Source of the DNA: a virus | Lineage: Duplodnaviria > Heunggongvirae > Uroviricota > Caudoviricetes | DNA: 64,000 nt | Strand: one strand, 5' to 3' | Virus record (IMG/VR): IMGVR_UViG_2609460125_000009 | Shown: one piece after another, positions 1 to 64,000 of the stretch | How positions within the stretch are numbered: the first letter of the stretch is position 1 | Layout: each line of letters begins with the position of its first letter | Position numbers and translations under genes: made by a program | The notes under the pieces: generated by a model | Database searches by the model: none | Seen by the model: the letters and a program-made list of their open reading frames with translations, nothing else | What the model was told of the DNA's origin: nothing

Positions 1-72
1 GCGCGACAAAAAGGCGGAAGCCGAGTTTGAAGAATTTGTAGATTATCTGTTGAGTCTGGAGGAAGAAGAATA
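1..72 (+). CDS. 3' end of an upstream ORF truncated by the window edge (..EFEEFVDYLLSLEEEE*)
   Basis: Open frame from window start to TAA at 70-72, immediately followed by the next gene; function unknown. Confidence 0.3.
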
Positions 73-432
73 ATGTCCATGAAAATGGGTGACCTAGCAA
101 AGCGCAAAGAGCCTGATGCACCGGCTAAGAACACAACTCCTTTGCGCCAACCAGTCAGACCACAGGGACGCCCGACTCGTGGCAAAGAGAAAATTAAAAG
201 CCGCACAATGTCACTGGAGGACGAATACTTCGAACTGCTGGAGATGATGAAGTTCATCCCTCGCTTCGAGAAGTTCACTCGTTCTGACGTGATTCGAGCA
301 GCCATTTTCCATCTGGCAGAGAAGTCACCGCAGGAAATCGAGGACATCGTGAAATTGAATGAGGCGATCACCGCTGCCGATGTCACGATGCGTACCGATG
401 AAATCAAACGAGAGTTGATGAAGAAAGGTTAA
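73..432 (+). CDS. hypothetical small basic protein; possible ribbon-helix-helix DNA-binding protein
   Basis: 119-aa ORF; basic low-complexity N-terminus then a short beta-strand/helix pattern (TMSLEDEYFELLEMMK) typical of RHH proteins; inference only. Confidence 0.45.
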   Translation: MSMKMGDLAKRKEPDAPAKNTTPLRQPVRPQGRPTRGKEKIKSRTMSLEDEYFELLEMMKFIPRFEKFTRSDVIRAAIFHLAEKSPQEIEDIVKLNEAITAADVTMRTDEIKRELMKKG

Positions 433-484
433 AAATCATGCATTGGCGCGTACATTGCGCCAATGCATAACTACAGTGTCAGCT

Positions 485-1252
485 TTATGCCGCGCTAACA
501 CTATGTTCAGTCCTAACCACCCCAACCTTCACAAAAGGGCTACCGTAGCTTGGTGGCTTCTTGATTAATTTGCCTACATACAGTTTTCTAATATGCTCAT
601 CGGCTATTCTGCCAACAAATTCATAACGTTTTGTGTCGGGGCCAAGAGCTATATCCCTTGTAAAGTACTGCTGAGAACCGGCTTTGACCCAGCATTCAAT
701 CTGATAAACTTCCATTATCAGCCCACCATATGTAGCGTAGGCATATTTGAGATTCTCGTCTCTTGGAACCTTTGCCCATACGCCACGCGTAGCTTCATAT
801 AATGCCAGAGCGGACATTCCTGACTTGTAGGTGCTGTTTAGCAGGAAGGCAAGACCGGCGTGCTCAGGAGCAATTTCAGTTTCCTCTTGCAGCACTAAGT
901 GATGGTAGGCGTCCAGTGATATTCTGCCCATCATGGAACCACTTCCTCGTACCTTATTCGTAAGCTCTCCGACCCCCATAAGGTCGATGCATGTCGCCTC
1001 AACAAGTTTGGCTGTGGTTTCATCCATACCATGACGAAGTATATCTATGCCTAATTTTTTATTAGCCAAAAGTTCTTTGATCCGCATGGATTTGGGAGAG
1101 TCATCGGGATACTTGATGTGATCGAGACAACGAGTCGATTTGCCTTTTCCTATGTAAAACGGTCTTTTCATCTTGTCTTCTGTATCATAGAGACAGTAAA
1201 CATAGTATTTAGCCTTATCCAATGATCTCGCGTATACCGATAAATCGTCCAT
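485..1252 (-). CDS. GIY-YIG nuclease domain protein (possible homing endonuclease)
   Basis: N-terminal motifs YYVYCLY ... PFYIGKG ... R..H ... E ... N match the GIY-YIG catalytic core; C-terminal ~150 aa unknown. Confidence 0.7.
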   Translation of the reverse strand: MDDLSVYARSLDKAKYYVYCLYDTEDKMKRPFYIGKGKSTRCLDHIKYPDDSPKSMRIKELLANKKLGIDILRHGMDETTAKLVEATCIDLMGVGELTNKVRGSGSMMGRISLDAYHHLVLQEETEIAPEHAGLAFLLNSTYKSGMSALALYEATRGVWAKVPRDENLKYAYATYGGLIMEVYQIECWVKAGSQQYFTRDIALGPDTKRYEFVGRIADEHIRKLYVGKLIKKPPSYGSPFVKVGVVRTEHSVSAA

Positions 1253-1362
1253 TATTGCATCTCTTTGCTACTGACTAATGCGTTCTATTTTACACATAAG
1301 TTTTTAATCAATTTAACAGGCTCAAAGTGTAGAGCTTCTGGGCGTCTAAGACGACAAGTTAT

Positions 1363-1426
1363 GCCTGCTTCTGTATATATAAATAATAAGTAACTTATTA
1401 AATATATACGGAAGCAGGTCTTTTAA
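1363..1426 (+). terminator. long-stem hairpin (17-bp arms, conserved G.U position) followed by T-run; twin of the element at 48727-48791
   Basis: gcctgcttctgtatatat ... atatatacggaagcaggtc then tctttt; contains TATATAAATA. Confidence 0.45.
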
Positions 1427-1525
1427 AAGACACCACCAGAACAACTCCCTTCCGTTTCCACTTCCAAAAACTGCCACCAGTCGCTATCATCCGCTCATTG
1501 TGATAAGTAAGTAACTACCTACCAG

Positions 1526-2275
1526 GTGAGCCACATGAGCCAAATCTTTTTCGATACCATCGACAACGACCAGTACGACTTCATGACAGAGTGGAATACC
1601 GCTGTTATGGACAAGTGGGTCGCTGAAAACATTGGTTTGTCGCGCTGTAAAGACGAGGCTGAACTCTTCGAGACGAAGTGGTTTGATTACCGCGACATGC
1701 ATCCTCTCATGGCCACCTGTCTTTTTACGGAGGCATACAAACGTCAGTACTCAAATATCATGCTGACGCACGGTCGCGAACACTTTGAAACAGCTCCGTT
1801 CACCACCGGGTTAAAACGCCTGCCTTATCAGGAGTTGTCGACTGCCAATAAAACGTCGCTATGGAAAGCACGCCAGTTTGCGGATCGCTATTGCTGCTCA
1901 TACGACTACTTTATCTCCACCGTTCTTTCCGCAGCTGCACGACGGCTGTGGGACAAGCTGCCGCGCCCACAGCATTTGTGGCAGCCAGAGCTGATTGAGA
2001 TATTCGAAGAGAAATTAGCCAGACGCGCAACAACCCGTCTGGATGACTCTCTCGTTAGCTTTAAGCATATGGGAGACATGCAGTTCAACCCGATTCAGGA
2101 AAGCTATTTTGAGTGGATTCTGGAGCGTTTACGCACCATCCCCCGCAGCAAGCGCATACGCGCAATTTTCTCCGCTATCTGGCTAATGGAAATCGTTCCA
2201 GAGCGCCTTATTTCCGCCCACTTTCCAGAAGAACTGGAAGAAGCACGGCGGTTTATTGATCCCCTATCTAATTAA
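1526..2275 (+). CDS. hypothetical protein (candidate helicase-associated factor by position)
   Basis: 249-aa ORF with AGGTGAG RBS, directly upstream of the DnaB-like helicase; no recognisable motif. Confidence 0.55.
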   Translation: MSHMSQIFFDTIDNDQYDFMTEWNTAVMDKWVAENIGLSRCKDEAELFETKWFDYRDMHPLMATCLFTEAYKRQYSNIMLTHGREHFETAPFTTGLKRLPYQELSTANKTSLWKARQFADRYCCSYDYFISTVLSAAARRLWDKLPRPQHLWQPELIEIFEEKLARRATTRLDDSLVSFKHMGDMQFNPIQESYFEWILERLRTIPRSKRIRAIFSAIWLMEIVPERLISAHFPEELEEARRFIDPLSN

Positions 2276-2318
2276 CTAATACTAGAAAACAATTTGTTTA
2301 AAAAACAAAGGAAAGCAC

Positions 2319-3659
2319 ATGACCGAACTTTGCCATACAGGACGCGGGCTGTCCGAAGAGTTTGATGAAGATTTTCAGAACAGATTGACGGCCTATTTTT
2401 GTCGTGATCACGAGTTTCTTACTCGTGCTGGAGATCTGGTTGTACCTAGCCAATTTGCCAATGCGGCCAATGCCATATTGGTTAATATGGTTTCGGGCTA
2501 TTACCGTATGTACAAGAGCGCGCCCTCTTCATCTGCGATTCTGGATATGCTTAAGCGTGCGAAACGCGATAAGACTATCCGTGAGGAACTATTCGCCGAT
2601 GTTGTTGCTGCGTTTAAGCGCATCCTTGCAGAAAAATTGTCTGATACCTCGTACATGGTTGACCAGGTATCAACCTTCGCAAAAAGCGTAGCGTTTGATG
2701 ATGCTCTGATTAAGGCTGCTGAACTGAAAGAGAAGGGCGACTTTCAGGGGGCGATGGCAATCATGGCCAAGGTTCAGCAGATTGGATCGAACGAAGCGAC
2801 CGGAATCTATGACTACTACACCTCCGCAAGTGAGCGATTGAAAGCGCGTGAATATGAGGCTTCAGAGGAGTATGTGCCAAACAGCATTACAACTGGACTC
2901 CCTCTGCTCGATAGGTTGCTGTACCAAAAAGGCTGGGCGAAGCGTGAAATGGTGCTCTTCATGGGGTTCGCTAAATCCGGTAAATCGACCGCAATGGGTG
3001 AGTTTTCCATAAACGCAACGCTTGCTGGCTACAATGTTCTGTATCTCTCGCTGGAGGTTCACACCACCATTTTATCCGACCGTTTTGATGCAAGATTGTC
3101 GGAGACAGAAATGTCCAAGCTGGTGGAACGGCGCGATGAGGTTCATCGTAAGTTGGCAGAGTTGGGAGCCACGAAGGGGATTGGTAGTTTGTGGGTTGTT
3201 GAGCGTCCGTCAGGAAGTATGTCACCGGCAGATCTGGACCGTATGCTTAACAGCATGAAAGCCAATGGCATGGTGCCTGACATGGTTGTTGTCGACTACG
3301 CAGATTTGATGCGTGCCAGTTATGACCTTCGTGATGATCGCGCCAACATTCGTAGTATCTACACCGATTTACGTGCTCTTTATGACAAGCATAACGTTGC
3401 TGGGATCACGGCATCGCAGACAAACCGTGAAGGTGGCGCGTCAGAAGTTGCCACAATGATGCACGCTGCCGACAATATCGAAAAAGTACGTATTGCTGAC
3501 CTGGTAATAACGATCAACAAAACCGAAGAAGAAGAAGCGAAAGGAGAGGCTCGTCTCTACTTTGCTGGTTCACGTAACCAGCAGGGAGGGATCAGCATTC
3601 GCGTTAAACAAAACCTCGAACAAATGCGCTTCATTGAGCGAATCTTAGACGTTACCTAA
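2319..3659 (+). CDS. DnaB-family replicative DNA helicase
   Basis: Walker A GFAKSGKST, Walker B VVVDYADLM, RecA-like C-terminal domain typical of DnaB/T7 gp4 helicases; conserved AAAGGAAAGCACATG start context. Confidence 0.85.
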   Translation: MTELCHTGRGLSEEFDEDFQNRLTAYFCRDHEFLTRAGDLVVPSQFANAANAILVNMVSGYYRMYKSAPSSSAILDMLKRAKRDKTIREELFADVVAAFKRILAEKLSDTSYMVDQVSTFAKSVAFDDALIKAAELKEKGDFQGAMAIMAKVQQIGSNEATGIYDYYTSASERLKAREYEASEEYVPNSITTGLPLLDRLLYQKGWAKREMVLFMGFAKSGKSTAMGEFSINATLAGYNVLYLSLEVHTTILSDRFDARLSETEMSKLVERRDEVHRKLAELGATKGIGSLWVVERPSGSMSPADLDRMLNSMKANGMVPDMVVVDYADLMRASYDLRDDRANIRSIYTDLRALYDKHNVAGITASQTNREGGASEVATMMHAADNIEKVRIADLVITINKTEEEEAKGEARLYFAGSRNQQGGISIRVKQNLEQMRFIERILDVT

Positions 3660-3740
3660 AAAATAAGCGTGGAGAACACCTCCACGCTTGATTCATTGGT
3701 GAAACAACTTTTCTTTTGCCAAACCACAAAAGAAAAACAC

Positions 3741-4922
3741 ATGAGCCTTTATGTTATATCAACATTTAGGTTGGTCACAATATTGCCTGTTAAAAGTGGA
3801 ATTATCGTGAGCGAGCTGAAAGAGCTAATTACCGAATTAGATTTTGAACAATGGTTGGATACTGAAGGTATCGTTTATCGACGTGGAGGCGTGAGTACTC
3901 GCGGTCGTGAAGTGAATATCAAGGAGTGTCCGGTATGTGGCAGCTCCAACTGGAAGGTATATTTCAATCTGACCAGTGGCGTCGGTAAATGCTTCGCTGG
4001 TGATCATCCCGAAGAGATTCAGTTCAATAAGCTGGTCTTCCTCAAGCACTACAGCGGCAAATCACGACGACAGTTCGAGGAATATGTGCAGAACGCCCTT
4101 CTTTCCCAGGGGTGGGCACCAAAGAAAGAAGAGATAGTGCTTGCAAGCACAGTCGAGTTAGAGGGACCACTTGCACTCCCTCGTCATTACGAACTTCCTA
4201 TAGATGGCCGTCTTCCAGACTATCTGGTTGAACGAAACATATCGCCTGAAATGGCAAAGTATTTTGACCTACGATACTGCGTCGAAGGCAAGCACGCTTA
4301 TGTAGATCCGTATACAGATCAGGTTAAAGGACAGATATTCGATATGCGAATACTGATACCGGTTTACGATCTGGATGGGGTAATGAAGACATTTCAGGGG
4401 CGAGACATTACCGGTACAGCTGAACGTCGCTACCTCTTTCCTATGCAGCTTCCAGCTTCAGGTAAGTTTCTCTACAACGGCCATAATGCGGTCGGCAAAC
4501 AGACTGTAGTTGTCTGTGAGGGGGCGTTCGATGTTATGGGAGTTAAACGAGCTATTTTTGATGAAGAAACATTACGTGATTACGTGGAACCGATAGGAAC
4601 GTTCGGGATGCATCTATCTGGTAACACCACTCAGGATGCAGAAGATCAGTTGGGCGCGTTCCTGACGCTCAAGGCGCGTGGATTACGTAATGTGATCATG
4701 ATGTGGGATAGTGAAAAGCAAGCTATACGCAACACTATGGCCGCAGCCAGGCGACTGACCAGTATTGGTCTTAATGTCAAAGTAGCATGTTTGGGCGAGG
4801 AAGGACTCGACCCAGGCGATGCAACGCCAGAACAAATTATCAAAGCCTATTATCGGGCAAAACCGTATACCAAACAGTTGGAGTTGCAAAGCAAGGTTTT
4901 GGGCATTAAGGCGCTATCGTAA
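3741..4922 (+). CDS. DNA primase (zinc-finger + TOPRIM)
   Basis: CPVCGSS..C zinc ribbon, TOPRIM-like VVVCEGAFDVMG; start placed at the ATG with the conserved AAAAACACATG context (ORF in track begins at 3669). Confidence 0.8.
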   Translation: MSLYVISTFRLVTILPVKSGIIVSELKELITELDFEQWLDTEGIVYRRGGVSTRGREVNIKECPVCGSSNWKVYFNLTSGVGKCFAGDHPEEIQFNKLVFLKHYSGKSRRQFEEYVQNALLSQGWAPKKEEIVLASTVELEGPLALPRHYELPIDGRLPDYLVERNISPEMAKYFDLRYCVEGKHAYVDPYTDQVKGQIFDMRILIPVYDLDGVMKTFQGRDITGTAERRYLFPMQLPASGKFLYNGHNAVGKQTVVVCEGAFDVMGVKRAIFDEETLRDYVEPIGTFGMHLSGNTTQDAEDQLGAFLTLKARGLRNVIMMWDSEKQAIRNTMAAARRLTSIGLNVKVACLGEEGLDPGDATPEQIIKAYYRAKPYTKQLELQSKVLGIKALS

Positions 4923-4997
4923 CAAGTGCCGCTAAAATAAGTAGATGATTACTTATCTTTCTGTAAGAATACTTTCATCTGTTAGCTAGGAGTTGGT

Positions 4998-5780
4998 ATG
5001 AAAGACGAAATTCAGAAATTAGCCTGCGACATCATTGATAAAACTGGTTTAGAAATCAGCGAGTGCAATCGGCTAGACATCATTGAAAAAGCCGTAAAAA
5101 CAGCAATGGATCATATCGCCACTCGTTTGGTCGAGATCCCGCTACCGGGGCTACCTTATCTGAAGGTTAAGTTACACGTATGGGGTGAACCTTCTTGTGC
5201 ACGGCGTTATGCATTAGTTGTTTTTATTAGCAAAGAAAACCCGATCAGTCTTAAAGTGCAGGTTGGGGCATGGATGGATGGCAAAGTGATCTACACAAAT
5301 ACCGTTTTTTGTGCGTCAAATGACAGTATTATTGAAGAGGCTATTCAAGAATCACTTCTAACTATGCATAGCTTAGTTTTGCTGGAAGACAAGCAAAACT
5401 ACGAAGAGTACTTACGGTCGATAAAAGGTGAGAGAACATTGTCACTTAAAGCCGATTTCGTTACCCCGACAAACCTGTTGGAAGTCTTGCTTAATAAAGG
5501 GGCTAATGATGCCGTAAATGTAATCAGGGAGAGCGAATATTCGACTCTTTGGGACATGTGCAAAAGCCAGTTGGATCTGGTGCATATCGTTATTGATGCT
5601 GGGAAGGCATGTGATGGCGTAATGGCGGAATTTGCTGGGAAGGTGGTCAGGATTGCTAACGAATTACCGATGATAGAGCAAGAGGCCAAATCATACGCCA
5701 CCAATCATGTCACAGAGCTTCTTGTCCCCTATCGCTTAGAAAGCAATCAGCGCAAGATGGTTAGCTGGGGAAGTTGGTAA
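4998..5780 (+). CDS. hypothetical protein
   Basis: 260-aa ORF with AGGAG RBS. Confidence 0.55.
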   Translation: MKDEIQKLACDIIDKTGLEISECNRLDIIEKAVKTAMDHIATRLVEIPLPGLPYLKVKLHVWGEPSCARRYALVVFISKENPISLKVQVGAWMDGKVIYTNTVFCASNDSIIEEAIQESLLTMHSLVLLEDKQNYEEYLRSIKGERTLSLKADFVTPTNLLEVLLNKGANDAVNVIRESEYSTLWDMCKSQLDLVHIVIDAGKACDGVMAEFAGKVVRIANELPMIEQEAKSYATNHVTELLVPYRLESNQRKMVSWGSW

Positions 5781-5835
5781 TCTCTCCGCGCGTCGTTTTT
5801 TACGCAAATAACGATAGGTAAGTACAAGATTATTT

Positions 5836-6318
5836 ATGGCGGTAGTTGTGAAAGCTGATTTGTCAAAAATCCCTTCTATTTCAGGAAATAACGGTTATTC
5901 ACTTCGTTGTGAGGAAGTAAAGATAAACGGTGAGTCGGCATATTGCAGCTATTCCGTTTGCCAGCACACCATTCTTGCCTTCAAAGAAAACCGTCTTCCT
6001 CGAACTTCTTTCCAGTCGTGCGCAACCGCTATTAAAGCAGGCAAATGCAAGGCGTTAAAAATGATGGTTGAAGAGATTCGTAAAGGAGAATCTCTGTATT
6101 TCGAAGATATGACCGCGCTCATTAAGGAGGTTGAAGAACGGAATAAACAAGCCAGAACTATAAAACGAAAACGTGACAGTGTAACGATTAATAGCATGGT
6201 TAAGAAGAGCACCACATCACAAACAGCGATCACTGACGTGTATGCGGCGTTGCTTGAAGAAACAACAAAAGAAACACATGAGCAAATCGATCAACATATG
6301 GAGGCAAAACAACAATGA
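5836..6318 (+). CDS. hypothetical protein
   Basis: 160-aa ORF, stop overlaps ligase start. Confidence 0.5.
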   Translation: MAVVVKADLSKIPSISGNNGYSLRCEEVKINGESAYCSYSVCQHTILAFKENRLPRTSFQSCATAIKAGKCKALKMMVEEIRKGESLYFEDMTALIKEVEERNKQARTIKRKRDSVTINSMVKKSTTSQTAITDVYAALLEETTKETHEQIDQHMEAKQQ

Positions 6319-7637
6319 AAAAGTTGATCGCACTTAAGCATAAGCTGGACGAAATGAAAGCTATGGGAACCAATGCAAAAAAAGAGGCATTGGCCAACAT
6401 GGATGACTTCGAGCAAAGCATGGTTTCATTGATGCTCAACCCTTTCATCCGTTTTGGGGTAAAGAAATACAAAGTGGCAGAGCCGCTTAGTGAGTCCGTC
6501 CCAAGTGACGAAAAAGCCATTGATATACTGAATAAGCTGGCCTCTCGCGAGCTGACGGGGAACGCAGCAATAGCAGCTGTTGAGTCTATCGTGGCGTCAA
6601 TGTGCGCCGATGGGCAGGACGTGTTCCGTCGTTTCCTCTTAAAAGACCCGAAAGCAGGTGTTGGGATTAGCCTATGCAACAAGGTTTTTGAAAATCCCAT
6701 TCCGAAATTCGAGGTGCAGCTGGCGTCACCGTATAAAGAAAAAGGCGACAAATACCCCTTCAAGCCAAATCCTAAAGCCAAATGGCCGATGATTGGCAGC
6801 CTTAAGCTCGATGGTTTGCGAGTAATTTGCGAGGTTATTGTTGACGAGGAAGAGGTTAACTTCCTTTCTCGTACTGGTAATCCAATCACGTCTCTCGATC
6901 ACCTAAAGCCAGCCATGCTCGAATTAGGCAAACTTTCAGGCCACAAACACATCTTCTTCGATGGTGAAGGAACAGCCGGTTCATTTAACCAGTCCGTATC
7001 TGCATTGCGCAAAAAGAACGTGCAGGCAATTGGCGCTATTTATCATGTTTTCGACTTCTTCCTACCGGAATGGCGGGCACAGGCTAAATCCAAAGAGTAT
7101 GCAAAGACAGGTATGAAGCTGAAAGAGCGCCTGGCTATTCTCGTGGCGTTGTTCAAAAACGATCGCAGTGAAGACTACGCGCAAGACATTCACCTACATC
7201 CGTTCTACATCATCCATAGCCACGAAGACTTCATCGAACGCTTCATGAAACGCCTGGACGATAACGAAGAAGGGGAGATGGGCAAAGATCCGAACTCTGT
7301 TTACGAGTTTAAACGTACCCGCAGCTGGTGGAAGTTAAAAGACGAAGATTCAGAAGATGGTGAAATTATCGACTTTGAGCCGGGCGACCCGGACTCTGGT
7401 TTTGCCAACACACTTGGAAAAATTGTTATTCGTCTTGAAAACGGCGTCATCGTTCGTGCGAGCGGCATTAAGCATAAATATCTGGACGAGATCTGGAACA
7501 ACAAAGAGAAGTACCGTGGTCGTATTGTCGAGGTTCATTGTCACGAGAAAACACCGGACGGCAGCTTACGCCACCCACGACTGAAATGGCCGCGTTGCTT
7601 ACGCGATACAGAAGATCGAATCGGAGATAAAGAATGA
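6315..7637 (+). CDS. ATP-dependent DNA ligase
   Basis: KxDG adenylation motif (SLKLDGLR), size and context in the replication module. Confidence 0.8.
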   Translation: MKKLIALKHKLDEMKAMGTNAKKEALANMDDFEQSMVSLMLNPFIRFGVKKYKVAEPLSESVPSDEKAIDILNKLASRELTGNAAIAAVESIVASMCADGQDVFRRFLLKDPKAGVGISLCNKVFENPIPKFEVQLASPYKEKGDKYPFKPNPKAKWPMIGSLKLDGLRVICEVIVDEEEVNFLSRTGNPITSLDHLKPAMLELGKLSGHKHIFFDGEGTAGSFNQSVSALRKKNVQAIGAIYHVFDFFLPEWRAQAKSKEYAKTGMKLKERLAILVALFKNDRSEDYAQDIHLHPFYIIHSHEDFIERFMKRLDDNEEGEMGKDPNSVYEFKRTRSWWKLKDEDSEDGEIIDFEPGDPDSGFANTLGKIVIRLENGVIVRASGIKHKYLDEIWNNKEKYRGRIVEVHCHEKTPDGSLRHPRLKWPRCLRDTEDRIGDKE

Positions 7638-7813
7638 TGCTCGGCTGGATGATTGCATTTTTAGCGGTTGGTTTTTTAATCGGTATTGTGGTGATGTCCA
7701 GTTGCATCAATGACTACATTAAAAGCGGTGTTATAGAACGACGCGGTCGTATTTATCGCATTGTAGAAATAACCCGCACAGTGAAGGAGATTAAGGATGA
7801 TCGTATTAAGTAA
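7634..7813 (+). CDS. small membrane protein (59 aa), paralog of the 8009-8161 ORF
   Basis: ATG overlaps ligase stop; one TM helix then GRIYRIVEITRTVKEIKD, resembling GKRVYRVVHETKVRK in the 8009 ORF. Confidence 0.4.
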   Translation: MMLGWMIAFLAVGFLIGIVVMSSCINDYIKSGVIERRGRIYRIVEITRTVKEIKDDRIK

Positions 7814-8012
7814 GCGGGAGAAGGAAACGCTTCATGAAATCAGTAAGTGGCCGGAGTTCCCTGAGTACTGGAAGCCTAAAACGCGGGCTAAGTTAGAGCG
7901 GTTAGGGTTGGTTGCAAACGTTTCTGAAACGTGGTGTTCGGCCAACTACCAGTTAACTGATAAAGGGAAAGTATTGCTACAGCAATTAGTAGAATCAGGA
8001 GCGTTAAAATGA
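7797..8012 (+). CDS. hypothetical protein (71 aa)
   Basis: ORF in track, translationally coupled to neighbours. Confidence 0.4.
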   Translation: MIVLSKREKETLHEISKWPEFPEYWKPKTRAKLERLGLVANVSETWCSANYQLTDKGKVLLQQLVESGALK

Positions 8013-8161
8013 TTCCATACATCTCATTAGCTTTTATGGGTGGCTTCCTTATCGGCTTCGGCATCTGTCGTGATTTAATTAAGCAGGAACTTAAAACCAA
8101 AACACTGTGCATCGGAAAGCGTGTGTATCGGGTAGTTCATGAAACAAAGGTTAGAAAATGA
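8009..8161 (+). CDS. small membrane protein (50 aa), begins MIPYI on the recurring 13-mer AATGATTCCATAC
   Basis: ATG 8009 overlaps previous stop; TM helix; C-terminal similarity to the 7634 ORF. Confidence 0.4.
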   Translation: MIPYISLAFMGGFLIGFGICRDLIKQELKTKTLCIGKRVYRVVHETKVRK

Positions 8162-8448
8162 GCAATTTAACTTCTTGGGACTGGTGGTTGGCCACCTATT
8201 TCTTAGCGGCCGGAGTCGCATTCGCCTTTTACGTAGGTCAGTTAGTCGTAAAACTGCTGCTGATTAAATTTGCCAGTCATAAACGTATCGATGATGGTCT
8301 GTGGCGTCTTGGCACCCTGGTGGAAACTCGCTACGGGCAACTTAAGGAGAACGAAACCATTACTATCCAAGCGAAACGATTCACTGCCACCATCACAAGA
8401 ACACCTAGTCGTAGAGTGGCCTTGATCAAAAAAGTCACAACCGAATAA
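8158..8448 (+). CDS. membrane protein (96 aa)
   Basis: N-terminal TM helix (WWLATYFLAAGVAFAFYVGQLVV). Confidence 0.5.
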   Translation: MSNLTSWDWWLATYFLAAGVAFAFYVGQLVVKLLLIKFASHKRIDDGLWRLGTLVETRYGQLKENETITIQAKRFTATITRTPSRRVALIKKVTTE

Positions 8449-9224
8449 AAACATGGTGATAAGTATTTACTTACTTATCTTTTATGTATAAGATGACTTT
8501 GTTTTCGTTGAGACGCGACTGTTTGAACTTAAATACAAGTGCAAACGAAGAAGTCTATCTGGCAGTAGCCTAATAAGCCAAACACCAGCGAGGTCAGTTT
8601 CCAGCCTCGTTACCGAAATGGGACACACTGAGCGAGTGTGATTGCAGAACGCAGGAGGGAACATTCATGTTCCCTCCGATGAAGTAACAGAATGGGCGGT
8701 TGGTATATTTTCAACTCCATATGACTCCCGGATTCTTAGCCACTGACCGCCCATCCTGTTACGTCATTTTGTTCAATTATGTCGTTTATACTGGGTTAAA
8801 AAGCGGCGACGTAGCCCGGCTGGTATGGTTAGCCAGCACACAACGTTGAGGCCATTACATTTTTATCAATTCTAAGGTTCTATTCACAGAGATACCGGCG
8901 AGCGTTGATATGTAACATGTTGGGCAAACATTCAATCGGAGTAGTGGCCTCAACGTTGTGAAGACAGGATTGTTGTGTAGGTTTAACCACTGTTGCCATT
9001 GGTGCCTGTTTTCACAACAAATGATTCCATACATCACATTGTATAAATTACAAAGTAGGTGCTGTCCTCAGAAACATCATCTACTTAAAGATTTTGCCTT
9101 CTATTGAGCGAAGTCGAAAACGTCTGGCACTAACGGAAAGTGCAAGTAGCGGTGTGTTTCCTGGCAGAAACTAACACCGCCGCGATTGGCACTGTTGAGT
9201 AATAAATACTGGCAGTGCTGAATT

Positions 9225-9299
9225 GATGGTGTAGCTCAGCGGTAGAGCAGTTGGCTGTTAACCAACTGGTCGGTGGTTCGAATCCACCCACCATCGCCA
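9225..9299 (+). tRNA. tRNA-Asn (anticodon GTT)
   Basis: Manually folded cloverleaf: acceptor gatggtg/caccatc, D-arm gctc-agcggta-gagc, anticodon loop ctGTTaa, T-arm ggtgg-ttcgaat-ccacc, discriminator G + CCA. Confidence 0.85.
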
Positions 9300-9304
9300 A
9301 TTTA

Positions 9305-9391
9305 GGGGAGTTAGTCCGTAGAGGTAGCGGGGTAGACTGTAAATCTACTGTCATTGCGACTCGGGTGGTTCGACTCCATCACTCCCCACCA
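9305..9391 (+). tRNA. tRNA-Tyr (anticodon GTA), type II with long variable arm
   Basis: acceptor ggggagt/actcccc, anticodon arm gtaga-ctGTAaa-tctac, T-arm ggtgg-ttcgact-ccatc, discriminator A + CCA; D-arm pairing less clean. Confidence 0.75.
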
Positions 9392-9395
9392 AATT

Positions 9396-9471
9396 GCCGG
9401 TTTAGCTCAGTTGGTAGAGCGCCTGCCTTGTAAGCAGGATGTCAGCGGTTCGATCCCGTTAACCGGCACCA
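9396..9471 (+). tRNA. tRNA-Thr (anticodon TGT)
   Basis: acceptor gccggtt/aaccggc, D-arm gctc-agttggta-gagc, anticodon arm cctgc-ctTGTaa-gcagg, T-arm agcgg-ttcgatc-ccgtt, A + CCA. Confidence 0.85.
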
Positions 9472-9835
9472 ACACAACAGGTAAGAGCATTGGGCGAATC
9501 GGCGATACTGACCCACAAGCCCGTAAATCGATAGAGTCAGACCAGTGCTCTTACCGTTGTGAGGAAGTGCAGCTCTTTGAAGCAACCAGAAGATAAGCAT
9601 CTGGCTTCACAACACAACGATAAGATCATTACGGTTAATCGTCGTTCATGTGCACAATGACTGGTCGAAAGGTAGTGATCTTACCGTTGTGGTGGATTCG
9701 CAGACTGATGCGATAGCTTTCTTGGATGTTAGGGAAATGCGGCCGCAAATCTTCCCTTTCGCGAGCGGTGATCGTCCGTAGTCCTAATTGGCTGCACCGT
9801 ATGCCGGAGATTCAGTACCGGCCACCACAACGGCC

Positions 9836-9922
9836 GGAGAGTAGGGAGCATGGTGCTCAAGCGGTCTTGAAAACCGTCCCATTGCGCAAGCGATGATGGT
9901 TCGATTCCATTACTCTCCGCCA
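9836..9922 (+). tRNA. tRNA-like gene, probably tRNA-Ser (anticodon TGA), non-canonical D-arm
   Basis: acceptor ggagagt/actctcc, anticodon arm gcggt-ctTGAaa-accgt, long variable arm, T-arm gatgg-ttcgatt-ccatt, G + CCA; D-arm does not fold cleanly. Confidence 0.45.
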
Positions 9923-10077
9923 GACACAGCGTTGAGCGGTTTGGCCTTTTAATCACCCAGATTAAGACTCCGCTAACATAAACCAGACCGCTCAACGCTG
10001 TGATAGACAATTACGGCAGACGTTCTTAACCATAGCTTGCTAACATCCTAGCAACACTTTTTTTCAGCGCAAAATTC

Positions 10078-10100
10078 AAAGGGGCTTCGGCCCCTTTTTT
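10078..10100 (+). terminator. rho-independent terminator after the tRNA cluster
   Basis: aaaggggc-ttcg-gcccc followed by tttttt. Confidence 0.7.
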
Positions 10101-10143
10101 GCAACTGAAAGAGTCAAGTCTACGAACTTTGTAGGAAGAAATA

Positions 10144-10494
10144 ATGACCAGCAAAGATAACACACCACTAAAAGTCACCCCTGAACACATTGAACAACTC
10201 ATTCAAAGTGAACATTATTTCACTGCATATGATGCCAGCCACGGGGATAACTTCATCTCCGTTTACAATTCAAAAACAGATATCGACAAATGTCATGAGT
10301 CGTTAAAACTCTTAACGTTCTGCGTTATGGTTCTCAAAAATGGATATACCGTAACGGGAAAATCTGCGTGCGTAAGACCAGAAATCTTCAACTTTGATGT
10401 TGGTCGCGAGTACGCTCGAAAAGATGCTATCGATCAAATCTGGCCCCTGGAAGGCTATCTCCTGAAGCAAAAGTGGCATGAGGCAAAGCAATGA
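10144..10494 (+). CDS. hypothetical protein
   Basis: 116-aa ORF with AGGA RBS. Confidence 0.55.
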   Translation: MTSKDNTPLKVTPEHIEQLIQSEHYFTAYDASHGDNFISVYNSKTDIDKCHESLKLLTFCVMVLKNGYTVTGKSACVRPEIFNFDVGREYARKDAIDQIWPLEGYLLKQKWHEAKQ

Positions 10495-10736
10495 CGATCA
10501 CTATCTACGGACGAGATAACTGCTCATTCTGCAAACGTGCGGTCGAGCTGGCGAAGCAACTAAAGGGACATGGCTACGGTGATTATGAGTACATCGACAT
10601 CACCACTGCCGGTATCGACAAGGAAAAACTAAGTGAAATTGTTGGTAAACCGGTAGAGACTATCCCCCAAGTGCTGATCGATGGCCAACCGATTGGCGGA
10701 TACACAGAACTGGCTGCATACGTCAGCACCCTCTGA
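10491..10736 (+). CDS. glutaredoxin/NrdH-like redoxin
   Basis: 81 aa, N-terminal CSFC (CxxC) active site and thioredoxin-fold spacing (TIPQVLIDGQPIGGY). Confidence 0.7.
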   Translation: MTITIYGRDNCSFCKRAVELAKQLKGHGYGDYEYIDITTAGIDKEKLSEIVGKPVETIPQVLIDGQPIGGYTELAAYVSTL

Positions 10737-10815
10737 TTTTAACGGCTCACAGGAGCCGTTTTTATTCCCACCAAACTCACTCCCGTTTCCCTTAAAATTC
10801 AAAAAACAACGTCAA

Positions 10816-10848
10816 AATGATTCCATACCTACTATGTATGGAATCATT
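10816..10848. repeat. loxP-like site: perfect 13-bp inverted repeats AATGATTCCATAC flanking a 7-bp asymmetric spacer CTACTAT
   Basis: Read directly; lies ~100 bp upstream of the tyrosine recombinase gene; additional copies of the 13-mer at 8008-8020, 9020-9032 and (reverse) 16867-16879. Confidence 0.5.
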
Positions 10849-10902
10849 AGTAAAAATGAGTTACTTTTACTCTTGATCCTATAAGAATCTATGCCTAATA
10901 TA

Positions 10903-10918
10903 CTGTTTACTTATACAG
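10903..10918. promoter_or_regulatory. LexA-box-like palindrome CTGT-N8-ACAG upstream of the recombinase gene
   Basis: taCTGTttacttatACAGta, 29 bp upstream of ATG 10947. Confidence 0.4.
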
Positions 10919-10946
10919 TACATCGGCGTAACTCGGTGATTGTCAT

Positions 10947-12050
10947 ATGAAAAATAGCTTTGACAGAGCACGCGCTGCGGAGAACACCTCAAAAGAGGCG
11001 ATTGAGTATCTCGAAAGAGCATCTCAAATGCAGGCCGTTATGATCTCCCAGGTCAGCAATGACATGAGATTCTCGGACGCATTCATGTTATTCACTCGCT
11101 TATCTCTGCTGATAACAAGACGTCGGCCAGAGATCGCTGTTCATTGTATTTTGATACATGTTTTGCCGCACATTGCCGATGTAAAAGTAAGTGATATTAA
11201 TAGGTTCATGGTGAACCAACTGGTCAACCCACTAATACTGGATGGCAAAATTGTTATGGGTCGCCGCGTTTTCTCTCTGATGAAGCAGTTCCTCAGCTGG
11301 TGCGCCTTCCAGGGGATGATCGACGTGTCACCGTTAAACGATATGTCACTTAACAAAGTTGCCGGTGGCGCAAAGCCCACACCTCGCGAGCGGAAGCTGA
11401 CCGACGCAGAGGTATGGGTGTTCTGGAATATATGGGACTACTTCAATGTGTGTGCTGGTACAAAATGGGCGGCCAGGCTATGTCTTGTATCCGCAAGACG
11501 ACCTGACGAAGTACTGCGGGCTAAAAAAAGTGAGTTCAATCTTAAGCGTGGGGTTTGGAATCAAGGCAAGAGGAACAAATCTGCCCGTGAGCATTCTCTG
11601 CCTTTAAGCTCATTAATGCGCACTTGTATTGAAGAGTTGTTCGAATATGGTAAAGACAGCCAGTGGCTCGTGCCTTCGAATAAAAAAATCGGGAAAGACC
11701 TTCCTATGTCTAAAGTGGCAATAGCCCAGGCATTACGTCGTATTCTGGAACGACCAGAACTGATGGAGCTTGAGCCATTTACACCCCGAGATTTGCGCCG
11801 TACTGCGCGTAGTTACTTCCCAGCATTAGGCATAAGCCAGGAGGTATCACGTAAAATCATGAACCACAGTCTTGAGGGGATAGATCGGGTCTACGACCGG
11901 CACGATTATATGGACGAGATGCGAGACGCCTTAGAAAGTTTCTCGACGTACATCGCATCAATCGTAGAGCAACCGGATTTAGACGAAATTGACCACAAAT
12001 TTAAGGGAGATCGTCTATCAACAGAGCTTATTCGTGTAAATTTTTCATAG
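10947..12050 (+). CDS. tyrosine site-specific recombinase/integrase
   Basis: C-terminal catalytic domain with R ... HSL ... R ... Y pattern (RDLRRTARSY, NHSLEG, VYDRHDY); no clear RBS so start is uncertain. Confidence 0.75.
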   Translation: MKNSFDRARAAENTSKEAIEYLERASQMQAVMISQVSNDMRFSDAFMLFTRLSLLITRRRPEIAVHCILIHVLPHIADVKVSDINRFMVNQLVNPLILDGKIVMGRRVFSLMKQFLSWCAFQGMIDVSPLNDMSLNKVAGGAKPTPRERKLTDAEVWVFWNIWDYFNVCAGTKWAARLCLVSARRPDEVLRAKKSEFNLKRGVWNQGKRNKSAREHSLPLSSLMRTCIEELFEYGKDSQWLVPSNKKIGKDLPMSKVAIAQALRRILERPELMELEPFTPRDLRRTARSYFPALGISQEVSRKIMNHSLEGIDRVYDRHDYMDEMRDALESFSTYIASIVEQPDLDEIDHKFKGDRLSTELIRVNFS

Positions 12051-12431
12051 AGACTTTATGGCCTCAACAACCTTTTGTGATGCGCCTTTCTCTTTACCGA
12101 ATCGCTCGTTATATGCAGCAAGAACCTGTTTTTCGTCCTCGTTAAGAGGAGCAGTGCCTTCTTTGTATAAAAATGCTGCGAGTTCGGGTTGGCGTTCTTC
12201 CAGCACCATCATCATAAGACGACTTGGCTCAATACCCAGTGCCAGCGCCAGCGGACGAACCTTATCGATAGGCAAAGGAATTTTGCCGCTTTTAATTAAA
12301 GAAAGGTTGTTGGCGTTTTTATACCCAATTGTTTTGGCTATCTGGGCCTGGCTCATAGGTGAGGATTCAATCAACCCTGCGATAAAAGCAGCGTAGCGAC
12401 TTTCTATAAATTCAATCTTGTTATCAGACAT
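12045..12431 (-). CDS. XRE-family helix-turn-helix transcriptional regulator
   Basis: HTH SQAQIAKTIGYKNANNLSLIKSGK; convergent with the recombinase gene. Confidence 0.65.
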   Translation of the reverse strand: MSDNKIEFIESRYAAFIAGLIESSPMSQAQIAKTIGYKNANNLSLIKSGKIPLPIDKVRPLALALGIEPSRLMMMVLEERQPELAAFLYKEGTAPLNEDEKQVLAAYNERFGKEKGASQKVVEAIKSL

Positions 12432-12682
12432 GGTTACAACCTTTGCGCGTTCAATTCTCTCTGGTAAGTGCTTACCGATATTACATCAAAGGTTAGGGTT
12501 GTAAAGCTATTATCATTTTTTTCGATAGGCACTTAAAAGACCGGTTAAAGGCCATTGCACGGAGAAAAATTAGCCCAAAATAGGTAAGAAAATCAACTTG
12601 CATATGATATGAATGTATTCAGTATTGATACAAATTTTAGTAGTATTCCTTACCATAGTATAAGTTAGAATGGATTGATTGA

Positions 12683-12895
12683 ATGAACACCACTATTTCC
12701 AGCCTAATCGCTCTTGAGATCGGACACGTACAGAAATTAGCTGATGAGTGTGTAGCTGACATCCTCACCGATCTACCGAATGAGCAGATTCAGGTTGGTG
12801 TGAATGACACAACTGGATTTATATTCGAACTTAACAACAAACGCTTCACGCTTCTCAATACCGGCTCCGGGTCTTTAGCCGTCAGAATCTGTTAA
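12683..12895 (+). CDS. hypothetical protein (70 aa)
   Basis: ORF in track only; weak support. Confidence 0.3.
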   Translation: MNTTISSLIALEIGHVQKLADECVADILTDLPNEQIQVGVNDTTGFIFELNNKRFTLLNTGSGSLAVRIC

Positions 12896-12993
12896 CCCCT
12901 CTTCTCCCTGCGCGAATGGCTTAGTTCCCTGTTCGCGCAGTGCTACATTAAACACACTAGTAAATAATTTGTTTTCATAACAAAGGATTAGCC

Positions 12994-15102
12994 ATGTCTA
13001 AAAAACGTTCCATCAAAGAGGTTCAGGACTTCCGTGACAGTGTAAAACGAGTAGTCGCTCTCCTTTCAGGTAAAAACATCCCTGTTGCAGAACGAGGGGA
13101 CGACGCTTATGTACGCTATAACGATGATGGAGAGCCAATTCTCGTAAACATCCCATCAATCCCGGATAACGCAACACCGGCATTGATGAATGCTGTGCGC
13201 GGATTTCTCGATCATGAGGTTGCTCACATTTTGTTTACCGATATTCGTGTGTCCAACAAAATGAGAGAAAAAGGACGCGTTCCTTCCTGGTCGCTATGGA
13301 ATGCCTTAGAAGACGTGTTCATCGAGCGAAAAATGGGTCAGGTCTTTAACGGAACAAGACGTAATCTGATGGCAACTCAGCGCCTTATAATCGAAAAAGT
13401 CTTTAAACCAAAGGCTTCAGAGGCTATTGCTTATTGTGGCAAAGATCAGCGCGCGCTTTTTCTAAACTTCTTTCTCTGTCCGGTTGTAAGAGCCTGGGAT
13501 GGCCAAGCACCGTTCGTAGATTTCATGGATGAATATTGGCCTGTCATTGAGAAACCAATTTCATTATTAAAAGAACATGGTATCGATGTGGCCGTGCGTA
13601 ACATGTCTTGCACCGAGGATTGTGTAAAGGTGGCTGCGACCATAGCTAAGATCCTCAAAGACACTGAAAGTGAAAGCAAAGGTAAGGAGTCAGCTCCGGG
13701 AAAAACTTCCGATCCTTCAGACGCTGACCAGACGGATGCCTCTGGAGAAAACAATGAAGACAACGAAGATCATGAGACACCCTCAGCGTTAGATAATCAC
13801 AAATCTATCAAATCAGAATCACACAGTAAGCACAAACATGATAATAACGACGGTGATGATTCAGATAATTCTGAATCATCAGAAACAATATTCGATGATA
13901 CAGAAAATGATAAAGAGGTATCAGATTCTGATGCTTCTGATAACGCGGTGTCAGAATCATTTACCGCTGACCACGAAAAAAGAAAAACGACAGAAGACGG
14001 CTCTTCAGATATCCCAACTCCGTCAAAAATGAGTCTGGAAGAGGCTTTAGAGGAGCTGGATAGCATAGAAGATGAAGTCGGAGGCATGACAGAAGATGCT
14101 CTATCCGAAACGATTAAAAGCGAGTTAACAGAAACCTCGAAAAGCGAATACAGGCCATACAATCGCTCATACGACTTCATCGGCTCGATTGATCAGGCAG
14201 AAGCCCATATCAAACGGCTTATTAAAACATTCTCCGATATTGATTTAGGAGGATATCCAATCAGCCGCTATCGCATCGTTCCTGAAGGCAACCAGCTCTT
14301 CGACAAATATATTGAAAAGCATCTTTCGTCAGGTGTTTCGTCGACGCTGGCAAAAGACCTGGAGCGAGCAATAGCAAGCAGAAACAGAGTTCAGTTTATA
14401 CCGGGCCAGCGTCGGGGGCGCATTCATGGTTCTAGTATCTACAGATTAGCAATGAATGATGATCGCGTGTTTCGTAAAAAAGAAGAATCTAAAGCCGTTA
14501 ACGCCTGTGTTCAGCAAGTGATTGATTTATCAGGTTCAATGAGTGGTATAACGATACAATTGGCTCTTGCAAGTGCATATACCATCGCCGATGCCCTTGA
14601 TCGAATAAATGTTCCCAACATTATCACCGGCTTCACTACATTTGGTAGTCATATGGCGGCAGGAGAACTTAAGGCTGTCAAGTATGAGTTCTCTCGCTTT
14701 GAATCTTTAATGCTACCTATCATCAAAAATTGGAATGAAAAGGTAAATTCTCGCGAAGTTCGCTCACGTATGGGGTGCGTAGGCTACACATTCCCACTTC
14801 TTAATAACGTGGATGGTGAAAGCATAGCCAGCCTTGCATCGTTATTTTCCGGTCGCATGGAGGACAGGAAGATCATGCTTGTTCTGAGTGATGGCGCGCC
14901 GTGGGCTGTTGGGAGAGGTTTTGACGCTCATTTGCGTTCGGTTGCGAAGCAAATTGAAACGCAGACTGACATTGATTTGATGGCAATTGGCATCATGACT
15001 GACGCACCGGAGAGATTATACTCAAATCATGCCCTGGTAACGAGCGTTGATAGTCTTGGTTCATCTGTAGTTACTGAACTATCTCGTATCATTTTAAAGT
15101 GA
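12994..15102 (+). CDS. VWA-domain protein, CobT-like
   Basis: C-terminal MIDAS-like DLSGSMSG, long acidic/Ser-rich central linker; paired with the downstream AAA+ ATPase. Confidence 0.65.
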   Translation: MSKKRSIKEVQDFRDSVKRVVALLSGKNIPVAERGDDAYVRYNDDGEPILVNIPSIPDNATPALMNAVRGFLDHEVAHILFTDIRVSNKMREKGRVPSWSLWNALEDVFIERKMGQVFNGTRRNLMATQRLIIEKVFKPKASEAIAYCGKDQRALFLNFFLCPVVRAWDGQAPFVDFMDEYWPVIEKPISLLKEHGIDVAVRNMSCTEDCVKVAATIAKILKDTESESKGKESAPGKTSDPSDADQTDASGENNEDNEDHETPSALDNHKSIKSESHSKHKHDNNDGDDSDNSESSETIFDDTENDKEVSDSDASDNAVSESFTADHEKRKTTEDGSSDIPTPSKMSLEEALEELDSIEDEVGGMTEDALSETIKSELTETSKSEYRPYNRSYDFIGSIDQAEAHIKRLIKTFSDIDLGGYPISRYRIVPEGNQLFDKYIEKHLSSGVSSTLAKDLERAIASRNRVQFIPGQRRGRIHGSSIYRLAMNDDRVFRKKEESKAVNACVQQVIDLSGSMSGITIQLALASAYTIADALDRINVPNIITGFTTFGSHMAAGELKAVKYEFSRFESLMLPIIKNWNEKVNSREVRSRMGCVGYTFPLLNNVDGESIASLASLFSGRMEDRKIMLVLSDGAPWAVGRGFDAHLRSVAKQIETQTDIDLMAIGIMTDAPERLYSNHALVTSVDSLGSSVVTELSRIILK

Positions 15103-15197
15103 ACAAAACAGCCTTAACGATAAGTAACCACTTACGATAGATAATGATATATTTATATAAGAAGTTGAACGCTCATTAGAAAACAAAGGAAAAACGC

Positions 15198-16433
15198 ATG
15201 ACTACTACTGCACTGCAAAATGAAAACAATCCTTCTGATTACCTTGTTTGCAAGTGGTGCGGAAAATCATTTCACTATTTTAAGTCCCATGTTGCCAATG
15301 GTAATTGCGAGGGCATTCCTGAGTCAGTAAAAGATGCCGATCCTGACACCGTACTGAAAATGTACACAACACAGTTTCCAGATGAGCCAACGCTATCGAA
15401 AAAGGCACTTGATGCAATTCAAGCTAAACGTGCCGAGCAAAAAAGCGAAATGGCCAAATCATCTGGCGTGACCAGTAGCCCAGGCTACACAGGCACAGTT
15501 GAGTACAAGACAGATCTGGTCGCAGCTCACGAACTGCTAAATGTAACGGTGAAAGAACTCGGAACAAAACGTGGGACGCCGCTCATGGTTAGCGTCAACG
15601 TCAATACGCCGTTTCCAGAGTTCGTTCCAGAAGTGAAGAAGGGATACGTATATGGCGACTTCGAACTGATCAAAGACATTTTCATGATGCTTGAACTTGG
15701 CATACCTGGCTATTTGTGGGGTCATGCAGGAACAGGCAAATCGTCATTGCCTACACAACTATGTGCTTTGCTCAATCGTCCGTTGATCCGTGCCCAACAT
15801 ACAGCATCAATGGAAGAGGCACATGTTACGGGGCAAATTCTGGCGCGTGATGGCTCTACGTATTTCGAGCCTGGCTTGCTTGCGCTCGCAATGAAGCATG
15901 GCTGGGTTTACCTCGCGGATGAATACGACTTTGCGTTTCCACAAATTCTTGGCGTGTATCAGCCAGTGCTGGAAGGTGAAGCGTTAGTCATCAAAGAGGC
16001 GACTCCAGAATGGCGTCGCATTACTCCGCATGAACGGTTTGCTTTCATTGGCACTGGCAACACGAACGGATCTGGTGATGAAACCGGCTTGTACCAGGGT
16101 ACAAACATCCAGAACGCCGCGAACTTTTCGCGTTTTGGCATCGTTTCGAATGTGAAATACATGAGCAAAGAGGCAGAGATCAACATGTTGATAAATGCCG
16201 GTATCGTGGATGAATACGCAGAAAAGATGGTTAAGTTTGCCGGTATCGTTCGCGATGGATACGAAGAACACCTTATCAGTCAGCCAATTGGCCCTCGTGA
16301 ACTTTTGTTGTCGGCCAAGATTGGAATGATGCGAGGCGACTTTGTGACAGGTATTGAGCGTTCTTTCATTAACAAACTCCCTTCAGCTTCTGCACAAGCG
16401 GCTCGTGAAGTTGTTCAAAAAATATTTGGTTGA
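15198..16433 (+). CDS. AAA+ ATPase, CobS/MoxR-like
   Basis: Walker A GHAGTGKSSL, Walker B VYLADEYD, sensor region; conserved AAAGGAAAAACGCATG start context. Confidence 0.7.
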   Translation: MTTTALQNENNPSDYLVCKWCGKSFHYFKSHVANGNCEGIPESVKDADPDTVLKMYTTQFPDEPTLSKKALDAIQAKRAEQKSEMAKSSGVTSSPGYTGTVEYKTDLVAAHELLNVTVKELGTKRGTPLMVSVNVNTPFPEFVPEVKKGYVYGDFELIKDIFMMLELGIPGYLWGHAGTGKSSLPTQLCALLNRPLIRAQHTASMEEAHVTGQILARDGSTYFEPGLLALAMKHGWVYLADEYDFAFPQILGVYQPVLEGEALVIKEATPEWRRITPHERFAFIGTGNTNGSGDETGLYQGTNIQNAANFSRFGIVSNVKYMSKEAEINMLINAGIVDEYAEKMVKFAGIVRDGYEEHLISQPIGPRELLLSAKIGMMRGDFVTGIERSFINKLPSASAQAAREVVQKIFG

Positions 16434-16613
16434 TCGTGCGTAAAGGATGTTTCGGCTCTCTTATCGCTGCTTCTGAAACTGGTAAGGCTTGTCTGGTGTG
16501 TCCAGACAAGCCCGATTGTCACCAATCAGCAAAAGAAGTTGCGATTTCGATGCATGGGAAGTTCGTAGGCTTCCCAAATGACAAAATCAAAAAAACCAGA
16601 AAGGTAAAAACAC

Positions 16614-19600
16614 ATGAAGGCACTGATGGTTCGAACTGACTTCTCACTTGGGGAGTCGGCTTTAAAAGCAGAAAACGCGGTGAAGATTGCCAGAGAAGCT
16701 GGCTACACCGCTGTAATTTCAGCAGATAGCATGAATATTGCGAGCGTTATTCCACTACAACGTGCCGCTGGTGACGACATGGCGGTTATTTGTGGTGTGA
16801 AACTAAACATCGTTGATGATCCCACATACGAGCACCGGGCTAAACTTGCTAAAGAGTCTAAGGGATGTATGGAATCATTGGAGCGAGGACGTAACTACTC
16901 GTTTACCGCTCTAATTAAAAATGAGAAAGGATATCGCGACATCTGCGAACTAATGACGGCGGCCAACACACGAGAACAGTTCTACTTTGTACCGCGTCTC
17001 TCGCTCGAACAGTTGGTTTCTACATATGCCAAAGGCAACATCATCCTGCTTACTTCCGACATCGGTAGCGTGTTCCAACGCAACGATTTTGCAAAAATCA
17101 TAAGCACACTGATTACAGCGGGTGGAAAAGACAACTTCTATAGTGTGGTTTATCCGCACCCTACCCCATTCTACGACCAGATTAACGTCCGGGCGATGAA
17201 AGTCGCCAGCGCATTGAAAATAGAGCCAGTGGCGTTCTATCCCGCTTATTACGAATCGATCGACGATGCAGACATTAAAGACATTGCGCACATGGTTACG
17301 AACAACATAAAAATCGACCAGCCGCATCGTCTGCGTATCCCCCACCAGCGAGATAACGCCATCAATGGTCGTCGCCATCTCCTTGAGGCGCTTAAAGCCT
17401 TCTCCGTTCGCATGGATGTGCCGGTAACAGCTGCAATGGCCTCAACAACGCAGGACTCCATTATCGATGCCTGCACATGGCGCTGGCATGAATTGCCACC
17501 AGCACTGCCCAAGATGGCAGACGACGAACCTGCAACGCTGATGAAACTGGCTGTTGCAGGGCTGCGTAAACGTCTTACCACAAAAGAGTTTGGATACACA
17601 CCACCTGCTTCTGAGAACAGGGTTTATGTTGAGCGGCTAAAGTACGAAATGGACACGCTGACTCGCCTGGGATTCTGTGGTTACTTCCTGATGGTACGCG
17701 ATCTGATGAATCACAGCCGTGAAACTGGCATTCCTGTCGGGCCTGGTCGTGGTTCCTCTGCCGGTTCTCTGGTGGCGTGGTGCATAGGCATAACCAACGT
17801 CGACCCAATCCGTCACGGTCTTCTGTTTGAGCGTTTCATCAACCCTGAGCGTCTCGACTTGCCGGATGCTGACTTGGACTTCAGCCAGGCACGTCGCCAT
17901 GAGGTGATCGAGTATCTGAATGAACGCTACGGCGAAGATTACGTTGCAGGCATTCCGAACTTCACCTATCTGGGCGCGGCATCTGCGCTGCGTGACACTG
18001 CACGTATTTACGGTGTCGATGCTGCGGATATGGCGGTATCCAAAGAGTTCAAGAATATGGAGGACGACAGCCTGTCTCTGGAAGAGCTGCGCGAGCAACT
18101 GGCCAGCCTGGACAAATACGCCACGAAAAACCCGGAAGCGTTCAAAGCGGCGTGTAAGCTGCAAAGCCTGATGCGTGGTTTTGGTCGTCACGCTGCGGGG
18201 ATGATCGTCGCTGGCGTTCCATTAGTAGAGCGCACGCCCGTCGAGCTGCGTGGCAATGCTCGATGTATTGCGTTCGATAAACGTTACTGCGAGGCGATGG
18301 GGCTGATTAAGTTGGACGTTCTCGGTCTGGCAACACTCGATCTTCTGGATAGCGCGAAACGCTACATCAAAGAGAGTACCGGTGAAGACATCAATCTCGA
18401 CGCTATCCCACTGGACGATCGCAAGGTTCTGGATGGGTTCGCTGCAGGGTACACGCAGGGCGTATTCCAGCTGGAGTCCGGCCCCATGCGTAAGCTGCTT
18501 AAAGATCTGGGCGGTGGCATCGAGCCAATGAGTTTCAAAACCGTTGTCGCAACTACCGCCCTCTTCCGACCGGGACCGATTCAATCCGGCATGTTGGATG
18601 ACTATGTTTCCGTTGCGAAAGGATTTATGACGCCTACATCACTACATCCTGTCTTGGATGAACTGACCTCTGAAACAAATGGAGTGATTCTCTATCAGGA
18701 ACAAACGATGAACGCAACAAGGCTTCTTGCTGGTTTCACAATGGCCGAGGCGGATGGTGTGCGTTCAGCAATCGGTAAGAAGAACATGGAAAAGATGAGG
18801 AGCATGGGTGAGAAATTTGTCATTCAGGCTCAAGCTGGGTGGATCGACGTAGAGCTTGAAAATGGCGCAATACAACGGATTCATCGCGCAGAACATTTTA
18901 AATGCGAGGACGGTACTCTGAGGACAGTTGAAGAGGCGTTGGAGCATGGAGTGAAGCTGCCAATGCCAGTTGTGCGCGTTACAACGTCACATCCAGGTCT
19001 GTCTGAGACGAAGGCAAAAGAGATATGGACTGCATTTGAGAAAAACGGAGCCTATCAGTTCAATAAATCACACTCCGTTGCTTATTCTTTAATCAGTTAT
19101 CAGTCTATGTGGCTAAAGACGCACTACCCTGCTGAGTTCTTCGCAGCTGCGCTCACCATTCTGGGCGAGGATAAGCATCAGGGGCTGGTGAAGGATGCGC
19201 TGACCTATGGCATTCGCGTATTGCCACCAGACGTTAATGTGTCATCTAACCGAATTGAGATCCGCACACTCGAAGACGGCAGTCAGGCACTGTATGCGCC
19301 ATTCTCTGCTGTGAAAGGCTGTTCTGAAAATGGTTGTCAGGCAATTATGCGTGCGCGTGAGAAAGTTGGTGGCAAATTCGAGTCAGTGGCACAATTCGAT
19401 GAAGCGGTCGAGAAGCGTGCATGTAACAGTCGTGTACGCGAGTCGCTTCATAAAGTAGGGGCTTTTGCGTCAATTGAGCCAGGCAGTCTGCCAGCAACTG
19501 ATCCTGAACGACTGCGCGACCAGGCTGAGCTGATGGGCAATCTCATCATTGACGCTGTTAAAGCATCACGTCCGTTCGAAATGAATCCTAAGCGTTCTGC

Positions 19601-20132
19601 CGAAATCAACGTACTCATGACACGTATGGCGGCTGAAATGGGCTTGGGTGAGGAGTTGATACGCCCGACTATTGGTATTAAACCCAAAATCATGATCATT
19701 CTGGACAATGCGAACGGCAATGACGCTCGTACCGGCTACTTCATGGAGAACGGATACGACGACTTTAAGGCAAAACTACTGACAGTTGGAGATCTGCGCA
19801 TGGGCGATCTTTATGTCACGGGTGTTTGTAAGAAGGTTAAGGACAAAGAGAAAGACTATACCAAAGACGAGATAGGCCAGTTCACAGACTTTATGCGGGA
19901 AGAAATTAATCTTGTACGACCAACCTACATTTTGACGTGTGGTAGTCGTTCAACCGCACTATTTAACAATAAGAGTAAACCATCAGATCTGATTGGTCGT
20001 AAGGAGTACTTCCCAGAGCTTGATGCAACCGTCTTCTACGGATTTAACCCGAATATCCTGTACTTCCGACCGGAAGAAGGAGAGCGACTGGAGGCCATTC
20101 TGGCTGATATCGCGGAGACAATAAATAAGTAA
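16614..20132 (+). CDS. DNA polymerase III alpha subunit homolog (DnaE-like) with a divergent C-terminal domain
   Basis: 1172 aa; N-terminal PHP domain, polymerase core motif GPGRGSSAGSLVAWCIGIT; conserved AAAAACACATG start context. Confidence 0.9.
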   Translation: MKALMVRTDFSLGESALKAENAVKIAREAGYTAVISADSMNIASVIPLQRAAGDDMAVICGVKLNIVDDPTYEHRAKLAKESKGCMESLERGRNYSFTALIKNEKGYRDICELMTAANTREQFYFVPRLSLEQLVSTYAKGNIILLTSDIGSVFQRNDFAKIISTLITAGGKDNFYSVVYPHPTPFYDQINVRAMKVASALKIEPVAFYPAYYESIDDADIKDIAHMVTNNIKIDQPHRLRIPHQRDNAINGRRHLLEALKAFSVRMDVPVTAAMASTTQDSIIDACTWRWHELPPALPKMADDEPATLMKLAVAGLRKRLTTKEFGYTPPASENRVYVERLKYEMDTLTRLGFCGYFLMVRDLMNHSRETGIPVGPGRGSSAGSLVAWCIGITNVDPIRHGLLFERFINPERLDLPDADLDFSQARRHEVIEYLNERYGEDYVAGIPNFTYLGAASALRDTARIYGVDAADMAVSKEFKNMEDDSLSLEELREQLASLDKYATKNPEAFKAACKLQSLMRGFGRHAAGMIVAGVPLVERTPVELRGNARCIAFDKRYCEAMGLIKLDVLGLATLDLLDSAKRYIKESTGEDINLDAIPLDDRKVLDGFAAGYTQGVFQLESGPMRKLLKDLGGGIEPMSFKTVVATTALFRPGPIQSGMLDDYVSVAKGFMTPTSLHPVLDELTSETNGVILYQEQTMNATRLLAGFTMAEADGVRSAIGKKNMEKMRSMGEKFVIQAQAGWIDVELENGAIQRIHRAEHFKCEDGTLRTVEEALEHGVKLPMPVVRVTTSHPGLSETKAKEIWTAFEKNGAYQFNKSHSVAYSLISYQSMWLKTHYPAEFFAAALTILGEDKHQGLVKDALTYGIRVLPPDVNVSSNRIEIRTLEDGSQALYAPFSAVKGCSENGCQAIMRAREKVGGKFESVAQFDEAVEKRACNSRVRESLHKVGAFASIEPGSLPATDPERLRDQAELMGNLIIDAVKASRPFEMNPKRSAEINVLMTRMAAEMGLGEELIRPTIGIKPKIMIILDNANGNDARTGYFMENGYDDFKAKLLTVGDLRMGDLYVTGVCKKVKDKEKDYTKDEIGQFTDFMREEINLVRPTYILTCGSRSTALFNNKSKPSDLIGRKEYFPELDATVFYGFNPNILYFRPEEGERLEAILADIAETINK

Positions 20133-20138
20133 TAAAGA

Positions 20139-20162
20139 AAACCCGCCTGTTGGCGGGTTTAT
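20139..20162. terminator. bidirectional rho-independent terminator
   Basis: aaaacccgcc-tgtt-ggcgggttt between convergent genes. Confidence 0.65.
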
Positions 20163-20435
20163 AAAGAATTATGGCGCTTGTTGAGGAAGTCACTCCTCTT
20201 ACGCACTTTGTTTTGCCATGCCGGCAGTTAGCTTCTGCCTTTGACTATTCATGCGGCAACCCCGCATTTCGCCACAATGGGCAATTCACTTTTATGGAAT
20301 AAACTGGCCGTTGTGTCGATTTAATTAGCATGGCCTTACCATGCTAATTTATTCAACTTGTACAATCCTACAAATCTATCCACTCAGGCTTACACCGTCT
20401 TCGTTATTGTAGAAATGAGGATCATCAGCGTTGAA

Positions 20436-20651
20436 TCAGCTTAGAGCAACGACATTTGCTGCTGCTGGGCCTTTAGCCCCATTCTCGATAGAGAATTCGA
20501 CCTGCTGGCCTTCTTCCAAAGTGCGGAAATTATTACTCTGAATTGCCGAAAAATGTACAAAAACATCTTTACTGCCATCAGCAGGAGAAATAAAGCCAAA
20601 GCCTTTATCAGAGTTAAACCATTTTACTAAACCAGTCATTTTATTAGACAT
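20436..20651 (-). CDS. cold-shock protein, CspA family
   Basis: [21 protein letters not shown] ... VFVHFSAI with RNP1/RNP2-like motifs; start moved to the internal Met matching the CspA N-terminus; ~300-nt leader upstream. Confidence 0.85.
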
Positions 20652-20980
20652 AGATATTACCTTCTTAATTTTGTGAGCCACATAGTGCGGCGAGAATTTG
20701 ATCTGTATAGATTGGGACTTACTTAGGCACTTAAGGAGGAGACTCACGAAGAAGGGAAATCAGAAGATAACACTGAACTGAGACTGCTTTACTAAAACTG
20801 CTTACATAAGGTCTGTCTTGCAAACCAACGATGCTATTAACGCATACCCCTTCTTTTCATGCAACCTTTATTTTTCAAAGATAACTAATTTTTGTCACCA
20901 TTGGTTTAGTAAACGTTAACGAACCAGACGATGCCAGACACCTTTACAGAGAACAGATGCCCGCCAATTGGCGGGCATCA

Positions 20981-21544
20981 TTATGCGCATTTCGCAATAT
21001 CTTTGCGGCGTTTAATCAGTTTCTCCGCAATTTGCTCTATTTCGTTGAAATCTTTCGAGACGCTGTTTCGAAGCGCCAGATTCCATTTACTCAAAGTTCG
21101 GGCATTTTGGACAATTTGATCGCCCTCTTTAAGTCGTCCGTTATTCATGAGCCATTCAGCCACATCAGCCCAATCCCAGAGAGGAGACTGGCCTTTTATG
21201 CGTTGTACAGGGCAAGGGAAGTCGCCGCTTCCGCGCTTACCGTCTTTGAGCAACGCCACTGCCTGGCGAGACAGGTCTGTCAGTTCCGCGATATCGCTTA
21301 AGCCCACAAGAGCCGAGTCGACGGATTCAACAATTGCACCGATACCGGCTGATTCAATATTGTCGACCGCAGATGCGATAGCTGCATCAAGTGATTGTGC
21401 TTCGCGGTCAAATTCTACATAGACGGAGTTTCCATATGCGCAAATTAGCGCATCGTCACAGCCGTTTTGGTACAGCGCGTCTTCCAGTCCTTCCGTCTCA
21501 TACGATACGCCTGAGAGCGTCAGAGTGAAGTTATAAAGCGCCAT
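20981..21544 (-). CDS. hypothetical protein (187 aa), possible DNA-binding protein
   Basis: ORF with internal start MALYNF; terminator hairpin just downstream (20958-20980). Confidence 0.5.
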   Translation of the reverse strand: MALYNFTLTLSGVSYETEGLEDALYQNGCDDALICAYGNSVYVEFDREAQSLDAAIASAVDNIESAGIGAIVESVDSALVGLSDIAELTDLSRQAVALLKDGKRGSGDFPCPVQRIKGQSPLWDWADVAEWLMNNGRLKEGDQIVQNARTLSKWNLALRNSVSKDFNEIEQIAEKLIKRRKDIAKCA

Positions 21545-21604
21545 AGTTTTCCTTTGAAGATAGTTGGACAGTTTCTGCAAAAGGCGGCTAATGCCGCCTT
21601 GAAA

Positions 21605-21829
21605 TCATTTACAACGATCAACCATTCGTTTGATCTGTTTGGCATGGTTTTCGGGATTACCCGGAGTCGACCATACGCTCATTTGGTGAGTTTTGTGTTC
21701 ACCTTCTGGATTACCGCATCGCAGTCTGCAAAAACAATGTGCAGCACCACCAGCAGCTACCCAGATCCAGCCTTTACTTAATGCATAGTCAATGGCTGCT
21801 TGAATATGCTTATTCGGATGTTGCTTCAT
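21605..21829 (-). CDS. hypothetical Cys/His-rich small protein (74 aa)
   Basis: ORF in operon with the 20981-21544 gene; HCFCRLRCGNPEGEHKTH cluster suggests metal binding. Confidence 0.45.
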   Translation of the reverse strand: MKQHPNKHIQAAIDYALSKGWIWVAAGGAAHCFCRLRCGNPEGEHKTHQMSVWSTPGNPENHAKQIKRMVDRCK

Positions 21830-22083
21830 TCGCCTCCGATAATAGTATTCTATTCACAGTGTTGACATCTGTCAACGGCGACTGAATTTCATCCGTTCAT
21901 GCCACACCACCATCCATCTCATGTATGTGACCTAAAGATGGTCAGCACAGCTTACCAAAATAAGACAACTAATTATCTTCGGTGATCTCAATATCTTCCC
22001 CTGAACAAAGTTGACATGACGCCATAAACCCGTTCTCTGTTTGATATAATTGATACAGATTTTATAAGTAGGAACCTATTAGA

Positions 22084-22515
22084 GTGAACACTGATATTTT
22101 TTCTAAAATCATGGCCGATCTGGAGTTCGACCGCGACAACCTTGAGGAAGTATGGCGTAAACAGCCACGGCTTTTAATGGAGTATGGGTCAAAACTAGCG
22201 CAGGCAGATCGAGATGTCGCAGAGGCAAAACTTAACCTTGAAGCTGTTGAAGCAAAGCTATACGACACAGAGCGTAAGAACTTGAGTATGAACGGCATTA
22301 AGTTCAACGAGTCTGTACTGGACGCTAAGGTTAAAACAAACCCACAGTATCTGTCTAAACGGCAGAAGTTGGATGAAGCACGGCACATCGCAGACATATA
22401 CAAACATGCTGTCGCCGCCTTTTCGCATCGCCGAGACATGATCGTTCAGGCGTCAAAGATGGCCATCGTTGAATTAGAGCGATTAGGCTCTGAACGCTTT
22501 ATTACTCCCCGTTGA
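22084..22515 (+). CDS. hypothetical protein (GTG start)
   Basis: 143-aa ORF, AGGA upstream; first gene of the long plus-strand block. Confidence 0.5.
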   Translation: MNTDIFSKIMADLEFDRDNLEEVWRKQPRLLMEYGSKLAQADRDVAEAKLNLEAVEAKLYDTERKNLSMNGIKFNESVLDAKVKTNPQYLSKRQKLDEARHIADIYKHAVAAFSHRRDMIVQASKMAIVELERLGSERFITPR

Positions 22516-22632
22516 TTTTTGATAGATAATAAGTAAGTACTGATCTATCATTTAACAGCTCGAAAGAGCCACGAATGAACGAAAGCCCAACGCGCATAGC
22601 GCCATCGGCCAAATCACAACAAGGAGAAACAC

Positions 22633-23661
22633 ATGTCTAAGACATTACTTGATTTGCTTAACAAAACTCGTGAAGACATTGCCGCCAAACGTGGCAACAA
22701 CGTTGATCTGACTCGCTTAAAAGACGGCGTCAACTATATCCGCATCTTCCCGAATAAAGACGACCCAAACGGTAAGTTCTTCCAGACTTTCGGTATGCAC
22801 TACGTTAAGTATCAGAACGAGGAAGGTAAAGAAGCAACCAACGCTTATATTTGTGAGCAACATACTCACGGTCGCGCTTGTCAGCTATGCGAAATGGTGA
22901 TGGAAGGTCGCGCTCGTCACAAGGGTAACAAAGCAATGGAAGAACGCATCGGTCAAATGCGTGCCACTCCTCGCTACCTGGTCAACGGCATTCTTTCTGC
23001 TCGTGAGGATTTCGCAGATGCTGAGAAATGCCAGTTAATCGAGCTGCCGTCTACTGTATTCGATGATATCTGCAAAGCAATCACCGAAGACATCGCTGAT
23101 GATATCGGCAATCCACTGAGCAAAGAGGAAGGCTACGCATTCCTGATTAAACGTACTGGCTCTGGTCGCGATACCAAATATGACGTCTCGCCTAAGCGTA
23201 AAGTCTACAAAGGCGATATCGAAGATAAATTCTGGAACACCCAGCATGATCTGATCGCATACGCAAATCAGGCTGATGAAACTCGTCTTCTGTCGACAGT
23301 TCGCACTATGGGTCGTCTGATTGGCATCGCTGCACCAACTGCCGCAGCATCTGCACCAGCAATTTCCTCAACCGCGAAAACATCGGCTGCGGCACTACCT
23401 GGATTTGGCTCTGTCACTGGTCATACAGAAGGAGCGACGGCTGTAGCAACCGCGCACACACCGGCTTCTGAACCAACCAGTCTGGTTGATGAAGAAATCC
23501 TCCGTGCCGTTGAAACTGAATTTAAACCAGAGGCAAGTTCCGCTGCCGTTGCCGTATCAGTCAAAGAGTCTGAAGCAGTCGCAGCGACATCTGTAGCAAC
23601 CGCATCTGCGACGGAAGATGAAGGTCTGGATGACCTACTGAGAGAGCTGGACTCTCTGTAA
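22633..23661 (+). CDS. single-stranded DNA-binding protein, gp32-like
   Basis: Zn-binding C..H.H...C..C cluster (CEQHTHGRACQLC), Ala/Ser-rich linker and acidic C-terminal tail DEGLDDLLRELDSL. Confidence 0.65.
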   Translation: MSKTLLDLLNKTREDIAAKRGNNVDLTRLKDGVNYIRIFPNKDDPNGKFFQTFGMHYVKYQNEEGKEATNAYICEQHTHGRACQLCEMVMEGRARHKGNKAMEERIGQMRATPRYLVNGILSAREDFADAEKCQLIELPSTVFDDICKAITEDIADDIGNPLSKEEGYAFLIKRTGSGRDTKYDVSPKRKVYKGDIEDKFWNTQHDLIAYANQADETRLLSTVRTMGRLIGIAAPTAAASAPAISSTAKTSAAALPGFGSVTGHTEGATAVATAHTPASEPTSLVDEEILRAVETEFKPEASSAAVAVSVKESEAVAATSVATASATEDEGLDDLLRELDSL

Positions 23662-23678
23662 TCCCATTACGTGACCAG

Positions 23679-23707
23679 TAAGGCGTCTACGGACGCCTTA
23701 CTTTTTG
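23679..23707 (+). terminator. rho-independent terminator after the SSB gene
   Basis: taaggcgtc-tac-ggacgcctta then ctttttgg. Confidence 0.6.
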
Positions 23708-23721
23708 GAAGGAATGTACCG

Positions 23722-24666
23722 GTGAATTATCTCTTCGTAGATGGCAATAGCCTGGGTTATTACCACCAACAATCTGACAAATTGCACAACGGCGAAATGG
23801 AAGTACAGGCTGCTTTCGGCTTTGTTAAGAACGTCCGTCGTTATGCCTCCATCCTCCATGCCCGACCTATGATTCTTTGGGATGGATTTAGTGACAAGCG
23901 TCGCGACTTTTACCCGGACTACAAAGCAAATCGCGACGACGATCCTGATATGAAAAAGATGAAGGAAGGCTTTGCTATCCAGAAGCCATACATCCTCAAA
24001 ATGATGACCGCGCTTGGAGTTACCCAACTCATTGCAAAAGATGCAGAAGCGGATGATCTGGCCGGGCTGCTGGTATCCCGCATGGCACCGCAGCCAACCG
24101 TTGAACACATCTATCTGTTAACAGGCGATAGCGACTGGCTTCAGTTAGTTCGTGAAAACGTAAGCTGGGTAAGCCTGCGTGAAGACGCCAAAAACAAGCA
24201 GGTTAATTTTGAGCAATTTGCGGAGCTGACAGGATTCGCTACTCCTCGCGCATTTTTGGAAGCAAAAGCATTACAAGGCGATAAATCGGACAACATTAGC
24301 GGTGTTGGTGGCATTGGTGCTGGCGGTGCGAAAGAGCTGCTGCATGAATGGGGAAGTGTCGCAACGATGGTACGCGGCATCAACGACGGCTCAATCGTGG
24401 TTGACAAAGGACGCCATAAGACCGCCTTCAACAAACTAGCGAAGAATGCCTTCAACGAGAAAACAGGCTGTCGAATGCTCGAAGCGTTCAAGAGAAACAT
24501 CACGCTAATGAACCTGATTGAGACGAAGTTTCCGCCTACCGAAATCGAAACAATCAAAGGCAATCGTGACGTGAAAGCATTCGAGCAACTGTGCTACGAG
24601 CTGAATTTCCGTTCGTTCCTTGAAGACCTTGAAGTGTTTGTTCTTCCATTCGAAAGGTATTGCTAA
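23722..24666 (+). CDS. 5'-3' exonuclease / flap endonuclease (RNase H-like, FEN family)
   Basis: LFVDGNSLGYY N-terminal motif and TGDSDWLQLV helical-arch motif; start moved to GTG after the terminator with GGAAGGA RBS. Confidence 0.8.
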   Translation: MNYLFVDGNSLGYYHQQSDKLHNGEMEVQAAFGFVKNVRRYASILHARPMILWDGFSDKRRDFYPDYKANRDDDPDMKKMKEGFAIQKPYILKMMTALGVTQLIAKDAEADDLAGLLVSRMAPQPTVEHIYLLTGDSDWLQLVRENVSWVSLREDAKNKQVNFEQFAELTGFATPRAFLEAKALQGDKSDNISGVGGIGAGGAKELLHEWGSVATMVRGINDGSIVVDKGRHKTAFNKLAKNAFNEKTGCRMLEAFKRNITLMNLIETKFPPTEIETIKGNRDVKAFEQLCYELNFRSFLEDLEVFVLPFERYC

Positions 24667-24932
24667 TGCTTAAATCGATTATTAATGGCGCTACAACCAC
24701 CCCCACCCAACTGGCAAAAGAGATTGTCTTTTATCACGGTGAGTACGCTGTCATCGCACTGCCGTCAATTCTAGGCGCTGCCGGAATGAAAGCGACAGAT
24801 CGCGAGTTTGGATTAGTCAGCGAGCAGGTCGTAAAAATCCTCGCTCGTGTATCCAGACTCCTTAACCACGATGCGATTGTATTCGACGAATCCGCCGCTT
24901 TAAAACGAATCAACGAAACAAAAGGAGCCTGA
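24666..24932 (+). CDS. hypothetical protein (88 aa)
   Basis: ORF in track; ATG overlaps previous stop. Confidence 0.4.
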   Translation: MLKSIINGATTTPTQLAKEIVFYHGEYAVIALPSILGAAGMKATDREFGLVSEQVVKILARVSRLLNHDAIVFDESAALKRINETKGA

Positions 24933-24934
24933 TC

Positions 24935-27274
24935 ATGGCAAAAGGAAAATCCGCACTGGCACTTGCTCTGAAAAAGAAAATCGGTAGCAACGACGAAATT
25001 CAGAAAGTAACTCATTGGATTGACACAGGCTTTCCTCCGTTAAACAAAGCTATTTCCGGTCGTTACGATGGCGGTTTCCCATGTGGTCGTATCGTAGAAG
25101 TATTCGGGCCACCAAGCGCGGGGAAATGTGTTACCGCAGACACCATGCTGCTGACGGAGCGTGGAATGGTAACAGTGAAAGAGTTGTTTGAGATTGAAGG
25201 GTACAAAGCGACATGCACTACTCGCGATGTAGAGCATAACGTTGGACTCATCAATGAAAATGGCGTGATAGAGAAGACCTCACACCTGACATGGAACAAC
25301 CGTCGCAAATTCAAGCGTATTAAGCTGGCATCAGGCGGTTATATCGAGGCTACGTTCCGTCACCCAATCCGTGTGGTTGACGACTTAGGTAATGTCGTCT
25401 GGCGACATGCTGAAAAAATCAGTGTAGGCGACACGATTCCTTCAATGGTTGGCACACATCAATTCGGCGATCAGCACCTGGATGCCAATATCGCAAAACT
25501 GATGGGCTATTTAATTGCTGACGGATACGTGGCCTCTGAAAATTCAGTGAATTTTTCTAACACAGATCCTTTCATCAAGGATGAGTACTACCGCCTCATT
25601 TCGCTGGTATCAGACAAGATGCCAGTTACGAGAAAACATAACGGCTCGGAAGACCATGTGCTGTTTAGCAAAGAGGTGCGTTCGCTGCTTTTTAAAGAAT
25701 ATGGTCTGGAGTATGAGAAAGCTGCTGGCAAGCAGGTTCCGTTGAGTGTGCGTCGCGCCAATAGCGAGGCTCAAATTGCATTCCTTCGCGGCTACTTTGA
25801 GCTGGAATGCCACGTCAATGATGGTCGCTGCATTGAGGTTGTGAGCGCGAGTGGGCTGCTGCTACAGCAAATTCGCCTCATGCTCCTGAATCTGGGGATT
25901 ACGTCAACTATCTCTGAAAAACACGTCGCGGGTTATGAAAATACATATTACCGGCTGTCATTCAGTGGCTCTAATTACGACCTTTTTCTGTCAACGATTG
26001 GTTTCGAATCTCCGGCACGTTTATCAGTGGCAACCAAACGGGACATTGGTTTTGACCGCACTTACTCAGGCTATGTTCCGCACATCAGCGGCTTAGTGAA
26101 ATCACTCTACGAGTCGCTCACCAAGACCACCCGTGAAGACTACGCTCTGGTAGACCACGTTATTGGCCGCGGCGATCGTGTCGGAATAGACAAACTGCGA
26201 GAAATCTATGTCTCCTTCATTGGCAGAAAGAATCGTTTTAACGAGCATCTGTTTGCACAACTGGCAGCGGTAATTGGCTCTAACTTGTTCTACGACGAAG
26301 TCGTGGCTATTGAGGAAGGTGAAGCACCAACGTTCGACGTAGCGATGCCGGAAACACACTCTTTCTGGTCTAACGGGATTATCAGCCACAACACATTCCT
26401 TGCAACAGCAGCGATGATCTCCGCTCAAAAACAAGATGGTCTGGCGGTATTCCTCGATCATGAAAACAGTTTTGACGTTGGCCTGGCTGTAGCCAATGGC
26501 CTGAACGCAGATGAGGATGACGGTCAGTGGGTATACAAGCAGCCAGATACCTTCGAAGACTCTGTAGAGTTGATCGGCACAATACTTAAATTGGTTCGTG
26601 ATGAAGAGCTTATCCCCGAATCAGCACCTATCTGTATCGTGGCTGACTCTCTTGCGTCTATGGTTCCGAACTCCAAAGCCGAGAAGTTCGAAAAGATGGC
26701 TGAAGGCACAGCCAAAGACAAAGATCAGCTAAACATGAACGACAATACGGCACTGGCTCGTGCGACGAGTGCGAACTTCCCTACTCTGGCTTTGTGGGCA
26801 CGCAAATACAACGCCTGCATCATCTTCTTGAATCAGGTTCGCACAAAAATCGGTGTAATGTTTGGCGACCCTACTACGTCGCCAGGTGGAGATTCACCGA
26901 AGTTCTACGCTTCTGTACGTATCCGTCTTGGTGCATCGGTGATGAAGGATGGTAAAGAGAAGATCGGCCAGGACGTAGGCGCAGAATGCATCAAAAACAA
27001 AGTTGCACCACCGTATGGCAAATGCACCTGGAAATTCTACTTCGATCCTACTCGTGGCCTCGACGTTATCGAGTCGCTCGTCGAGTACATGCTGGAAGAA
27101 GGATACCTGCCAAAGAACGCCAGCGGTCGAGTAGAAATTGGTGACAAGAAATACACCAAATCACAGATCGTCGAGATGTATCGGGAGAAGCCACTAGCTG
27201 AAATCATTGCGGCTTTACAGGCAATCGACGACCGGAGATCAAAAGACAATCCCACCGAGTCAGTAGAAGAGTAA
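24935..27274 (+). CDS. RecA-family recombinase interrupted by an intein
   Basis: Extein: GPPSAGK|TFLATAAM P-loop and FLNQVRTKIGVMFGDPTTSPGGDSPKFYASVR, closely matching the RecA core; 422-aa insertion between K64 and T. Confidence 0.85.
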   Translation: MAKGKSALALALKKKIGSNDEIQKVTHWIDTGFPPLNKAISGRYDGGFPCGRIVEVFGPPSAGKCVTADTMLLTERGMVTVKELFEIEGYKATCTTRDVEHNVGLINENGVIEKTSHLTWNNRRKFKRIKLASGGYIEATFRHPIRVVDDLGNVVWRHAEKISVGDTIPSMVGTHQFGDQHLDANIAKLMGYLIADGYVASENSVNFSNTDPFIKDEYYRLISLVSDKMPVTRKHNGSEDHVLFSKEVRSLLFKEYGLEYEKAAGKQVPLSVRRANSEAQIAFLRGYFELECHVNDGRCIEVVSASGLLLQQIRLMLLNLGITSTISEKHVAGYENTYYRLSFSGSNYDLFLSTIGFESPARLSVATKRDIGFDRTYSGYVPHISGLVKSLYESLTKTTREDYALVDHVIGRGDRVGIDKLREIYVSFIGRKNRFNEHLFAQLAAVIGSNLFYDEVVAIEEGEAPTFDVAMPETHSFWSNGIISHNTFLATAAMISAQKQDGLAVFLDHENSFDVGLAVANGLNADEDDGQWVYKQPDTFEDSVELIGTILKLVRDEELIPESAPICIVADSLASMVPNSKAEKFEKMAEGTAKDKDQLNMNDNTALARATSANFPTLALWARKYNACIIFLNQVRTKIGVMFGDPTTSPGGDSPKFYASVRIRLGASVMKDGKEKIGQDVGAECIKNKVAPPYGKCTWKFYFDPTRGLDVIESLVEYMLEEGYLPKNASGRVEIGDKKYTKSQIVEMYREKPLAEIIAALQAIDDRRSKDNPTESVEE
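25127..26392 (+). mobile_element. intein with LAGLIDADG homing-endonuclease domain inside the RecA P-loop
   Basis: Begins with Cys directly after GPPSAGK, ends ...SHN followed by Thr; internal LAGLIDADG-type motifs MGYLIADGYV and FLRGYFELECHV. Confidence 0.75.
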
Positions 27275-27280
27275 ACACAA

Positions 27281-27304
27281 GGCGTCCACAGGACGCCTTT
27301 TTTA
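27281..27304 (+). terminator. rho-independent terminator after the RecA gene
   Basis: ggcgtcc-aca-ggacgcc then ttttttat. Confidence 0.7.
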
Positions 27305-27367
27305 TCTCTTGAAAATATATAAGTGCTTACTTATCATTTTTCACATAACAACCACATAGGAAAACAC

Positions 27368-27568
27368 ATGATCAAAATCTATCTATTGGCAGTAGCCACA
27401 GGCCTTTCAGTGGCTCTCATCTACGGATTACTGGTTCCGTCGCTGATTTCTGCAAAGAGTGATTTGGCCGTCATGCTTGGAGTTCTCGTTGGTTTTGGCG
27501 CTCCAGTAATCGGTCTTATTGGTGGTCGTAAGTTTATTAACTCATTAATCAAAGCAAAGGGGAAATAA
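27368..27568 (+). CDS. small two-TM membrane protein (66 aa)
   Basis: Start at the ATG with GGAAAACACATG context; hydrophobic throughout; directly upstream of the SPFH gene. Confidence 0.5.
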   Translation: MIKIYLLAVATGLSVALIYGLLVPSLISAKSDLAVMLGVLVGFGAPVIGLIGGRKFINSLIKAKGK

Positions 27569-27571
27569 GTA

Positions 27572-28402
27572 ATGAAGAAAGGTTTACTTGCAGTTGCTCT
27601 GGCGGCTATTTGCACAATGGGTCTTACTGGCTGTGATCGCGTGGAGCCTGGATACGTTGGCATCAAAGTAAACAAATTAGGTGAAGACAAAGGGATTGGT
27701 GAAGTGGTTGGCGTTGGTCGCCAATGGACAGGTCTTAACACCGAACTTTACGTATTCCCGACCTTCAAACAAATGAAGACCTACGACGAACCGTTCACAT
27801 TCCAGATGAGTGACGGTACTGCTATTGGTCACAAAATTGGCGTTGCGTATCTGGTTAATCGTGACAAGGTAACGACGGTGTTCCAGACCTATCGCAAAGG
27901 CGTAGACGATATCACCGAATCAGATCTGCGTCAGAAAATTGCCGACTCTCTAAACCGTTTGGCCAGCCGTATGACCACTGACTCATTTATCGACGGTGGT
28001 AAGGCACAATTGCTGGACAACGCACTGAAAGATATTCAGAAAGAGATGTCTCCGGTTGGTATTGAGGTACTGAGCCTGTCATGGGTTGGAAAGCCTGATT
28101 ACCCAAAAACCGTCATTGAATCTATTAACGCCAAAGTAACGGCTAACCAGCGTACTCTGCAACGTCAGCAGGAAGTTGAACAGCGTAAAGCTGAGGCGAA
28201 TATGCTACGTGAACAGGCTAATGGTGAAGCTGATGCTATCCGTGCTCGTGCGCAAGCAGAAGCAGACGCCATTCGTCTGCGCGGTGAAGCTCTGCGTCAA
28301 AACCCGAACGTTATGGAACTGGAAGCCATCAATAAATGGAATGGCCAGTTACCGCAGTACATGACTCAAGGGGCTAACACTCCTTTCATTACAGTGAAAT
28401 AA
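27572..28402 (+). CDS. SPFH/band-7 (prohibitin/stomatin-like) lipoprotein
   Basis: Signal peptide with lipobox LTGC, SPFH-like core, C-terminal coiled coil with AEA-rich repeats. Confidence 0.65.
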   Translation: MKKGLLAVALAAICTMGLTGCDRVEPGYVGIKVNKLGEDKGIGEVVGVGRQWTGLNTELYVFPTFKQMKTYDEPFTFQMSDGTAIGHKIGVAYLVNRDKVTTVFQTYRKGVDDITESDLRQKIADSLNRLASRMTTDSFIDGGKAQLLDNALKDIQKEMSPVGIEVLSLSWVGKPDYPKTVIESINAKVTANQRTLQRQQEVEQRKAEANMLREQANGEADAIRARAQAEADAIRLRGEALRQNPNVMELEAINKWNGQLPQYMTQGANTPFITVK

Positions 28403-28419
28403 CTCCCCTAAAAAGTTCA

Positions 28420-28444
28420 GGCGTCCAGTTGGACGCCTTTTTTA
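28420..28444 (+). terminator. rho-independent terminator after the SPFH gene
   Basis: ggcgtcc-agtt-ggacgcc then ttttttat. Confidence 0.7.
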
Positions 28445-28493
28445 TCGCAATTATCTTATTAAGAAAACAATTTGTTTAAAAGGATAAGAAAAC

Positions 28494-28919
28494 ATGACAG
28501 CTATTAAGAAACTCTACGATGCCGCAAACGTGGCTCTGGATGTTATTGATGATGAAGTAGCAAAAGGCTTTCCTGAACCTGATTGGGCGCATCAGCTACG
28601 AAACGCTATCGCAGAAATGACCCCACCAGATCCAACCCCCGACGAGACAGACTGGCAGCGATTCATCCGTATGTACGCTCAGGAAATAGGTCCAACGCCA
28701 ACGGCAGAGCAAGCAATGCTGCTGAAATACTTCAAAGAGGCGGGGGAGGATTTACCAATTGATGACTCAGCATATTGGTTCCACTGCGCATGGCGTAAGT
28801 ATGACGTGATATTCACACAAGGCATGGGGAGCAAAGATATGGTTGTGTGGCATCTACTCCATATAGACACAGCCGTTGACAGAGTTATTGAACAGTTTTT
28901 CCCTAAACAAGAAGATTGA
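28494..28919 (+). CDS. hypothetical protein
   Basis: 141 aa; conserved AAAACAATTTGTTTAA ... AAAACATG upstream context. Confidence 0.55.
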   Translation: MTAIKKLYDAANVALDVIDDEVAKGFPEPDWAHQLRNAIAEMTPPDPTPDETDWQRFIRMYAQEIGPTPTAEQAMLLKYFKEAGEDLPIDDSAYWFHCAWRKYDVIFTQGMGSKDMVVWHLLHIDTAVDRVIEQFFPKQED

Positions 28920-28974
28920 TCGCCTATTCATAACTACCAAAATAAGTAAACACTAACCACAAAAGGAAAAACAC

Positions 28975-29250
28975 ATGAGAGTTTTAGTTCGAATCGTTAC
29001 CAGCACTGTCTATGACGCATTTCCGCTTTTTATCGTCAAAGCCGATGGCCTTAACGACGAAGAAACTGACGCGCTGATCCAGCGTACTCTTGTTGAATAT
29101 ACAGGTCATGACGCTGATTCAGTGATGGTTGATGATGATGGTGTTTGTTGGCATAACGGCAACTGTTGGTACGTAGAAGAGACTCAACAAATCAGTGATG
29201 AAGATGCCGCACATCTTGAGCGTATTTTAAGCATCAGCACTTTTGAGTGA
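28975..29250 (+). CDS. hypothetical acidic protein (91 aa)
   Basis: Conserved GGAAAAACACATG context; Asp/Glu-rich. Confidence 0.5.
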   Translation: MRVLVRIVTSTVYDAFPLFIVKADGLNDEETDALIQRTLVEYTGHDADSVMVDDDGVCWHNGNCWYVEETQQISDEDAAHLERILSISTFE

Positions 29251-29289
29251 GTTTACAGTAAAATTTATATAAGTTAGTATCTACCTATC

Positions 29290-29469
29290 ATGAAGATTTT
29301 TATTGAATACTTGTTACTCATCGTTTCAATAGCTTTTGTCATCGACTGCATTTTCACCGGTGTCATTCGTAAAGTCTTTTCCCCGGTGAACGACGTAGTC
29401 ATAAACGCTTTGGCTATCGTGCTCGTATTTAATTCAGCATTTGATGTAATCAAAGAGGTGGCAGCATGA
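29290..29469 (+). CDS. small membrane protein (59 aa)
   Basis: Hydrophobic ORF below the track cutoff; stop overlaps next start. Confidence 0.35.
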   Translation: MKIFIEYLLLIVSIAFVIDCIFTGVIRKVFSPVNDVVINALAIVLVFNSAFDVIKEVAA

Positions 29470-29801
29470 AGGCCATCCCATTCACTCTGTTGTTCCTTTC
29501 CTCGATCGTTGTGGCCGACACCACTGTTTATCAGTGTGAAATGTCTGTAGCCGACGTTAAGAATGGCGCTCTTACCGACGTCATAAAAGCACCATATGGA
29601 GCGATGGTCGTAGACAGCGGCGACCAGTTCTATGTTGTGCGTGACGATCGAGTGTTGTCATCCCCATATCTCACAAACCGTAATGGCAAATTAACCGGCG
29701 TCGGAGAAGACCACTTCGTATACAACAAATACAAGGGCTTCTATGGCGTTCACGCTTCTCAGCAAAGCTACCTTTTCGATGACTGCAAGGAGGTTGGATA
29801 A
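29466..29801 (+). CDS. secreted/periplasmic hypothetical protein
   Basis: N-terminal signal peptide MKAIPFTLLFLSSIVVA. Confidence 0.5.
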   Translation: MKAIPFTLLFLSSIVVADTTVYQCEMSVADVKNGALTDVIKAPYGAMVVDSGDQFYVVRDDRVLSSPYLTNRNGKLTGVGEDHFVYNKYKGFYGVHASQQSYLFDDCKEVG

Positions 29802-30013
29802 TGGCATTAACACTGGCAGGTCTGGAAATCGAGAAAACAAGCGGCTACTGGCGTGCTAAGGGTTTCAAGCAGCCTGGCATTCTTGAGCGTCTGGAACGTG
29901 AAGATGGGTATATCGTCCACCAGCGGCGTGAATGGCGTATGTACGATCCAGAAACAGGAAAACTGACTACAAAAGCCGGAACACTTTGGGGCCTGTTGAA
30001 GAAAATACACTAA
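29801..30013 (+). CDS. hypothetical protein (70 aa)
   Basis: ORF in track; overlapping stop/start. Confidence 0.45.
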   Translation: MALTLAGLEIEKTSGYWRAKGFKQPGILERLEREDGYIVHQRREWRMYDPETGKLTTKAGTLWGLLKKIH

Positions 30014-30491
30014 TAGCACCAACCACTGCGGTGAGTAGCCAGCTCACCGCATTCGTATCAGCTCATTATCCACTGTGGTCTGCAGTCCTCTCTTCCTACA
30101 TATCTGCTAACCACTGTAGCGAGTAGACAGCCTTTCATTCGCATCAAACAACCACTATGGTGAGTATTGGAGTGAGATGTACAGCGGGTATCCACTATGG
30201 TGAGTAAGCCTTTGCTGTTTTCAGTGGATATCCACTCGCCACAGTGGATACGCTCAAAGATGAGGGCGACAACAACCACTATAGACAGTAAATTTTCCAA
30301 GATACCCAGTGACCACTAACCTCGCAGCCCTTGTTTCATCAGTGTTAGTGATCACTAACATTTGATTCAGTATTTGCATTCTACTGCCTACAGTGGTTAT
30401 CAACAGATAACGATACTCACTATAGTGGATAGCGAATTACAGATATAAGTAAGGCTCACTACAGTGGATAGTGAGCCTTACTACTAACTAC
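30011..30491. repeat. iteron array downstream of rep (incA-like): ~10 copies of the palindromic core CCACT(A/G)T(A/G)GTGG in both orientations
   Basis: e.g. aaccactatggtgagta (30141, 30181), accactatagacagta (30265), ctcactatagtggatag (30406), ctcactacagtggatagtgag (30445). Confidence 0.7.
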
Positions 30492-30501
30492 AGTGGTTGG
30501 G

Positions 30502-31557
30502 CTATTTGCGAGTCTTTGCCTTGCGCAACTCTTCGAGAAGCGCCAGTTCTTCTTTACTCAACATGACCATTTTGCCTTCTTTTTCGTCAGGCACAACGTC
30601 GATAATGTCATCTTGATTCTCATCTGGGAGGCTATATTCCGTCTCATCATTATCGATTTTTGTTGATATTTGTGCCTGGCGTAACTTTGGCCGCCTATAG
30701 TGGATGACGAAGTAGACCGAGTTTCCGCGCTTAACTTCCGTGTAATCGAGATATCCTATCTCTCGCAGCTGTTCCATAGCCTTTCTTACCGTCGCATTCT
30801 GAGTAATAGTGCGACTTGTCAGATTAAGTCTGGCGCGTAAACGGGCTAGTGATATTGGTGCCGGATCAGGCGGCAAACTTTCAATAAAAGTATAAAGCGC
30901 CTGAGCGGATTCTTTTCTTGAGAGTTCGTTTATAGCCCGGAGTTGCAGAAGAACCTTTTTGTCGAACTGGTAGAGTTCGAAAATCTTGGGATCTGCTTTC
31001 AGTTCGACCGTATCGTGCTTGACACTATATTTTGCCGTTTGCACAAGATGCGTTACGTAAAACTCATCAGAGCCTTTGCTACGGAACGAGATGGTATTTG
31101 TGGCAATACGGCTTAGCGAACTGTCCAGGCGTTTGCGTAACTTCGCTGATGACCTGGCGGTCGGAATGCCACACAGCCTTACAAACTCAACGAACGGCAA
31201 CGTGACAGTATCGCCAACGACCTTGTGTTTGGCAAACGCGTGGATTATTCCCACCCACGTTTTAAAGTCGTTATCCATATCAAGCCGAAGGCCAGAGATC
31301 CTTATGTCTTCGTACCCTTCGGCTTTTGCCAGAGACAGCTGTTTGAGTTCAGCAGAGGCATCCATAGAGACCATTTGCCCCTTTCTTCCTCTGGATGTCG
31401 ATTTCAGCGTCGGAACGAAGAGGCCCAGACGCATCAAAGCAACAGGCTGAACAGTGTTATTAGTGTTAGGAACCAACGTAACAACTTCGCCTGTCTTTTT
31501 ATCTGTTTCTGAAAATGCTTCAACGATCGCTATGTTTTTATTGCCGTTTTCGCTCAT
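30502..31557 (-). CDS. iteron-binding plasmid replication initiator (RepA/Rep_3-like)
   Basis: 351-aa protein flanked on both sides by iteron arrays, adjacent to DnaA boxes and GATC cluster; family assignment from architecture and general sequence character. Confidence 0.7.
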
Positions 31558-31602
31558 TCCAAATGTCTCTTGTTATTCGACGGCTTTGGTGGCCTTTGCT
31601 GA

Positions 31603-31722
31603 TTACAGTGGATAGTAGCACTCATCACAGCGGTTATCCTACCGTCTATAGTGGTTTTTCTCCTCTCTATAGTGGTTGCTTTGCTCCCTATAGTGGATTA
31701 TTCGCTCTCTATAGTGGATATC
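31603..31722. repeat. iteron array upstream of rep (incC-like): direct repeats ctctatagtgg at ~20-bp spacing
   Basis: ctatagtggtttttc, ctctatagtggttgc, cctatagtggatta, ctctatagtggatat. Confidence 0.75.
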
Positions 31723-31740
31723 GATCATGTCTGAAGGCAG

Positions 31741-32220
31741 ATGGCGCAACGGTTTGAGGTGGGCGGGGATCTTATTGGGTCTTTATGGGTCTCTTTGGTT
31801 CTCTTTGTGATCTGAATTACTGGATCGGGCCTGTGGATAAAAATCAGAGGATTTCAAGAACAGGTAACTCTACTCTTCTGTGGATATTTAAGGACATAAG
31901 AATCATGACTAAGAGTAGAGTTTAAAATATATCTATGTATATCAGTATGTTAATGAAGAATTAAGTCATTAAGTTATCCATAAAAGACAATGTGCTCTAC
32001 TCTCTACAGTGGATATATACAGCTCTCCAGAGTGGTTGTTTTACTCTTCATAGCGGTTATTCAGCTCTCTACAGAGGTTTCTTTGCTCTCCATAGTGGAT
32101 GGCAACACCCTTTCAGACCAGTAACCGCAACGGCTAGAGGCGATCGGGGATCTCTTTGGATCTTCTATTTGATCTTACTTGGGATCTCTTATTTGGATCT
32201 ATCCAGTGGATAACTGGGAT
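31741..32220. promoter_or_regulatory. origin-like region: two copies of a module (GCAACGG.TAGAGG..GGGGATCT + GATC cluster + DnaA box) separated by a second iteron array (31995-32102)
   Basis: DnaA boxes tgtggataa (31832-31840, perfect TTATCCACA on the other strand), near-matches at 31879-31887, 31974-31982, 32205-32213; six GATC within 32143-32200. Confidence 0.6.
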
Positions 32221-32300
32221 AAGTAAAACAGGCAAATGCAGATTAAGGTATGCCTAATGAGTTATCGTAGCATCGGCCAATAACTACTGAAAAAACGATT

Positions 32301-32945
32301 ATGGATCTAAAACGCACGCGCTGGGTTCGTCGTCTTGAGGACGGCTCCTACACTATCGAATCAAATTCCAACCTGAATAAGCAGAAGTTACTTTGTGATA
32401 TCTGCGGTATAGCGGCGAAGTGCCCGATCTACGAAACCAGAATTAAACTTGATAAGGCTGGTGTGAACTTTCATTTGAATAGTTGTATCAGGTACGTTCC
32501 ATTGCTCGCATTTCGTAAACCGATCATCGGATTGGATGCGCCCTACTTCAACACACTCCGTTCAGGAGTAACGTGGCGAGATCGTTTATCACCAGACAAA
32601 CTGATTTGCCTTGTATCCGCAGATACAGGAAAAATCATTCGTTTTGGGAAAGTAGACAAGGTTTACTCAGGCCCAGTTGACGAGATGTTGCGGAAACACA
32701 GCCGGTTTAATCACCTCTGCATGGGTGGTGAGAAAATAGAGAAGGTTGAAGAAGTGATCCGCAAATCCTACGGACACTTCCTGACCAAAGATAGCCTGCT
32801 CACTGCAATCTACATCAGACATGTAAAACGTGAGTTCGACCTTGAATACCATAGCGAAGAAGAACTGAACCTTGTCGATCCACGTCCTAAAGCTGGCGTC
32901 ATAAGCATAAATGCAGCGCGTAAAAAGCCCACTGACGCGCTGTAA
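32301..32945 (+). CDS. hypothetical protein
   Basis: 214-aa ORF followed by hairpin terminator ggcgtagat-agaa-tctacgcc. Confidence 0.5.
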   Translation: MDLKRTRWVRRLEDGSYTIESNSNLNKQKLLCDICGIAAKCPIYETRIKLDKAGVNFHLNSCIRYVPLLAFRKPIIGLDAPYFNTLRSGVTWRDRLSPDKLICLVSADTGKIIRFGKVDKVYSGPVDEMLRKHSRFNHLCMGGEKIEKVEEVIRKSYGHFLTKDSLLTAIYIRHVKREFDLEYHSEEELNLVDPRPKAGVISINAARKKPTDAL

Positions 32946-33199
32946 CCCTCCAGATCGTATATTGGCGTAGATAGAATCTACGCCCCCTCAAAATAGCTCT
33001 CATAGCGTTCTACAGTGATCCAGTCTTATTTTTAGTCATACAGACAAGCAAAGTTGCGCCACGATAAATAGGTATATACTTACTTATAAATTTTGTATAT
33101 TAAGGCGCTCGTTTCATTCCTAACATACCGTTATGCATAGTTGTTTACCTCCTCATTGCTCTTAGAATTTGTATCAAAATAACCACAAAGGAAAAACAC

Positions 33200-34285
33200 A
33201 TGACTTTGCCATACGGCGTCATTTCTGACTGCCACTACCACAAATGGGATGCGTTCTCCACGACGAACGCTGAGGGGCTTAACTCCAGACTTGAAATACA
33301 GTTGGAAGCAACGAAAGAAGCAGCCATCGCCATGAAGAAGGCCGGTTGTACGTACATGTTGGTTGCCGGTGATACATTTCACGTCCGAGGAACTGTGTCC
33401 CCTTCTGTTTTGCATTACGTAACTGAAACGTACAAGTGGATTATCAACGAGCTTGATCTGACAGTAGTAATGCTGGCCGGTAATCACGATCTTGAAACCA
33501 ACGATTCAGTATATAGCGCCAACGCAGCAGCATCGCTGAGTTCTATCGGCGTGGTAATCGTATGTGGCAAGTGCCCACACTCAATAAAAATTGGTGATGT
33601 GACTGTCCACCTGATTAGCTGGCGTAACAATCATGCGGAGCTTATCAGCGATCTGAAAGCATTACGTAAGAGCGTAGAAGGTGACAATCATGACGTTGTT
33701 ATCCATACATCCATTAACAAAGCCATTCCAACAATGCCTGACGTCGGTATCGATGCGCAGGAGTTAAAGGATATCGGCTTTCGTCTCGTGCTTAGTGGGC
33801 ATTACCACAACCACAAAGAGGTCATTCCTGGAGTTATCAGTGTCGGTGCACTGACTCATCAAAATTGGGGAGATGTTGGATCTCTGGCTGGCTACATGAT
33901 CGTAAACCCGGACGGCAGTTTCAGTCACTACGAAACCAGTGCGCCTAAATTCATTAACCTGGAAGATGATGTTGCTGATGACCAAATTCGCGGCAACTAC
34001 GTGCGTTTCCGCGCCGTAATTGAGAACGATGAAGAAGGCATTAAGTACCAGAACATCCTCAAAACAATGGGTGCAAAAGGTGTCGTGTGCAACTTCATCC
34101 GTAAGTCATCAATGATGGAAGGGACAGCCAGCACAACTGAAACCAGCAAAATCGATAGCCTGGGAGAGTCGGTATCTGCTTATTGCAAGATTGTCCACGA
34201 TACTGACGGCGGATTTGATCTGAGCAAATTGGATATTTTGTGTCAGGAAATCCTCACCGAAGCGGAGAGTTCGGAGGCTGTGTGA
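33200..34285 (+). CDS. SbcD/Mre11-like nuclease (calcineurin-like phosphoesterase)
   Basis: Motifs DCHYH, GDTFH, GNHD; followed by the Rad50-like ATPase. Confidence 0.8.
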   Translation: MTLPYGVISDCHYHKWDAFSTTNAEGLNSRLEIQLEATKEAAIAMKKAGCTYMLVAGDTFHVRGTVSPSVLHYVTETYKWIINELDLTVVMLAGNHDLETNDSVYSANAAASLSSIGVVIVCGKCPHSIKIGDVTVHLISWRNNHAELISDLKALRKSVEGDNHDVVIHTSINKAIPTMPDVGIDAQELKDIGFRLVLSGHYHNHKEVIPGVISVGALTHQNWGDVGSLAGYMIVNPDGSFSHYETSAPKFINLEDDVADDQIRGNYVRFRAVIENDEEGIKYQNILKTMGAKGVVCNFIRKSSMMEGTASTTETSKIDSLGESVSAYCKIVHDTDGGFDLSKLDILCQEILTEAESSEAV

Positions 34286-34514
34286 AGCAAAGTCGTTATG
34301 GGAGCTTTCGAGACTTTGCCATCACGATGAAAAGACTTGAACGAGGCCAGACGGTGATGTTTCACAAGCCCTACCCGCCACAAGGAAATCCCGTAGCGTT
34401 TTATCTTGGAAGGTTAACAAGAAAAGGCGTATTGAGACGCAGATCCTTCCCGGCGCATACGGAGTTCAGATTGAAAGAAGGCCAAAAGCTAACACACGGT
34501 ATCAGAGGTGTTAT

Positions 34515-36431
34515 ATGAAGTTTTTAAAGCTCCAGGTTGAGAATTTTATGGCTATCGCCAGCGCGGAGGTCGAGTTAGATCAGCGTGGTTTAGTGCTCAT
34601 TCAGGGTGTTAATAGTGATGATAGTTCCGCATCAAGTAATGGCTCTGGAAAGTCAACTCTAATGAATAGCCTGATGTGGTGTCTTTATGGCGAAACAGCT
34701 CATGGTGTGAAGGGTGACGATGTGTTGTCTACCGACCATGAAAAGAACTGTCGTGTTGCAGTAACCATCGAGGATGAAGGCAAGAGATACGCAATCATTC
34801 GTCACCGTAAACACAAAGAGTTCAAAAATCGTCTTATCGTTCGTGGTGAAGATGGCGATATGACGAAAGGCAAAGATGCGCTGACGCAGGAGTTCGTCGA
34901 GCGTCTGATCGGTGCATCTAAAGAGGTTTTCATGGCTTCCATCTATGCGAGCCAAGAAGCTATGCCAGATTTACCTGGAATGTCCGACAAAAACCTCAAA
35001 ACCATCGTAGAAGAAGCCGCTGGCGTTGACAGACTGACACGCGCCTACGCTATTGCTCGTGAGCGAGCTAATGCAGCTGCCGCACGTATGGATGTGGTTA
35101 AAACCAAATTGGAGTCGACAATCTCGACCATTGAGGCAACACAGTCAGAAATTGAGTCAGCGAAAGCCTCCTCTGAATCATGGGAGCAAGAGCGTTCTAA
35201 ACGTTATGACGATGCCCTGGCTGGGCTGGCCAGTGCCGAAGTTGAGTTAACGGAAGTTGAACTTGAGATCCGCACTCTTCCCGAACAGATACGTGATACC
35301 GAGAAGGCAATCGAAAGTGAGCGCAAAAAGTTAGCCTCAAAAGAAGAACATGACGCCAAGTTGCTCAAAGTTCGTGGTGCGATAACTGATATTCGGGCAA
35401 GCATCAAAGCTACAGAAAATAGTCAGGCTGATGCAATGAACCGCGCGCGTAATTTTAAGACCAAAGCAGAAGAGGTTGGTACTAAAGTGGGATCACCATG
35501 CCCTACTTGTGGCAAAGCCTACTGCGAAGAAGATCTATCAACGGTGAAGGAGAATTTCATTGAACAAGCACGTCAGGAAATTGGTCAGGCGAAGACACTT
35601 GCAGAGGCAATGGCTAAACACAAAACGAATCTTGAGAAAGCGTTAAGCATTGAGTCTGCCCTTGTTAAAACGACACCTGATGTAACGGCTATCATTGCCC
35701 GGATTGAAGAGCTTACGAAACAACTCTCATCTTTGCGTCATCGTGAGAAGGAGGTTGTTGCTATTGAGTCTCTTGTGACTCGTGCTCGTACTGAGGTCGA
35801 TCGTATATCAAAAGAGATTAATCCGTTTATTGCTCTTATCGCCAGACACGAAGATAACCTGGTATCCAGTAAGTCTACCTTCAAGTCCTTAAAAGATGAG
35901 TTGAAGGCTATTCAGGAACAAACGTTGCTATTGGAAAAAGCTCGTCAGGTCTACTCTCCTGCCGGGGTGCGTTCTCATATTTTGACGTCTGTTACGCCTT
36001 TCCTGAATACACGCACTGCCGAGTATCTCAATACGTTGTCTGACGGGAATATTACTGCTGAGTGGTCGACGATGGATGTCACTAAAAAAGGTGAGTATCG
36101 CGACAAATTCAACATTAGTGTGCAGAAGAAAGGTTCAAGTAAGTCGTTCCAAACCCTCTCTGGTGGTGAGAAGCGGAAGGTTCGCATTGCGTGTTCTTTG
36201 GCATTGCAGGATCTGGTTAGTAACCGGGCGAGTAAAAACATCGATTTGTTTATCGGCGACGAAATTGACGATGCACTCGATACAGCCGGTCTTGAACGCC
36301 TCATGGGTATTCTGGAGTCCAAAGCTCGCGAGCGAGGTACTGTGCTGATTATCTCCCATAAAGAGATGAAGTCGTGGTTCCGGGAAACTATTACGCTGGA
36401 AGTTAAAGAGGGGCGCAGCTATGTCGTTTAA
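34515..36431 (+). CDS. SbcC/Rad50-like ATPase
   Basis: N-terminal Walker A GSGKSTLMNSL, long coiled coil with CPTCGKAYC zinc hook, C-terminal signature LSGGEKRK and Walker B LFIGDEIDDALD. Confidence 0.8.
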   Translation: MKFLKLQVENFMAIASAEVELDQRGLVLIQGVNSDDSSASSNGSGKSTLMNSLMWCLYGETAHGVKGDDVLSTDHEKNCRVAVTIEDEGKRYAIIRHRKHKEFKNRLIVRGEDGDMTKGKDALTQEFVERLIGASKEVFMASIYASQEAMPDLPGMSDKNLKTIVEEAAGVDRLTRAYAIARERANAAAARMDVVKTKLESTISTIEATQSEIESAKASSESWEQERSKRYDDALAGLASAEVELTEVELEIRTLPEQIRDTEKAIESERKKLASKEEHDAKLLKVRGAITDIRASIKATENSQADAMNRARNFKTKAEEVGTKVGSPCPTCGKAYCEEDLSTVKENFIEQARQEIGQAKTLAEAMAKHKTNLEKALSIESALVKTTPDVTAIIARIEELTKQLSSLRHREKEVVAIESLVTRARTEVDRISKEINPFIALIARHEDNLVSSKSTFKSLKDELKAIQEQTLLLEKARQVYSPAGVRSHILTSVTPFLNTRTAEYLNTLSDGNITAEWSTMDVTKKGEYRDKFNISVQKKGSSKSFQTLSGGEKRKVRIACSLALQDLVSNRASKNIDLFIGDEIDDALDTAGLERLMGILESKARERGTVLIISHKEMKSWFRETITLEVKEGRSYVV

Positions 36432-37164
36432 ATTAAGCCGCTCGCAGTTTTTGCAGGTATTTGCAGTGATGCAGTCGATAAAACTGATCAATGGGCATAC
36501 TTCCAATGGTGCGGCTCCACGTATTCTGTGGGGCAGCAACAATATTGACGGAGTACAATTCGCCGCGTTGCTTGGTCTAATATCCGAGACGCCATTGATG
36601 CAAAGTTTGAAATCACTACCACCTGGATGTATTGCGCCGATCCTGATTAATCCTTTTGTTGAGGGGGGATATCTTCCCAACGTCGGGCCTGGGTTTATCG
36701 CAACCCATGAAACTGAAGATCTTAACATTGATAGCGAAGGGTTCTTTGGGGCAATGGATGCGCATCTCTGTATGGCTTTCACGAACCTTATTCGACTTGC
36801 CAATAAGCGGGTGGATAGTTTGGCATCGCCAGGTGATGCTTTTACTGGTTTCCTTATCCAAAGGAGGGATAAAAAGTACAGTGCGGACAAACTACAGTTT
36901 GTTGGTAAGTATGGAGAAATGGTAGAAATCGAACTTCAGCTCCCTCATGTTTTAGCAAACGATAGTGCAGACAGTCGGAGGCTGTTGGGCATCATGCGTC
37001 ATTTCATAGCAAGTGGCGTTAAACATGCCGTAGATAAACGTGTCACGCAGGAAAATGAGTATTCAGACTTTGCAAACTATCCCCAACCAACGTTGCAAAC
37101 GGCAATAGTAGCCAATTCGTTGGAGGCGAGATTATTGGAAAACCCTCTATGGGGAACATGGTAA
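36421..37164 (+). CDS. hypothetical protein
   Basis: 247-aa ORF between SbcC-like and RuvC-like genes. Confidence 0.5.
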   Translation: MSFKLSRSQFLQVFAVMQSIKLINGHTSNGAAPRILWGSNNIDGVQFAALLGLISETPLMQSLKSLPPGCIAPILINPFVEGGYLPNVGPGFIATHETEDLNIDSEGFFGAMDAHLCMAFTNLIRLANKRVDSLASPGDAFTGFLIQRRDKKYSADKLQFVGKYGEMVEIELQLPHVLANDSADSRRLLGIMRHFIASGVKHAVDKRVTQENEYSDFANYPQPTLQTAIVANSLEARLLENPLWGTW

Positions 37165-37173
37165 GGAGACTAT

Positions 37174-37743
37174 ATGAGTAAAAAAATCAGCGTAGTTGGT
37201 GTTGATCCCTCTATGAGCAACTTTGGGCTTGCTGTGGGCACTTTAGACCTTGAAACGGACGAACTTGAGATTCACGGCCTTACTCTTGTTGAGACTAAAG
37301 CGGGGAGTAACAAAAAGACCGTTCGTGTGAACAGTGACGATCTGCGCCGTGCCAGTGAAATATGGCGTGTTGCGAAGCCAATCATTGATAAGGCGAATAT
37401 GGTTTTTTGTGAACTACCGGTTGGGAGCCAAAACTCTCGTTCGCAGACGTCTTACGGTATTTGTATCGGTGTACTTGCGTGTGTGGATAAGCCATTGATC
37501 CAGGTCACTCCAAACGAAATCAAGCATTTTGTTGGCAATAAACTTACTACATCGAAAGAAGAGATTATCCAGTGGGCTACGAAAAAACACCCTAAAGCAC
37601 CGTGGCTGCGTCGTAAGCAATCTGGACAGGATGTTCTCGTGAACAAAAACGAACATTTGGCTGATGCGGTGGCTGCCATCCATACCGGTATGCAAACAGA
37701 TCAGTTTCGCCAGGTGCGCGATGTTCTCAAGTCTCTCATTTGA
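37174..37743 (+). CDS. RuvC-like Holliday junction resolvase
   Basis: N-terminal VVGVDPSMSNFGLAV and downstream acidic residues consistent with the RuvC/RNase H fold. Confidence 0.6.
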   Translation: MSKKISVVGVDPSMSNFGLAVGTLDLETDELEIHGLTLVETKAGSNKKTVRVNSDDLRRASEIWRVAKPIIDKANMVFCELPVGSQNSRSQTSYGICIGVLACVDKPLIQVTPNEIKHFVGNKLTTSKEEIIQWATKKHPKAPWLRRKQSGQDVLVNKNEHLADAVAAIHTGMQTDQFRQVRDVLKSLI

Positions 37744-37816
37744 TCTCATTGATAGGTAAGTGCTTATCTATTAACATGGGCCACTAAATATAGTGGCCCT
37801 CTTTATTTGGTGATAC

Positions 37817-40132
37817 ATGATAAGCATCGTAAAACGTAACGGCCAAACAGAGCCGTTATCCGAAGAAAAATACAACCGCGTCGTAATGTATGGCGTAGAA
37901 GGCATTCGTGGTGTAAGCGCATCCGCTGTAGCAATGGGAGCTGCGACCAGCATTTTTGATGGGATTACCACCAGCCAGTTGCATGAGGCTTTGGTTAAAT
38001 CTGCCGCTGATTTGATCTCACCAGATGCACCAAATTACTCGCAGGTGGCTGCCCGCCTGAACATTTTTAAAATCCGCAAAGATGCCTTCGGTCGTTACGA
38101 CTATCCGAACTTCTACCAACACATTGTCAAGAACGTTAACAAGGGCGTTTATGACAAGGATTTGCTGACACATTATTCATTTGAAGAGATCGAAGAACTC
38201 GGCAATTACATTAAGCCTAAACGTGACGATCTTTTTGGCTATGCAGCTACGGTGCAGTTGCAAAGCAAATACCTCGTTCAAAACCGTGTTACTGGTGAGA
38301 TTCACGAAGGCCCGCAACATATCTATATGCTGGTGGGCATGTGTCTGTTCCAGAATTGGGAAGACGACTGCGCGGGCAAAACACGTATGGAGATGGTCAA
38401 AGGTTTCTATGACGTTACAAGTACGTTCAAGCTGTCTCTGCCCACACCAATCATGGCCGGCGTCCGTACTCCAACCCGTCAGTTCTCCAGTTGTGTGCTG
38501 ATTGAGTCTGGCGATAGTCTGAAAGGGATTAGTGCAGCTTCAGCCGCAATTATCGACTACGTTTCACGTCGTGCTGGAATTGGTATTGGTTTTGGCCGTA
38601 TCCGTGCGCTGGGCAGCGAGATCCGCAATGGTGAAGCCACCCATACCGGAGTTATTCCATTCCTGAAGCATTTCCAGACGGCTGTTAAATCTTGTTCGCA
38701 AGGTGGTGTTCGTGGTGGCGCAGCAACAGCGTTTTACCCGATCTGGCATCTTGAAGTTGAAAGTCTGCTGGTGGTGAAAAATAACCGTGGTATTGATGAA
38801 AACCGCGTTCGCCATCTTGATTACGGCGTCATGAGTAACCGTCTAATGTACCGTCGACTCGTCAGAAGCGAGAACATCACTCTGTTCAGCCCGCATGATG
38901 TGCCTGATATGTACGAAGCCTTCTTCACAGACCAGGATCTGTTTGAAAAGCTGTACCATAAATACGAAGCCGATGATTCAATTCGCAAGAAGTCAGTACC
39001 TGCCATTGAGCTGTTCTCATCTCTGATGCAGGAACGAGCGTCCACGGGCCGAATTTATATTGCGAACGTCGATCATATTAACGAGCATGGCGCTTTCATT
39101 CCTGCTCTTGCACCTGTTCGCCAGTCAAACCTGTGCATGGAGATCACTCTACCCACTCGTCCACTGGCATTTACCGACGACCCGAACGGTGAGATCGCGC
39201 TATGCACTTTATCCGCTTTTAACCTCGGAGCCATCCGTTCACTGGAGTCCCTTAAAGAGGTGGCGTTCTATGCCGTTGCTGCACTGGATTCGTTACTGGA
39301 TTATCAAGACTATCCGATGGAGGCAGCCGAAGTGCCTGCCAAAGCTCGTCGTAGCTTGGGAATTGGTGTAACCAACTTTGCTTATTACCTGGCAAAGAAT
39401 GGCGTTCGTTATTCTGATACCGCTGGCAATAAACTGGTGCATGAAACGTTCGAAGCTATCCAGTATTACCTTCTTGATGCCAGCTGCCGACTTGCTGAAG
39501 CAAAAGGTGAGTGTGACTGGTTTGAGCAGACCAAGTACGCAATTGGTCAGTTGCCGATCGACCATTACCGTTCTTCATTAGACGAAAGTGGCGAAACCAA
39601 CTTTGAGTTAAAGATGCCGTGGGAAGAACTGCGTGAACGTATTGCAAAATACGGCCTTCGCAACTCCACACTGACGGCACAAATGCCATGCGAGACTTCC
39701 AGCCAGATCACTAATTCCACCAACGGCATCGAACCGCCTCGTGGCCCGGTGTCGGTGAAATCTTCTAAGGACGGCATCGTTAAGATGGTCGTGCCTGAGT
39801 TTGAAAAACTGAAGGAACAGTATGAATACCTGTGGGATATGCCGGACAACCGCGGCTATCTGACAAAGGTGGCGATCATCCAGAAGTTCTTTGACCAGGC
39901 TATTTCAGCCAATACCAACTATGACCCTTCTCGCTTTGAAGGCGATAAAGTCCCAATGATGACGCTACTGTCAGATTTGCTTCTCGCCTACAAGATGGGA
40001 GTTAAAACGCTTTACTACCACAACACCAGAGATGGTGCAGGAAAGCGTGATGACGACGAAGCGCAGAATCCACTTACGCAAGCTGTAGCCGTCGAGCCAG
40101 AAGATGAGTGCGACGGAGCCTGCAAAATCTGA
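37817..40132 (+). CDS. nrdA: ribonucleotide reductase class Ia large subunit
   Basis: N-terminal ATP-cone, active-site region SNLCMEI, C-terminal Cys pair; 771 aa. Confidence 0.9.
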   Translation: MISIVKRNGQTEPLSEEKYNRVVMYGVEGIRGVSASAVAMGAATSIFDGITTSQLHEALVKSAADLISPDAPNYSQVAARLNIFKIRKDAFGRYDYPNFYQHIVKNVNKGVYDKDLLTHYSFEEIEELGNYIKPKRDDLFGYAATVQLQSKYLVQNRVTGEIHEGPQHIYMLVGMCLFQNWEDDCAGKTRMEMVKGFYDVTSTFKLSLPTPIMAGVRTPTRQFSSCVLIESGDSLKGISAASAAIIDYVSRRAGIGIGFGRIRALGSEIRNGEATHTGVIPFLKHFQTAVKSCSQGGVRGGAATAFYPIWHLEVESLLVVKNNRGIDENRVRHLDYGVMSNRLMYRRLVRSENITLFSPHDVPDMYEAFFTDQDLFEKLYHKYEADDSIRKKSVPAIELFSSLMQERASTGRIYIANVDHINEHGAFIPALAPVRQSNLCMEITLPTRPLAFTDDPNGEIALCTLSAFNLGAIRSLESLKEVAFYAVAALDSLLDYQDYPMEAAEVPAKARRSLGIGVTNFAYYLAKNGVRYSDTAGNKLVHETFEAIQYYLLDASCRLAEAKGECDWFEQTKYAIGQLPIDHYRSSLDESGETNFELKMPWEELRERIAKYGLRNSTLTAQMPCETSSQITNSTNGIEPPRGPVSVKSSKDGIVKMVVPEFEKLKEQYEYLWDMPDNRGYLTKVAIIQKFFDQAISANTNYDPSRFEGDKVPMMTLLSDLLLAYKMGVKTLYYHNTRDGAGKRDDDEAQNPLTQAVAVEPEDECDGACKI

Positions 40133-40232
40133 CATATGGTGGGGTATATCCCCACCTTATCTTTGATTTGTAAGCCTTGTTTAAACACATAAGATAACAA
40201 CTTGTTTAAACACATCAAAAAAGGAAAAACAC

Positions 40233-41375
40233 ATGTCATATTCAACGTTCCGTTTGGGTGCTAATGATGCAACCAAAGAGCCTATGTTCCTCGGACAATC
40301 TGTCAACGTGGCACGTTACGATCAGCAAAAATACCGTGATTTTGAAAAGTTGATTGAACGTCAATTGTCTTTCTTCTGGCGGCCGGAAGAAGTTGATATT
40401 TCGAGTGATCGTATCGACTTCAACACGAAGCTGCGGGACCACGAACGTCACATTTTTCTGAGCAATCTCCGTTATCAAACGTTACTCGATTCAGTTCAGG
40501 GACGTAGCCCAAATGCAACGCTTCTGCCGCTTATCTCTATTCCTGAACTGGAAACGTGGGTTGAAACATGGTCTTTCTCTGAGACTATCCATAGCCGCAG
40601 CTACACCCACATTATTCGTGGCATGGTGGACGATCCGAGTATTGTTTTTGACGGTATTGTTACGGATGAAGAAATCATCAACCGAGCGATCAGTATCTCT
40701 GCTGAATATGACAGGCTTTATGGGATGACCTGCGAGCGCCAGTCGTTAGGTGAGAAAGAGTTTGAACGTCTGTACGTAAATGAATATGGCTGGGAGCCAT
40801 ACCCTTTGCACCGTCAGCTTTTCCGCACGTTGGTGTCCATTAATGCGCTTGAGGCGATCCGTTTCTATGTAAGTTTTGCATGTACGTTTGCCTTTGGCGA
40901 ACGGAAGTTGCTTGAGGGTAACACCAAAATTATGCGCTTTATTGCCCGTGATGAAGCTCTGCATTGCGAAGGAACTGAACGCATGATCCGCTTCATGCGT
41001 ACCGGTCGCGAAGGCTTATTGTGGAAAGAGATTGCTGCTGATGAAGAAAACGTCATTTACGACACCATGAAATCAGTCGCCGAACAAGAAATGAACTGGG
41101 CAGACTATCTCTTCAAAGACGGTTCGATGATTGGTTTAAACGCGGATATTCTGAAGACCTATGTAAAATACCGCACCAATCTGGCTATGAATCGTCTTGG
41201 CCTGAAGGCTTTATTTCCAGAAGTTACCACAGATCCGCTGGTCTGGATGAACAAGTGGTTGTTAACCGACACACTGCAAATTGCACCACAAGAGGCAGAG
41301 CAAAGCACATATCTGGTAGGTCAGATCGATTCTACCGTGGATAAGGCTTCTCTAAGCCAGTTTGCAGACCTGTAA
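40233..41375 (+). CDS. nrdB: ribonucleotide reductase class Ia small subunit
   Basis: Immediately downstream of the large subunit; length and overall sequence character typical of R2; conserved GGAAAAACACATG context. Confidence 0.85.
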
Positions 41376-41452
41376 ACCGATACAAAGCATTATGTGGCCT
41401 GGCAACGCTGGGCCACAATGGATCACAAGAATTAAGAAGGAACAAAACTAGC

Positions 41453-42322
41453 ATGAACTTTACCAAACTGACTGACCACCTGAAACTTGCCACCGATCGT
41501 CTCATTGGATTTAAGCCAGAACCATATGAGTTGCATGAAGGTCATGGTGTAGCTACTGAAAGTATTTACAAGATGGTCGATCAGTTTCATGAACTCTTCC
41601 AGCATCCGAGACGCGTTATGCCGACACCAGAGCTGCTTCGTCTCCGTGCAAGCCTGATTCATGAAGAAGCTGTAGTGGAAGGTATTCCAGCCGCAATGAA
41701 TGGGGATATTGAGCAACTGCTGGATGCAATGGCCGACTTTTTATACGTTGGTGTTGGTACGATGGTCGCCATCAAAGGTGGTATTTCTACCGGCATGACC
41801 TATTACACGCAGGAACAGAGCATTGATCGCTTTATGCAGACAATTTTTGTGCCCGGTAACACTGTTTTCGATGATATGGCAATGCCATTTCAGGAAGCTC
41901 GTGAGGCGTCATGTATGCTCGAAGAGCTGGCAGATAAACTTGAGAAGAAGACTGTTAAGGATTCTGAGCTGATTCAGGAACTGCGCCGTGTAATGAACAA
42001 AATCTATGTGGCGTGCATGATGACTTATCGACTGGCTGATTTCCTCGGTATCAATGTCGTCGAGCTGGTTGGCGAAATTCATCGGTCTAACATGACAAAA
42101 TTATGGCCTGCTGATGTTGAGGAACGTCGCCAGGCTGTGGCCAACTGCAAATACGACTCTTCAGATCTGGGATTCCGCCATGCTGATGGCACCGATAAGA
42201 TGATCGGTTTTCGAATTTCCGATGGAAAGATTATGAAGTCTCCAACCTATAGTGATGTCGATTTATCCTCCTTTGTTGAGCAAGCTAAAGCCTCAGCAAT
42301 GTACGGAATGATCAAAAAATAA
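41453..42322 (+). CDS. MazG-like nucleotide pyrophosphohydrolase (tentative)
   Basis: All-alpha character with E..E..D-type acidic motifs (IHEEAVVEG ... DIEQLLDAMADF); domain assignment not verified. Confidence 0.4.
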   Translation: MNFTKLTDHLKLATDRLIGFKPEPYELHEGHGVATESIYKMVDQFHELFQHPRRVMPTPELLRLRASLIHEEAVVEGIPAAMNGDIEQLLDAMADFLYVGVGTMVAIKGGISTGMTYYTQEQSIDRFMQTIFVPGNTVFDDMAMPFQEAREASCMLEELADKLEKKTVKDSELIQELRRVMNKIYVACMMTYRLADFLGINVVELVGEIHRSNMTKLWPADVEERRQAVANCKYDSSDLGFRHADGTDKMIGFRISDGKIMKSPTYSDVDLSSFVEQAKASAMYGMIKK

Positions 42323-42492
42323 TTGTAGGTAGTTATCTATCTGTGTATATTTAACATGCGTAATAAAACTCTGGAATGACTATTCGTTTTGGTGGCCTAT
42401 GGCCGCCATTTTTTTATCTGTCTGGTCTTGTTCTCTCAATGAATGTAAACTCACACGATGAATAAGTAATTACTTATCTTTGTGAGGTTTTT

Positions 42493-43596
42493 GTGTCACT
42501 CCTTTTGAATCGAGAGCATACGAACGGTCAGGTAACAAACGCATCGTATGCAAAAGTTATTGAGACGGTGCTTAAAAGCGGCGTGCAGGCTGATGATCGC
42601 ACAGGCACTGGTACTTTAAGCACCTGCTACGTTCCCTCTTACTACATGCTTACTGGTGGGACTGTGCCGCTTATTTCTGGAAAGGCGGTAAATCTTAAGC
42701 CACTGCTTGTCGAACTTGAGTGGTATCTGAAAGGCACGGGCAACATCCAATTTCTCAAGGATAACGGCGTTAAGATTTGGGATGCATGGGCCGATGAGAA
42801 TGGCGATTTGGGGCCGGTTTACGGTAAGCAGTGGCGTCGATGGGAAGATACCCGCATCGTGAGCCATAGTGAATATCTGAGCAAGATCGATACTTTCCGT
42901 GAACGCGGGTACAAAGTCGAGGGATACCTGGGTATCAGTGAAGATCGCGTAGTGCTGTCCCGTGAAATCGATCAGCTACAGCGTATTGTCGATACACTGC
43001 GCACGAACCCCACCGATCGTCGCATCATGCTTAACGCATGGAACGTAGGCGAGCTTGAGGATATGAAACTGCCACCTTGCCACTTTGTCTTCTCTTTGTG
43101 GAGTCGTGAGCTTGATTTTGAAACCCGTTTAACGATGGCAACTGACATTGGTCTTCAACACAGTCGCCTCGGTTATGAGTCTATCTACACCAAGATGCTA
43201 TACGATCTGGAGATGGACGGCAGTGTTACTGAAACTGAACTGGATGAACTTGGAATCCCCAAACGCATCCTCAACTCCTGCCTCGTACAGCGTAGCGTAG
43301 ACACTTTTGTTGGTATGCCATTCAATATTGCTGGCTATGGCATTCTCACTCATTTTCTCGCGAAGATTACGGGTCACATGGCCGGTGCATTTGTACATTT
43401 TGGCTTTGACGTGCATTTGTACAACAACCACATGGAAGGTGTGTGTGAGCTAATGAAACGACAGGCTCCAGAGCATTCAGATCCGGTCGTTATTTTCCCT
43501 CATGAATGGTCTGAGCTGGATGATTTCAAATGGGACGATATTCTGATTCTTGGCTATGACCCTCTACCGTGGATCAAGGTTCCAGTGGCGGTGTGA
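42493..43596 (+). CDS. thyA: thymidylate synthase with two insertions
   Basis: DRTGTGT, IWDAWADENGDLGPVYGKQWR, NAWNVGEL, PPCH, FNIAGY, HLY motifs align with E. coli ThyA; GTG start with GAGG RBS. Confidence 0.9.
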   Translation: MSLLLNREHTNGQVTNASYAKVIETVLKSGVQADDRTGTGTLSTCYVPSYYMLTGGTVPLISGKAVNLKPLLVELEWYLKGTGNIQFLKDNGVKIWDAWADENGDLGPVYGKQWRRWEDTRIVSHSEYLSKIDTFRERGYKVEGYLGISEDRVVLSREIDQLQRIVDTLRTNPTDRRIMLNAWNVGELEDMKLPPCHFVFSLWSRELDFETRLTMATDIGLQHSRLGYESIYTKMLYDLEMDGSVTETELDELGIPKRILNSCLVQRSVDTFVGMPFNIAGYGILTHFLAKITGHMAGAFVHFGFDVHLYNNHMEGVCELMKRQAPEHSDPVVIFPHEWSELDDFKWDDILILGYDPLPWIKVPVAV

Positions 43597-43597
43597 T

Positions 43598-44011
43598 ATG
43601 GCAATAGGTATGTATGTCTTATGCGAAATTGAAGGTGTGCTGGCAAATACCAGCCATCGTAAATCTGTATCTGACGCGGATGCAGGCCAGCTCATTGCCG
43701 GTGATGAACTCATTTTCCCCACCAGCCGTATGTTGCGTGGTTTTGCTCGCTCAGGGGCTGAAGTGGTGCTTATCAGTAGCCGCTCTGAAACTCTTGAAGC
43801 GCCCACTAAACGATGGTTGAAAGATTTTGGTGTTGATTACGACTGGCTTCATCTCGTACCGAATGGCGTCAGTTATGAGAAGCATATTAAGCGCACATTA
43901 GCGGAGCATAAAGGCGATCTGCTTATCGCTGCGCTGGTGCACGATCCTCGACTCCGTGCCGCTTTAGCTGACTCTCATCATAGACCGGTCATCTATGAGG
44001 TGAGCAAATGA
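43598..44011 (+). CDS. hypothetical protein
   Basis: ORF with ATG 2 nt after thyA stop; start uncertain. Confidence 0.4.
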   Translation: MAIGMYVLCEIEGVLANTSHRKSVSDADAGQLIAGDELIFPTSRMLRGFARSGAEVVLISSRSETLEAPTKRWLKDFGVDYDWLHLVPNGVSYEKHIKRTLAEHKGDLLIAALVHDPRLRAALADSHHRPVIYEVSK

Positions 44012-44484
44012 AGATGATAGCTGCTGTTGGCCGTAACTATGAGATCGGCATAGCGAACGAACTGCCCTGGCGTTGTTCTACCGATCTGAAGCTATTTAAG
44101 AGACTCACCAAAAACGCCACTGTCGTTATGGGGCGTAAAACGATGGAAAGTCTCAAACGCCCTCTTCCAGAGCGTCATAACCTCGTTTTGACGCGCTCTC
44201 ATGGCTTTGTACCAAATGGATTCTACCCTGCTGGTGTGGATGATGTGTTGCGATTACCAGAGCCTGTGTGGGTGATTGGCGGGGAACAAATTTACTCGCT
44301 ATTCATGCCGCATGTTGAAGAGATTTGGCTCTCCCACATCGGCGTTGATGTGCCAAACGCCGATGCATTCTTCCCGGCAAGCATGATGCGTAATTTAGGC
44401 TTTGTGCCTGTTGAAACAGTTTTTACCCAACGAGCCAGCGAGGAAGAGCTTGGCTTTTCGCAGATCGTATACAGAAGGTCGTAA
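44008..44484 (+). CDS. folA: dihydrofolate reductase
   Basis: MIAAVGRNYEIG ... LPW ... VVMGRKT ... VIGGEQIY motifs. Confidence 0.85.
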   Translation: MKMIAAVGRNYEIGIANELPWRCSTDLKLFKRLTKNATVVMGRKTMESLKRPLPERHNLVLTRSHGFVPNGFYPAGVDDVLRLPEPVWVIGGEQIYSLFMPHVEEIWLSHIGVDVPNADAFFPASMMRNLGFVPVETVFTQRASEEELGFSQIVYRRS

Positions 44485-45128
44485 TGGATTACCGGATTGG
44501 GATCACTGGTGCTCAGGGCAGTGGGAAAACAACCCTGGCAAAATATATCGACAAACATTACGGAATCCCTTACGTGGATGCTGGTGTCGGAAGTTTGATG
44601 AGCCGACTCGGTGTTCGAGTAGGTGAGTCTATGCCTCTATATGAGCGGCTTCAGATTCAAATGGAAATAGCAAAGCATATAGAGCTACTTACGCGTGGTG
44701 TTGAAGGCTTTGTTATCGATCGCACACCTGCTGATGTTATGGCCTACACGTTGGATTTGGTCGGCCATACCAATGAAGATCGATGTATTGAGTTAGCCCT
44801 CGATATCGAAAAGTTTTGCCACAAAACTGCTATTTCAAACTTTAACGCCATTGCTGGCTTACGCCCGGGAGTCGCTCTCTCAGAGCGAGATTACTTGCGA
44901 TCACAACGAGCATCATTAGACCGTCTGTATGTCGCTCGTATTGATGCGTTGATGTGCGGGGAACTGACAAAAATTCACCTGCATCCGCAAAGGGGGGATC
45001 TGCAAACCTTCGTCGTTTCCAACCGATATCGCACGGTTGAAGCAAGAGCCAGATCAGTGATGAGAATGCTAGATAACGCTGTAGAAAAGATAGAAAACCG
45101 GTTCTGTGGCCGAGTGACCGTTCATTAG
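44484..45128 (+). CDS. P-loop NTPase, putative (deoxy)nucleotide kinase
   Basis: Walker A GITGAQGSGKTT at N-terminus; sits in the nucleotide-metabolism cluster. Confidence 0.5.
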   Translation: MDYRIGITGAQGSGKTTLAKYIDKHYGIPYVDAGVGSLMSRLGVRVGESMPLYERLQIQMEIAKHIELLTRGVEGFVIDRTPADVMAYTLDLVGHTNEDRCIELALDIEKFCHKTAISNFNAIAGLRPGVALSERDYLRSQRASLDRLYVARIDALMCGELTKIHLHPQRGDLQTFVVSNRYRTVEARARSVMRMLDNAVEKIENRFCGRVTVH

Positions 45129-45189
45129 AAATTGTTCGCCTCTTCGACATTGCGACAATAAAACTCTCAAAATGGGTTAAGGATAAAAA

Positions 45190-45609
45190 ATGTTTAGTGA
45201 AATGTTGCTTGAAGATGAACTGGATCGGAAAACAACAGAGGCTTTGATTCGTGTAGCGGACGAACATTCCCGGTCTCTTATGAGCGATCGAGAGGCTCGT
45301 CTGGCTATTCGTGCCATATTCGAAACTGCGCAGGGGCTTGTTGGCGCACAAGTAGGTGAAGCCATTAACATCGCCATGTCTCAGTTCAGTGAAGGCAGTA
45401 AAAAGCCTCTGTTTCCTATGCATTTGATGCTGGCTGGTGGCACGGTGCTTTACGTCTCTGTTTGTCTGGATAGCAACCAAATCAACATTCTCAACACGGC
45501 GTCAGGTAAGTGGAAAGATCCGGTTGTCTGTGAAACCAGTGAAGAAACTTTGAAAAAAGCGGCTCAATTTGTACGTAGCGCACTACTTAAGGGCGCTAAG
45601 AAGTTGTAA
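45190..45609 (+). CDS. hypothetical protein
   Basis: 139-aa ORF with AGGA RBS. Confidence 0.5.
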   Translation: MFSEMLLEDELDRKTTEALIRVADEHSRSLMSDREARLAIRAIFETAQGLVGAQVGEAINIAMSQFSEGSKKPLFPMHLMLAGGTVLYVSVCLDSNQINILNTASGKWKDPVVCETSEETLKKAAQFVRSALLKGAKKL

Positions 45610-45618
45610 GGAGTAGTA

Positions 45619-46413
45619 ATGGGACAACCGGTAGACATAACAGGTAAACGTTTTGGAAAGTTGGTTGCACTTAAATATTCCGGTATTTCAAACAAACAAG
45701 GGCGACTTTGGGATTGCATCTGCGATTGCGGCAACACCTGCCTGGTTAGTTACGGGAAGCTAAATCACGGGGCGACAATATCGTGTGGCTGTGTCTACAA
45801 CGCACATCGCCGTAGCGTAAAGCCTCATGGTATGAGTAAAACGCCAATTTATCGTATATGGCTGGGTATGCGGGAACGATGTGAAAAACCAATCCATCAC
45901 GCCTATAAGTGGTATGGCGGCCGAGGTATCAAAGTCTGCGAGCGGTGGCAAATATTTGAAAACTTTTATGCTGACATGGGAGAGCGACCAGAGGGGATGT
46001 CTCTTGATCGCAAAGATGTGAATGGTGACTACGAACCTGAAAATTGCAGATGGGCGACTTTTGAAGAACAGGCCAATAACACGCGTTCAAACTTAATTTT
46101 GGAGCATAAGGGGGAAAAGCTGACTCTCTCACAATGGGCTAAAAGAGCCGGGATTCAGACATCAACTCTTCACTATCGAATCAAGAAAGGGTGGCCATTA
46201 GATCGCGCGCTTAACGCCAGCGTCGACACGTATGCCAACCGAGATAGTAAGCGTCTGATCGAGTGTCGCGGCAGAACTCAGCGAATTACCGAATGGGCTA
46301 GAGAGGTTGGCTTGACTGCGACCATTATCTCGCAGCGAATTTTGAGGGGGTGGGATGTTGAAGCTGCCATCTTCACACCGTCCAAACGACCAGTAAAAGG
46401 AGATAAAAAGTGA
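45619..46413 (+). CDS. HNH-like homing endonuclease family protein (degenerate) with C-terminal HTH repeats
   Basis: Cys-rich N-terminus, YGGRGIKVCERW and SLDRKDVNGDYEPENCRWAT..EQANN resembling HNH_3-type proteins, two helix-turn-helix-like repeats. Confidence 0.45.
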   Translation: MGQPVDITGKRFGKLVALKYSGISNKQGRLWDCICDCGNTCLVSYGKLNHGATISCGCVYNAHRRSVKPHGMSKTPIYRIWLGMRERCEKPIHHAYKWYGGRGIKVCERWQIFENFYADMGERPEGMSLDRKDVNGDYEPENCRWATFEEQANNTRSNLILEHKGEKLTLSQWAKRAGIQTSTLHYRIKKGWPLDRALNASVDTYANRDSKRLIECRGRTQRITEWAREVGLTATIISQRILRGWDVEAAIFTPSKRPVKGDKK

Positions 46414-46958
46414 TTGCTACAGGGGTGGACATCGAATCAACAGGTCTTGATTTCCTCTCAGGCCATAAAATCATTGAAATCGCAATGGTGAAGTACGAAA
46501 TTGAGACACAGACAATGGTTGATAGTTTTGTAATGCGGTTCAACCCGCGTCGCAGTATCGATCCGAAAGCGCAAGCGGTACACGGCATCAGTCTTGAAGA
46601 TTTAGCCGCCGAGCCGTTACTAGCCGATCACGCTTCATCTGTCGCTTCGTATCTCTCTTCTTCCGATATTTGGATAGCCCACAACGGCGAAGCGTTCGAT
46701 ATTCCGTTTATTAGGCATGAGCTGAAAAGTTACGGTTTTTCGCTTCCAGACATCCCATTGATTGACACTCTATTTTCCCTGTGGGCCACAGAAGACGGTA
46801 AACGTCCTCGCCTTGAAGAATTGGCCTTCTCTCTTGGCTTTATATACGATCATGCCAAAGCACATAGTGCCTTATATGACACAAACTTAATGATGCAATG
46901 CTTCTTTAAGGCACGTAATAAATACGGATTTTTTAAATTACCCTCTGAAATTGTGTAA
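46410..46958 (+). CDS. DnaQ-like 3'-5' exonuclease (DEDDh)
   Basis: Exo I VDIESTG, Exo II IAHNGEAFD, Exo III HSALYD; GTG start with AGGAG RBS. Confidence 0.75.
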   Translation: MIATGVDIESTGLDFLSGHKIIEIAMVKYEIETQTMVDSFVMRFNPRRSIDPKAQAVHGISLEDLAAEPLLADHASSVASYLSSSDIWIAHNGEAFDIPFIRHELKSYGFSLPDIPLIDTLFSLWATEDGKRPRLEELAFSLGFIYDHAKAHSALYDTNLMMQCFFKARNKYGFFKLPSEIV

Positions 46959-46963
46959 AACAA

Positions 46964-47002
46964 AAGCCTGCTTTAAAGAGAGTTTGAAGCAGGCTTTCTT
47001 TT
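46964..47002 (+). terminator. rho-independent terminator after the exonuclease gene
   Basis: aagcctgctt ... aagcaggctt then tctttt. Confidence 0.6.
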
Positions 47003-47118
47003 AAAGAACAGTCGCCTTTCAATCATTTCCTGCCTGTATTTAATACTTTTCCGCCTGATAGGTTTAGTCAAAATGTAGCCATCGAAACGCAAATGTAACC
47101 AAGCAGAAGGAGACTTAC

Positions 47119-47928
47119 ATGAGTTCGGTTGAAAATGTAATGACAAATGATGATCTGGACGAGCTGACAGCCATGTTGCAATCACTTGATGAACCAGTAA
47201 AAAAAGCCGCACAGGTTGAAAATACTGATGATATTGACGATCTGCTGCTCGGCCTCGATGCTGGCGTAGCCATGAGTTCTGATGATGTTGCCGAAGAACT
47301 GTTCAATGAAGAAAAAGCAGGTGATTTCAGCTCTGCTTTAAATGAGTTGGAGTTAGCGCATGAGCCTATAAACGTAATTAACGCTGAAAGTGTTGAAGCT
47401 GCCGAAAACGAGCCAGAACAATTGGGATTTATTGAGGTTGAAGAGTATGTTGAGGTTAATGACGAATTAAAAGTTCAACAGTCAAATGATAGCAACACAA
47501 ATAAAAAAGCGCGTACTGCAAGAGGTCCTCGTTTTACTTTAAGTGATAAAGATGATTCGTTTTTCAATAAAGCAGGCTTAGAAACAGATATTTTCTTAGA
47601 CGCTTACGAAAACGCGCCTGTCAAAGCAAAGGATAAGATATTAAACCTTCTTAATTGGTTTAGCGGAGGTCCAGATATTAGTGTTTACACGGTAATTTCC
47701 ATGAGACACCTTCTCACAGAAAAGAAGGCTACAAGTAATAGTATTAAGATTGCTTTAATGAGCAATCCAGAAAAACCGTATCCGCTTAACACTGCGTCAA
47801 CTCAGGCTGGGCAAATGATGGCTGTATTTCCAGCGACAGGAATTGCCGTTAGAGACGGTGGAAATCTAACATTGAACGAAGAATCACCGATCGTTAAGAA
47901 GTTTGTAGCGGAGTACACTATTGGATGA
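47119..47928 (+). CDS. hypothetical protein with highly acidic N-terminal half
   Basis: 269 aa; AGGAG RBS; Asp/Glu-rich first ~120 aa. Confidence 0.5.
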   Translation: MSSVENVMTNDDLDELTAMLQSLDEPVKKAAQVENTDDIDDLLLGLDAGVAMSSDDVAEELFNEEKAGDFSSALNELELAHEPINVINAESVEAAENEPEQLGFIEVEEYVEVNDELKVQQSNDSNTNKKARTARGPRFTLSDKDDSFFNKAGLETDIFLDAYENAPVKAKDKILNLLNWFSGGPDISVYTVISMRHLLTEKKATSNSIKIALMSNPEKPYPLNTASTQAGQMMAVFPATGIAVRDGGNLTLNEESPIVKKFVAEYTIG

Positions 47929-48111
47929 CGTCCCCCTACTGAAAATAAAGCCCATAGAGAGCTTTATAGTGCTGGGTAAGCCAATCACATACCCAGCACC
48001 ACAAAAACGCGCCAGAGAGCTTCTCGTTTGCATTTCTGGCGCGTTTTATTTGATTGCCAGACATAAAATCAAATGCAAAAATAGGTAATCACTTACCTAT
48101 CGAGAAAGAAG

Positions 48112-48705
48112 ATGATTGCAGCCGAAAAAATCAAACAGCGAAAGCGCGACAACTCTCTTCGTGACCTCTGGAGAACACCTGACTGGCTGTTTTCTGCCAT
48201 TCAACGTTATCTTGGAGTGACATTTGATGTTGACGTTGCCTGCAACAAGGACAATGCAAAGCTGCCTAATTTCATAGGCGTTGAGCGTGATGCTTTGAAA
48301 TCTGAATGGGGACAGCCAGGTACAATTGCCTTCCTCAATCCACCCTACTCCAAAATCTCCCCCTGGATTGATGCGGCTATACGTGAGCAGGCTCGCGGAG
48401 TTACAACAGTGATGCTAATTCCTCAATCCCTCGATACAAAGTGGTATGAGCGTGCAACAGAGTGTGCGAATGAGACGATTATTCTGTCTGGTGGCCGCGT
48501 AGCGTTTGTCGAGCCTGACGTCAATTTGGGTCAGGTAGAAGTAAACATCAACCCCGGTGGCAGTATGCTCGTTGTTTTTCGAGGATTTTGTCAGGACGCT
48601 GGGCACTCTATAAGCAAGATCCCTTTGGACGTCATGAAAAGTCTGGGAGGGTATGATCCTGCGAATGTGATCAGGAAAAAAAGACCATCAAAGAAGGCTG
48701 CTTAG
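48112..48705 (+). CDS. DNA N6-adenine methyltransferase (phage Dam-like)
   Basis: Catalytic NPPYS motif and overall organisation of the small phage N6-MTase family. Confidence 0.7.
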   Translation: MIAAEKIKQRKRDNSLRDLWRTPDWLFSAIQRYLGVTFDVDVACNKDNAKLPNFIGVERDALKSEWGQPGTIAFLNPPYSKISPWIDAAIREQARGVTTVMLIPQSLDTKWYERATECANETIILSGGRVAFVEPDVNLGQVEVNINPGGSMLVVFRGFCQDAGHSISKIPLDVMKSLGGYDPANVIRKKRPSKKAA

Positions 48706-48726
48706 TTTGTTCTGGAGTCTGTAATT

Positions 48727-48791
48727 AGCCTGCTTCTGTATATATAAATAACTACATATTAATTATTAATATACGGAAGCAGGCTGTTTTA
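48727..48791 (+). terminator. long-stem hairpin terminator, twin of 1363-1426
   Basis: agcctgcttctgtatat ... atatacggaagcaggct then gtttta; same G.U position as the first copy. Confidence 0.55.
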
Positions 48792-48891
48792 TATCAGAGA
48801 CTCCCAGACCTGAACACCACTACAGAATCCACTAGAACCCCTTCCCAGACGCTTTAAAATCGATTTTATGAACCACTTTAAGGAAACCAAC

Positions 48892-49122
48892 ATGTCATAC
48901 CCGACTAATGTCGTTGCGCTCGTAGAGAGCGATTTTCTGGCCCAGGCTCGTGAAATGATGAAAGATCGTGAGCAGGCTTTCAACTTGTACGAGTGGGCAA
49001 TTAAGTGCTTGCATCTTGGCGAGCATCGCGAACTTGTTGAACAGCTTTTAGGTGAGTTGATCAATGAGGTGTTTGCCTTGAATGTTCAACTACATGGTCG
49101 AGAAAATAATCAATCACAATGA
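48892..49122 (+). CDS. hypothetical protein (76 aa)
   Basis: Start moved to the ATG with AAGGAAACCAACATG context. Confidence 0.4.
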   Translation: MSYPTNVVALVESDFLAQAREMMKDREQAFNLYEWAIKCLHLGEHRELVEQLLGELINEVFALNVQLHGRENNQSQ

Positions 49123-49706
49123 TAGATAAGTACAAACTATTCATAAAGTGAATTGTAAGTGCTAAGATCTGATAGTTTCCAGTCGTAGACTGGAGGCTCG
49201 ACCTGATGGGTGGGGGTAAGCGTCACTGGCGTCAGGTTTAAAAAAGCTCACTACCAGCGTAGAACCGGTGCCGTATAGGTGTCGGGGAAGGGGGAACCAA
49301 AGTGAGCAGAGACAAGGGTCACTTTATGATTGTCGAGTCTGGGGTGTTTCGAGAGGTTGAATCCAGTACTCCCCTTCATAAAGTGTGGGAAGATCTCGGT
49401 TCTGGGGTGCTGTCATCCATAACTTCCCAAGTCTAAGCTGGCAGTAGACTTAGACCATAACTTTTCAGGTTATGAAACGACCAGGTTGGTGAGGGATTTT
49501 TATACTCACCTCCCTGGGAGAGTATTACCTGAAAAGACAACCTCTCACTTCGTTCGAGGTGAACTTCACTCACTTCGTTCGTTCAGTTCAGGTTTATAAA
49601 AACCTGTTCTGGGAAGTAATTTGTTTATTTTAATAATTATTAACACGCACGCGTGTGCGCACGCGCGAGGAAAAAAATCGGCGCGGCGCTTGATTCAGGA
49701 GTTTAT
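49123..49706. other. ~580-bp non-coding region with hairpins, tandem cacttcgttcg repeats and GC palindrome acgcacgcgtgtgcgcacgcgcg next to an AT-rich tract
   Basis: No ORF of 60 aa or more on either strand; structures read directly; function unknown. Confidence 0.4.
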
Positions 49707-50300
49707 ATGACGACGAAGACACCAGCCCGATCGCAAGCAAAAACTCGCAAAAAAGCCAAAAACAAAAATTCTCCCCGCACCAATCCCACAACGCCTGTCG
49801 TAGAGTTCAATCCCCAGCTTAAAACCGTGAAAATCTTCAGTGATGGCTCTTGCCTTAAAAATCCGGGTGGCCCGGGCGGTTACGGTATAGTTCTCCAGTA
49901 TCGTGGTGAGGAACGCGAGTTCTCAGATGGTTTTCATAGCACCACCAATAACCGCATGGAGATGATGGGGGCACTTATCGGGCTGGAGCGTTTGAAATAT
50001 CCATGCAACGTTATTTTGCACTCTGATAGCCAGTATCTGAAAAACGGCATGACACAGTGGATGAAATGGTGGAAACGCAATGGATGGGTGACTTCTGACA
50101 AAAAACCGGTAAAGAATGTTGATCTGTGGAAGCGTCTGGATGAGGCTGCAAGTCGACATAATGTTCGCTGGAAGTGGGTTAAAGGTCACGCCGGGCATCG
50201 TGAAAATGAAATATGTGATCGACTCGCGAAGATCGCAGCTTTTTCCGCAGCAGATATGCCTCACAAGAAAGATATTGGTTTTGTTTACAACAAGCAGTAA
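49707..50300 (+). CDS. rnhA: ribonuclease HI
   Basis: [57 protein letters not shown] align with E. coli RNase HI; start moved to the Met with AGGAG RBS; basic N-terminal extension. Confidence 0.85.
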
Positions 50301-50445
50301 GTAAGTGTTTACCTATCATTTTAAATCATGTATCTTATCGGCGTCAGGATGACAATGTGTCGGTAAGACACAGTTCCAGGATGGAACGAGAAAGGCGGCT
50401 GGCAATCGCCAGCCGCAACTCTTTCTGACACTGGATGGAGTCCAC

Positions 50446-50940
50446 ATGGCACGTCAAACCTATTTCACTTCTGCAACTAAACGTCCTCGTTCACTACGTC
50501 AAATTTTGGCCGAATTATTTAGCGGTCGTGTTCTGTCACGTCTTGATGAACTAGAGACTGCCGTTCGGTTGCTGAATGAACGTTTAGATAAGCAAGCGTC
50601 AGTTGTTGCGAACGTGGGGGCGATTGTTACCTCTGGTTCTTCACGCGAAGCGAAAAGTACACGGCCTTTAGTGAAGGAGAAAAACAACAAGGACAGTTCG
50701 AATGGAAAATTTTCAAAGAAAGAGGCTGAAACCAATGGCCTACGTTCTCATTATAGTTTCACTGGCGACGGTAGCCGTTCCAGCCGGCCAGAGCCTTTTG
50801 ATGCCGGGTTCATCCATCACCACACCTCCGTCGACGACAATTACCACCACTCCAGTAGAGCGTCCTGTCACTCTGGATGGGATGACGGTGGATGCGATAC
50901 CTCAAGTTCATCCAGTTACTCAGGATCATGCTGTGACTAA
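50446..50940 (+). CDS. hypothetical protein; C-terminal part overlaps an alternative frame (50702-50953)
   Basis: First ~85 aa protein-like, remainder low complexity; alternative frame encodes a TM segment plus Pro/Thr-rich linker. Confidence 0.35.
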   Translation: MARQTYFTSATKRPRSLRQILAELFSGRVLSRLDELETAVRLLNERLDKQASVVANVGAIVTSGSSREAKSTRPLVKEKNNKDSSNGKFSKKEAETNGLRSHYSFTGDGSRSSRPEPFDAGFIHHHTSVDDNYHHSSRASCHSGWDDGGCDTSSSSSYSGSCCD

Positions 50941-50949
50941 GGCGGTTGT

Positions 50950-51147
50950 ATGAACTGGTTTTCAAATCACTTTGGAAAAACTTGGCTGGCGATTCTGGCT
51001 TTCATAGCTCTCATGGCCGCCGGTTGGGTATCGAACATTGTAAAACTCGTTTGCTCTGGTGATCTCCAGTTTCAGGCTGGTATGACCTTGGCTCGTGTTG
51101 TTGGGATTTTTGTTTTTCCAGTCGGTTCGGTACTTGGTTATTTCTGA
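50950..51147 (+). CDS. small membrane protein (65 aa)
   Basis: Two hydrophobic segments. Confidence 0.4.
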   Translation: MNWFSNHFGKTWLAILAFIALMAAGWVSNIVKLVCSGDLQFQAGMTLARVVGIFVFPVGSVLGYF

Positions 51148-51240
51148 CGGTTGTTAGTGCATATGCATTGACCGTCTTTTCGTAAGCAATTCATGTAACT
51201 AGAAAACAACTTGTTTTAACAAATAACAAAAGGAAAGCAC

Positions 51241-51666
51241 ATGTTAGGTTTATTCAAAAAGAAAACTCGTAAAGCTGTTATCGAGGTCAAAAAAATGGAG
51301 AACCGAGATGCGGTTGAAGCCACCGTGTGGGGCGCGTACATGATCTCCTATGCCGATGGCACATGCGACGCAAAGGAAATTTCCATTCTTGAGAAAACAA
51401 TTGCAGCTCTGCCTGCGTTTTCTCCGTTTGCTGGTGAGATTGCCCAAATGAGCGCCAATATCCGTGCTCAATACGAAGCCTCACCGCGCCGCGCTAATGC
51501 CCAGGCTTTACGTGAGCTGGCTGATGTGGCCGGGACTAATGATGCAGTAGATGTACTGTGTCTGTGCCTTGATATTGCCGACCAAGACGGTATTGGCGAA
51601 CAAGAAGAGCTGGCCCTGAAAAAGATCGCACAGGCGCTTCAGTTGTCACTGGATGCTTATCTCTAA
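51241..51666 (+). CDS. TerB-like domain protein (tentative)
   Basis: Two ADG..(E) helical repeats (ISYADGTCDAKE, DIADQDGIGEQEE); conserved upstream motif. Confidence 0.45.
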   Translation: MLGLFKKKTRKAVIEVKKMENRDAVEATVWGAYMISYADGTCDAKEISILEKTIAALPAFSPFAGEIAQMSANIRAQYEASPRRANAQALRELADVAGTNDAVDVLCLCLDIADQDGIGEQEELALKKIAQALQLSLDAYL

Positions 51667-51824
51667 TGCTTGAGAGATTCCGGCTTGTGACCGTCATTGC
51701 TCTTCTGGTGATGGCGGTGTTGGTGGATTTTACGGGAAAGATGATGTCTGTCATTTCTGATGGCGTCCTCATTGGTCTGGCGATCTACTTCGCTTATCCG
51801 CTAGTCCGTAAAGCAACGTGTTAA
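51666..51824 (+). CDS. small membrane protein (52 aa)
   Basis: ATG overlaps TerB-like stop; hydrophobic; followed by terminator 51828-51856. Confidence 0.4.
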   Translation: MLERFRLVTVIALLVMAVLVDFTGKMMSVISDGVLIGLAIYFAYPLVRKATC

Positions 51825-51963
51825 TGACAAGGGCCAAATGGCCCTTGTGTTTCGTTGACCGAAATAGAGAGTTTGCACCTTTACGTTTAGCTTGCTCCCC
51901 TTTTATGCCACATCACAATAAAGCCAATAAGAAAACAACTTGTTTAAGCATTAGGAAAAACAC

Positions 51964-52530
51964 ATGTGCAAGAAATGCAAAGCGATAGCTGATGAACAAA
52001 ACGCCTTATTCGAAGAAATGGATGCTAATGAACTGGTCAAAATGTTAGCCATTCTTCGAGGAATAGAAGACGTTTCCATATTTGAGAGAGTGGTTACAGC
52101 ACTTAATTTTGAGTCCACCTTTGAAGAGCCAACTCAGATTGTAGCTTTAGCACATCATTTCGGTGTTCATTATCTTGCTGAAAAAGAGAGAGCTGATAAG
52201 TTGCAAGCGACTTTGGATATGGTGAGCGAGACTCAAGGATCTCATGACGGTAATAAAAGTGAGACGATTATTGCCAGCAAAGATCGTGAAATTGCCGGGC
52301 TTAAATCCTCTCTAACGATGTTGATGTCTGCAATTAACCTTATGTCTTCTAAAGCAGGTTATAAAATGCCATCACTAAACAGCGACGATCCGATGGCCGT
52401 TCGCCAGCTTTTAGGTGCAATGGCCGACCAGCTCGACGACACAAAGAGTCGCCTTGAAGACATGATGCGGGAGCTCACGCATCGCCATGACTTGAATAAG
52501 CAGCCGCACAAAACGCAATACGCACTCTAA
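51964..52530 (+). CDS. hypothetical coiled-coil protein
   Basis: 188 aa; conserved upstream motif; terminator gggggc-gaaa-gccccc at 52548-52570. Confidence 0.55.
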   Translation: MCKKCKAIADEQNALFEEMDANELVKMLAILRGIEDVSIFERVVTALNFESTFEEPTQIVALAHHFGVHYLAEKERADKLQATLDMVSETQGSHDGNKSETIIASKDREIAGLKSSLTMLMSAINLMSSKAGYKMPSLNSDDPMAVRQLLGAMADQLDDTKSRLEDMMRELTHRHDLNKQPHKTQYAL

Positions 52531-52671
52531 TACTGCACCAGTCGACAGGGGGCGAAAGCCCCCATTTTTACGCCTTAAATCTGCTGTAACGCCTATGAAT
52601 GCAGCTTTTATGCCTTTTCAAGTTTGCGATAATTACACCAATCAGAAAACAAATTATTTAATGGTGTAATT

Positions 52672-54357
52672 ATGAATACAGCCCTTTCTATCATCGACGA
52701 TGCCAGCTCAAACACGGCTATCGACTATCGTCAGGAAATGAATGTCATCCACGAAATTGTGGCCGAGTGCGAGAAAGAGATCGCCTTCATGTATCAGGTA
52801 CACGACTTCGTTTATGGCGACGAACGCCACAACATGATTAATCGCCTGCTGAGACTAAACCATCGACCAGATGAAGATCGCTCGCGTTTAAATCGAGGTT
52901 GGTTGGATAAAGTCGATCTGGAATGGGTGAAACAGAATATTTGGGCCGAGTACTGGAGGAAGGTCACGGACATGACTAACGTTTTGCTGATCATGCCAGC
53001 TTCCCGTCGAGATGAGTGGCGCGAGCAGTTTATAGAGGGCAAACAGGAAGTCATCAAAACTGACAGAACCGGCTACCAGATGAAGGTTAAAGAGTTCGTT
53101 GGTGTACCGGAGTTCAAAGCAGAAACGGTCATACCCACGATGCTTAATTTGCTGAATGACAGGCACAAATATCTCTCTGAGCGCGTGTATGGCTTGTTTA
53201 AGGCGCTGAGTCCTGCGCACAAGACAAATAAGACAAACGGTTTCAGCGAGCGTCTGATAATCGCTGACTGCATTTCTGATTTCTGGCGGGACAGCGTTAG
53301 CGTGAACTATCGCAAAGAGGACTACATCGACGATCTGCGTGTCTTGCTTCATTTCTTCGCGCACAAAGAATTTATTACCATCAACCGCACTGCTGAGGTG
53401 CTATCAGCTGCGTATAGGGCAAACGACTGCCAGACCGGTGACTGGATGAACGTCGATGGAAATCTGATGCGCGTGAAGATGTTCAAGAACGGCAACGTTC
53501 ACTTTGAAATACATCCTGACGTGGCCTGGAAGTTGAATGAGGTGCTGGCTTACAGTATGCCTGCTGCAATCCCCGCGCCATGCCGAACTGCGCCAAAAAC
53601 ACGGGCACCAAAGCAGTTCGGTTTAATCCAGAAGACGATCTCCGTGCCGGTTCGCACTGCGCTTCGTGACGGGCGATTGAGCAAAGACAAAGGCGTATGG
53701 TACTTCTCTGATTCAGCTCTCCAGAAGTCGCAGGTGGAAGAGCTTGAGCGCACACTGAGCTTCATTGGCGGCGTGCAGGAGAAAAAGCACTGGCAGTTCC
53801 CGTATGAGATCGGCCATACGCTAAATACGATTGTGGCTACCGGATTAATACCGGATACAAAATCACACCAGTTCTACCCTACCCCACGCTTGATTGCTGA
53901 GTACGTTGCCAGAGCCACTGAATTGAAGTCTGGTGAGAAGCTGCTGGAGCCTCAAGCCGGACGTGGGGATCTTCTGGCCTATATCAACGCCGATCTGGAA
54001 GATGTTACCTGCATAGAAATCGCACCTCTCTTCGCTGATATCCTGCGCGGAAAAGGGTATACGAACACGATTTGCTGCGACTTCATAAAGTGGTCTGAGG
54101 ACAACGTAGGTTATCAGTTCGACAAAATCGTTATGAACCCGCCGTACTCGCTTGGTCGTCATAGAGAGCACACGCTGGCTGCGCTGGGGCATCTGAAAGT
54201 CGGCGGGCGTCTTGTAGCAGTATTGCCGGGCACTGCGCCAATACTGGACTGGATGACGATGGATAATTACGTTTATGCCAGAGGGAAGTCGTTTACCAAC
54301 GAGTTTGAAGACACAGGGATCACAGTCAGCGTATACGTTTTCAAACGCGTTAAATGA
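52672..54357 (+). CDS. fusion protein with C-terminal N6-adenine DNA methyltransferase domain
   Basis: C-terminal SAM-binding LLEPQAGRGDL and catalytic NPPY; N-terminal ~400 aa of unknown function. Confidence 0.65.
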   Translation: MNTALSIIDDASSNTAIDYRQEMNVIHEIVAECEKEIAFMYQVHDFVYGDERHNMINRLLRLNHRPDEDRSRLNRGWLDKVDLEWVKQNIWAEYWRKVTDMTNVLLIMPASRRDEWREQFIEGKQEVIKTDRTGYQMKVKEFVGVPEFKAETVIPTMLNLLNDRHKYLSERVYGLFKALSPAHKTNKTNGFSERLIIADCISDFWRDSVSVNYRKEDYIDDLRVLLHFFAHKEFITINRTAEVLSAAYRANDCQTGDWMNVDGNLMRVKMFKNGNVHFEIHPDVAWKLNEVLAYSMPAAIPAPCRTAPKTRAPKQFGLIQKTISVPVRTALRDGRLSKDKGVWYFSDSALQKSQVEELERTLSFIGGVQEKKHWQFPYEIGHTLNTIVATGLIPDTKSHQFYPTPRLIAEYVARATELKSGEKLLEPQAGRGDLLAYINADLEDVTCIEIAPLFADILRGKGYTNTICCDFIKWSEDNVGYQFDKIVMNPPYSLGRHREHTLAALGHLKVGGRLVAVLPGTAPILDWMTMDNYVYARGKSFTNEFEDTGITVSVYVFKRVK

Positions 54358-54418
54358 TAGGTAAATACTTACCTAATTTGTGTAAGAATGTAGTTACTAA
54401 ACGATAAGAGAAAAACAC

Positions 54419-55123
54419 ATGAACAACCTCCAGTTAGAGCATTTTAACGTCACAGGCCATTCTGATTTTCCTTTCAAGTTTACATTGAAAGGTTATGCAG
54501 AGGATGCGGTAGGCCAGATCATTATTGATAAAGGCATCGTTAAGTTTGAGGGGGATTTTGATGAATCCGCGAAAACATTCATAGACTTCGTTGCCAAACG
54601 TTGGAGCGAGCAATGGAAAAACCTGGAAAAGCGCGCCAATGAGTTTGATCGGTTCATGGATGCAATGGATACAGCAAAAGAGGCTCTTGATGCCGGGACT
54701 CCGTTAGATCTGGAGTCACTTTTCAACGGCGAAGTGGCCTCTGCGATGTTCGCCACCATGTTCGCGGGTGAGTTCGTCCGCAGCGGTGCCAAAAACTACC
54801 TTGAGCTGGATTACAACGTCCCTGCAATTGGCGATTTCGTCGTTACCATCCAACGCAAAGAAGGTAAGACGCCAGGTGAACGCGTCGCAGAGCTTGAGGC
54901 CGTTGTGGATCAGCGTAACGGAGAGTGTGACCGTTTGATCAACGAGCTTCATGCACTTCGGGAAGAAAGAATATGTGCGGGTAGCAATACACGTAATGCA
55001 GCGGATATCTACTTCCAGTTAGTTGAGGAATGCCAGATTCCACCAGGTGGCTCTCTTGTCGATTACGTCAGACATTTAATGGCGGAAGTTAACTCCAGCC
55101 ATAAAGATGGTGAGGTGCGCTGA
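54419..55123 (+). CDS. hypothetical protein
   Basis: 234 aa; conserved GAGAAAAACACATG context. Confidence 0.55.
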   Translation: MNNLQLEHFNVTGHSDFPFKFTLKGYAEDAVGQIIIDKGIVKFEGDFDESAKTFIDFVAKRWSEQWKNLEKRANEFDRFMDAMDTAKEALDAGTPLDLESLFNGEVASAMFATMFAGEFVRSGAKNYLELDYNVPAIGDFVVTIQRKEGKTPGERVAELEAVVDQRNGECDRLINELHALREERICAGSNTRNAADIYFQLVEECQIPPGGSLVDYVRHLMAEVNSSHKDGEVR

Positions 55124-55503
55124 TGTTTGGCATTGACGCACAGCGTATAGCCGCTTTTGCAAAAAGCCCTCTTGATAATCCCTTGTCTCGTAGTGAGCAA
55201 ATGGAGCTGGCAAGGCTTTTTCTTCACATTCAAAAACAGGCAGACATTTTCAATAACATGCCTAATCAACCTATTCTGGATGGTCACATCCAGATGGTCA
55301 TTAACAGTCATGAGAAAGGCTGGGCTGCAATCGTCCCCTGCACAATTACATACAAGTTGGCGAAAGAGGTTCAAGAGTTTCGAAAAGCCAGTGTCGAATC
55401 GGAGTCTACCAAAGCCGCAATAAACACTCTTATTCGCATGGGGTTCACATGGACCGGTGGAGCCTACTGGCAAGCACCTCACCCCATTTTATCCGGCAAT
55501 TAG
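55123..55503 (+). CDS. hypothetical protein
   Basis: 126 aa; GGTGAGG RBS; overlapping stop/start. Confidence 0.5.
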   Translation: MFGIDAQRIAAFAKSPLDNPLSRSEQMELARLFLHIQKQADIFNNMPNQPILDGHIQMVINSHEKGWAAIVPCTITYKLAKEVQEFRKASVESESTKAAINTLIRMGFTWTGGAYWQAPHPILSGN

Positions 55504-55622
55504 ACGCTACAAATCCTTCGGCATGAATAAATAAAGGCCATAAGTTGTGGCCTTAAATAAATTGTTTTCTACCTTTTCTTATTTGTGAAAATAACAACAA
55601 CTAGAAAACAACGGAGTTAAGA

Positions 55623-56264
55623 ATGTCTAGTATTTCCGAAGCTCATATGTTCGCCGCTGGCGCTCATGGTGGCGTTGGTCAGAAAAGAAAATATACCGGC
55701 GAAGACTACATCAACCACCCGGTTGCTGTCCGAGAGATTGTTGCATTGCATGACGGAACCGTGGAGATGCAAATCGCGGCGCTTCTGCATGATGTGGTCG
55801 AAGACACCCATGTAACCATAGAGATGGTTCGTGATCACTTCGGTGAGCGCGTAGCTGAAATGGTTCAGGCTCTGACCAACATTGCAAGGCCAGAAGACGG
55901 CAATCGAATACAGCGTTTCATCATCAATGTCCGGGAGCTGGAGCAAAATCTCGACATGCAGACGCGCATGATCAAGCTGGCTGACCTGCTCGACAATACC
56001 TCTTCTATCGTGAGTCGCGATCCCGAGTTTTCAGCTGTCTACCTCGCAGAGAAAGAACTGATGCTGGACGTACTCTTTCACGGCAAAGAGATTGGTGCCA
56101 ACGCTGATGTTGTCGAGTACATGGAGAGGATAGGTATAGAACACCCGTTGCTATTAAGCGCAATGGCGAAAGTCACTGAAGGTATTGCGCTTCTGAAACC
56201 GGTACACATCAAACGTTATGAAAAACACAAATCGCTGATCTGGAGCGCGTGGGAGGCTGCATGA
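55623..56264 (+). CDS. HD-domain phosphohydrolase, SpoT-hydrolase-like (small alarmone hydrolase candidate)
   Basis: AALLHDVVEDT matches the RelA/SpoT hydrolase HD motif; ~210 aa with no synthetase domain. Confidence 0.65.
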   Translation: MSSISEAHMFAAGAHGGVGQKRKYTGEDYINHPVAVREIVALHDGTVEMQIAALLHDVVEDTHVTIEMVRDHFGERVAEMVQALTNIARPEDGNRIQRFIINVRELEQNLDMQTRMIKLADLLDNTSSIVSRDPEFSAVYLAEKELMLDVLFHGKEIGANADVVEYMERIGIEHPLLLSAMAKVTEGIALLKPVHIKRYEKHKSLIWSAWEAA

Positions 56265-56803
56265 AGGTCGAAAAAATAGATGTTCTTTCCTTTGTGCTGA
56301 CGGATCTGGAACGCCTCGATCCGGTTCGAGTGATGATTGAAAACTACGAACCTGGTAAGGGAAGAATCACCATCATCTGCTACGGAAAAGCGTGGACTGC
56401 GGCTTGGTTTGCTATGGGCGGTGATGATGTGCAGACGTTCATTAAGCGGGTCAGCAACGAGTATCTAATCGGCTATTTCGACTCTCAACTGCGAAGCACG
56501 GTCGACGATGACAACGATGCAAATCTGCTTTTCGTGAAGTCAGAAATCATAAAGTTACGAAGAGAGAGAGAAATCGACGCCGTACTGGCTCGTGAAATGT
56601 GGGACGAGGCGGAAAACACCGATGACGTAAAAGAAAGCTGCTGTTGTTTCGGCGTCGGTAACAAACTGCTGAATCTCTTTGGTGATGATCCGTGGTATGC
56701 CGACTGGCCAACGGTACCAAACCCGAAATACCAGTATCTGGAACGCATTGTGAACGCGGTACGTGAAGGGCTGAAAGAGTTAGATAAGTTAGAGGCATCG
56801 TAA
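56261..56803 (+). CDS. hypothetical protein
   Basis: Start moved to the ATG with GGGAGG RBS. Confidence 0.5.
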   Translation: MKVEKIDVLSFVLTDLERLDPVRVMIENYEPGKGRITIICYGKAWTAAWFAMGGDDVQTFIKRVSNEYLIGYFDSQLRSTVDDDNDANLLFVKSEIIKLRREREIDAVLAREMWDEAENTDDVKESCCCFGVGNKLLNLFGDDPWYADWPTVPNPKYQYLERIVNAVREGLKELDKLEAS

Positions 56804-57303
56804 TGAGAGAGAAAATCAAGAACCCGGTCGTCGTATTGTATAAACGGGAAACCAGCGATTCTTATGCGGTATCCATCACTGATGGAAGCCAGAACATGCA
56901 CGATGGTCTGCTAATGGCCTCCGTATCTCCTGATGATTCTGACTACCCTTTCGCCACTTTCGCTATGGTTGGTTACTACATGGCTGCCGAAATTGAGAAG
57001 TTGCGAGCGCAGAGAGACGCATTAGCGGCGGAGAATGCAGCCCTGAAAGAATCTGAGCGAGCATTCGATGCGATGTGTGCCGAGGAACACGGAGATAATT
57101 GGGTTAGCGAATTAACGGAGACTCCAGCCACCGATGCTTTTCTGGCTGAAGTACGTGCGCAGGGCGTGGATATGGCTCGTAACGCGATGATTGATTTTGT
57201 TGATGGTGAAGTTGGGCCAAACAAGAACGTTCCGGGGCTGATTAGAGGCGCAGAGATATGCGTAAGTATTGCTGAACAGCTTCGTAAAGGAGTCATCCAG
57301 TGA
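56803..57303 (+). CDS. hypothetical protein
   Basis: 166 aa; GAGG RBS. Confidence 0.5.
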   Translation: MREKIKNPVVVLYKRETSDSYAVSITDGSQNMHDGLLMASVSPDDSDYPFATFAMVGYYMAAEIEKLRAQRDALAAENAALKESERAFDAMCAEEHGDNWVSELTETPATDAFLAEVRAQGVDMARNAMIDFVDGEVGPNKNVPGLIRGAEICVSIAEQLRKGVIQ

Positions 57304-57701
57304 GCAAGATTGACTATCAGGCACTGCGTGAGGCGGCAGAGCGTGCAATTCCGGCAATGGAACGCCTGTTAATGTTGCCAGTTGATGATGATCTGATATG
57401 CGAACAGGAACTTAAAGATAGCGGTGTTGATATTGATGCCCTCAACGCCTTCAAATTTCTGGCCGGACCAGAAACCGTGCTGGCACTACTGGATGAGATC
57501 AACGCATTAGAGGAAACGCGTATCAACGATGTTTGCCGTATTGCGGAACTAACAAAACAACTGGAGTTGGCAAAATCAAAACTCAACGAGCAGCGTGAGT
57601 ATTACGAGGGCGTTATCTCGGATGGAAGTAAGCGCATAGCCGCTCTTCTTCGCAAGGACAATCTTGCCAGCGCCACGAACATTGAAGGTGAAAGAAAATG
57701 A
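57300..57701 (+). CDS. hypothetical protein (GTG start)
   Basis: 133 aa; AGGAG RBS. Confidence 0.45.
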
Positions 57702-58021
57702 CCACATCGCACTCTGCTATTACCCAAGAAAAAGCCTTCAACATACTCGAACGACTAGAGACGCTCGCTACGGAGGAGGAGATATCCCCGGAGAAACTGG
57801 TTGAGTTCAGCCGTGTGATATTGCGTCGCAAGAACGATATGGAGCGGCTGACATCTGGCGCTCCATCCTTATCAGTCAGGCGAACACTTTGTTGCAGCTT
57901 CTGCAACAAATCCCAGTACGCCGTCAAAAAGTTAATTGCTGGGGACGCCGTTTTCATCTGCGACGAGTGTGTGGATGTGTGCAACAGAATTATCCGGGGA
58001 GAGAAAGAGAGATCAGCATGA
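57698..58021 (+). CDS. ClpX N-terminal zinc-binding-domain (ZBD)-like protein without ATPase domain
   Basis: C-terminus [35 protein letters not shown] aligns with the E. coli ClpX ZBD ([34 protein letters not shown]). Confidence 0.7.
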
Positions 58022-58548
58022 AATTATCCAAATTTTCTGAGTTGGTGAATCGTATTTTGTCCAACAACCACAGCCATCGTCGCGATATGGATGTAACGAT
58101 CGTTGTTCATTCGCCTGGTCGCATCGGTTCAACACCATCAGTTGAGGTTCAGTCAATTCAGGCGGGTTTTGATTGGGATGCCGGGCAAGTGATGATTTTT
58201 CCATCACAGCCACTGACCACGCTAACACCAGAGCAGGTTGCTGATATCGCTGATAGTGTGCGCAAAGGTCAGTCTTGGCACGCGTATCAGGAATACAAGA
58301 AGCATAAAGAGCAGTTGGAAAAATTGTCGATGGAGTTGGAAGCCGCTAAACAGCGGGAAAAAGATCTGTTTATGGAAAATGTTCGACTTAAGTCAGGTAT
58401 AGCCGGTCTGATACACCTCGGTATTCGATATGCGGATGTTGAGGTCATGAAAATTGCTGGAGATGCCCAGCTTTCTACTCCATGCACTGACAGCATCATA
58501 AACAGCATTGCAGCAGGCATTTTCACCAAAGAGGGGGCAGCACGATGA
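58018..58548 (+). CDS. hypothetical protein
   Basis: Start at the ATG overlapping the previous stop (track ORF begins at 57889). Confidence 0.5.
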
Positions 58549-58730
58549 GAACACTAGAGGTTCGCGCTGAAGACGTAATCCCTGGTGATGTGCTCATAAC
58601 ATCTAAAGGTCAACAATGTGCGGTTAAATCTTTTTGGATGGAAAATGACAAAGTGACTCTGTTCGGTACGGATGGTTCCGAAACTGATTATGACTACGAC
58701 GAATTGCTTGTTGTTGAGAGAGCTGCCTAA
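58545..58730 (+). CDS. hypothetical protein (61 aa)
   Basis: AGGGGG RBS. Confidence 0.4.
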   Translation: MRTLEVRAEDVIPGDVLITSKGQQCAVKSFWMENDKVTLFGTDGSETDYDYDELLVVERAA

Positions 58731-59383
58731 TGACCACCGTTAACAATAAGAAATGCTACCCAAGCGAGAAATATCTTAATGAGCTGATCACCAACATTGA
58801 GTTTGCTGCAAGGGCACCAGTTGAAGTCGTGAGAGCGATTGCAGCAGAGCTACAGAAGCACCGTAAGGCCTATGCCAATACAGCCGCATCTAAGGATGGT
58901 TGGATAAGCTGTAGTGAGCGAATGCCTGTAATTGGCGAGCTAAATTGGAGAACTAGTTTTCCTTTACTGGTTACGTGTGAGATCGGCGTTATACCTGCTT
59001 ATTACGGCTTTGTGAGCGTTAATGGTGATAGGCATTATGGCTTTATGGAGAGTCTTAAATACGGAGACGATAACGGCAACCATCCTCAAACTAATGAATA
59101 TGGTCTGATTAGCAATGTCACACACTGGATGCCACTACCAGAACGCCGCAGGAGTCGAACAGTGAATAATGCAGAGTTATTTCAGAAAATATCGGCTCTC
59201 GCGACTGAATGCCACGCTATAGCATCTGAGCTTGATGTTGGCGATGAACGAACCGAGATGTTCGAAATATACAGTGTGCTGCGCAATCTCTGTCGGCGTG
59301 GCTACGCCACTCAAGTAGGGCGAATGACTAACCCACTACTCTCATCCTGTGATGAGGATGACTCGGATGAGGATGACGAATGA
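58730..59383 (+). CDS. hypothetical protein, possible DUF551-like region, acidic C-terminal tail
   Basis: GWISCSERMPV segment resembles the DUF551 motif common in phage proteins; tentative. Confidence 0.45.
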   Translation: MTTVNNKKCYPSEKYLNELITNIEFAARAPVEVVRAIAAELQKHRKAYANTAASKDGWISCSERMPVIGELNWRTSFPLLVTCEIGVIPAYYGFVSVNGDRHYGFMESLKYGDDNGNHPQTNEYGLISNVTHWMPLPERRRSRTVNNAELFQKISALATECHAIASELDVGDERTEMFEIYSVLRNLCRRGYATQVGRMTNPLLSSCDEDDSDEDDE

Positions 59384-59763
59384 TGCATAAATCAGTAGCC
59401 GGTGAGTTTCAGAAGGAAGTCGATAATACCACTGATCTATTGGACGATATTTTAAGCATTCTCGCGCTGCTTGAGGCTGGCGATTGGTCAGAACATTGCA
59501 CTAAAACAGAGCTAGGCGGTCGGCTTGAAAGAGAGATTACACGACTGATTAGCGATGCCCAAAATGATTTGTCACCTGAGCATCTCCCCTGCGATGTAGT
59601 TCTTGTGCCAGGGATGAGGATACACGAAGGCGTCAGAACGAAAACATTATTAACCGCATTACAGAGAAGAGCCGAACTAAGCTCGCGGATAAAGTTGATG
59701 CCATCCAAAATATTTGATGTCGTCAAATTTACGCCATCGCAACATACTGAGAGAGATAAATGA
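59380..59763 (+). CDS. hypothetical protein
   Basis: 127-aa ORF. Confidence 0.45.
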   Translation: MMHKSVAGEFQKEVDNTTDLLDDILSILALLEAGDWSEHCTKTELGGRLEREITRLISDAQNDLSPEHLPCDVVLVPGMRIHEGVRTKTLLTALQRRAELSSRIKLMPSKIFDVVKFTPSQHTERDK

Positions 59764-60392
59764 GCACGGTAGCGAAAGATCTCACAGAAGATATTCTCAA
59801 TGAAATTATTGCTGGTGCAAATACCTCGCTTGAGCAACTTCTTGCGTTAGCACTGAGAGCCGAACGTCGAGACAGAAATCGTTTTTATGAACGATTACCA
59901 GGGAAACGACCAGATAGATCAGATGAAGAAGGTTGCGATATAGACTACATGGAGCCTTCAGAGATTTATCAACTTGGTAAAGATGACGGCTGGAACGCTT
60001 ATCACGATGCTGTGATGAAGTTGGATGAAAAAGTTAAACCTCTTTCTCGACCGGTAGATCACGGTTTCCGCGATAACTGCGAATGCTCTAGTTGCCAGAC
60101 CACGGCCCGTATTTGTTCCGAATTGACAGATAAGTCCAGCCTAATCTACGAAGTTAATGTAGGCGGTAATACATGGGTCGAATGCACAAGAGCTGCATAC
60201 GTAAGAGCAAAAGACAAGGGTGAATTAACCAGAGTTGTTGCCCATCACCCAAATAATGAGCTTAAAGATCACCAGATTAGAGAACTGGTGAATGAGTTGC
60301 GGGATATTGCGGTTCAGTACCACGGAACGCAGCAATTGCGGGAGAAAATTGCCAGAGCAGTGAACAACTCAATTAGATCAGAAAGTATGTAG
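59760..60392 (+). CDS. hypothetical protein
   Basis: 210-aa ORF; last gene of the plus-strand block. Confidence 0.5.
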   Translation: MSTVAKDLTEDILNEIIAGANTSLEQLLALALRAERRDRNRFYERLPGKRPDRSDEEGCDIDYMEPSEIYQLGKDDGWNAYHDAVMKLDEKVKPLSRPVDHGFRDNCECSSCQTTARICSELTDKSSLIYEVNVGGNTWVECTRAAYVRAKDKGELTRVVAHHPNNELKDHQIRELVNELRDIAVQYHGTQQLREKIARAVNNSIRSESM

Positions 60393-60835
60393 TCAATACA
60401 ATAAAATGGCCCCATTTGGATGGGGCCGGTAACAACTAGCATTATGGGCGCTGGTTGACGTACTCAATGATCGCTTCGATGATTGCGAACATAGGCGGCA
60501 CGATTTTGAAAAGTAAGTTAAGCACTATAGGCCTCACTTAGTTTTATCGCACCTAGCTGCAAATACCTTTGAGCTTGCCTTTGCAGTTGCAATATCTGTA
60601 GTCGCCAGATACTTACGGCACGATTTCGAGTTAAGGTAAGGTTTTAGAGTCACCAAAAACCTGGACTTAAATCTTCTTTGAGAACAACGATGTTTGGTAA
60701 ATGGTCATTATTACCTAGCATGACGGCTCAACGTTTCTTGATGAATCCAGTACATTCGGTTAATCTTAGCTCAGTCGCCAGATACTTATGGCTCAGGAAC
60801 AGAGGCGCAAACTCTGTTTCCTTTTAAAAAGCCCA

Positions 60836-60869
60836 GCCTAGTCAACTGGGCTTTTTTAATGTCCGTTTT
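60836..60869. terminator. rho-independent terminator (bidirectional shape)
   Basis: aaaaagcccag-cctagtcaa-ctgggcttttttaa. Confidence 0.6.
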
Positions 60870-61154
60870 TAACCAAATGTACCCACAATACCGCAACATC
60901 AGTGTCTTGCGAATTAAGATAGGATTTATAGAGACTATGTGCAAGTGCATAACTTTGTGGATAACTCGTAAAGGAAAAAGTGGTTTCCGCGGACATTAGT
61001 TCAGACAAGGAGTCTGGGAAAGTCAATGGGAAGTAAAAATTTGTTAAAAATAACGTTTGTTGGAATTGTATATATTTATGCCTTTCAATAGTTAGCATCT
61101 TATTAACATCTTTTTTAAGAGATAGAGTTCAAAAATATATAGCTTCAACATATA

Positions 61155-61170
61155 CTGTATGCATATACAG
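61155..61170. promoter_or_regulatory. LexA (SOS) box
   Basis: taCTGTatgcatatACAGca, perfect CTGT-N8-ACAG with AT-rich centre, ~20 bp upstream of the UmuD'-like gene. Confidence 0.7.
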
Positions 61171-61188
61171 CATTAAGAGGCGAGTATT

Positions 61189-61578
61189 ATGGGCTTCCCT
61201 TCTCCTGCGGCGGATTATGCTGAGAGCCGTATTTCTCTTGATCAGCAGATAATTAGACATCCTTCAGCGACCTACTTCATGAGGGCGGCTGATAGTCATC
61301 ATCGTGAGGGAATATTGCAGGGTGCATTGCTGGTGGTCGATTCCTCACTGACTCCTGTTGATGGATCTCTTCTTGTATGTGCTCTGGATGGGGAATATCG
61401 CGTAAAAAGATACCGGAAGTATCCACGTCAGCATCTGGAGGATTTAAGAACTGGTAAGAAGGAAGCATTGCCAAAGGATGATGATGGATGCACGGGCAGC
61501 AATGCCGTGTTTGGTGTGATCACTCACATTATCAACGACGCAAGAAGTGGCGAGTTTGATGATTGTCCTGTGATGTAG
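61189..61578 (+). CDS. UmuD'-like protein (pre-processed UmuD homolog, HumD-like)
   Basis: Begins MGFPSPAADY, i.e. at the position where UmuD is cleaved to UmuD' (..C/GFPSPAADY); retains the Ser (DS) and Lys (RVKR) region; SOS box upstream. Confidence 0.8.
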   Translation: MGFPSPAADYAESRISLDQQIIRHPSATYFMRAADSHHREGILQGALLVVDSSLTPVDGSLLVCALDGEYRVKRYRKYPRQHLEDLRTGKKEALPKDDDGCTGSNAVFGVITHIINDARSGEFDDCPVM

Positions 61579-61590
61579 GAGAACTGTTTA

Positions 61591-61616
61591 GGTGGTGCAT
61601 TGCACCACCTTTTTAT
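61591..61616 (+). terminator. hairpin terminator between the umuD'-like gene and mrp
   Basis: ggtggtg-cattg-caccacc then tttttat. Confidence 0.55.
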
Positions 61617-62716
61617 CACACTGCGCGGAATGCGATTTCGCCAGGTATTACTTCACCTTGCCAATACATTTGGGCAGCAACGCGATCTGCGAGGTCACGA
61701 TAAATAGCCGTAAATTCGCTATCTGGACGACTAATAACGGTTGGTGTTCCGTTATCCAGATCTTCACGAAGAGAGATATGAAGTGGCATTTGGCCTAACA
61801 ACTGCGTGTTGTATTTCTCGGCCAGTTTCTGTGCGCCACCGGTGCCAAAAATTGGCTCGTGATGACCGCAGTTACTGCAAATATGCACACTCATGTTTTC
61901 GACGATACCTAGTACCGGCACTTCGACTTTTTCGAACATCACAATGCCTTTCTTCGCATCGATCAGCGCGATGTCTTGCGGCGTAGTTACCACAACCGCA
62001 CCAGTTACAGGAATGTTCTGCGCCAGCGTCAATTGAATATCACCAGTGCCCGGCGGCATATCGAGAACGAGATAGTCCAGATCAGGCCACAGTGTTTCCT
62101 GCAACATCTGCATCAGCGCCTTGCTGGCCATCGGTCCACGCCACACCATTGCATTGTCGTCGGTGACCAGATAACCAATAGAGTTGGTTGCCAGGCCATG
62201 AGACATGATAGGTGCCATGTGAGTACCGTCCGGTGAGGTTGGACGTTGGTTTTCCGCGCCCAGCATGGTTGGAATTGATGGACCATAGATATCGGCATCC
62301 AAAATACCAACTTTCGCACCTTCAGCAGCCAAAGCCAGTGCCAAGTTTACTGCTGTGGACGATTTGCCTACACCGCCCTTGCCTGAGCTTACGGCGATAA
62401 TATTCTTAACACCATTAATGCCTGGTTGGTTTTTGACGCGCTTAAGCGTGGCAATGTTGTACGACAGCTTCCAGTCAATAGCCTTTGCGCCAGTGATACG
62501 GAGCAGATCACCACTACATTGCTCTTTCAGGTCTTCAAAAGGCTTATTCCACACGAAAGGCATGATTAGTTCGACATGCAGTGTGTCATCCATCAACGCA
62601 ACATGGTGTAACGCTTTAAGCGTAGTCAGGTTGTGTTTCAGGGTTGGGTGCTGAAAATTAGCCAGCGTACCGGCTACCATTGCTCTCAGGGCATCCGGCG
62701 ATTTGGACTCGCTCAT
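61616..62716 (-). CDS. mrp: Fe-S cluster carrier ATPase Mrp/ApbC
   Basis: Near-identical to E. coli Mrp over its length (SSGKGGVGKSSTAVNLALALA ... CSNCGHHEPIFG). Confidence 0.95.
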   Translation of the reverse strand: MSESKSPDALRAMVAGTLANFQHPTLKHNLTTLKALHHVALMDDTLHVELIMPFVWNKPFEDLKEQCSGDLLRITGAKAIDWKLSYNIATLKRVKNQPGINGVKNIIAVSSGKGGVGKSSTAVNLALALAAEGAKVGILDADIYGPSIPTMLGAENQRPTSPDGTHMAPIMSHGLATNSIGYLVTDDNAMVWRGPMASKALMQMLQETLWPDLDYLVLDMPPGTGDIQLTLAQNIPVTGAVVVTTPQDIALIDAKKGIVMFEKVEVPVLGIVENMSVHICSNCGHHEPIFGTGGAQKLAEKYNTQLLGQMPLHISLREDLDNGTPTVISRPDSEFTAIYRDLADRVAAQMYWQGEVIPGEIAFRAV

Positions 62717-62873
62717 CCCGTCTCCTTTATTTTAATTTGCGCAATTGTCGCCTTGTAGTGTACTCCAGCTGCGACATTTAATCATTTATGAGAAATGCTG
62801 TTATCACATGGCAGACATAAGGCCATTTTGTTACTATCAAGCCCCTTTTCACTACAAAGAAGTAATGCCTACT

Positions 62874-64000
62874 ATGACCCAAGTCGCGAAGAAAATTCTG
62901 GTGACGTGCGCGCTGCCGTACGCTAACGGCTCAATCCACCTCGGCCATATGCTGGAGCACATCCAGGCTGATGTCTGGGTTCGTTACCAGCGAATGCGCG
63001 GCCACGAGGTTAATTTCATCTGTGCCGACGATGCCCACGGTACGCCGATCATGCTGAAAGCACAGCAACTTGGTATCACACCGGAGCAGATGATTGGCGA
63101 AATGAGTCAGGAACACCAGACTGATTTCGCAGGCTTTAACATCAGCTATGACAACTATCACTCGACGCACAGCGAAGAGAACCGTCAGTTGTCTGAGCTT
63201 ATCTATACTCGCCTGAAAGAGAACGGTTTTATTAAAAATCGCACTATCTCTCAGTTGTACGACCCGGAAAAAGGCATGTTCCTGCCGGATCGTTTTGTGA
63301 AAGGCACCTGCCCGAAATGTAAAGCGCCAGATCAATACGGCGATAACTGTGAAGTTTGCGGCGCGACCTACAGCCCGACTGAACTGATCGAGCCGAAATC
63401 GGTGGTTTCTGGTGCTACCCCGGTAATGCGTGATTCTGAACACTTCTTCTTTGATCTGCCCTCTTTCAGCGAAATGTTGCAGGCATGGACCCGCAGCGGT
63501 GCGTTGCAGGAGCAGGTGGCAAACAAAATGCAGGAGTGGTTTGAATCTGGTCTGCAACAGTGGGATATCTCCCGCGACGCACCTTACTTCGGTTTTGAAA
63601 TTCCGAACGCGCCGGGTAAATATTTCTACGTCTGGCTGGACGCACCGATTGGCTACATGGGTTCCTTCAAGAATCTGTGCGACAAGCGCGGCGACACTAC
63701 CAGCTTCGATGAATACTGGAAGAAAGACTCCACCGCCGAGCTGTACCACTTCATCGGTAAAGATATCGTTTACTTCCACAGCCTGTTCTGGCCTGCCATG
63801 CTGGAAGGCAGCAACTTCCGCAAGCCGACCAACCTGTTTGTTCACGGCTATGTGACGGTGAACGGCGCGAAGATGTCCAAGTCTCGCGGCACCTTTATTA
63901 AAGCCAGCACCTGGTTGAATCATTTTGACGCTGACAGCCTGCGTTACTACTACACTGCGAAACTCTCTTCGCGCATTGATGATATCGATCTCAACCTGGA
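62874..64000 (+). CDS. metG: methionyl-tRNA synthetase (5' portion, runs off the window)
   Basis: [46 protein letters not shown]... HIGH-type motif and E. coli MetG N-terminus. Confidence 0.95.

Follow-up and report, generated by a model that had tools for sequence, protein, structure and literature searches.

At 8009 the 13-mer AATGATTCCATAC begins a short open reading frame, and further copies begin two micro-ORFs at 9021 (28 aa) and 10817 (19 aa), as the preliminary description reported, which raises the question whether the ATG merely happens to lie within a DNA site or the 13-mer marks the start of a family of MIPY-initiated peptides. The window (i.e. the whole stretch of 64,000 nucleotides that was analysed) is an SSU5/pHCM2-like phage-plasmid of E. 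coli. Exact copies of the 13-mer are present in it on the + strand at 8008, 9020 and 10816 and, absent from that description, on the - strand at 10836 and 16867. These five copies compare with 0.01 expected, and none of 100 shuffles reached five. Copies with one or two mismatches were not found within the window, while a complete 94.8-kb relative carries the same five copies and no others. Together, the copies at 10816 (+) and 10836 (-) make 10816-10848 a perfect 13-7-13 palindrome. The features concerned are as follows.

7634..7813, + strand: single-pass membrane protein of 59 aa (58 aa from 7637), paralogue A, phrog_4381; a genuine, conserved gene
8008..8023, + strand: putative solitary half-site, AATGATTCCATAC plus ATC, running over the stop codon of ORF 7797-8012 and the first five codons (MIPYI) of 8009-8161
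8009..8161, + strand: single-pass membrane protein of 50 aa, paralogue B, phrog_6302; a genuine, conserved gene
9020..9035, + strand: putative solitary half-site outside coding sequence, with a tRNA cluster about 200 bp downstream
9021..9107, + strand: micro-ORF of 28 aa opened by the ATG of the site; not a conserved peptide
10816..10848, no strand assigned: 33-bp perfect palindrome, AATGATTCCATAC-CTACTAT-GTATGGAATCATT, putative core (crossover) site adjacent to a tyrosine recombinase gene
10817..10876, + strand: micro-ORF of 19 aa reading through the palindrome; not a conserved peptide
10947..12050, + strand: tyrosine recombinase ('integrase', 367 aa) without an arm-binding N-terminal domain, assigned from Pfam, catalytic residues and an AF2 model
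16864..16879, - strand: putative solitary half-site within dnaE (codons CMESL), about 250 bp from its start

The two small membrane proteins are encoded where they had been placed, and their proposed paralogy holds: they are 33% identical over 45 aa (BLASTP E = 8e-6), match PHROG families at E = 2e-38 and 8e-37 (phrog_4381 and phrog_6302, both of unknown function), and share eight columns (G, G, K, R, Y, R, V and T) that are invariant in seven sequences including orthologues from four elements. The proposed transmembrane helix and basic tail are likewise present, each protein having one hydrophobic stretch (Kyte-Doolittle values in a 19-residue window of 2.6 for 7634-7813 and 1.8 for 8009-8161, both of transmembrane strength) and a tail with a net positive charge. 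The 50-aa protein is encoded at 80 IMG/VR loci with 70-100% identity, and the family of the paralogues is narrow, as a profile search with the two from the window gave 20 cluster representatives in 1.84 billion. A third small membrane protein (8158-8448) was considered as a further paralogue and rejected, relatedness not being detectable (hhalign probability 0.7%). Neither NCBIfam nor PADLOC provided an informative name for the small proteins.

The 13-mer itself behaves as DNA. It sits on both strands, it is conserved in non-coding DNA whose flanks diverge, and its palindromic pair lies 98 bp upstream of the tyrosine recombinase gene (10947-12050). Among 61 GTDB loci from other species, each encoding a recombinase homologue with about 45-86% identity, 60 have two inverted 10-bp core arms with a spacer of exactly 7 bp upstream of that gene. 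The distance from the arms to the gene is 57-256 bp, 30 of the sites are perfect 13-7-13 palindromes, and the loci span Pantoea, Rahnella, Erwinia, Ewingella, Xenorhabdus, Photorhabdus, Morganella, Hafnia, Yersinia and Kluyvera; the same architecture recurs in divergent plasmids (L010, L011 and L012). The two arms change in concert, being GATTCCATAC in SSU5-like elements and GACTCCAGAC elsewhere, and the GATTCCATAC arms go with recombinases that are at least 56% identical to that of the window, the GACTCCAGAC arms with a group at 44-53%. From these pairings it appears that the specificity of the site co-evolves with the recombinase protein. The 7-bp spacer is variable and occurs as TTAATAG or as its reverse complement CTATTAA, a form of conservation that makes sense for double-stranded DNA only. 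In its anatomy the site fits a lox-like pair of recombinase and target, for which two inverted arms of about 13 bp, an asymmetric spacer of 6-8 bp and a nearby gene are expected. The occurrence on both strands, the palindrome beside the recombinase gene and the covariation across some 60 species strongly support the first of the two possibilities raised initially, i.e. a DNA site that happens to contain an ATG.

An arm-like motif, TGACTCCCGATC, recurs in elements of Xenorhabdus, Morganella and Providencia. Full-text searches for the arm sequences returned unrelated primers only, a literature search found no paper describing the site, and papers on SSU5-like elements name their recombinases only generically. 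In an Rfam search of 7500-17500 (E<=1) the only matches were the four tRNAs and noise below threshold, none of them at a copy of the motif. The GC skew has no inflection at the palindrome and so does not point to an origin or terminus of replication at that place.

The adjacent protein is a tyrosine recombinase by both its residues and its fold. It matches PF00589 (E = 2.9e-10, 40.6 bits against a cut-off of 27.1) and PF22022, and it follows the catalytic pattern R...K...H-x-x-R...H/W...Y within a phage-integrase fold, the first His being an Arg (R281, assigned by eye from the alignment). An alignment of 49 sequences has R185 (in RPDE), R284 and Y316 without exception and K211 and H307 in at least 90%, with nine residues from H307 to Y316. 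The AF2 model (pLDDT 86.4) best matches lambda Int bound to the COC' core site and also matches Tn1549 Int, XerA/XerH, IntI and Cre (Foldseek E of ~1e-2 to Cre, ranked 38th or lower, versus 3e-7 to lambda Int). A search of the PDB by sequence gave nothing with the single sequence and a marginal match to XerH (E = 0.04) with a five-sequence profile. Outside its own clade the nearest sequence relatives are P4/CP4-57-type integrases, and the match to NCBIfam PRK09692 is far below the cut-off. Neither PF13356 nor another N-terminal domain was matched in the recombinase, of which residues 1-57 are predicted to be helical; the nearest outgroup (at most 34% identity) does have PF13356, which is missing from the whole recombinase clade.

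The pair of recombinase and target is present in 214 of 5,426 complete E. coli genomes, and all 215 copies of the region upstream of int in these genomes are on plasmids, with none on a chromosome. Plasmids of ~100 kb in Yersinia pestis, Salmonella, Klebsiella and Enterobacter also have it, as do large plasmids of Pantoea, Rahnella, Erwinia and others, where the homologues lie amid housekeeping or metabolic genes. The Pantoea-type loci are non-phage plasmids that lack the neighbouring repressor and have only the recombinase gene and the palindrome in common with the window, and since no other gene is shared, the palindrome travels with the recombinase gene alone.

Given how the site is built and conserved, how it covaries with the recombinase gene, its restriction to plasmids and the fold of the recombinase, we infer that the 13-mer is likely a recombinase half-site, with 10816-10848 as the core site for multimer resolution and the lone arms as extra binding sites. 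One recombinase monomer would bind each 13-bp arm, the two sites of a plasmid dimer would synapse as a tetramer, and strand exchange across the asymmetric 7-bp spacer would return dimers to monomers, i.e. a lox/dif-like resolution, probably of plasmid multimers, that would serve the phage-plasmid as well as many non-phage plasmids of Enterobacterales. The lone copies at 8008 (+), 9020 (+) and 16867 (-) would bind the same recombinase in an accessory or regulatory capacity. Predicting the target of a Y-recombinase from a palindrome beside its gene has had an experimental success of ~50% (PMC10250229).

The lone arms are found only in SSU5-like elements and there at four fixed places (the start of the membrane protein gene, upstream of the tRNAs, inside int and inside dnaE), three of which are coding, so that protein constraint adds to conservation there. 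At 8008, 15 nt are invariant, synonymous positions included, in 45 of 47 unique orthologous ORF sequences, among which codon 6 and the bases upstream of the arm vary. The arm at 9020 (ATGATTCCATACATC) is 97-100% conserved against 41-79% in its flanks, which also contain indels (34 unique contexts, with the GATTCCATAC core as search anchor). In SSU5, Kluyvera, Y. pestis and Nissabacter elements the dnaE arm keeps its orthologous position although the adjacent codons differ, its 16 nt being identical between SSU5 and E. coli. In every lineage examined the lone arms equal the palindrome arms over at least 11 nt, and in one divergent lineage a variant (TGTGATTCCATAC) is common to a lone arm and the palindrome arms. 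Beyond the arm, all lone arms and no palindrome arms carry the extension ATC, which hints at a recognition requirement beyond the arm itself; past ATC(C), the next 7 bp differ. All 29 lone arms in 12 loci are oriented toward the palindrome (+ to its left, - to its right), a rule drawn from no more than four independent positions (P about 0.13). Their distance to the palindrome is 0.7-6.9 kb in the loci examined and 1.8-6.0 kb in the window.

Several other ideas about these arms were discarded. They are not halves of degenerate full sites, the 13 nt past a 7- or 8-nt gap matching the arm at 6 of 13 positions at most, and they do not mark module boundaries, as neither end of the SSU5 deletion, which begins past tRNA-Asn and stops short of cobT, coincides with an arm. 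An overlap with promoters, suggested by eye, was unsupported by a sigma-70 scan of 7500-11100 (0 sites versus 5.5 expected).

In phage SSU5 the recombinase, the repressor and the palindrome are gone, yet the lone arms are kept at all three orthologous places, one of them with a point change, which means that the arms are there either relics or serve another protein. Relatives without int and with the SSU5-type deletion were not found among the 80 IMG/VR loci. Besides the SSU5 arms, points that weigh against the proposed resolution system are the ATC on lone arms only, kilobase distances far beyond those of known accessory sites, the overlap with coding sequence, the few positions behind the orientation rule, and the fact that covariation of the arms also preserves hairpin potential. 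As a best guess, the lone arms most likely give the recombinase extra places to bind and have an accessory or regulatory function. A more far-reaching version, in which recombinase monomers at the polar, ATC-extended single arms act over kilobases, so that the half-sites would be a functional part at long range, is rather doubtful. The arms might then shape the synapse (as a topological filter or as a barrier to forks or transcription), or the recombinase might double as a regulator of the replication module; if true, such a design would be without a described precedent among tyrosine recombinases.

It is unlikely that a regulator of the phage-plasmid uses the lone arms, and possibly also the palindrome, as operators distributed over the replication module in the manner of the C1 operators of P1. 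The lone arms are indeed confined to SSU5-like phage-plasmids, all of which have a repressor beside int, this repressor is expressed in lysogens (PMC9928086), and the ATC extension suggests a recognition unlike that of the palindrome arms. However, the identical palindrome architecture occurs in ~55 loci that have the recombinase and no repressor homologue, so the sites do not appear to go with the repressor gene as C1-like operators would. Moreover, the divergent promoter region of the repressor contains another repeated motif (GGTAAG/CTTACC), and the 11-nt core common to lone and palindrome arms in all lineages also argues against a separate regulator. Candidates for such a regulator are the HTH repressor at 12045-12431 (-) and a small winged-helix-like protein (71 aa) at 7797-8012. 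SSU5, being without both int and repressor, does not discriminate here.

That the lone arms are functionless, i.e. resemblances to the site that coding constraint creates (MIPYI, CMESL, DVWNQ) or leftovers from earlier recombination, seems very unlikely. Besides the three coding positions, it would fit that one lineage keeps the MIPY protein with a decayed DNA site (TTG ATC CCA TAT), that the int-internal arm is missing in E. coli while its VWNQ residues are retained, and that some other codons of the 50-aa gene are likewise without synonymous variation. It does not account for the non-coding copy as a conserved island within divergent flanks, nor for the dnaE arm, identical between SSU5 and E. 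coli though neighbouring codons differ, and exact 13-15-mers three to four times per element go beyond what protein constraint alone would give.

In another reading the palindrome is an attP, the enzyme integrating the element at a chromosomal attB instead of resolving multimers. The annotation as integrase, the P4/CP4-57-type relatives and the lambda-like fold are consistent with it, but the exclusively plasmid location in E. coli and the large plasmids that carry the homologues among housekeeping or metabolic genes are not, and the recombinase lacks an arm-binding domain, while the site is perfectly symmetrical without flanking arm-type repeats, which together make integration highly improbable.

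Very little credence can be given to the palindrome as an RNA or DNA hairpin (a terminator, processing site or 5'-UTR structure) whose covariation would merely maintain base pairs. The arm changes are compensatory, and the predicted RNA structure is a 13-bp stem closed by a 7-nt loop (-16.7 kcal/mol, z = -4.95). Unlike an intrinsic terminator (a G+C-rich stem followed by a T-run), it has no T-run on the + strand, and a terminator scan calls none at the palindrome, placing a real one, that of grx, at 10741-10760. Furthermore, the loop is kept in either of two complementary forms, more than 10 genera have the identical arm sequence, which has not drifted among many compensatory variants, 60 loci have a spacer of exactly 7 bp, and the lone arms are conserved though unable to pair.

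Returning to the MIPY peptides, each copy of the 13-mer has an ATG followed by ATT CCA TAC, and since this ATG lies inside the arm, each + or - copy opens a short 'MIPY' ORF, one of which is the real 50-aa gene. The others have lengths of 5, 6, 11, 14, 19, 20, 28 aa etc. and unrelated sequences: the 9021-type site in other lineages opens ORFs of 5, 6, 14, 20 or 28/29 aa, and the ORFs begun in the palindrome (5-76 aa) have in common only 'M/VIPY..MES', which is the translation of its two arms. Some copies have GTG, TTG or CTG where others have ATG, the - strand copies within dnaE and int would give antisense micro-ORFs of 5-6 aa, and the motif covaries with the recombinase gene and with no ORF. 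A peptide family translated from every copy, the second possibility raised initially, is therefore scarcely credible, as lone-arm ORFs of 5-29 aa and palindrome ORFs are conserved only in the translation of the motif. Of the conservation across elements proposed as a check, the DNA motif and the 50-aa ORF bear it out and the micro-ORFs do not; most likely, the MIPY micro-ORFs are by-products of the DNA site, with the conserved 50-aa gene as the exception. For the discovery of small ORFs this is a caution, as a DNA site bearing an ATG can mimic a "peptide family".

Defined by comparative evidence, the recombinase and its 13-7-13 target, with a lambda-Int-like fold and no arm-binding domain, form a pair that was not found described. 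If active, it would be a plasmid-stability determinant of clinically relevant phage-plasmids and might serve genome engineering as an orthogonal tool. The lone half-sites, conserved and polar, are a feature that lends itself to direct testing.

Compared with known systems, the likeness to XerCD/dif with the polar sequences that orient FtsK, and to the Tus/Ter fork trap, lies in asymmetric elements that flank a site and switch orientation at it. It is geometric only, as there are 2-4 copies per element here and the polar elements are the arms themselves, whereas KOPS and Ter are unlike the dif arms in sequence and are bound by other proteins. The Rci/sfx shufflon of R64 also combines a tyrosine recombinase with a 7-bp spacer and has only one conserved arm; sfx sites, however, share their spacer and recombine to invert segments, while inversion between the lone arms here would break dnaE.

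The TnpI resolution site is ~116 bp in length, and TnpI of Tn5401 has copies of its motif in the transposon ends as well. In TnpI/IRS of Tn4430, extra single copies of the core-arm motif serve the recombinase as accessory elements (PMC2847244). Such extra copies are present in the window too, but instead of adjoining the core in one compact site they are 0.7-6.9 kb away, on both sides, partly inside genes, and with a conserved ATC.

With lambda Int and the P4/CP4-57-type integrases the core-binding and catalytic domains match, and the lambda overlap is likewise 7 bp. Unlike lambda Int, however, the recombinase of the window has no N-terminal arm-binding domain, arm-type sites of a different sequence were not seen here, copies in E. 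coli chromosomes are absent, and the core is a perfect palindrome in place of the imperfect C/C'.

The Cre-type pairs (Cre/loxP of P1, Dre/rox, Vika/vox, Nigri/nox and Panto/pox) differ from the pair of the window in their 8-bp spacer, against 7 bp here, and in their recombinases, that of the window not being Cre-like, which places it outside the subfamily closest to Cre in sequence and fold; nor do lox sites have a counterpart of the lone arms. Panto shares 41% identity with Cre, and its target pox is similar to rox. Published screens for new pairs covered only 8-bp spacers near Cre-type genes (PMC10250229), and because such a spacer was required, a pair with 7 bp was invisible to them. What the window has in common with these systems is a recombinase beside a single target of two 13-bp arms and a short asymmetric spacer, a plasmid or phage-plasmid as carrier, the lack of an arm-binding domain and, presumably, the resolution of multimers.

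Exact copies of the 13-mer number five in the window against 0.01 expected, with no variants of one or two mismatches in the same stretch, and a complete 94.8-kb relative has the same five copies and no others. The ORFs, 13-mer copies and micro-ORFs of the preliminary description are all present as described, and the minus strand holds two additional exact copies (10836 and 16867). Together, the copies at 10816 (+) and 10836 (-) form a perfect 13-7-13 inverted repeat, AATGATTCCATAC-CTACTAT-GTATGGAATCATT, which ends 98 bp upstream of the integrase ATG.

Judging by the 99.7% identity of 6300-11000 to E. coli plasmids (e.g. NZ_CP117972, NZ_CP081792), and by 98% to the phage-plasmid Cyrano and 79% to Salmonella phage SSU5, the element is an SSU5/pHCM2-like phage-plasmid. 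The 13-mer copies and small ORFs are located in its replication module, where helicase, primase and ligase (6315-7637) are followed by four small genes that overlap, four tRNAs (9225-9922) within non-coding sequence, Gp49, glutaredoxin, a tyrosine "integrase" (the recombinase, int), an HTH repressor, CobT, an AAA ATPase and dnaE. The four small genes are joined by start-to-stop overlaps (ATGA-type junctions), which suggests translational coupling.

10947-12050, +, tyrosine "integrase"
12045-12431, -, HTH repressor, divergent from the integrase
from 16614, dnaE

Around the tRNAs (8450-9220 and 9470-10060), the non-coding sequence holds many stems closed by CACAAC(G/A)...(C/T)GTTGTG, partly kept in SSU5; Rfam gave only sub-threshold tmRNA-like matches in the tRNA-flanking stretches (8443-8624), and for the tRNA-Ser (9836-9922) the score is 46.6, the tRNA-Sec cut-off being 47. 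Cyrano has an additional gene on the minus strand (CYRAN_43, Cyrano 12176-12899), inserted between glutaredoxin and the palindrome and reported at 723-fold above background in lysogens (PMC9928086). A second over-represented motif, approximately AACCACAAAAGGAAAAACACATG, ends in the start codon of eight plus-strand genes, including dnaE (ATG at 16614) and the gene at 3741. It resembles a common Shine-Dalgarno, spacer and ATG box, and is possibly a translational operator.

3727-3743, 16600-16616, 27354-27370, 28961-28977, 33186-33202, 40219-40235, 51950-51966 and 54405-54421, +, AACCACAAAAGGAAAAACACATG-like motif

Palindromes also precede related integrase genes, namely TGTGATTCCATAC-TCTATAG-GTATGGAATCACA in a Klebsiella phage-plasmid (integrase 59% identical) and TGTGACTCCAGAC-TTAACAG-GTCTGGAGTCACA in Pantoea stewartii pDSJ10 (52%), whose arm type recurs in P. 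alfalfae (48%), in all three cases ~50-100 bp upstream. When homologues were scanned at one genome per species, 60 of the 61 loci encoding a recombinase relative had two inverted 10-bp core arms (at most one mismatch per arm) spaced by exactly 7 bp, located 57-256 bp (median 112) upstream of the gene and extending to a perfect 13-7-13 site in 30 of the 60; the remaining locus holds just a recombinase gene fragment. Only two arm types occur, GATTCCATAC in SSU5-like elements and GACTCCAGAC elsewhere, and left and right arms always co-vary. The spacer is variable, most commonly TTAATAG (29 loci) or CTATTAA (13 loci), each the exact reverse complement of the other, and its occurrence in both orientations relative to the gene means that site polarity is independent of the recombinase gene. 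Some 55 loci from Pantoea, Rahnella, Erwinia and Ewingella, several of them annotated plasmids, have no other gene in common with the window, the repressor included, and it is because they share nothing else that the palindrome is assigned, on comparative grounds, to the recombinase gene. A full-text search found no relevant literature mention of the arm sequences.

The possibility that the 13-mers are repressor operators is weakened by the loci that carry the palindrome without a repressor. It is weakened further because the region controlling the repressor itself (12432-12682, before a 70-aa ORF at 12683-12895, +) holds another repeat, GGTAAG/CTTACC. These elements are likely the repressor's operators, with no relation to the 13-mer.

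12463-12476, palindrome GGTAAGTGCTTACC
near 12583, GGTAAG/CTTACC element
near 12649, GGTAAG/CTTACC element

Solitary 13-mers (lone arms) are confined to SSU5-like phage-plasmids, with none within 10 kb either side of the recombinase gene in the ~55 other loci, and their four positions are orthologous among these elements.

start of the 50-aa gene
non-coding region near the tRNAs
inside int, codons D-V-W-N-Q (not in E. coli)
inside dnaE, codons C-M-E-S-L

This comparison covers a dozen loci in four to five lineages, with alignments anchored on the motif itself. ATC directly follows every exact-match lone arm, palindrome arms being followed by CTA, TTA, ATA, TTG or TCT, and the int-internal lone arm of two Klebsiella elements has one arm mismatch and then ATT instead of ATC. 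That lone arms are functionless relics fails for the non-coding copy, which is an island of 97-100% identity between flanks of 41-79% with indels; because the GATTCCATAC core served as search anchor for this copy, its independent conservation signal consists of the flanking ATG and ATC. At the dnaE lone arm, 16 nt are identical between SSU5 and E. coli and the adjacent codons differ. The lineage-specific TGTGATTCCATAC is found in both palindrome arms of the Klebsiella lineage (int 59%) and also in its non-coding lone arm. All 29 lone arms (12 loci) lie on the plus strand left of the palindrome and on the minus strand right of it, so that each ATAC-ATC end faces the palindrome, a polarity that, at four independent positions, is no more than suggestive (P about 0.13). 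Their role could be accessory, regulatory, or that of a barrier or decoy. Distant SSU5-like elements of Xenorhabdus and Morganella combine palindrome arms of the GACTCCAGAC type with a conserved solitary TGACTCCCGATC, which is oriented like the lone arms (+ left of the palindrome, - right) and may be their counterpart.

L032 12970 (-), L053 13081 (-), L056 13099 (-) and 2749 (+), solitary TGACTCCCGATC in these loci, in the variable part of cobT and the helicase-primase spacer

SSU5, the group's founding member, steps directly from tRNA-Asn to cobT (SSU5 11913-12149 versus window 9225-12993), without Gp49, glutaredoxin, recombinase, palindrome, HTH repressor and 70-aa ORF, and tblastn gave no int or repressor match in 101 kb of its 103-kb genome. 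SSU5 is thus read as the product of a deletion that removed the putative immunity and resolution module. Its three lone arms persist, one of them with A changed to G, which is compatible with recent loss and no proof of recombinase dependence.

The ORFs at 7634-7813 and 8009-8161 had been described as paralogues sharing a TM helix and a basic motif, and indeed they match in BLASTP (33% identity, E=8e-6). Each has a single segment of TM-strength hydrophobicity, and its tail is positively charged. Each matches one PHROG over its full length (phrog_4381 and phrog_6302, both of unknown function), the residues G, G, K, R, Y, R, V and T are invariant among orthologues of both (SSU5, two Klebsiella elements), and the family is narrow (20 cluster representatives in 1.84 billion proteins). 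Between them, a 71-aa ORF (7797-8012, phrog_4054), a "putative transcriptional regulator" to Cyrano's annotators, weakly matches the C-terminal part of Csa3/CARF proteins in PADLOC (E=0.0015), and may encode a small winged-helix DNA-binding protein.

Whether the 13-mer marks a family of MIPY-initiated peptides or is a DNA site holding an ATG had been left undecided. Every copy opens an ORF because the arm contains ATG ATT CCA TAC, but these ORFs vary widely in length (across the loci compared, 5, 6, 14, 20 or 28/29 aa from the non-coding lone arm, 5-76 aa from the palindrome, 5-6 aa from several minus-strand copies), the "MIPY..MES" common to the palindrome ORFs is a mere translation of the two arms, and some copies have GTG, TTG or CTG for ATG. 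A MIPY peptide family is thus not borne out, and the DNA site is supported by the palindrome adjoining the recombinase gene in 60 of 61 loci and by the conserved non-coding lone arm. Conservation as a protein holds for the 50-aa ORF (8009-8161; 80 viral contigs, 70-100% identity) and not for the other MIPY ORFs. Of 47 unique sequences, 45 begin with the same 15 nt, in which all synonymous positions of codons 2-5 are fixed, with variation at codon 6, in upstream bases and at many other synonymous positions. Protein and DNA site are separable, because in the Klebsiella lineage (int 59%) the protein still begins with (M/L)IPY from TTG ATC CCA TAT, the arm match being lost, and in Nissabacter the site at the gene start is GTGATTCCATACATC. 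By its sequence, the 50-aa gene is real, and in most lineages a lone arm has come to overlie its start.

The recombinase has a PF00589 catalytic domain and a weak central-domain match, and a domain search detected no arm-binding domain; all 49 homologues compared have R185, R284 and Y316, and nearly all have K211 and H307. Its clade is compact (at least 44% identity), and a gap sets it off from P4-type integrases (at most 34%), which, unlike the clade, carry the arm-binding domain PF13356. The AlphaFold model (pLDDT 86.4) best matches the core-binding and catalytic domains of lambda integrase on the COC' core site, followed by Tn1549 Int, XerA/XerH and IntI, with Cre much lower. Strand exchange by lambda Int spans a 7-bp overlap, in agreement with the invariant 7-bp spacer. 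Of 5,426 complete E. coli genomes, 214 carry the int-upstream region, in 215 copies that all lie on plasmids, which argues for plasmid maintenance (multimer resolution) over chromosomal integration. The palindrome as an RNA hairpin, although its stem would be stable, fails on the reverse-complement spacers, the gap fixed at 7 bp, the frozen arm sequence and the unpaired yet conserved lone arms; the attP reading fails because the E. coli copies are all on plasmids and the recombinase lacks an arm-binding domain.

Overall, the evidence best supports a simple-site tyrosine recombinase system with the 13-mer as its putative arm, and from its context the recombinase would function in plasmid multimer resolution. 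Searches for new lox-like systems (including PMC10250229) considered only 8-bp spacers and Cre-type proteins; Panto/pox is a different, Cre-like system. In function, the closest analogue is Cre/loxP of P1, and in structure the closest relative is lambda Int minus its arm-binding domain. To our knowledge, TnpI/IRS is the sole precedent for a recombinase whose own motif recurs in extra copies. Those copies adjoin the core (PMC2847244), whereas the lone arms here lie 0.7-6.9 kb from the palindrome, partly within genes.

Follow-up and report, generated by a model that had tools for sequence, protein, structure and literature searches.

The tRNA cluster at 8.5-10.1 kb of IMG/VR virus record IMGVR_UViG_2609460125_000009, analysed here as a window of 64,000 nucleotides, is probably a modular non-coding RNA operon of an SSU5-like phage-plasmid, in which long hairpins would serve as processing and insulator signals of the Escherichia coli RNase III type. 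The hairpins are conserved RNA structures, not DNA elements, and they form a large, unannotated family of Enterobacterales phages. Members are present in SSU5-like phages, in P1, D6 and P7, in HK620-like lambdoid phages, in Phapecoctavirus, in a Pantoea phage and in many IMG/VR contigs; altogether, more than 100 viral contigs carry the family, and of 5426 complete E. coli genomes 157 have its HK620-type module. If the interpretation is correct, it defines a widespread structured RNA family, annotated by neither Rfam nor RefSeq, that overlaps at least one questionable coding sequence, plp of P1. Literature searches returned no relevant prior description of the hairpins or of the phage tmRNA-like element described below.

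Structure and conservation of the hairpins

The four tRNA genes recognized in an earlier note on this DNA were all called by ARAGORN (Table 1). Rfam confirms three of them, the tRNA-Ser gene being scored as tRNA-Sec at 46.6 bits against a threshold of 47. Five long hairpins (HpA, Hp1, Hp2, Hp3 and Hp4) are located at 8678-10002, with stems of 19-27 bp and loops of 32-82 nt, and these apical domains often contain sub-hairpins. Between the long hairpins are shorter closures of reverse polarity (GUUGUG...CACAAC), and both kinds of structure are on the tRNA strand. A GUUGUG arm can take as its partner either a CACAAC that precedes it or one that follows it, and Hp1 and Hp1b have one GUUGUG in common. 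The hairpins around the tRNA genes are real, as the earlier note had claimed: folding z-scores of the five range from -4.7 to -9.3, none of 200 shuffles folded as well, and all five are kept in both the minimum-energy and the centroid fold of the whole 1.5 kb. The + strand of the window contains eight hairpins of this class, four of which fall within 8678-10002 together with the bulged Hp2, and Markov shuffles gave 0-4 such hairpins per 64 kb. CACAAC occurs 40 times in the window, ten times within 8839-9831.

Hp1, Hp1b, Hp2, Hp3 and Hp4 had been listed in the earlier note and are confirmed here, although the 3' arm of Hp2 had been placed about 7 nt off. The hairpin that it gave as 10 bp at 8653-8676 is also present but measures 11 bp and spans 8654-8677; at the same place, relatives have a GGUAGGGCA..UGCCCUUACC hairpin, which is a family stem with a tiny loop. 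HpA, whose counterparts in P7 and HK620 start with CACAACAGGUAAG, had been overlooked, as had the perfect 12-bp helix that closes module X. The base of Hp4 is a compensated variant, CACAGCG/CGCUGUG.

Table 1. Coordinates of the RNA features and neighbouring genes in the window
Feature	Position	Strand	Description
tmRNA-like module	8501..8650	+	Resume-type ORF GCA..GCC at 8541-8570 (ANEEVYLAVA), stops at 8571-8576
Short hairpin	8654-8664/8667-8677	+	11 bp
HpA	8678-8704/8742-8768	+	25 pairs; base GUAACAG/CUGUUAC; same family
Hp1	8839-8861/8938-8960	+	22 pairs; 76-nt loop; upper stem GAGGCCAUUAC/GUAGUGGCCUC
Hp1b	8955-8968/9005-9018	+	14 nt; reverse-polarity closure GUUGUGAAGACAGG...CCUGUUUUCACAAC
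tRNA-Asn(GUU)	9225-9299	+	ARAGORN
tRNA-Tyr(GUA)	9305-9391	+	ARAGORN
tRNA-Thr(UGU)	9396-9471	+	ARAGORN
Hp2	9473-9493/9542-9561	+	Bulged A at position 7; 1 nt after CCA of tRNA-Thr
Spacer module	9556..9613	+	Closed by GUUGUGA...UCACAAC; inner hairpin CCAGA-AGAUAAGCA-UCUGG
Hp3	9610-9632/9672-9694	+	19-23 pairs; A·C mismatch at position 8
Module X	9684..9833	+	Closed by 12-bp perfect helix CCGUUGUGGUGG/CCACCACAACGG, 9684-9695/9822-9833
tRNA-Ser(UGA)	9836-9922	+	ARAGORN
Hp4	9925-9947/9980-10002	+	21 pairs; 2 nt after CCA of tRNA-Ser
Intrinsic terminator	10081..10100	+	GGGGC-UUCG-GCCCC then U6; read from sequence
Integrase gene	10947-12050		Phage-type central domain; weak match to generic integrase domain

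The terminator listed in Table 1 is the only clear one, none being located between the hairpins, and it is likely to mark the end of the non-coding RNA operon; Rfam returned a weak, terminator-only match at 10076-10099. No U-tract follows the family hairpins in the window, so that they lack the combination of G+C-rich stem and U-tract that defines an intrinsic terminator. A scan for σ70 promoters gave none in 8100-10400. The sequence TTTACT-17-TAAGAT, picked out by eye at 8466-8494, matches at just 8 of 12 positions and is not claimed as a promoter.

Related copies provide evidence that the pairing is under selection. The earlier note had proposed covariance analysis against related elements, and pairing is indeed conserved: across 58 distinct copies, many of them related by descent and hence not independent events, 92.2% of cells were paired, compared with 77.9% after shuffling and 37-56% with slid partners. 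Double changes were observed at 18 of the 20 pairs, and the covariation score was 0.465 versus 0.187, the former value being reached in 0 of 500 shuffles. Among 27 unique hairpins whose orientation is fixed independently by a 3' flank motif, we counted 28 G·U and only one A·C; this count is unaffected by the orienting of 38 IMG/VR copies by G·U > A·C, which inflates G·U in the 58-copy set. The asymmetry therefore indicates that selection for the structure operates in the tRNA-strand transcript. In contrast to the stems, the loops are free to change: orthologous copies, such as Hp4 and its pJN2-26 counterpart, or the hairpin that follows tRNA-Thr in the window, D6 and DE16, have near identical stems and unrelated loops.

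The family copies are restricted to transcribed non-coding loci, where they are found on the sense strand and in register with tRNA ends. In approximately 93 locus instances, many of them again related by descent, a family hairpin starts at -2, +1 or +2 nt from the CCA of tRNA-Thr, tRNA-Ser or tRNA-Asn, and in three the hairpin end coincides with the 5' end of a tRNA. The pairing of tRNA-Thr with the hairpin that follows it is kept in P1-like phages and Phapecoctavirus. Solitary hairpins are also found in phages that have no neighbouring tRNAs, and the family is abundant at tRNA-free loci; single copies are present in the early and late leaders of temperate phages, after the pL-like promoter of L021 and the pR' promoter of HK620. 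They border every kind of module, and in lambdoid phages the tmRNA-like element is bordered on both sides. The earlier note saw the tRNA cluster but missed both the reach of the family beyond such clusters and the tmRNA-like and STnc100-like modules. In other phage tRNA clusters (DE16, EC6), unrelated long hairpins adjoin the tRNAs.

Two search strategies were of limited use. A two-arm covariance model missed true copies in the window because it cannot span long loops, and its T7 run was dominated by the CACAAC base; it was replaced by explicit stem scans. A pattern scan of genome contigs gave mostly chance matches, from all phyla, and among the matches listed only those in Pantoea allii and Rahnella were real.

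Resemblance to RNase III processing signals

The family hairpin has a conserved lower stem of 6-7 bp (CACAACG/CGUUGUG), mismatch-prone positions 8-9, an upper stem of approximately 11-13 bp with the consensus R10 A11 G12.. C15 A16 Y17·G U18-A, and a free, hypervariable apex. Among the 58 copies, A11-U is found in 55, G12-C in 50 (positions 11-12 being set by the search pattern in the IMG/VR copies), C15-G in 45, A16-U in 44 and U18-A in 53, and at position 17, 28 copies have U·G and 16 have C-G. This upper stem is matched in RNase III sites of phage T7. Hp1 resembles both R18.5 (AAGGCCACUAC-AGAU-AGUGGUCUU) and R1.1 (AAGGUCAUUC-GCAA-GAGUGGCCUU), and the C-G, A-U, U·G, U-A run of the family stems recurs in R1.1. 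When T7 intergenic folds were compared, the upper-stem consensus of the T7 sites (AAGGYC.../...GRCCUU) was found in Hp1 and in the SSU5 and pJN2-26 copies.

Several features of the family agree with what is known of RNase III substrates. These typically comprise two helical turns, possibly by coaxial stacking, with internal loops that restrict cleavage, and carry as a positive determinant, approximately 11 nt from the scissile bond, a UA/UG distal box in which the U·G pair is stringent (Pertzev and Nicholson, PMC1540722). Stems of 19-27 pairs provide two turns; the distal box with its U·G wobble is present, except in the 16 copies that have C-G instead; and position 9 is unpaired in 25 of the 58 copies, at the place where T7 sites have an internal loop. 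The C-G at position 17 in these 16 copies argues against recognition by RNase III, given that substitutions in the distal box reduce the reactivity of a minimal substrate more than fivefold. Likewise, G-C next to the scissile bond is a catalytic antideterminant in vitro, and several copies have G-C beside the predicted bond, position 8 being G-C in 22 of 58, where the register to the scissile bond is approximate. In addition, the conserved CACAACG/CGUUGUG base could bind something else.

The comparison with the T7 signals (R0.3, R0.5, R1.1, R1.3, R4.7, R6.5 and R18.5) extends to their arrangement, since in both cases the hairpins of a polycistronic phage transcript lie between its units. Both have nearly the same upper stem, AAGGYCAYU.../...AGUGGYCUU, and the UA/UG distal box with U·G wobble, and in both a zone of mismatches or an internal loop separates the upper stem from a lower stem beneath it. 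However, the T7 sites have an apical tetraloop or short loop in place of a hypervariable domain of 25-80 nt, and an asymmetric internal loop where many family copies are fully paired; the family lower stem has no T7 counterpart. The T7 sites separate mRNAs, whereas the family hairpins separate tRNAs and small RNAs, and their hosts, unlike T7, are temperate phages and phage-plasmids in which cleavage is a prediction. Long stems beside stable RNAs that are released by a double-strand-specific endonuclease are also a feature of the rRNA-operon stalks and of the RNase III site in the T4 tRNA precursor. The rRNA-operon stem surrounds the mature RNA, whereas here a separate hairpin stands 1-2 nt after CCA and its loop is apparently dispensable. 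Cleavage by RNase III 3' of alaT in rRNA operons provides a precedent for a cut downstream of a tRNA (PMC6212723).

We infer that RNase III would cut in the lower stem, with a 3'-arm cut predicted at ..C|GUUGUG by register with T7 R1.1. This register depends on the R1.1 cleavage site, which we take to be T7 nt 5887. In fully paired copies a second cut might fall approximately 2 bp away, on the 5' arm. Such cuts would separate the tmRNA-like RNA, tRNA-Asn/Tyr/Thr, the STnc100-like domain and tRNA-Ser from one another, and each tRNA would retain a trailer of only about 9 nt, to be trimmed by exonucleases. Since the leftover half-sites (5'-GUUGUG ... CACAAC-3') are mutually complementary, each released module could close on itself, as in the reverse-polarity closures. 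If this is correct, the tRNA genes of P1-like, SSU5-like and other enterobacterial phages mature via dedicated RNase III signals 1-2 nt after CCA, and the phage controls its output of tRNAs and small RNAs independently of RNase E sites in the spacers.

Alternative explanations

The earlier note had offered three readings of the hairpins: processing signals, small stable RNAs or decayed tRNA genes. The first is the best supported, by conservation as RNA, by the position 1-2 nt after CCA and by the T7-type upper stem and distal box, cleavage itself being a prediction. It is nevertheless conceivable, though unlikely, that the hairpins are RNA elements that RNase III does not cut, for example folding insulators, exonuclease barriers or binding sites for a factor that reads CACAACG/CGUUGUG, such as RNase P at the 5' stem base or a double-stranded RNA-binding protein. 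In favour of this, conservation is strongest in the lower stem, for which the T7 sites offer no equivalent, but the T7-like upper stem and distal box would then be unexplained. RNase P cleavage at the stem base of a hairpin that starts 1-2 nt after CCA would give a near-mature tRNA 3' end, and in P1 and P7 a hairpin RNA, C4, is a substrate of RNase P. Against such cleavage, the 3' arms in the window are followed by AAGA, AGGA, GUGG or AUAG, and never by RCCA. A phage-specific binding protein is unlikely because the family occurs in unrelated phage lineages.

We consider it improbable that the hairpins, or tops excised from them, are functional small RNAs (decoys or regulators) with their activity in the variable apex and the stem as a scaffold. 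The sub-hairpins in many apical domains would suit such a role, as would neighbouring modules from prophage small-RNA families (STnc100/PasD) and the single copies in temperate-phage leaders, both early and late. However, orthologous copies combine nearly the same stems with unrelated loops, and neither an intrinsic terminator nor an Hfq-type U-tract follows the hairpins. The tops, once excised, may still accumulate as small stable RNAs, hypervariable though their loops are among orthologous copies.

Where relatives differ, the breakpoints are at the hairpins. In Cyrano the stretch 9478-9835, bounded by two CACAA(C/T) sites, is missing; in CMS-2020a Hp2 and Hp3 are fused; and Klebsiella relatives show breaks at 8854, 9546 and 9826. 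These breaks, together with the hypervariable, cargo-like loops, the length of 78-122 nt, AAC...GTT ends that recall attC, and the integrase gene nearby, might suggest attC-like or MITE-like DNA elements that shuffle tRNA and small-RNA cassettes, perhaps through the action of this tyrosine recombinase. We regard this as very unlikely. The 28:1 ratio of G·U to A·C reflects selection on the RNA of one strand, and P1, D6 and HK620 carry the family without this integrase, which is not of the integron type, no match of its product to an integron integrase being found in NCBIfam. As attC sites, the hairpins were rejected on box motifs, on an IntI with attI and a cassette array, and on strand-neutral folding of single-stranded DNA, none of which was found; ACACAAC and GTTGTGA misfit RYYYAAC and GTTRRRY, with only AAC and GTT in agreement. 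With regard to MITEs, the Cyrano and CMS-2020a junctions have no target-site duplications, the stems change by compensatory substitutions, and copies are kept to non-coding RNA loci.

Since the shared stems coincide with mosaic breakpoints, the RNA hairpins are probably also recombination joints at which modules are shuffled. If so, they mark the joints for exchange of tRNA and small-RNA modules among unrelated phage lineages, which would explain the mosaic clusters. They are comparable in this respect to the PeSL cassettes of T4-type phages, in which variable segments are likewise enclosed by short, conserved stem-loop modules located at recombination joints. Arbiol et al. are said to have described PeSLs in 2010 as an early promoter plus a stem-loop, flanking ORFs. 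PeSLs thus include a promoter, whereas the hairpins in the window have none and selection acts clearly on RNA pairing.

It is highly improbable that the hairpins act in cis on RNA polymerase, as attenuators or processive antitermination RNAs like put of HK022. The single copies that closely follow an early promoter (pL-like, in L021) or a late one (pR', in HK620) and the alternative CACAAC partners of the GUUGUG arm would be compatible with such a role, but five copies in a single 1.3-kb tRNA cluster, in register with tRNA 3' ends, would not; there are no terminators between the hairpins, and such a role would not account for the resemblance to RNase III sites. Mimicry of boxA/Nus antitermination was rejected, GCUCUUA being present in only a subset of 3' arms and buried in the duplex.

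Decay from tRNA genes is hardly credible: although the sizes of 78-122 nt approach those of class II tRNAs and perfect T-arm-like hairpins are present in the Hp2 loop of D6 (AGGGUUCGAAUCCCU) and in the loop of one CMS-2020a copy (CAGAGUUCGACUCUCUG), such pieces are confined to these few loops, terminal stems of 20 bp are not a tRNA feature, it is the stems and not the loops that are conserved, and the family is common where there are no tRNAs. As the earlier note had stated, the hairpins do not fold as tRNAs, no cloverleaf or other match being found in them by ARAGORN at default or lowered thresholds (down to 70%) or by Rfam at E ≤ 10; at 80% and 70% ARAGORN returned only spurious permuted-tmRNA and tRNA calls. 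A Y RNA (YrlA)/Ro relationship was also rejected: the window contains no Rfam match or Ro-type helix, and D6 gave only a weak match over true tRNAs.

Modules between the hairpins

The spacer module between Hp2 and Hp3 is 94-97% conserved in P1, where it lies beneath the annotated plp coding sequence. Both ends of module X are homologous to STnc100/PasD-like modules. Since it gave no match to RF02076 (no hit in the window at E ≤ 10, and hence none at the gathering score), it is a relative of that family at most. STnc100/PasD is a prophage small-RNA family (bioRxiv 10.64898/2026.05.13.724894), and like module X its members are found in phage leader and accessory regions. In D6 (39.6 bits) and L021 (32.6 bits) a family hairpin is fused to an STnc100-like module; the Rfam model excludes the hairpin, however, and the hairpin also occurs without STnc100.

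The segment at 8501-8650 appears to be a widespread element resembling tmRNA; 317 phage records and at least 120 loci of IMG/VR contain homologues. Its candidate tag ORF consists of 10 codons with a hydrophobic A/V end and two stops; 3' of this are a hairpin that holds the stop codons and then pseudoknot-like helices. The 21 distinct ORFs compared, part of each being set by the search pattern, all conform to AN[DE][DENT]x[YFM][LM][AV][VA]A* and show synonymous third-position changes. Two alignments of the element (A1 and A3) display covariation, and in A3 two downstream H-type pseudoknots show compensatory changes (read by eye; RNAalifold cannot predict pseudoknots).

The element thus shares with tmRNA (ssrA, including the two-piece form) the resume-codon context, the 10-codon tag, the stop-codon hairpin and the downstream pseudoknots. 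In contrast to tmRNA, no tRNA-like domain was detected in it: an ARAGORN -m search of the window and 124 loci called no tmRNA and found no acceptor stem with G3·U70, T-arm or CCA. The 64-kb window contains no extra T-arm, and examination of the four tRNAs for G3·U70 and of the hairpin loops for a tRNA-like domain was negative. Rfam tmRNA matches to the segment are weak and far below threshold. The phage tmRNAs listed in PMC4131195 are those of mycobacteriophages and Bacillus phage G only.

As a speculation that we think has only a small chance of being right, the region might represent a new kind of phage RNA operon, in which RNase III-type hairpins with a universal CACAAC/GUUGUG base act as connectors and the cutting of two neighbours frees a self-closing module. 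One such module would be a functional tmRNA-type coding RNA lacking a tRNA-like domain, present in P1, SSU5, Felix O1-like and HK620-like phages, that reprogrammes or exploits host trans-translation with tags ending ...YLAVA or ...MMVAA, via a separate acceptor piece or the host SmpB-tmRNA. The tmRNA-like element, found while the hairpins were being followed, is perhaps the more surprising object.

The tRNA region and its hairpins

In sequence comparison, 8400-10150 showed 96.5-98% identity to Escherichia phages CMS-2020a and Cyrano; segments of it are also common to Klebsiella and Salmonella SSU5-like phage-plasmids and to the P1-like phages D6 and P7. The surrounding genes (ATP-dependent ligase, gp49/66-family protein, glutaredoxin, tyrosine integrase and CobT) form a neighbourhood consistent with an SSU5-type phage-plasmid. 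An earlier note had described a tRNA cluster amid at least six imperfect hairpins at 8460-10010. ARAGORN bore out its four tRNAs (Asn, Tyr, Thr and Ser, all on the + strand), and Rfam yielded no further RNA families in the region beyond tRNAs, even at E ≤ 10. The tRNA-Ser(UGA) is an atypical class II tRNA; it scored 46.6 bits with the Rfam tRNA-Sec model (threshold 47), above its general tRNA model score, and according to the D6 record tRNAscan-SE gives it no amino-acid assignment.

The hairpins themselves are real and statistically solid. Every one listed in that note was recovered by a repeat finder and by folding, with minor coordinate corrections, and the same methods added HpA and a perfect 12-bp closure. 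The five long hairpins (HpA and Hp1 to Hp4) comprise 19-27 pairs around loops of 32-82 nt, with folding z-scores of -4.7 to -9.3; when the entire 1.5 kb is folded, both the minimum-energy and the centroid structure retain them. On the + strand of the 64-kb window there are only eight such hairpins, four of them within the tRNA region, plus the bulged Hp2, compared with 0-4 in shuffled windows. CACAAC is not over-represented window-wide, yet 10 of its 40 sites fall within this 1 kb.

Features of the tRNA region, of the wider window and of related records (window unless another record is named)
Feature	Position	Strand	Remark
tmRNA-like element	8501-8650	+
Tag ORF	8541-8576	+	GCA AAC GAA GAA GUC UAU CUG GCA GUA GCC UAA UAA
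HpA	8678-8768	+
Hp1	8839-8960	+
Hp1b	8955-9018	+	reverse-polarity closure
Hp2	9473-9561	+
Spacer after Hp2	9543-9617	+	GAAGUGCAGCUCUUUGAAGCAACCAGAAGAUAAGCAUCUGGCUUCACAAC
Spacer module	9556-9613	+
Hp3	9610-9694	+
Perfect 12-bp closure	9684-9695/9822-9833	+
Module X	9684-9833	+	closed domain
tRNA-Ser(UGA)	9836-9922	+
Hp4	9925-10002	+
Palindrome, two copies	1363-1419; 48726-48786		GCCUGCUUCUGUAUAUAUA...UAUAUACGGAAGCAGGC
Short-loop hairpin	20273-20315	-	CACAACGG...CCAUUGUG
cspA thermoregulator (Rfam)	20411-20829	-	185.7 bits
Clustered long inverted repeats	30111-30251	both	CCACUGUGGCGAGUGGAUA.../...UACUCGCUACAGUGG
P1 copy of post-Hp2 spacer	NC_005856 69572-69645
T-arm-like hairpin, D6	L006 2140-2175		AGGGUUCGAAUCCCU
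T-arm-like hairpin, CMS-2020a	L003 2866-2885		CAGAGUUCGACUCUCUG
STnc100-like module, D6	L006 2766-2886
STnc100-like module, Pantoea phage-like contig	L021 10129-10258
Long hairpins, Escherichia phage vB_EcoM_DE16	L009 1076-1273, 1427-1615, 1844-1959, 2894-2990		abut tRNA ends
Long hairpin, phage EC6	L011 2071-2211		abuts tRNA end
tRNA-Ser-like sequence, DE16	L009 ~1664-1757		GGAAGGGC...CUUGAAAAC...GGGAGUUCGACUCUCCC...CCGCCA

Long hairpins with the conserved stem base CACAACG/CGUUGUG constitute a widespread, unannotated RNA family. SSU5-like phages, D6 and P7 carry four to six per genome in their tRNA clusters; one follows tRNA-Thr in a Phapecoctavirus, another lies in the HK620 late leader (qut, hairpin, tQ), and a third downstream of a cI-like repressor in a Pantoea phage-like contig. 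Scanning IMG/VR with a degenerate pattern gave at least 120 loci; among the matches listed, 98 form stems of 14 or more pairs, and the majority are in ~40-kb contigs without tRNAs. The HK620-type module occurs in 157 of 5426 complete E. coli genomes, with nearly all matches listed having no annotated feature over it. No Rfam family covered the hairpin at any locus tested.

Selection of the stems as RNA

The covariance analysis proposed in the earlier note, run on related copies, revealed conserved stem pairing with compensatory double changes. Among 58 distinct arm pairs (the IMG/VR copies having positions 1-7 and 11-12 set by the search pattern, and 38 of those copies being oriented by G·U exceeding A·C), 92.2% of cells were paired, compared with 77.9% for shuffled and 37-56% for slid partners; compensatory double changes occurred in 18 of the 20 stem pairs and the observed covariation score was equalled in 0 of 500 shuffles, counts to be read in the light of the shared descent of many copies. 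For strand asymmetry, copies were oriented by an independent marker, G[AG]AU[GU]C, immediately 3' of the hairpin, and the stem irregularities of 27 unique hairpins comprised 28 G·U and one A·C. A double-stranded DNA site is expected to show no such asymmetry, which down-weights attC- or MITE-type DNA elements as an explanation. Thus two tests, covariation and strand asymmetry, say that the family is selected as RNA on the tRNA strand.

Mismatches are frequent in a zone at positions 8-9: in 25 of the 58 copies position 9 is unpaired, an A·C mismatch occurs here in Hp3, and Hp2-type copies contain a bulged A. The pairs conserved above it are A11-U, G12-C, C15-G, A16-U, Y17·G and U18-A. The loops are hypervariable, even among orthologous copies with identical stems, and we down-weight the idea that the hairpin tops make up functional RNAs, as we do that of decayed tRNAs. 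Perfect T-arm-like hairpins lie within two family-hairpin loops, in D6 and CMS-2020a, and suggest occasional capture of tRNA fragments by a variable apical domain.

RNase III-type processing as a candidate role

Substrates of E. coli RNase III typically span two helical turns; the distal box, whose canonical form is UA/UG with a U·G that is stringently required, serves as a positive determinant for recognition, and internal loops may confine cutting to one strand (PMC1540722). When the T7 R1.1 region was folded, the upper stem was AAGGUCAUUC-GCAA-GAGUGGCCUU, in which the run C-G, A-U, U·G, U-A corresponds exactly to family positions 15-18 and AAG to positions 10-12. The internal loop of the T7 sites falls at the family's positions 8-9. 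Other T7 intergenic sites, with a common AAGG(U/C)C.../...G(G/R)CCUU, are also like the family in the upper stem, R18.5 (AAGGCCACUAC/AGUGGUCUU) being close to Hp1 (GAGGCCAUUAC/GUAGUGGCCUC). In contrast, nothing in the T7 sites corresponds to the conserved lower stem, and position 17 is C-G in 16 of 58 copies, which counts against RNase III. It is because the upper stem, distal box and mismatch zone match T7 sites that we read the hairpins as RNase III signals. The R1.1 cut, which we take to follow ..CCUUUAU at T7 nt 5887, would on transfer to the family place 3'-arm cleavage after the C of ..CGUUGUG. The hairpins would then be processing and insulator signals at which a precursor is cut into modules.

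In ~93 locus instances with tRNAs (Thr, Ser, Asn), the hairpin starts -2, +1 or +2 nt after CCA; in three instances it runs up to the 5' end of a tRNA. Since the GUUGUG arm can pair alternatively with the next downstream CACAAC, the inter-hairpin segments (Hp1b, the spacer module and module X) are closed domains. Of the roles first envisaged (processing signals, small RNAs or decayed tRNAs), processing is best supported, by the T7 RNase III site match and the tRNA-CCA register, from which we infer cleavage; a put-like antiterminator is down-weighted. Our preferred role for the family, and a reasonably likely one, is in RNase III-type processing of a non-coding RNA operon built of modules.

In Cyrano, Thr-CCA-ACACAAU is joined to tRNA-Ser and 9478-9835 is absent; one CMS-2020a genome has Hp2 and Hp3 fused, another has different hairpins and modules in their place, and the Klebsiella relatives show breaks at 8854, 9546 and 9826. 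Since breakpoints between relatives lie at hairpins, the common stems probably double as joints for module shuffling.

The long hairpins tabulated from the DE16 and EC6 tRNA clusters (19-28 pairs, loops of 43-151 nt) are unrelated to the family in sequence, and placing long stems beside tRNAs may be a design general to phages. The DE16 tRNA-Ser-like sequence, with a good TTGACA...TAGATT promoter upstream, had neither an ARAGORN call nor an annotation in the record.

The tmRNA-like element and other modules

The ~150-nt element upstream of HpA resembles a tmRNA, without a detected acceptor domain: neither the window nor any of 124 loci yielded a tRNA-like domain for it. Its start-less tag ORF encodes ANEEVYLAVA followed by two stops, beside ANDENYALAA for the E. 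coli ssrA tag. Relatives are present in 317 phage records, including Felixounavirus, HK620, Klebsiella siphophages and P1-like phages, most records listed having no feature annotated over the element, and at no fewer than 120 IMG/VR loci; P1/D6/P7, SSU5-like, Felixounavirus, HK620-like and Klebsiella phages all conserve it. All 21 distinct ORFs fit AN[DE][DENT]x[YFM][LM][AV][VA]A; their third codon positions vary synonymously, and no start codon is conserved. The alignment of the element (A3) has a covarying hairpin after the ORF, containing the stop codons, and, by eye, two downstream pseudoknots with compensatory changes (CCAG/CUGG, CCGA/UCGG, CCAA/UUGG, CUAG/CUAG, CUCCA/UGGAG). A tmRNA gene survey has no enterobacterial phage among its entries (PMC4131195). 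At 91 of 118 loci the next 400 nt downstream contain a long hairpin, mostly one of the family, and lambdoid phages have a family hairpin upstream too; the hairpins therefore bound this module as well. The associated tmRNA-type element adds to the interest of the locus.

Both ends of module X are common to STnc100/PasD-type modules of D6 and the Pantoea phage-like contig, in each of which an STnc100-like module is fused directly 3' of a family hairpin. Both STnc100 and PasD belong to the known small RNAs of prophages (bioRxiv 10.64898/2026.05.13.724894). The spacer after Hp2 has 94-97% identity in P1-like phages; in P1 the annotated plp (putative lipoprotein) CDS runs across it, and this CDS may overlap, or have been mistaken for, a conserved non-coding RNA.

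Elsewhere in the window, the short-loop hairpin immediately downstream of the cspA thermoregulator match received 23 bits from the arm model and is followed by GCGAAAUGCGGGGUUGCCGCAUGAA, similar to the start of STnc100-like modules. The palindrome recurs with the same 19-bp stem 47 kb apart, and its copies may serve as operators or terminators, or be repeat elements.

Follow-up and report, generated by a model that had tools for sequence, protein, structure and literature searches.

Serine tRNAs that depart from the canonical cloverleaf have been described as allo-tRNAs, and an '(8/4) tRNA-Ser' class, found in bacteriophages among other sources, has been delineated (Mukai et al. 2017, PMC5389517). 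The class is characterised by a 12-bp branch divided into 8 and 4 pairs, a D-arm resembling that of tRNA-Sec, a long variable arm and G or U at position 73, while the Ser subgroup of the allo-tRNAs comprises those with serine anticodons (PMC5389517). Other 8/4 allo-tRNAs insert serine efficiently in E. coli, and one of them matches the activity of a native tRNA-Ser (PMC5389517; PMC7590224). Until now, the allo-tRNA class has mostly been studied from metagenomes and as an engineering chassis. The 8/4 tRNA-Ser(UGA) architecture is also present inside the L-arrays, the horizontally spread tRNA arrays described from cyanobacteria and other phyla (PMC8421152); no discussion of the 8/4 structure was found in the searched passages on these arrays. 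Among phages, the record of rV5 describes its tRNA-Ser as 'discovered using ARAGON', with the rV5 paper confirming that tRNAscan had missed it (PMC3606486), and the annotation of D6 reads 'apparent UGA Serine anticodon but AA not called by tRNAscan-SE'. Both records treat the gene as an oddity, without structural explanation.

In this study, a gene of the same family was investigated in the window, by which we mean the whole stretch of 64,000 nucleotides analysed (IMG/VR record IMGVR_UViG_2609460125_000009). We consider it, with a probability of roughly three in four, to be a functional tRNA-Ser(UGA) of the '(8/4) tRNA-Ser'/allo-tRNA class that decodes UCA on an SSU5/pHCM2-type phage-plasmid. 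The source of the window is a phage-plasmid of that type; the Escherichia phages Cyrano and CMS-2020a match the region at 96-97% identity, the tRNA block is common to D6 and P7, and among the products of nearby genes are an ATP-dependent DNA ligase, a glutaredoxin, a tyrosine recombinase and an HTH repressor, together with a gp49/66-family and a CobT-like protein. The (8/4) class was already documented, and the gene already stands as tRNA-Ser in public records. What is new here is that, judged by its sequences, a widespread tRNA-Ser of enterobacterial phages and phage-plasmids can be placed explicitly in the 8/4 class, with covariation evidence.

Gene call and class membership

With ARAGORN, the window yielded four tRNA genes, each of them on the + strand (Table 1). 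The last of them is an 87-nt tRNA-Ser with anticodon tga at precisely 9836-9922, which is exactly where the sequence-only reading had placed a non-canonical Ser-like tRNA with anticodon TGA and had proposed an ARAGORN check. The anticodon loop, the long variable arm and the pairing of the acceptor and T arms that it had described were all recovered as well. The 3' end is encoded, with discriminator G73 at 9919 and CCA at 9920-9922. At gathering thresholds, Rfam reported tRNAs for the Asn, Tyr and Thr genes of the cluster and no family at 9836, where RF00005 remained below its gathering score of 29 bits. At a relaxed threshold, the best family at 9836 was tRNA-Sec (RF01852), with 46.6 bits against a gathering score of 47, so that the description of the gene as non-canonical was well founded. 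Its departures from the standard are an A instead of U at position 8, a D-loop of 3-5 nt and the 8/4 division of the acceptor and T stems. The odd look of the gene is explained by this selenocysteine-like 8/4 architecture, which the sequence-only reading had not recognised. It is likewise because of the 8/4 cloverleaf, and not because of breakage, that standard finders miss this tRNA-Ser or leave it unassigned in D6, P7, rV5 and hundreds of phage-plasmids of E. coli and Klebsiella.

Table 1. Coordinates of the tRNA-Ser(UGA), its arms and the accompanying features in the window.
Feature	Position	Strand	Evidence or remark
tRNA-Asn(GUU)	9225-9299	+	ARAGORN, Rfam
tRNA-Tyr(GUA)	9305-9391	+	ARAGORN, Rfam
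tRNA-Thr(UGU)	9396-9471	+	ARAGORN, Rfam
tRNA-Ser(UGA), complete, 87 nt	9836-9922	+	ARAGORN; R1 85.5 bits, E ~1e-23; Rfam tRNA-Sec 46.6 bits
Acceptor stem, 5' strand GGAGAGUA, 8 nt, paired with UACUCUCC at 9911-9918	9836-9843	+	Covariation, RNAalifold, energy
D-arm: GAGC 9846-9849 with GCUC 9855-9858, loop AUGGU 9850-9854 with conserved GG	9846-9858	+	Covariation
Anticodon arm: stem GCGGU/ACCGU, loop CUUGAAA, anticodon UGA 9868-9870	9861-9877	+	All 5 stem pairs covary
Long variable arm: 6-bp CAUUGC/GCGAUG, GCAA tetraloop, abutting the T-stem	9880-9895	+	RNAalifold, change within the lineage
T-arm: 4-bp stem AUGG/CCAU, loop UUCGAUU	9896-9910	+	Covariation of pair 50-64
Long hairpin, 20-nt arms CACAGCGTTGAGCGGTTTGG / CCAGACCGCTCAACGCTGTG, starting 2 nt past CCA	9925-10002	+	Travels with tRNA-Ser in the lineage
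Intrinsic-terminator-like hairpin GGGGC-UUCG-GCCCC followed by T6	10081-10100	+	Read from the sequence; partial Rfam terminator-hairpin match at 10076-10099

For comparison with its relatives, we assembled a family of 106 distinct sequences from two IMG/VR pattern scans and from phage records, and aligned them as alignment A2. The 3' junction was fixed in the first scan, while positions 7-9 and 64-66 were free in the second. The search patterns fixed the anticodon loop and the T-loop, and the covariation counts given below are per sequence. As an independent test, a covariance model, R1, was built from 45 family members, of which 15 come from bacterial genomes and all share less than 75% identity with the window gene; its automatically derived structure was again 8/4. 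With R1, the window gene scored 85.5 bits (E ~1e-23) with no non-standard pair; the other family members scored 63-86 bits, the host serT 41.4 bits and all other tRNAs at most 40 bits.

The tRNA-Ser shows every sequence-level feature that defines the (8/4) tRNA-Ser class (PMC5389517). The 12-bp branch is divided into 8 bp of acceptor stem and 4 bp of T-stem; the D-arm is Sec-like, with a pyrimidine at position 20 (the U after GG), although its stem has 4-5 bp rather than 6; the long variable arm, with its 6-bp stem and GCAA loop, is accompanied by G73; the anticodon is a serine one; and a profile of class members recognises the gene apart from canonical tRNAs. Occurrence in phages and detection through a high score with the Rfam tRNA-Sec model are shared too. 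The window gene differs from the described class in that its D-arm, with a loop of 3-5 nt, is not strictly a long stem with a tetraloop and its 5-bp anticodon stem is not extended (PMC5389517).

Among the host genes, E. coli serT (b0971), also a tRNA-Ser(UGA), has in common with the window gene the anticodon, the CUUGAAA loop, the GGA start, G73, CCA and a long variable arm, and the two anticodon stem-loops are identical at 15 of 17 positions. Nevertheless, serT, as verified in K-12, differs from the window gene in its canonical 7/5 branch, its large D-loop and the make-up of its variable arm, and its score with R1, less than half that of the window gene, indicates that the latter is not a recent copy of serT. 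An identity as tRNA-Sec was also considered. The tRNA-Sec (selC, RF01852) shares the acceptor stem of 8 bp, the long variable arm and a D-arm in which an extended stem carries a tiny loop; it has, however, a 13-bp branch (8/5) and the anticodon UCA reading UGA, its D-stem and anticodon stem have 6 bp each, and it works with SelA and SelB. The 12-bp 8/4 branch, the UGA anticodon, which reads UCA, the D-stem of 4-5 bp and the RF01852 score below 47 bits rule this identity out. The tRNA-Ser genes of rV5 and D6 belong to the same family and are 90-99% identical to the window gene, the rV5 copy being 91 nt long, with one extra A in the D-arm and a longer variable arm. The 4-nt difference in length from rV5 had raised the question of a D-loop deletion from a canonical ancestor, which was ruled out, as the difference amounts to that extra A and the longer variable arm and the rV5 copy is itself 8/4.

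Pairing of the acceptor, T, D and variable arms

Three structures that differ solely at the junction of the acceptor and T stems were counted on A2. At pair 8-65, the eighth acceptor pair (A8-U65 in the window gene, 9843 with 9911), A-U was found in 78 sequences, G-C in 15 and U-A in 2, with 6 unpaired, and 17 sequences were changed on both sides against none on one side only. The switch from A-U to G-C occurred at least twice independently and recently, between relatives that are 89-94% identical. Pair 50-64 behaved in a similar manner (A-U 85, G-C 15, C-G 3, U-A 2), with 20 both-side changes. On the other hand, pair 49-65, the fifth T-stem pair of a canonical tRNA, was G.U in 69 sequences, A-U in 9, G-C in 8 and unpaired in 19, with a both-side change in only one sequence, while pair 9-64 had no both-side change and was unpaired in 26. 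From these counts, it follows that the family has an acceptor stem of 8 bp and a T-stem of 4 bp, which together give a coaxial helix of 12 bp in the tRNA-Ser. When RNAalifold was run with no structure supplied, it returned the 8/4 fold with its 8-bp acceptor stem and paired the nucleotide of 'position 49' at the base of the variable arm (columns 46-67; C-G 73, U-A 18), with 23 both-side changes. In the window gene, this nucleotide is engaged in the closing pair of the variable arm, C9880-G9895. The fold energies calculated for the window gene were -32.9 kcal/mol for 8/4, the most stable, -31.9 for 9/3 and -29.5 for 7/5.

These data also bear on the alternative that the gene is a functional tRNA-Ser with a canonical 7/5 cloverleaf and a shortened D-loop, the 8/4 description being wrong for the window gene. 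G49.U65 can form as a fifth T-stem pair in the window sequence, so that a 7/5 fold is also drawable; ARAGORN reports the gene with its standard template; and U7-A8-G9 and U64-U65-A66 are invariant in the enterobacterial lineage, for which reason this lineage alone does not discriminate between the two folds. The case for 8/4 in the window gene hence rests on the covariation of the family and on the energy gap of 3.4 kcal/mol. The 7/5 fold is the less stable by that amount and loses one pair of the variable-arm stem, it would place three unpaired nucleotides before the D-stem, with an A at position 8, and its own 49-65 pair hardly covaries, whereas 8-65 covaries in clean Watson-Crick fashion and 'position 49' covaries at the base of the variable-arm stem. 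The features of a canonical 7/5 class II tRNA-Ser are not those of this gene, where A8-U65 is paired, the D-loop has 3-5 nt, RF00005 stays below gathering and 49-65 is unsupported. We therefore regard the canonical fold as quite unlikely. A 9/3 fold was considered as well, since U7-A8-G9 is fully complementary to U64-U65-A66 in the lineage, and was ruled out because 9-64 never covaries and fails in 26 sequences, while 50-64 does covary.

The remaining arms of the 8/4 cloverleaf covary as well. The sequence-only reading had held that the D-arm region forms no standard stem, and this has to be corrected. The GAGC/GCUC stem is present, and all 4 of its core pairs change on both sides, in 23-53 sequences each among the 106 relatives; A9850-U9854 is a possible fifth pair. 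In the family, the D-stem has 4-5 bp in 97 of the 106 sequences and the D-loop 3-4 nt (UGG or AUGG) in 89. Over A2 as a whole, 95.7% of the cells were paired, compared with 73.9% in shuffles and 41-53% when the partners were slid, and both-side changes were recorded at 19 of the 21 pairs, including all acceptor pairs, the 5 pairs of the anticodon stem and the 4 core pairs of the D-stem. As discriminator, 82 of the 106 sequences have G and 24 have U, and the GGA start is found in 90. All helices are intact in the window copy.

Distribution, variation and decoding

The tRNA-Ser occurs far above chance in the collections searched, with identical or near-identical copies in 573 PLSDB plasmids (from E. 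coli, Klebsiella, Salmonella and Shigella), 209 phage records and 331 of 5,426 complete E. coli genomes, where it bears the PGAP annotation tRNA-Ser. An allo-type tRNA is therefore naturally present in about 6% of the E. coli strains with complete genomes. In these genomes, 334 of the 336 copies are plasmid-borne. P7 and FV3 carry the gene unannotated. In a scan of bacteria with one genome per species, most finds of the 8/4 architecture came from Cyanobacteria, Saprospiraceae and Planctomycetota, with some from a few further groups; among the 89 distinct bacterial sequences, 55 had 8-65 paired and were unable to pair 49-65, and only 4 showed the reverse. The bacterial 8/4 tRNA-Ser loci examined lie within arrays of up to 26 tRNA genes. 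They correspond to the L-arrays (PMC8421152), which are chromosomal, whereas the window has a 4-tRNA cluster on a phage-plasmid.

The sequence-only reading had left undecided between a functional atypical tRNA-Ser for UCA and a pseudogene. Our data favour the first alternative, and the second is rejected, in view of the covarying helices, of lineage variants that mostly stay paired, of SerRS-type features and of the UCA bias. A decaying pseudogene or recombination-site relic with no function of its own would fit with the failure of general tRNA models on this gene, with the D6 copy, to which tRNAscan-SE gave no amino acid and which has a D-stem mismatch, and, for a relic, with the tyrosine recombinase gene 1 kb downstream. 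However, every helix covaries with compensated changes at every stem, CCA and G73 are retained, all but one of the 335 E. coli records that match keep an identity of 95-100%, and relatives span unrelated phage families. In the Klebsiella phage-plasmid copy, 89% identical, three pairs have undergone compensated double changes, of which two lie in the acceptor stem and the third lies in the D-stem. Of the 11 variant events within the near-identical E. coli copies, 7 preserve pairing, one of these being a double change from C-G to U-A in the variable-arm stem, and 3 break a pair, among them the D-stem change A12C of D6. Such variation in the lineage of the window looks as would be expected of a working RNA and not of a decaying one, and we hold the pseudogene or relic to be very improbable. 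A fragment of a host attachment site was also considered and ruled out, as only 2 of 336 copies lie on a chromosome and no host tRNA resembles the gene (serT, 41 bits with R1).

With respect to function, supplying UCA decoding for the element's own genes is most likely the role of this tRNA. UCA makes up 20.3% of the serine codons in the window (13.2 per 1000) against 11.1% (6.6 per 1000) in K-12 (P = 6e-8), a comparison of 59 heuristic window ORFs with one 50-kb K-12 sample that includes ribosomal-protein genes and the horizontally acquired gsp cluster. The codon comparison proposed by the sequence-only reading thus finds UCA about twice as common in the element as in the K-12 sample. ACA, which is read by the neighbouring tRNA-Thr(UGU), likewise stands at 27.7% in the window against 12.3% in the K-12 sample. 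The link between the codon use and the tRNAs is a correlation.

In the mechanism that we propose, the tRNA-Ser would be transcribed together with the adjoining Asn, Tyr and Thr tRNAs, and the RNase P and 3' nucleases of the host would process the transcript, in which the gene itself specifies CCA. It would then be charged by the host SerRS through the long variable arm, G73 and the G1-C72/G2-C71/A3-U70 end, features of the SerRS type that the gene does possess. Against this stands its first D-stem pair, which is G-C instead of C11-G24, a reported minor SerRS element of E. coli tRNA-Ser. Since the helix has 12 bp, EF-Tu could be expected to deliver the charged tRNA, and the GG of the D-loop in the compact Sec-like D-arm may dock on the T-loop. 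On the ribosome, the tRNA would read UCA, and probably UCG and UCU too if U34 is modified as in serT, and a fitness benefit to the element may be presumed.

A different purpose, immunity evasion rather than codon supply, would make the gene a spare tRNA-Ser whose unusual body, with its small D-loop, its 8/4 helix and its lack of U8, escapes enzymes of the host or of competitors that cleave or inactivate canonical tRNAs. This would explain the 8/4 architecture on mobile tRNA sets, and in the samples examined the 8/4 type was found in phages, phage-plasmids and horizontally spread tRNA arrays. tRNA-Asn and tRNA-Tyr belong to the target set of colicin E5, and tRNAs of both kinds are neighbours of the tRNA-Ser in the cluster. 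Phage tRNAs are, moreover, documented as a counter-defence against tRNA nucleases (PMC10264068). The anticodon loop, though, is identical to that of serT and the stem-loops agree at all but two positions, which gives no escape signature in the anticodon loop; no E. coli defence system targeting tRNA-Ser(UGA) was found in the literature searched; and the codon bias is already a sufficient reason for carrying the gene. On balance, evasion in place of codon supply appears unlikely.

The Sec-like body also raises the idea that the host SelA binds the tRNA-Ser, so that SelA would be sequestered, or part of the tRNA would become Sec-tRNA delivered by EF-Tu, with occasional selenocysteine at UCA. The Rfam tRNA-Sec model nearly accepts the gene, the 12-bp helix suits EF-Tu, and the long D-stem of allo-tRNAs and tRNA-Sec is the binding site of the SelA N-domain, allo-tRNAs having been used for Sec insertion (PMC7590224). 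Against this, the D-stem of 4-5 bp is not the 6-bp stem with tetraloop of tRNA-Sec, the anticodon is a normal serine one, and neither sel genes nor a SECIS-like context was found near the tRNA-Ser. The idea is speculative and, in our judgement, barely credible.

More generally, the 8/4 body might be no neutral peculiarity but a hallmark by which tRNA sets on the move, in lytic phages, phage-plasmids and horizontally spread arrays, have adapted, usable by SerRS, EF-Tu and the ribosome while invisible to host or rival enzymes that depend on the canonical core, and possibly able to engage SelA in selenium-using hosts such as E. coli. We put this forward as a doubtful proposal with a low probability. 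If it were true, the enzymes evaded would be tRNA-targeting defence nucleases, or modification or sensing that depends on U8 and a normal D-loop. For the functional tRNA-Ser(UGA) that we favour, E. coli offers a natural and tractable system in which the use of the 8/4 architecture by a mobile element can be studied, covering SerRS charging, interaction with SelA, nuclease resistance and UCA supply.

The tRNA cluster, its hairpins and relatives elsewhere

The tRNA-Ser lies at the end of the four-gene cluster, and the Asn, Tyr and Thr tRNAs are presumably co-transcribed with it. A simple scan from 8300 to 10400 found no sigma-70-like promoter. The 365 bp that separate tRNA-Thr from tRNA-Ser hold hairpins, and a search of them for a degenerate tRNA with ARAGORN and Rfam gave none. 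The tRNA-Tyr(GUA) is itself atypical, in that position 9 is followed by two additional nucleotides before the D-stem and the Rfam tRNA model gives it only 43.5 bits, a value near the one for the rV5 tRNA-Tyr (Cove score 43.9). Cyrano has no tRNA-Tyr, its Asn, Thr and Ser genes being contiguous, and this absence indicates that the cluster is modular.

Downstream, the two arms of the 9925-10002 hairpin are identical in Cyrano and in a Klebsiella phage-plasmid, and a CACAGCG hairpin begins 1-3 nt after CCA in 31 of 32 tRNA-Ser copies. This hairpin belongs to a family of long hairpins in the cluster (8839-8960, 9473-9562, 9610-9694 and 9925-10002, in addition to 9684-9695 with 9822-9833) that have arms of 14-23 nt, 36-126 nt between the arms and ends of the form CACAAC(G)...(C)GTTGTG. 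The arms vary from copy to copy yet stay complementary (GAGGCC/GGCCTC, GAGCGG/CCGCTC, AAGATC/GATCTT), and 8 of the 20 CACARCG motifs of the 64-kb window fall in the 1.2 kb that the tRNA cluster occupies. Hairpins of this kind were also observed in D6, Cyrano and Klebsiella phage-plasmids, and no Rfam family corresponds to them. A role in processing is conceivable, as is one as small RNAs or as boundaries of cassettes.

The GGGGC/GCCCC hairpin with its T6 run probably ends the tRNA transcription unit, as read from its sequence, though it was not listed by the terminator scan. Just upstream of it, a weaker terminator-like hairpin, TTGCTA/TAGCAA followed by T7, is found at 10036-10066, and the two together suggest tandem termination after the tRNA cluster.

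A few observations were made on related loci. Genes of the 8/4 tRNA-Ser(UGA) type were seen inside tRNA clusters of Nostoc, Microcoleus, Cylindrospermum, Neolewinella and a Kineosporiaceae MAG (our loci L178, L179, L182, L186 and L195); the Kineosporiaceae MAG has two adjacent tRNA-Ser genes, and Cylindrospermum has up to 26 tRNAs in 2.7 kb. On a beta-proteobacterial MAG contig with a phage-like tRNA cluster (L210, 3474-3551), an 8/4 tRNA-Ser is followed 130 nt downstream by an ARAGORN call of 'tRNA-SeC (tca)', possibly an opal suppressor of the allo type. In rV5 (L004, 1690-1788) and FV3 (L008, 689-787), ARAGORN reported, immediately behind the 8/4 tRNA-Ser, a 99-nt 'tRNA-???' with a 4-nt anticodon (atcc), which scores only 14.9 bits with the family model and is unannotated in both records. 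The Pseudomonas phage Pyxpy02 (L007, 1501-1590) carries a family member with 63 bits for R1 and the anticodon AGA instead of UGA, indicating that the 8/4 scaffold serves more than one serine isoacceptor. Elsewhere in the window, the Rfam cspA thermoregulator was matched over its full length at 20411-20829 on the - strand (185.7 bits, E 2e-49), from which we conclude that the phage-plasmid carries a cold-shock-protein gene with an RNA thermosensor leader.
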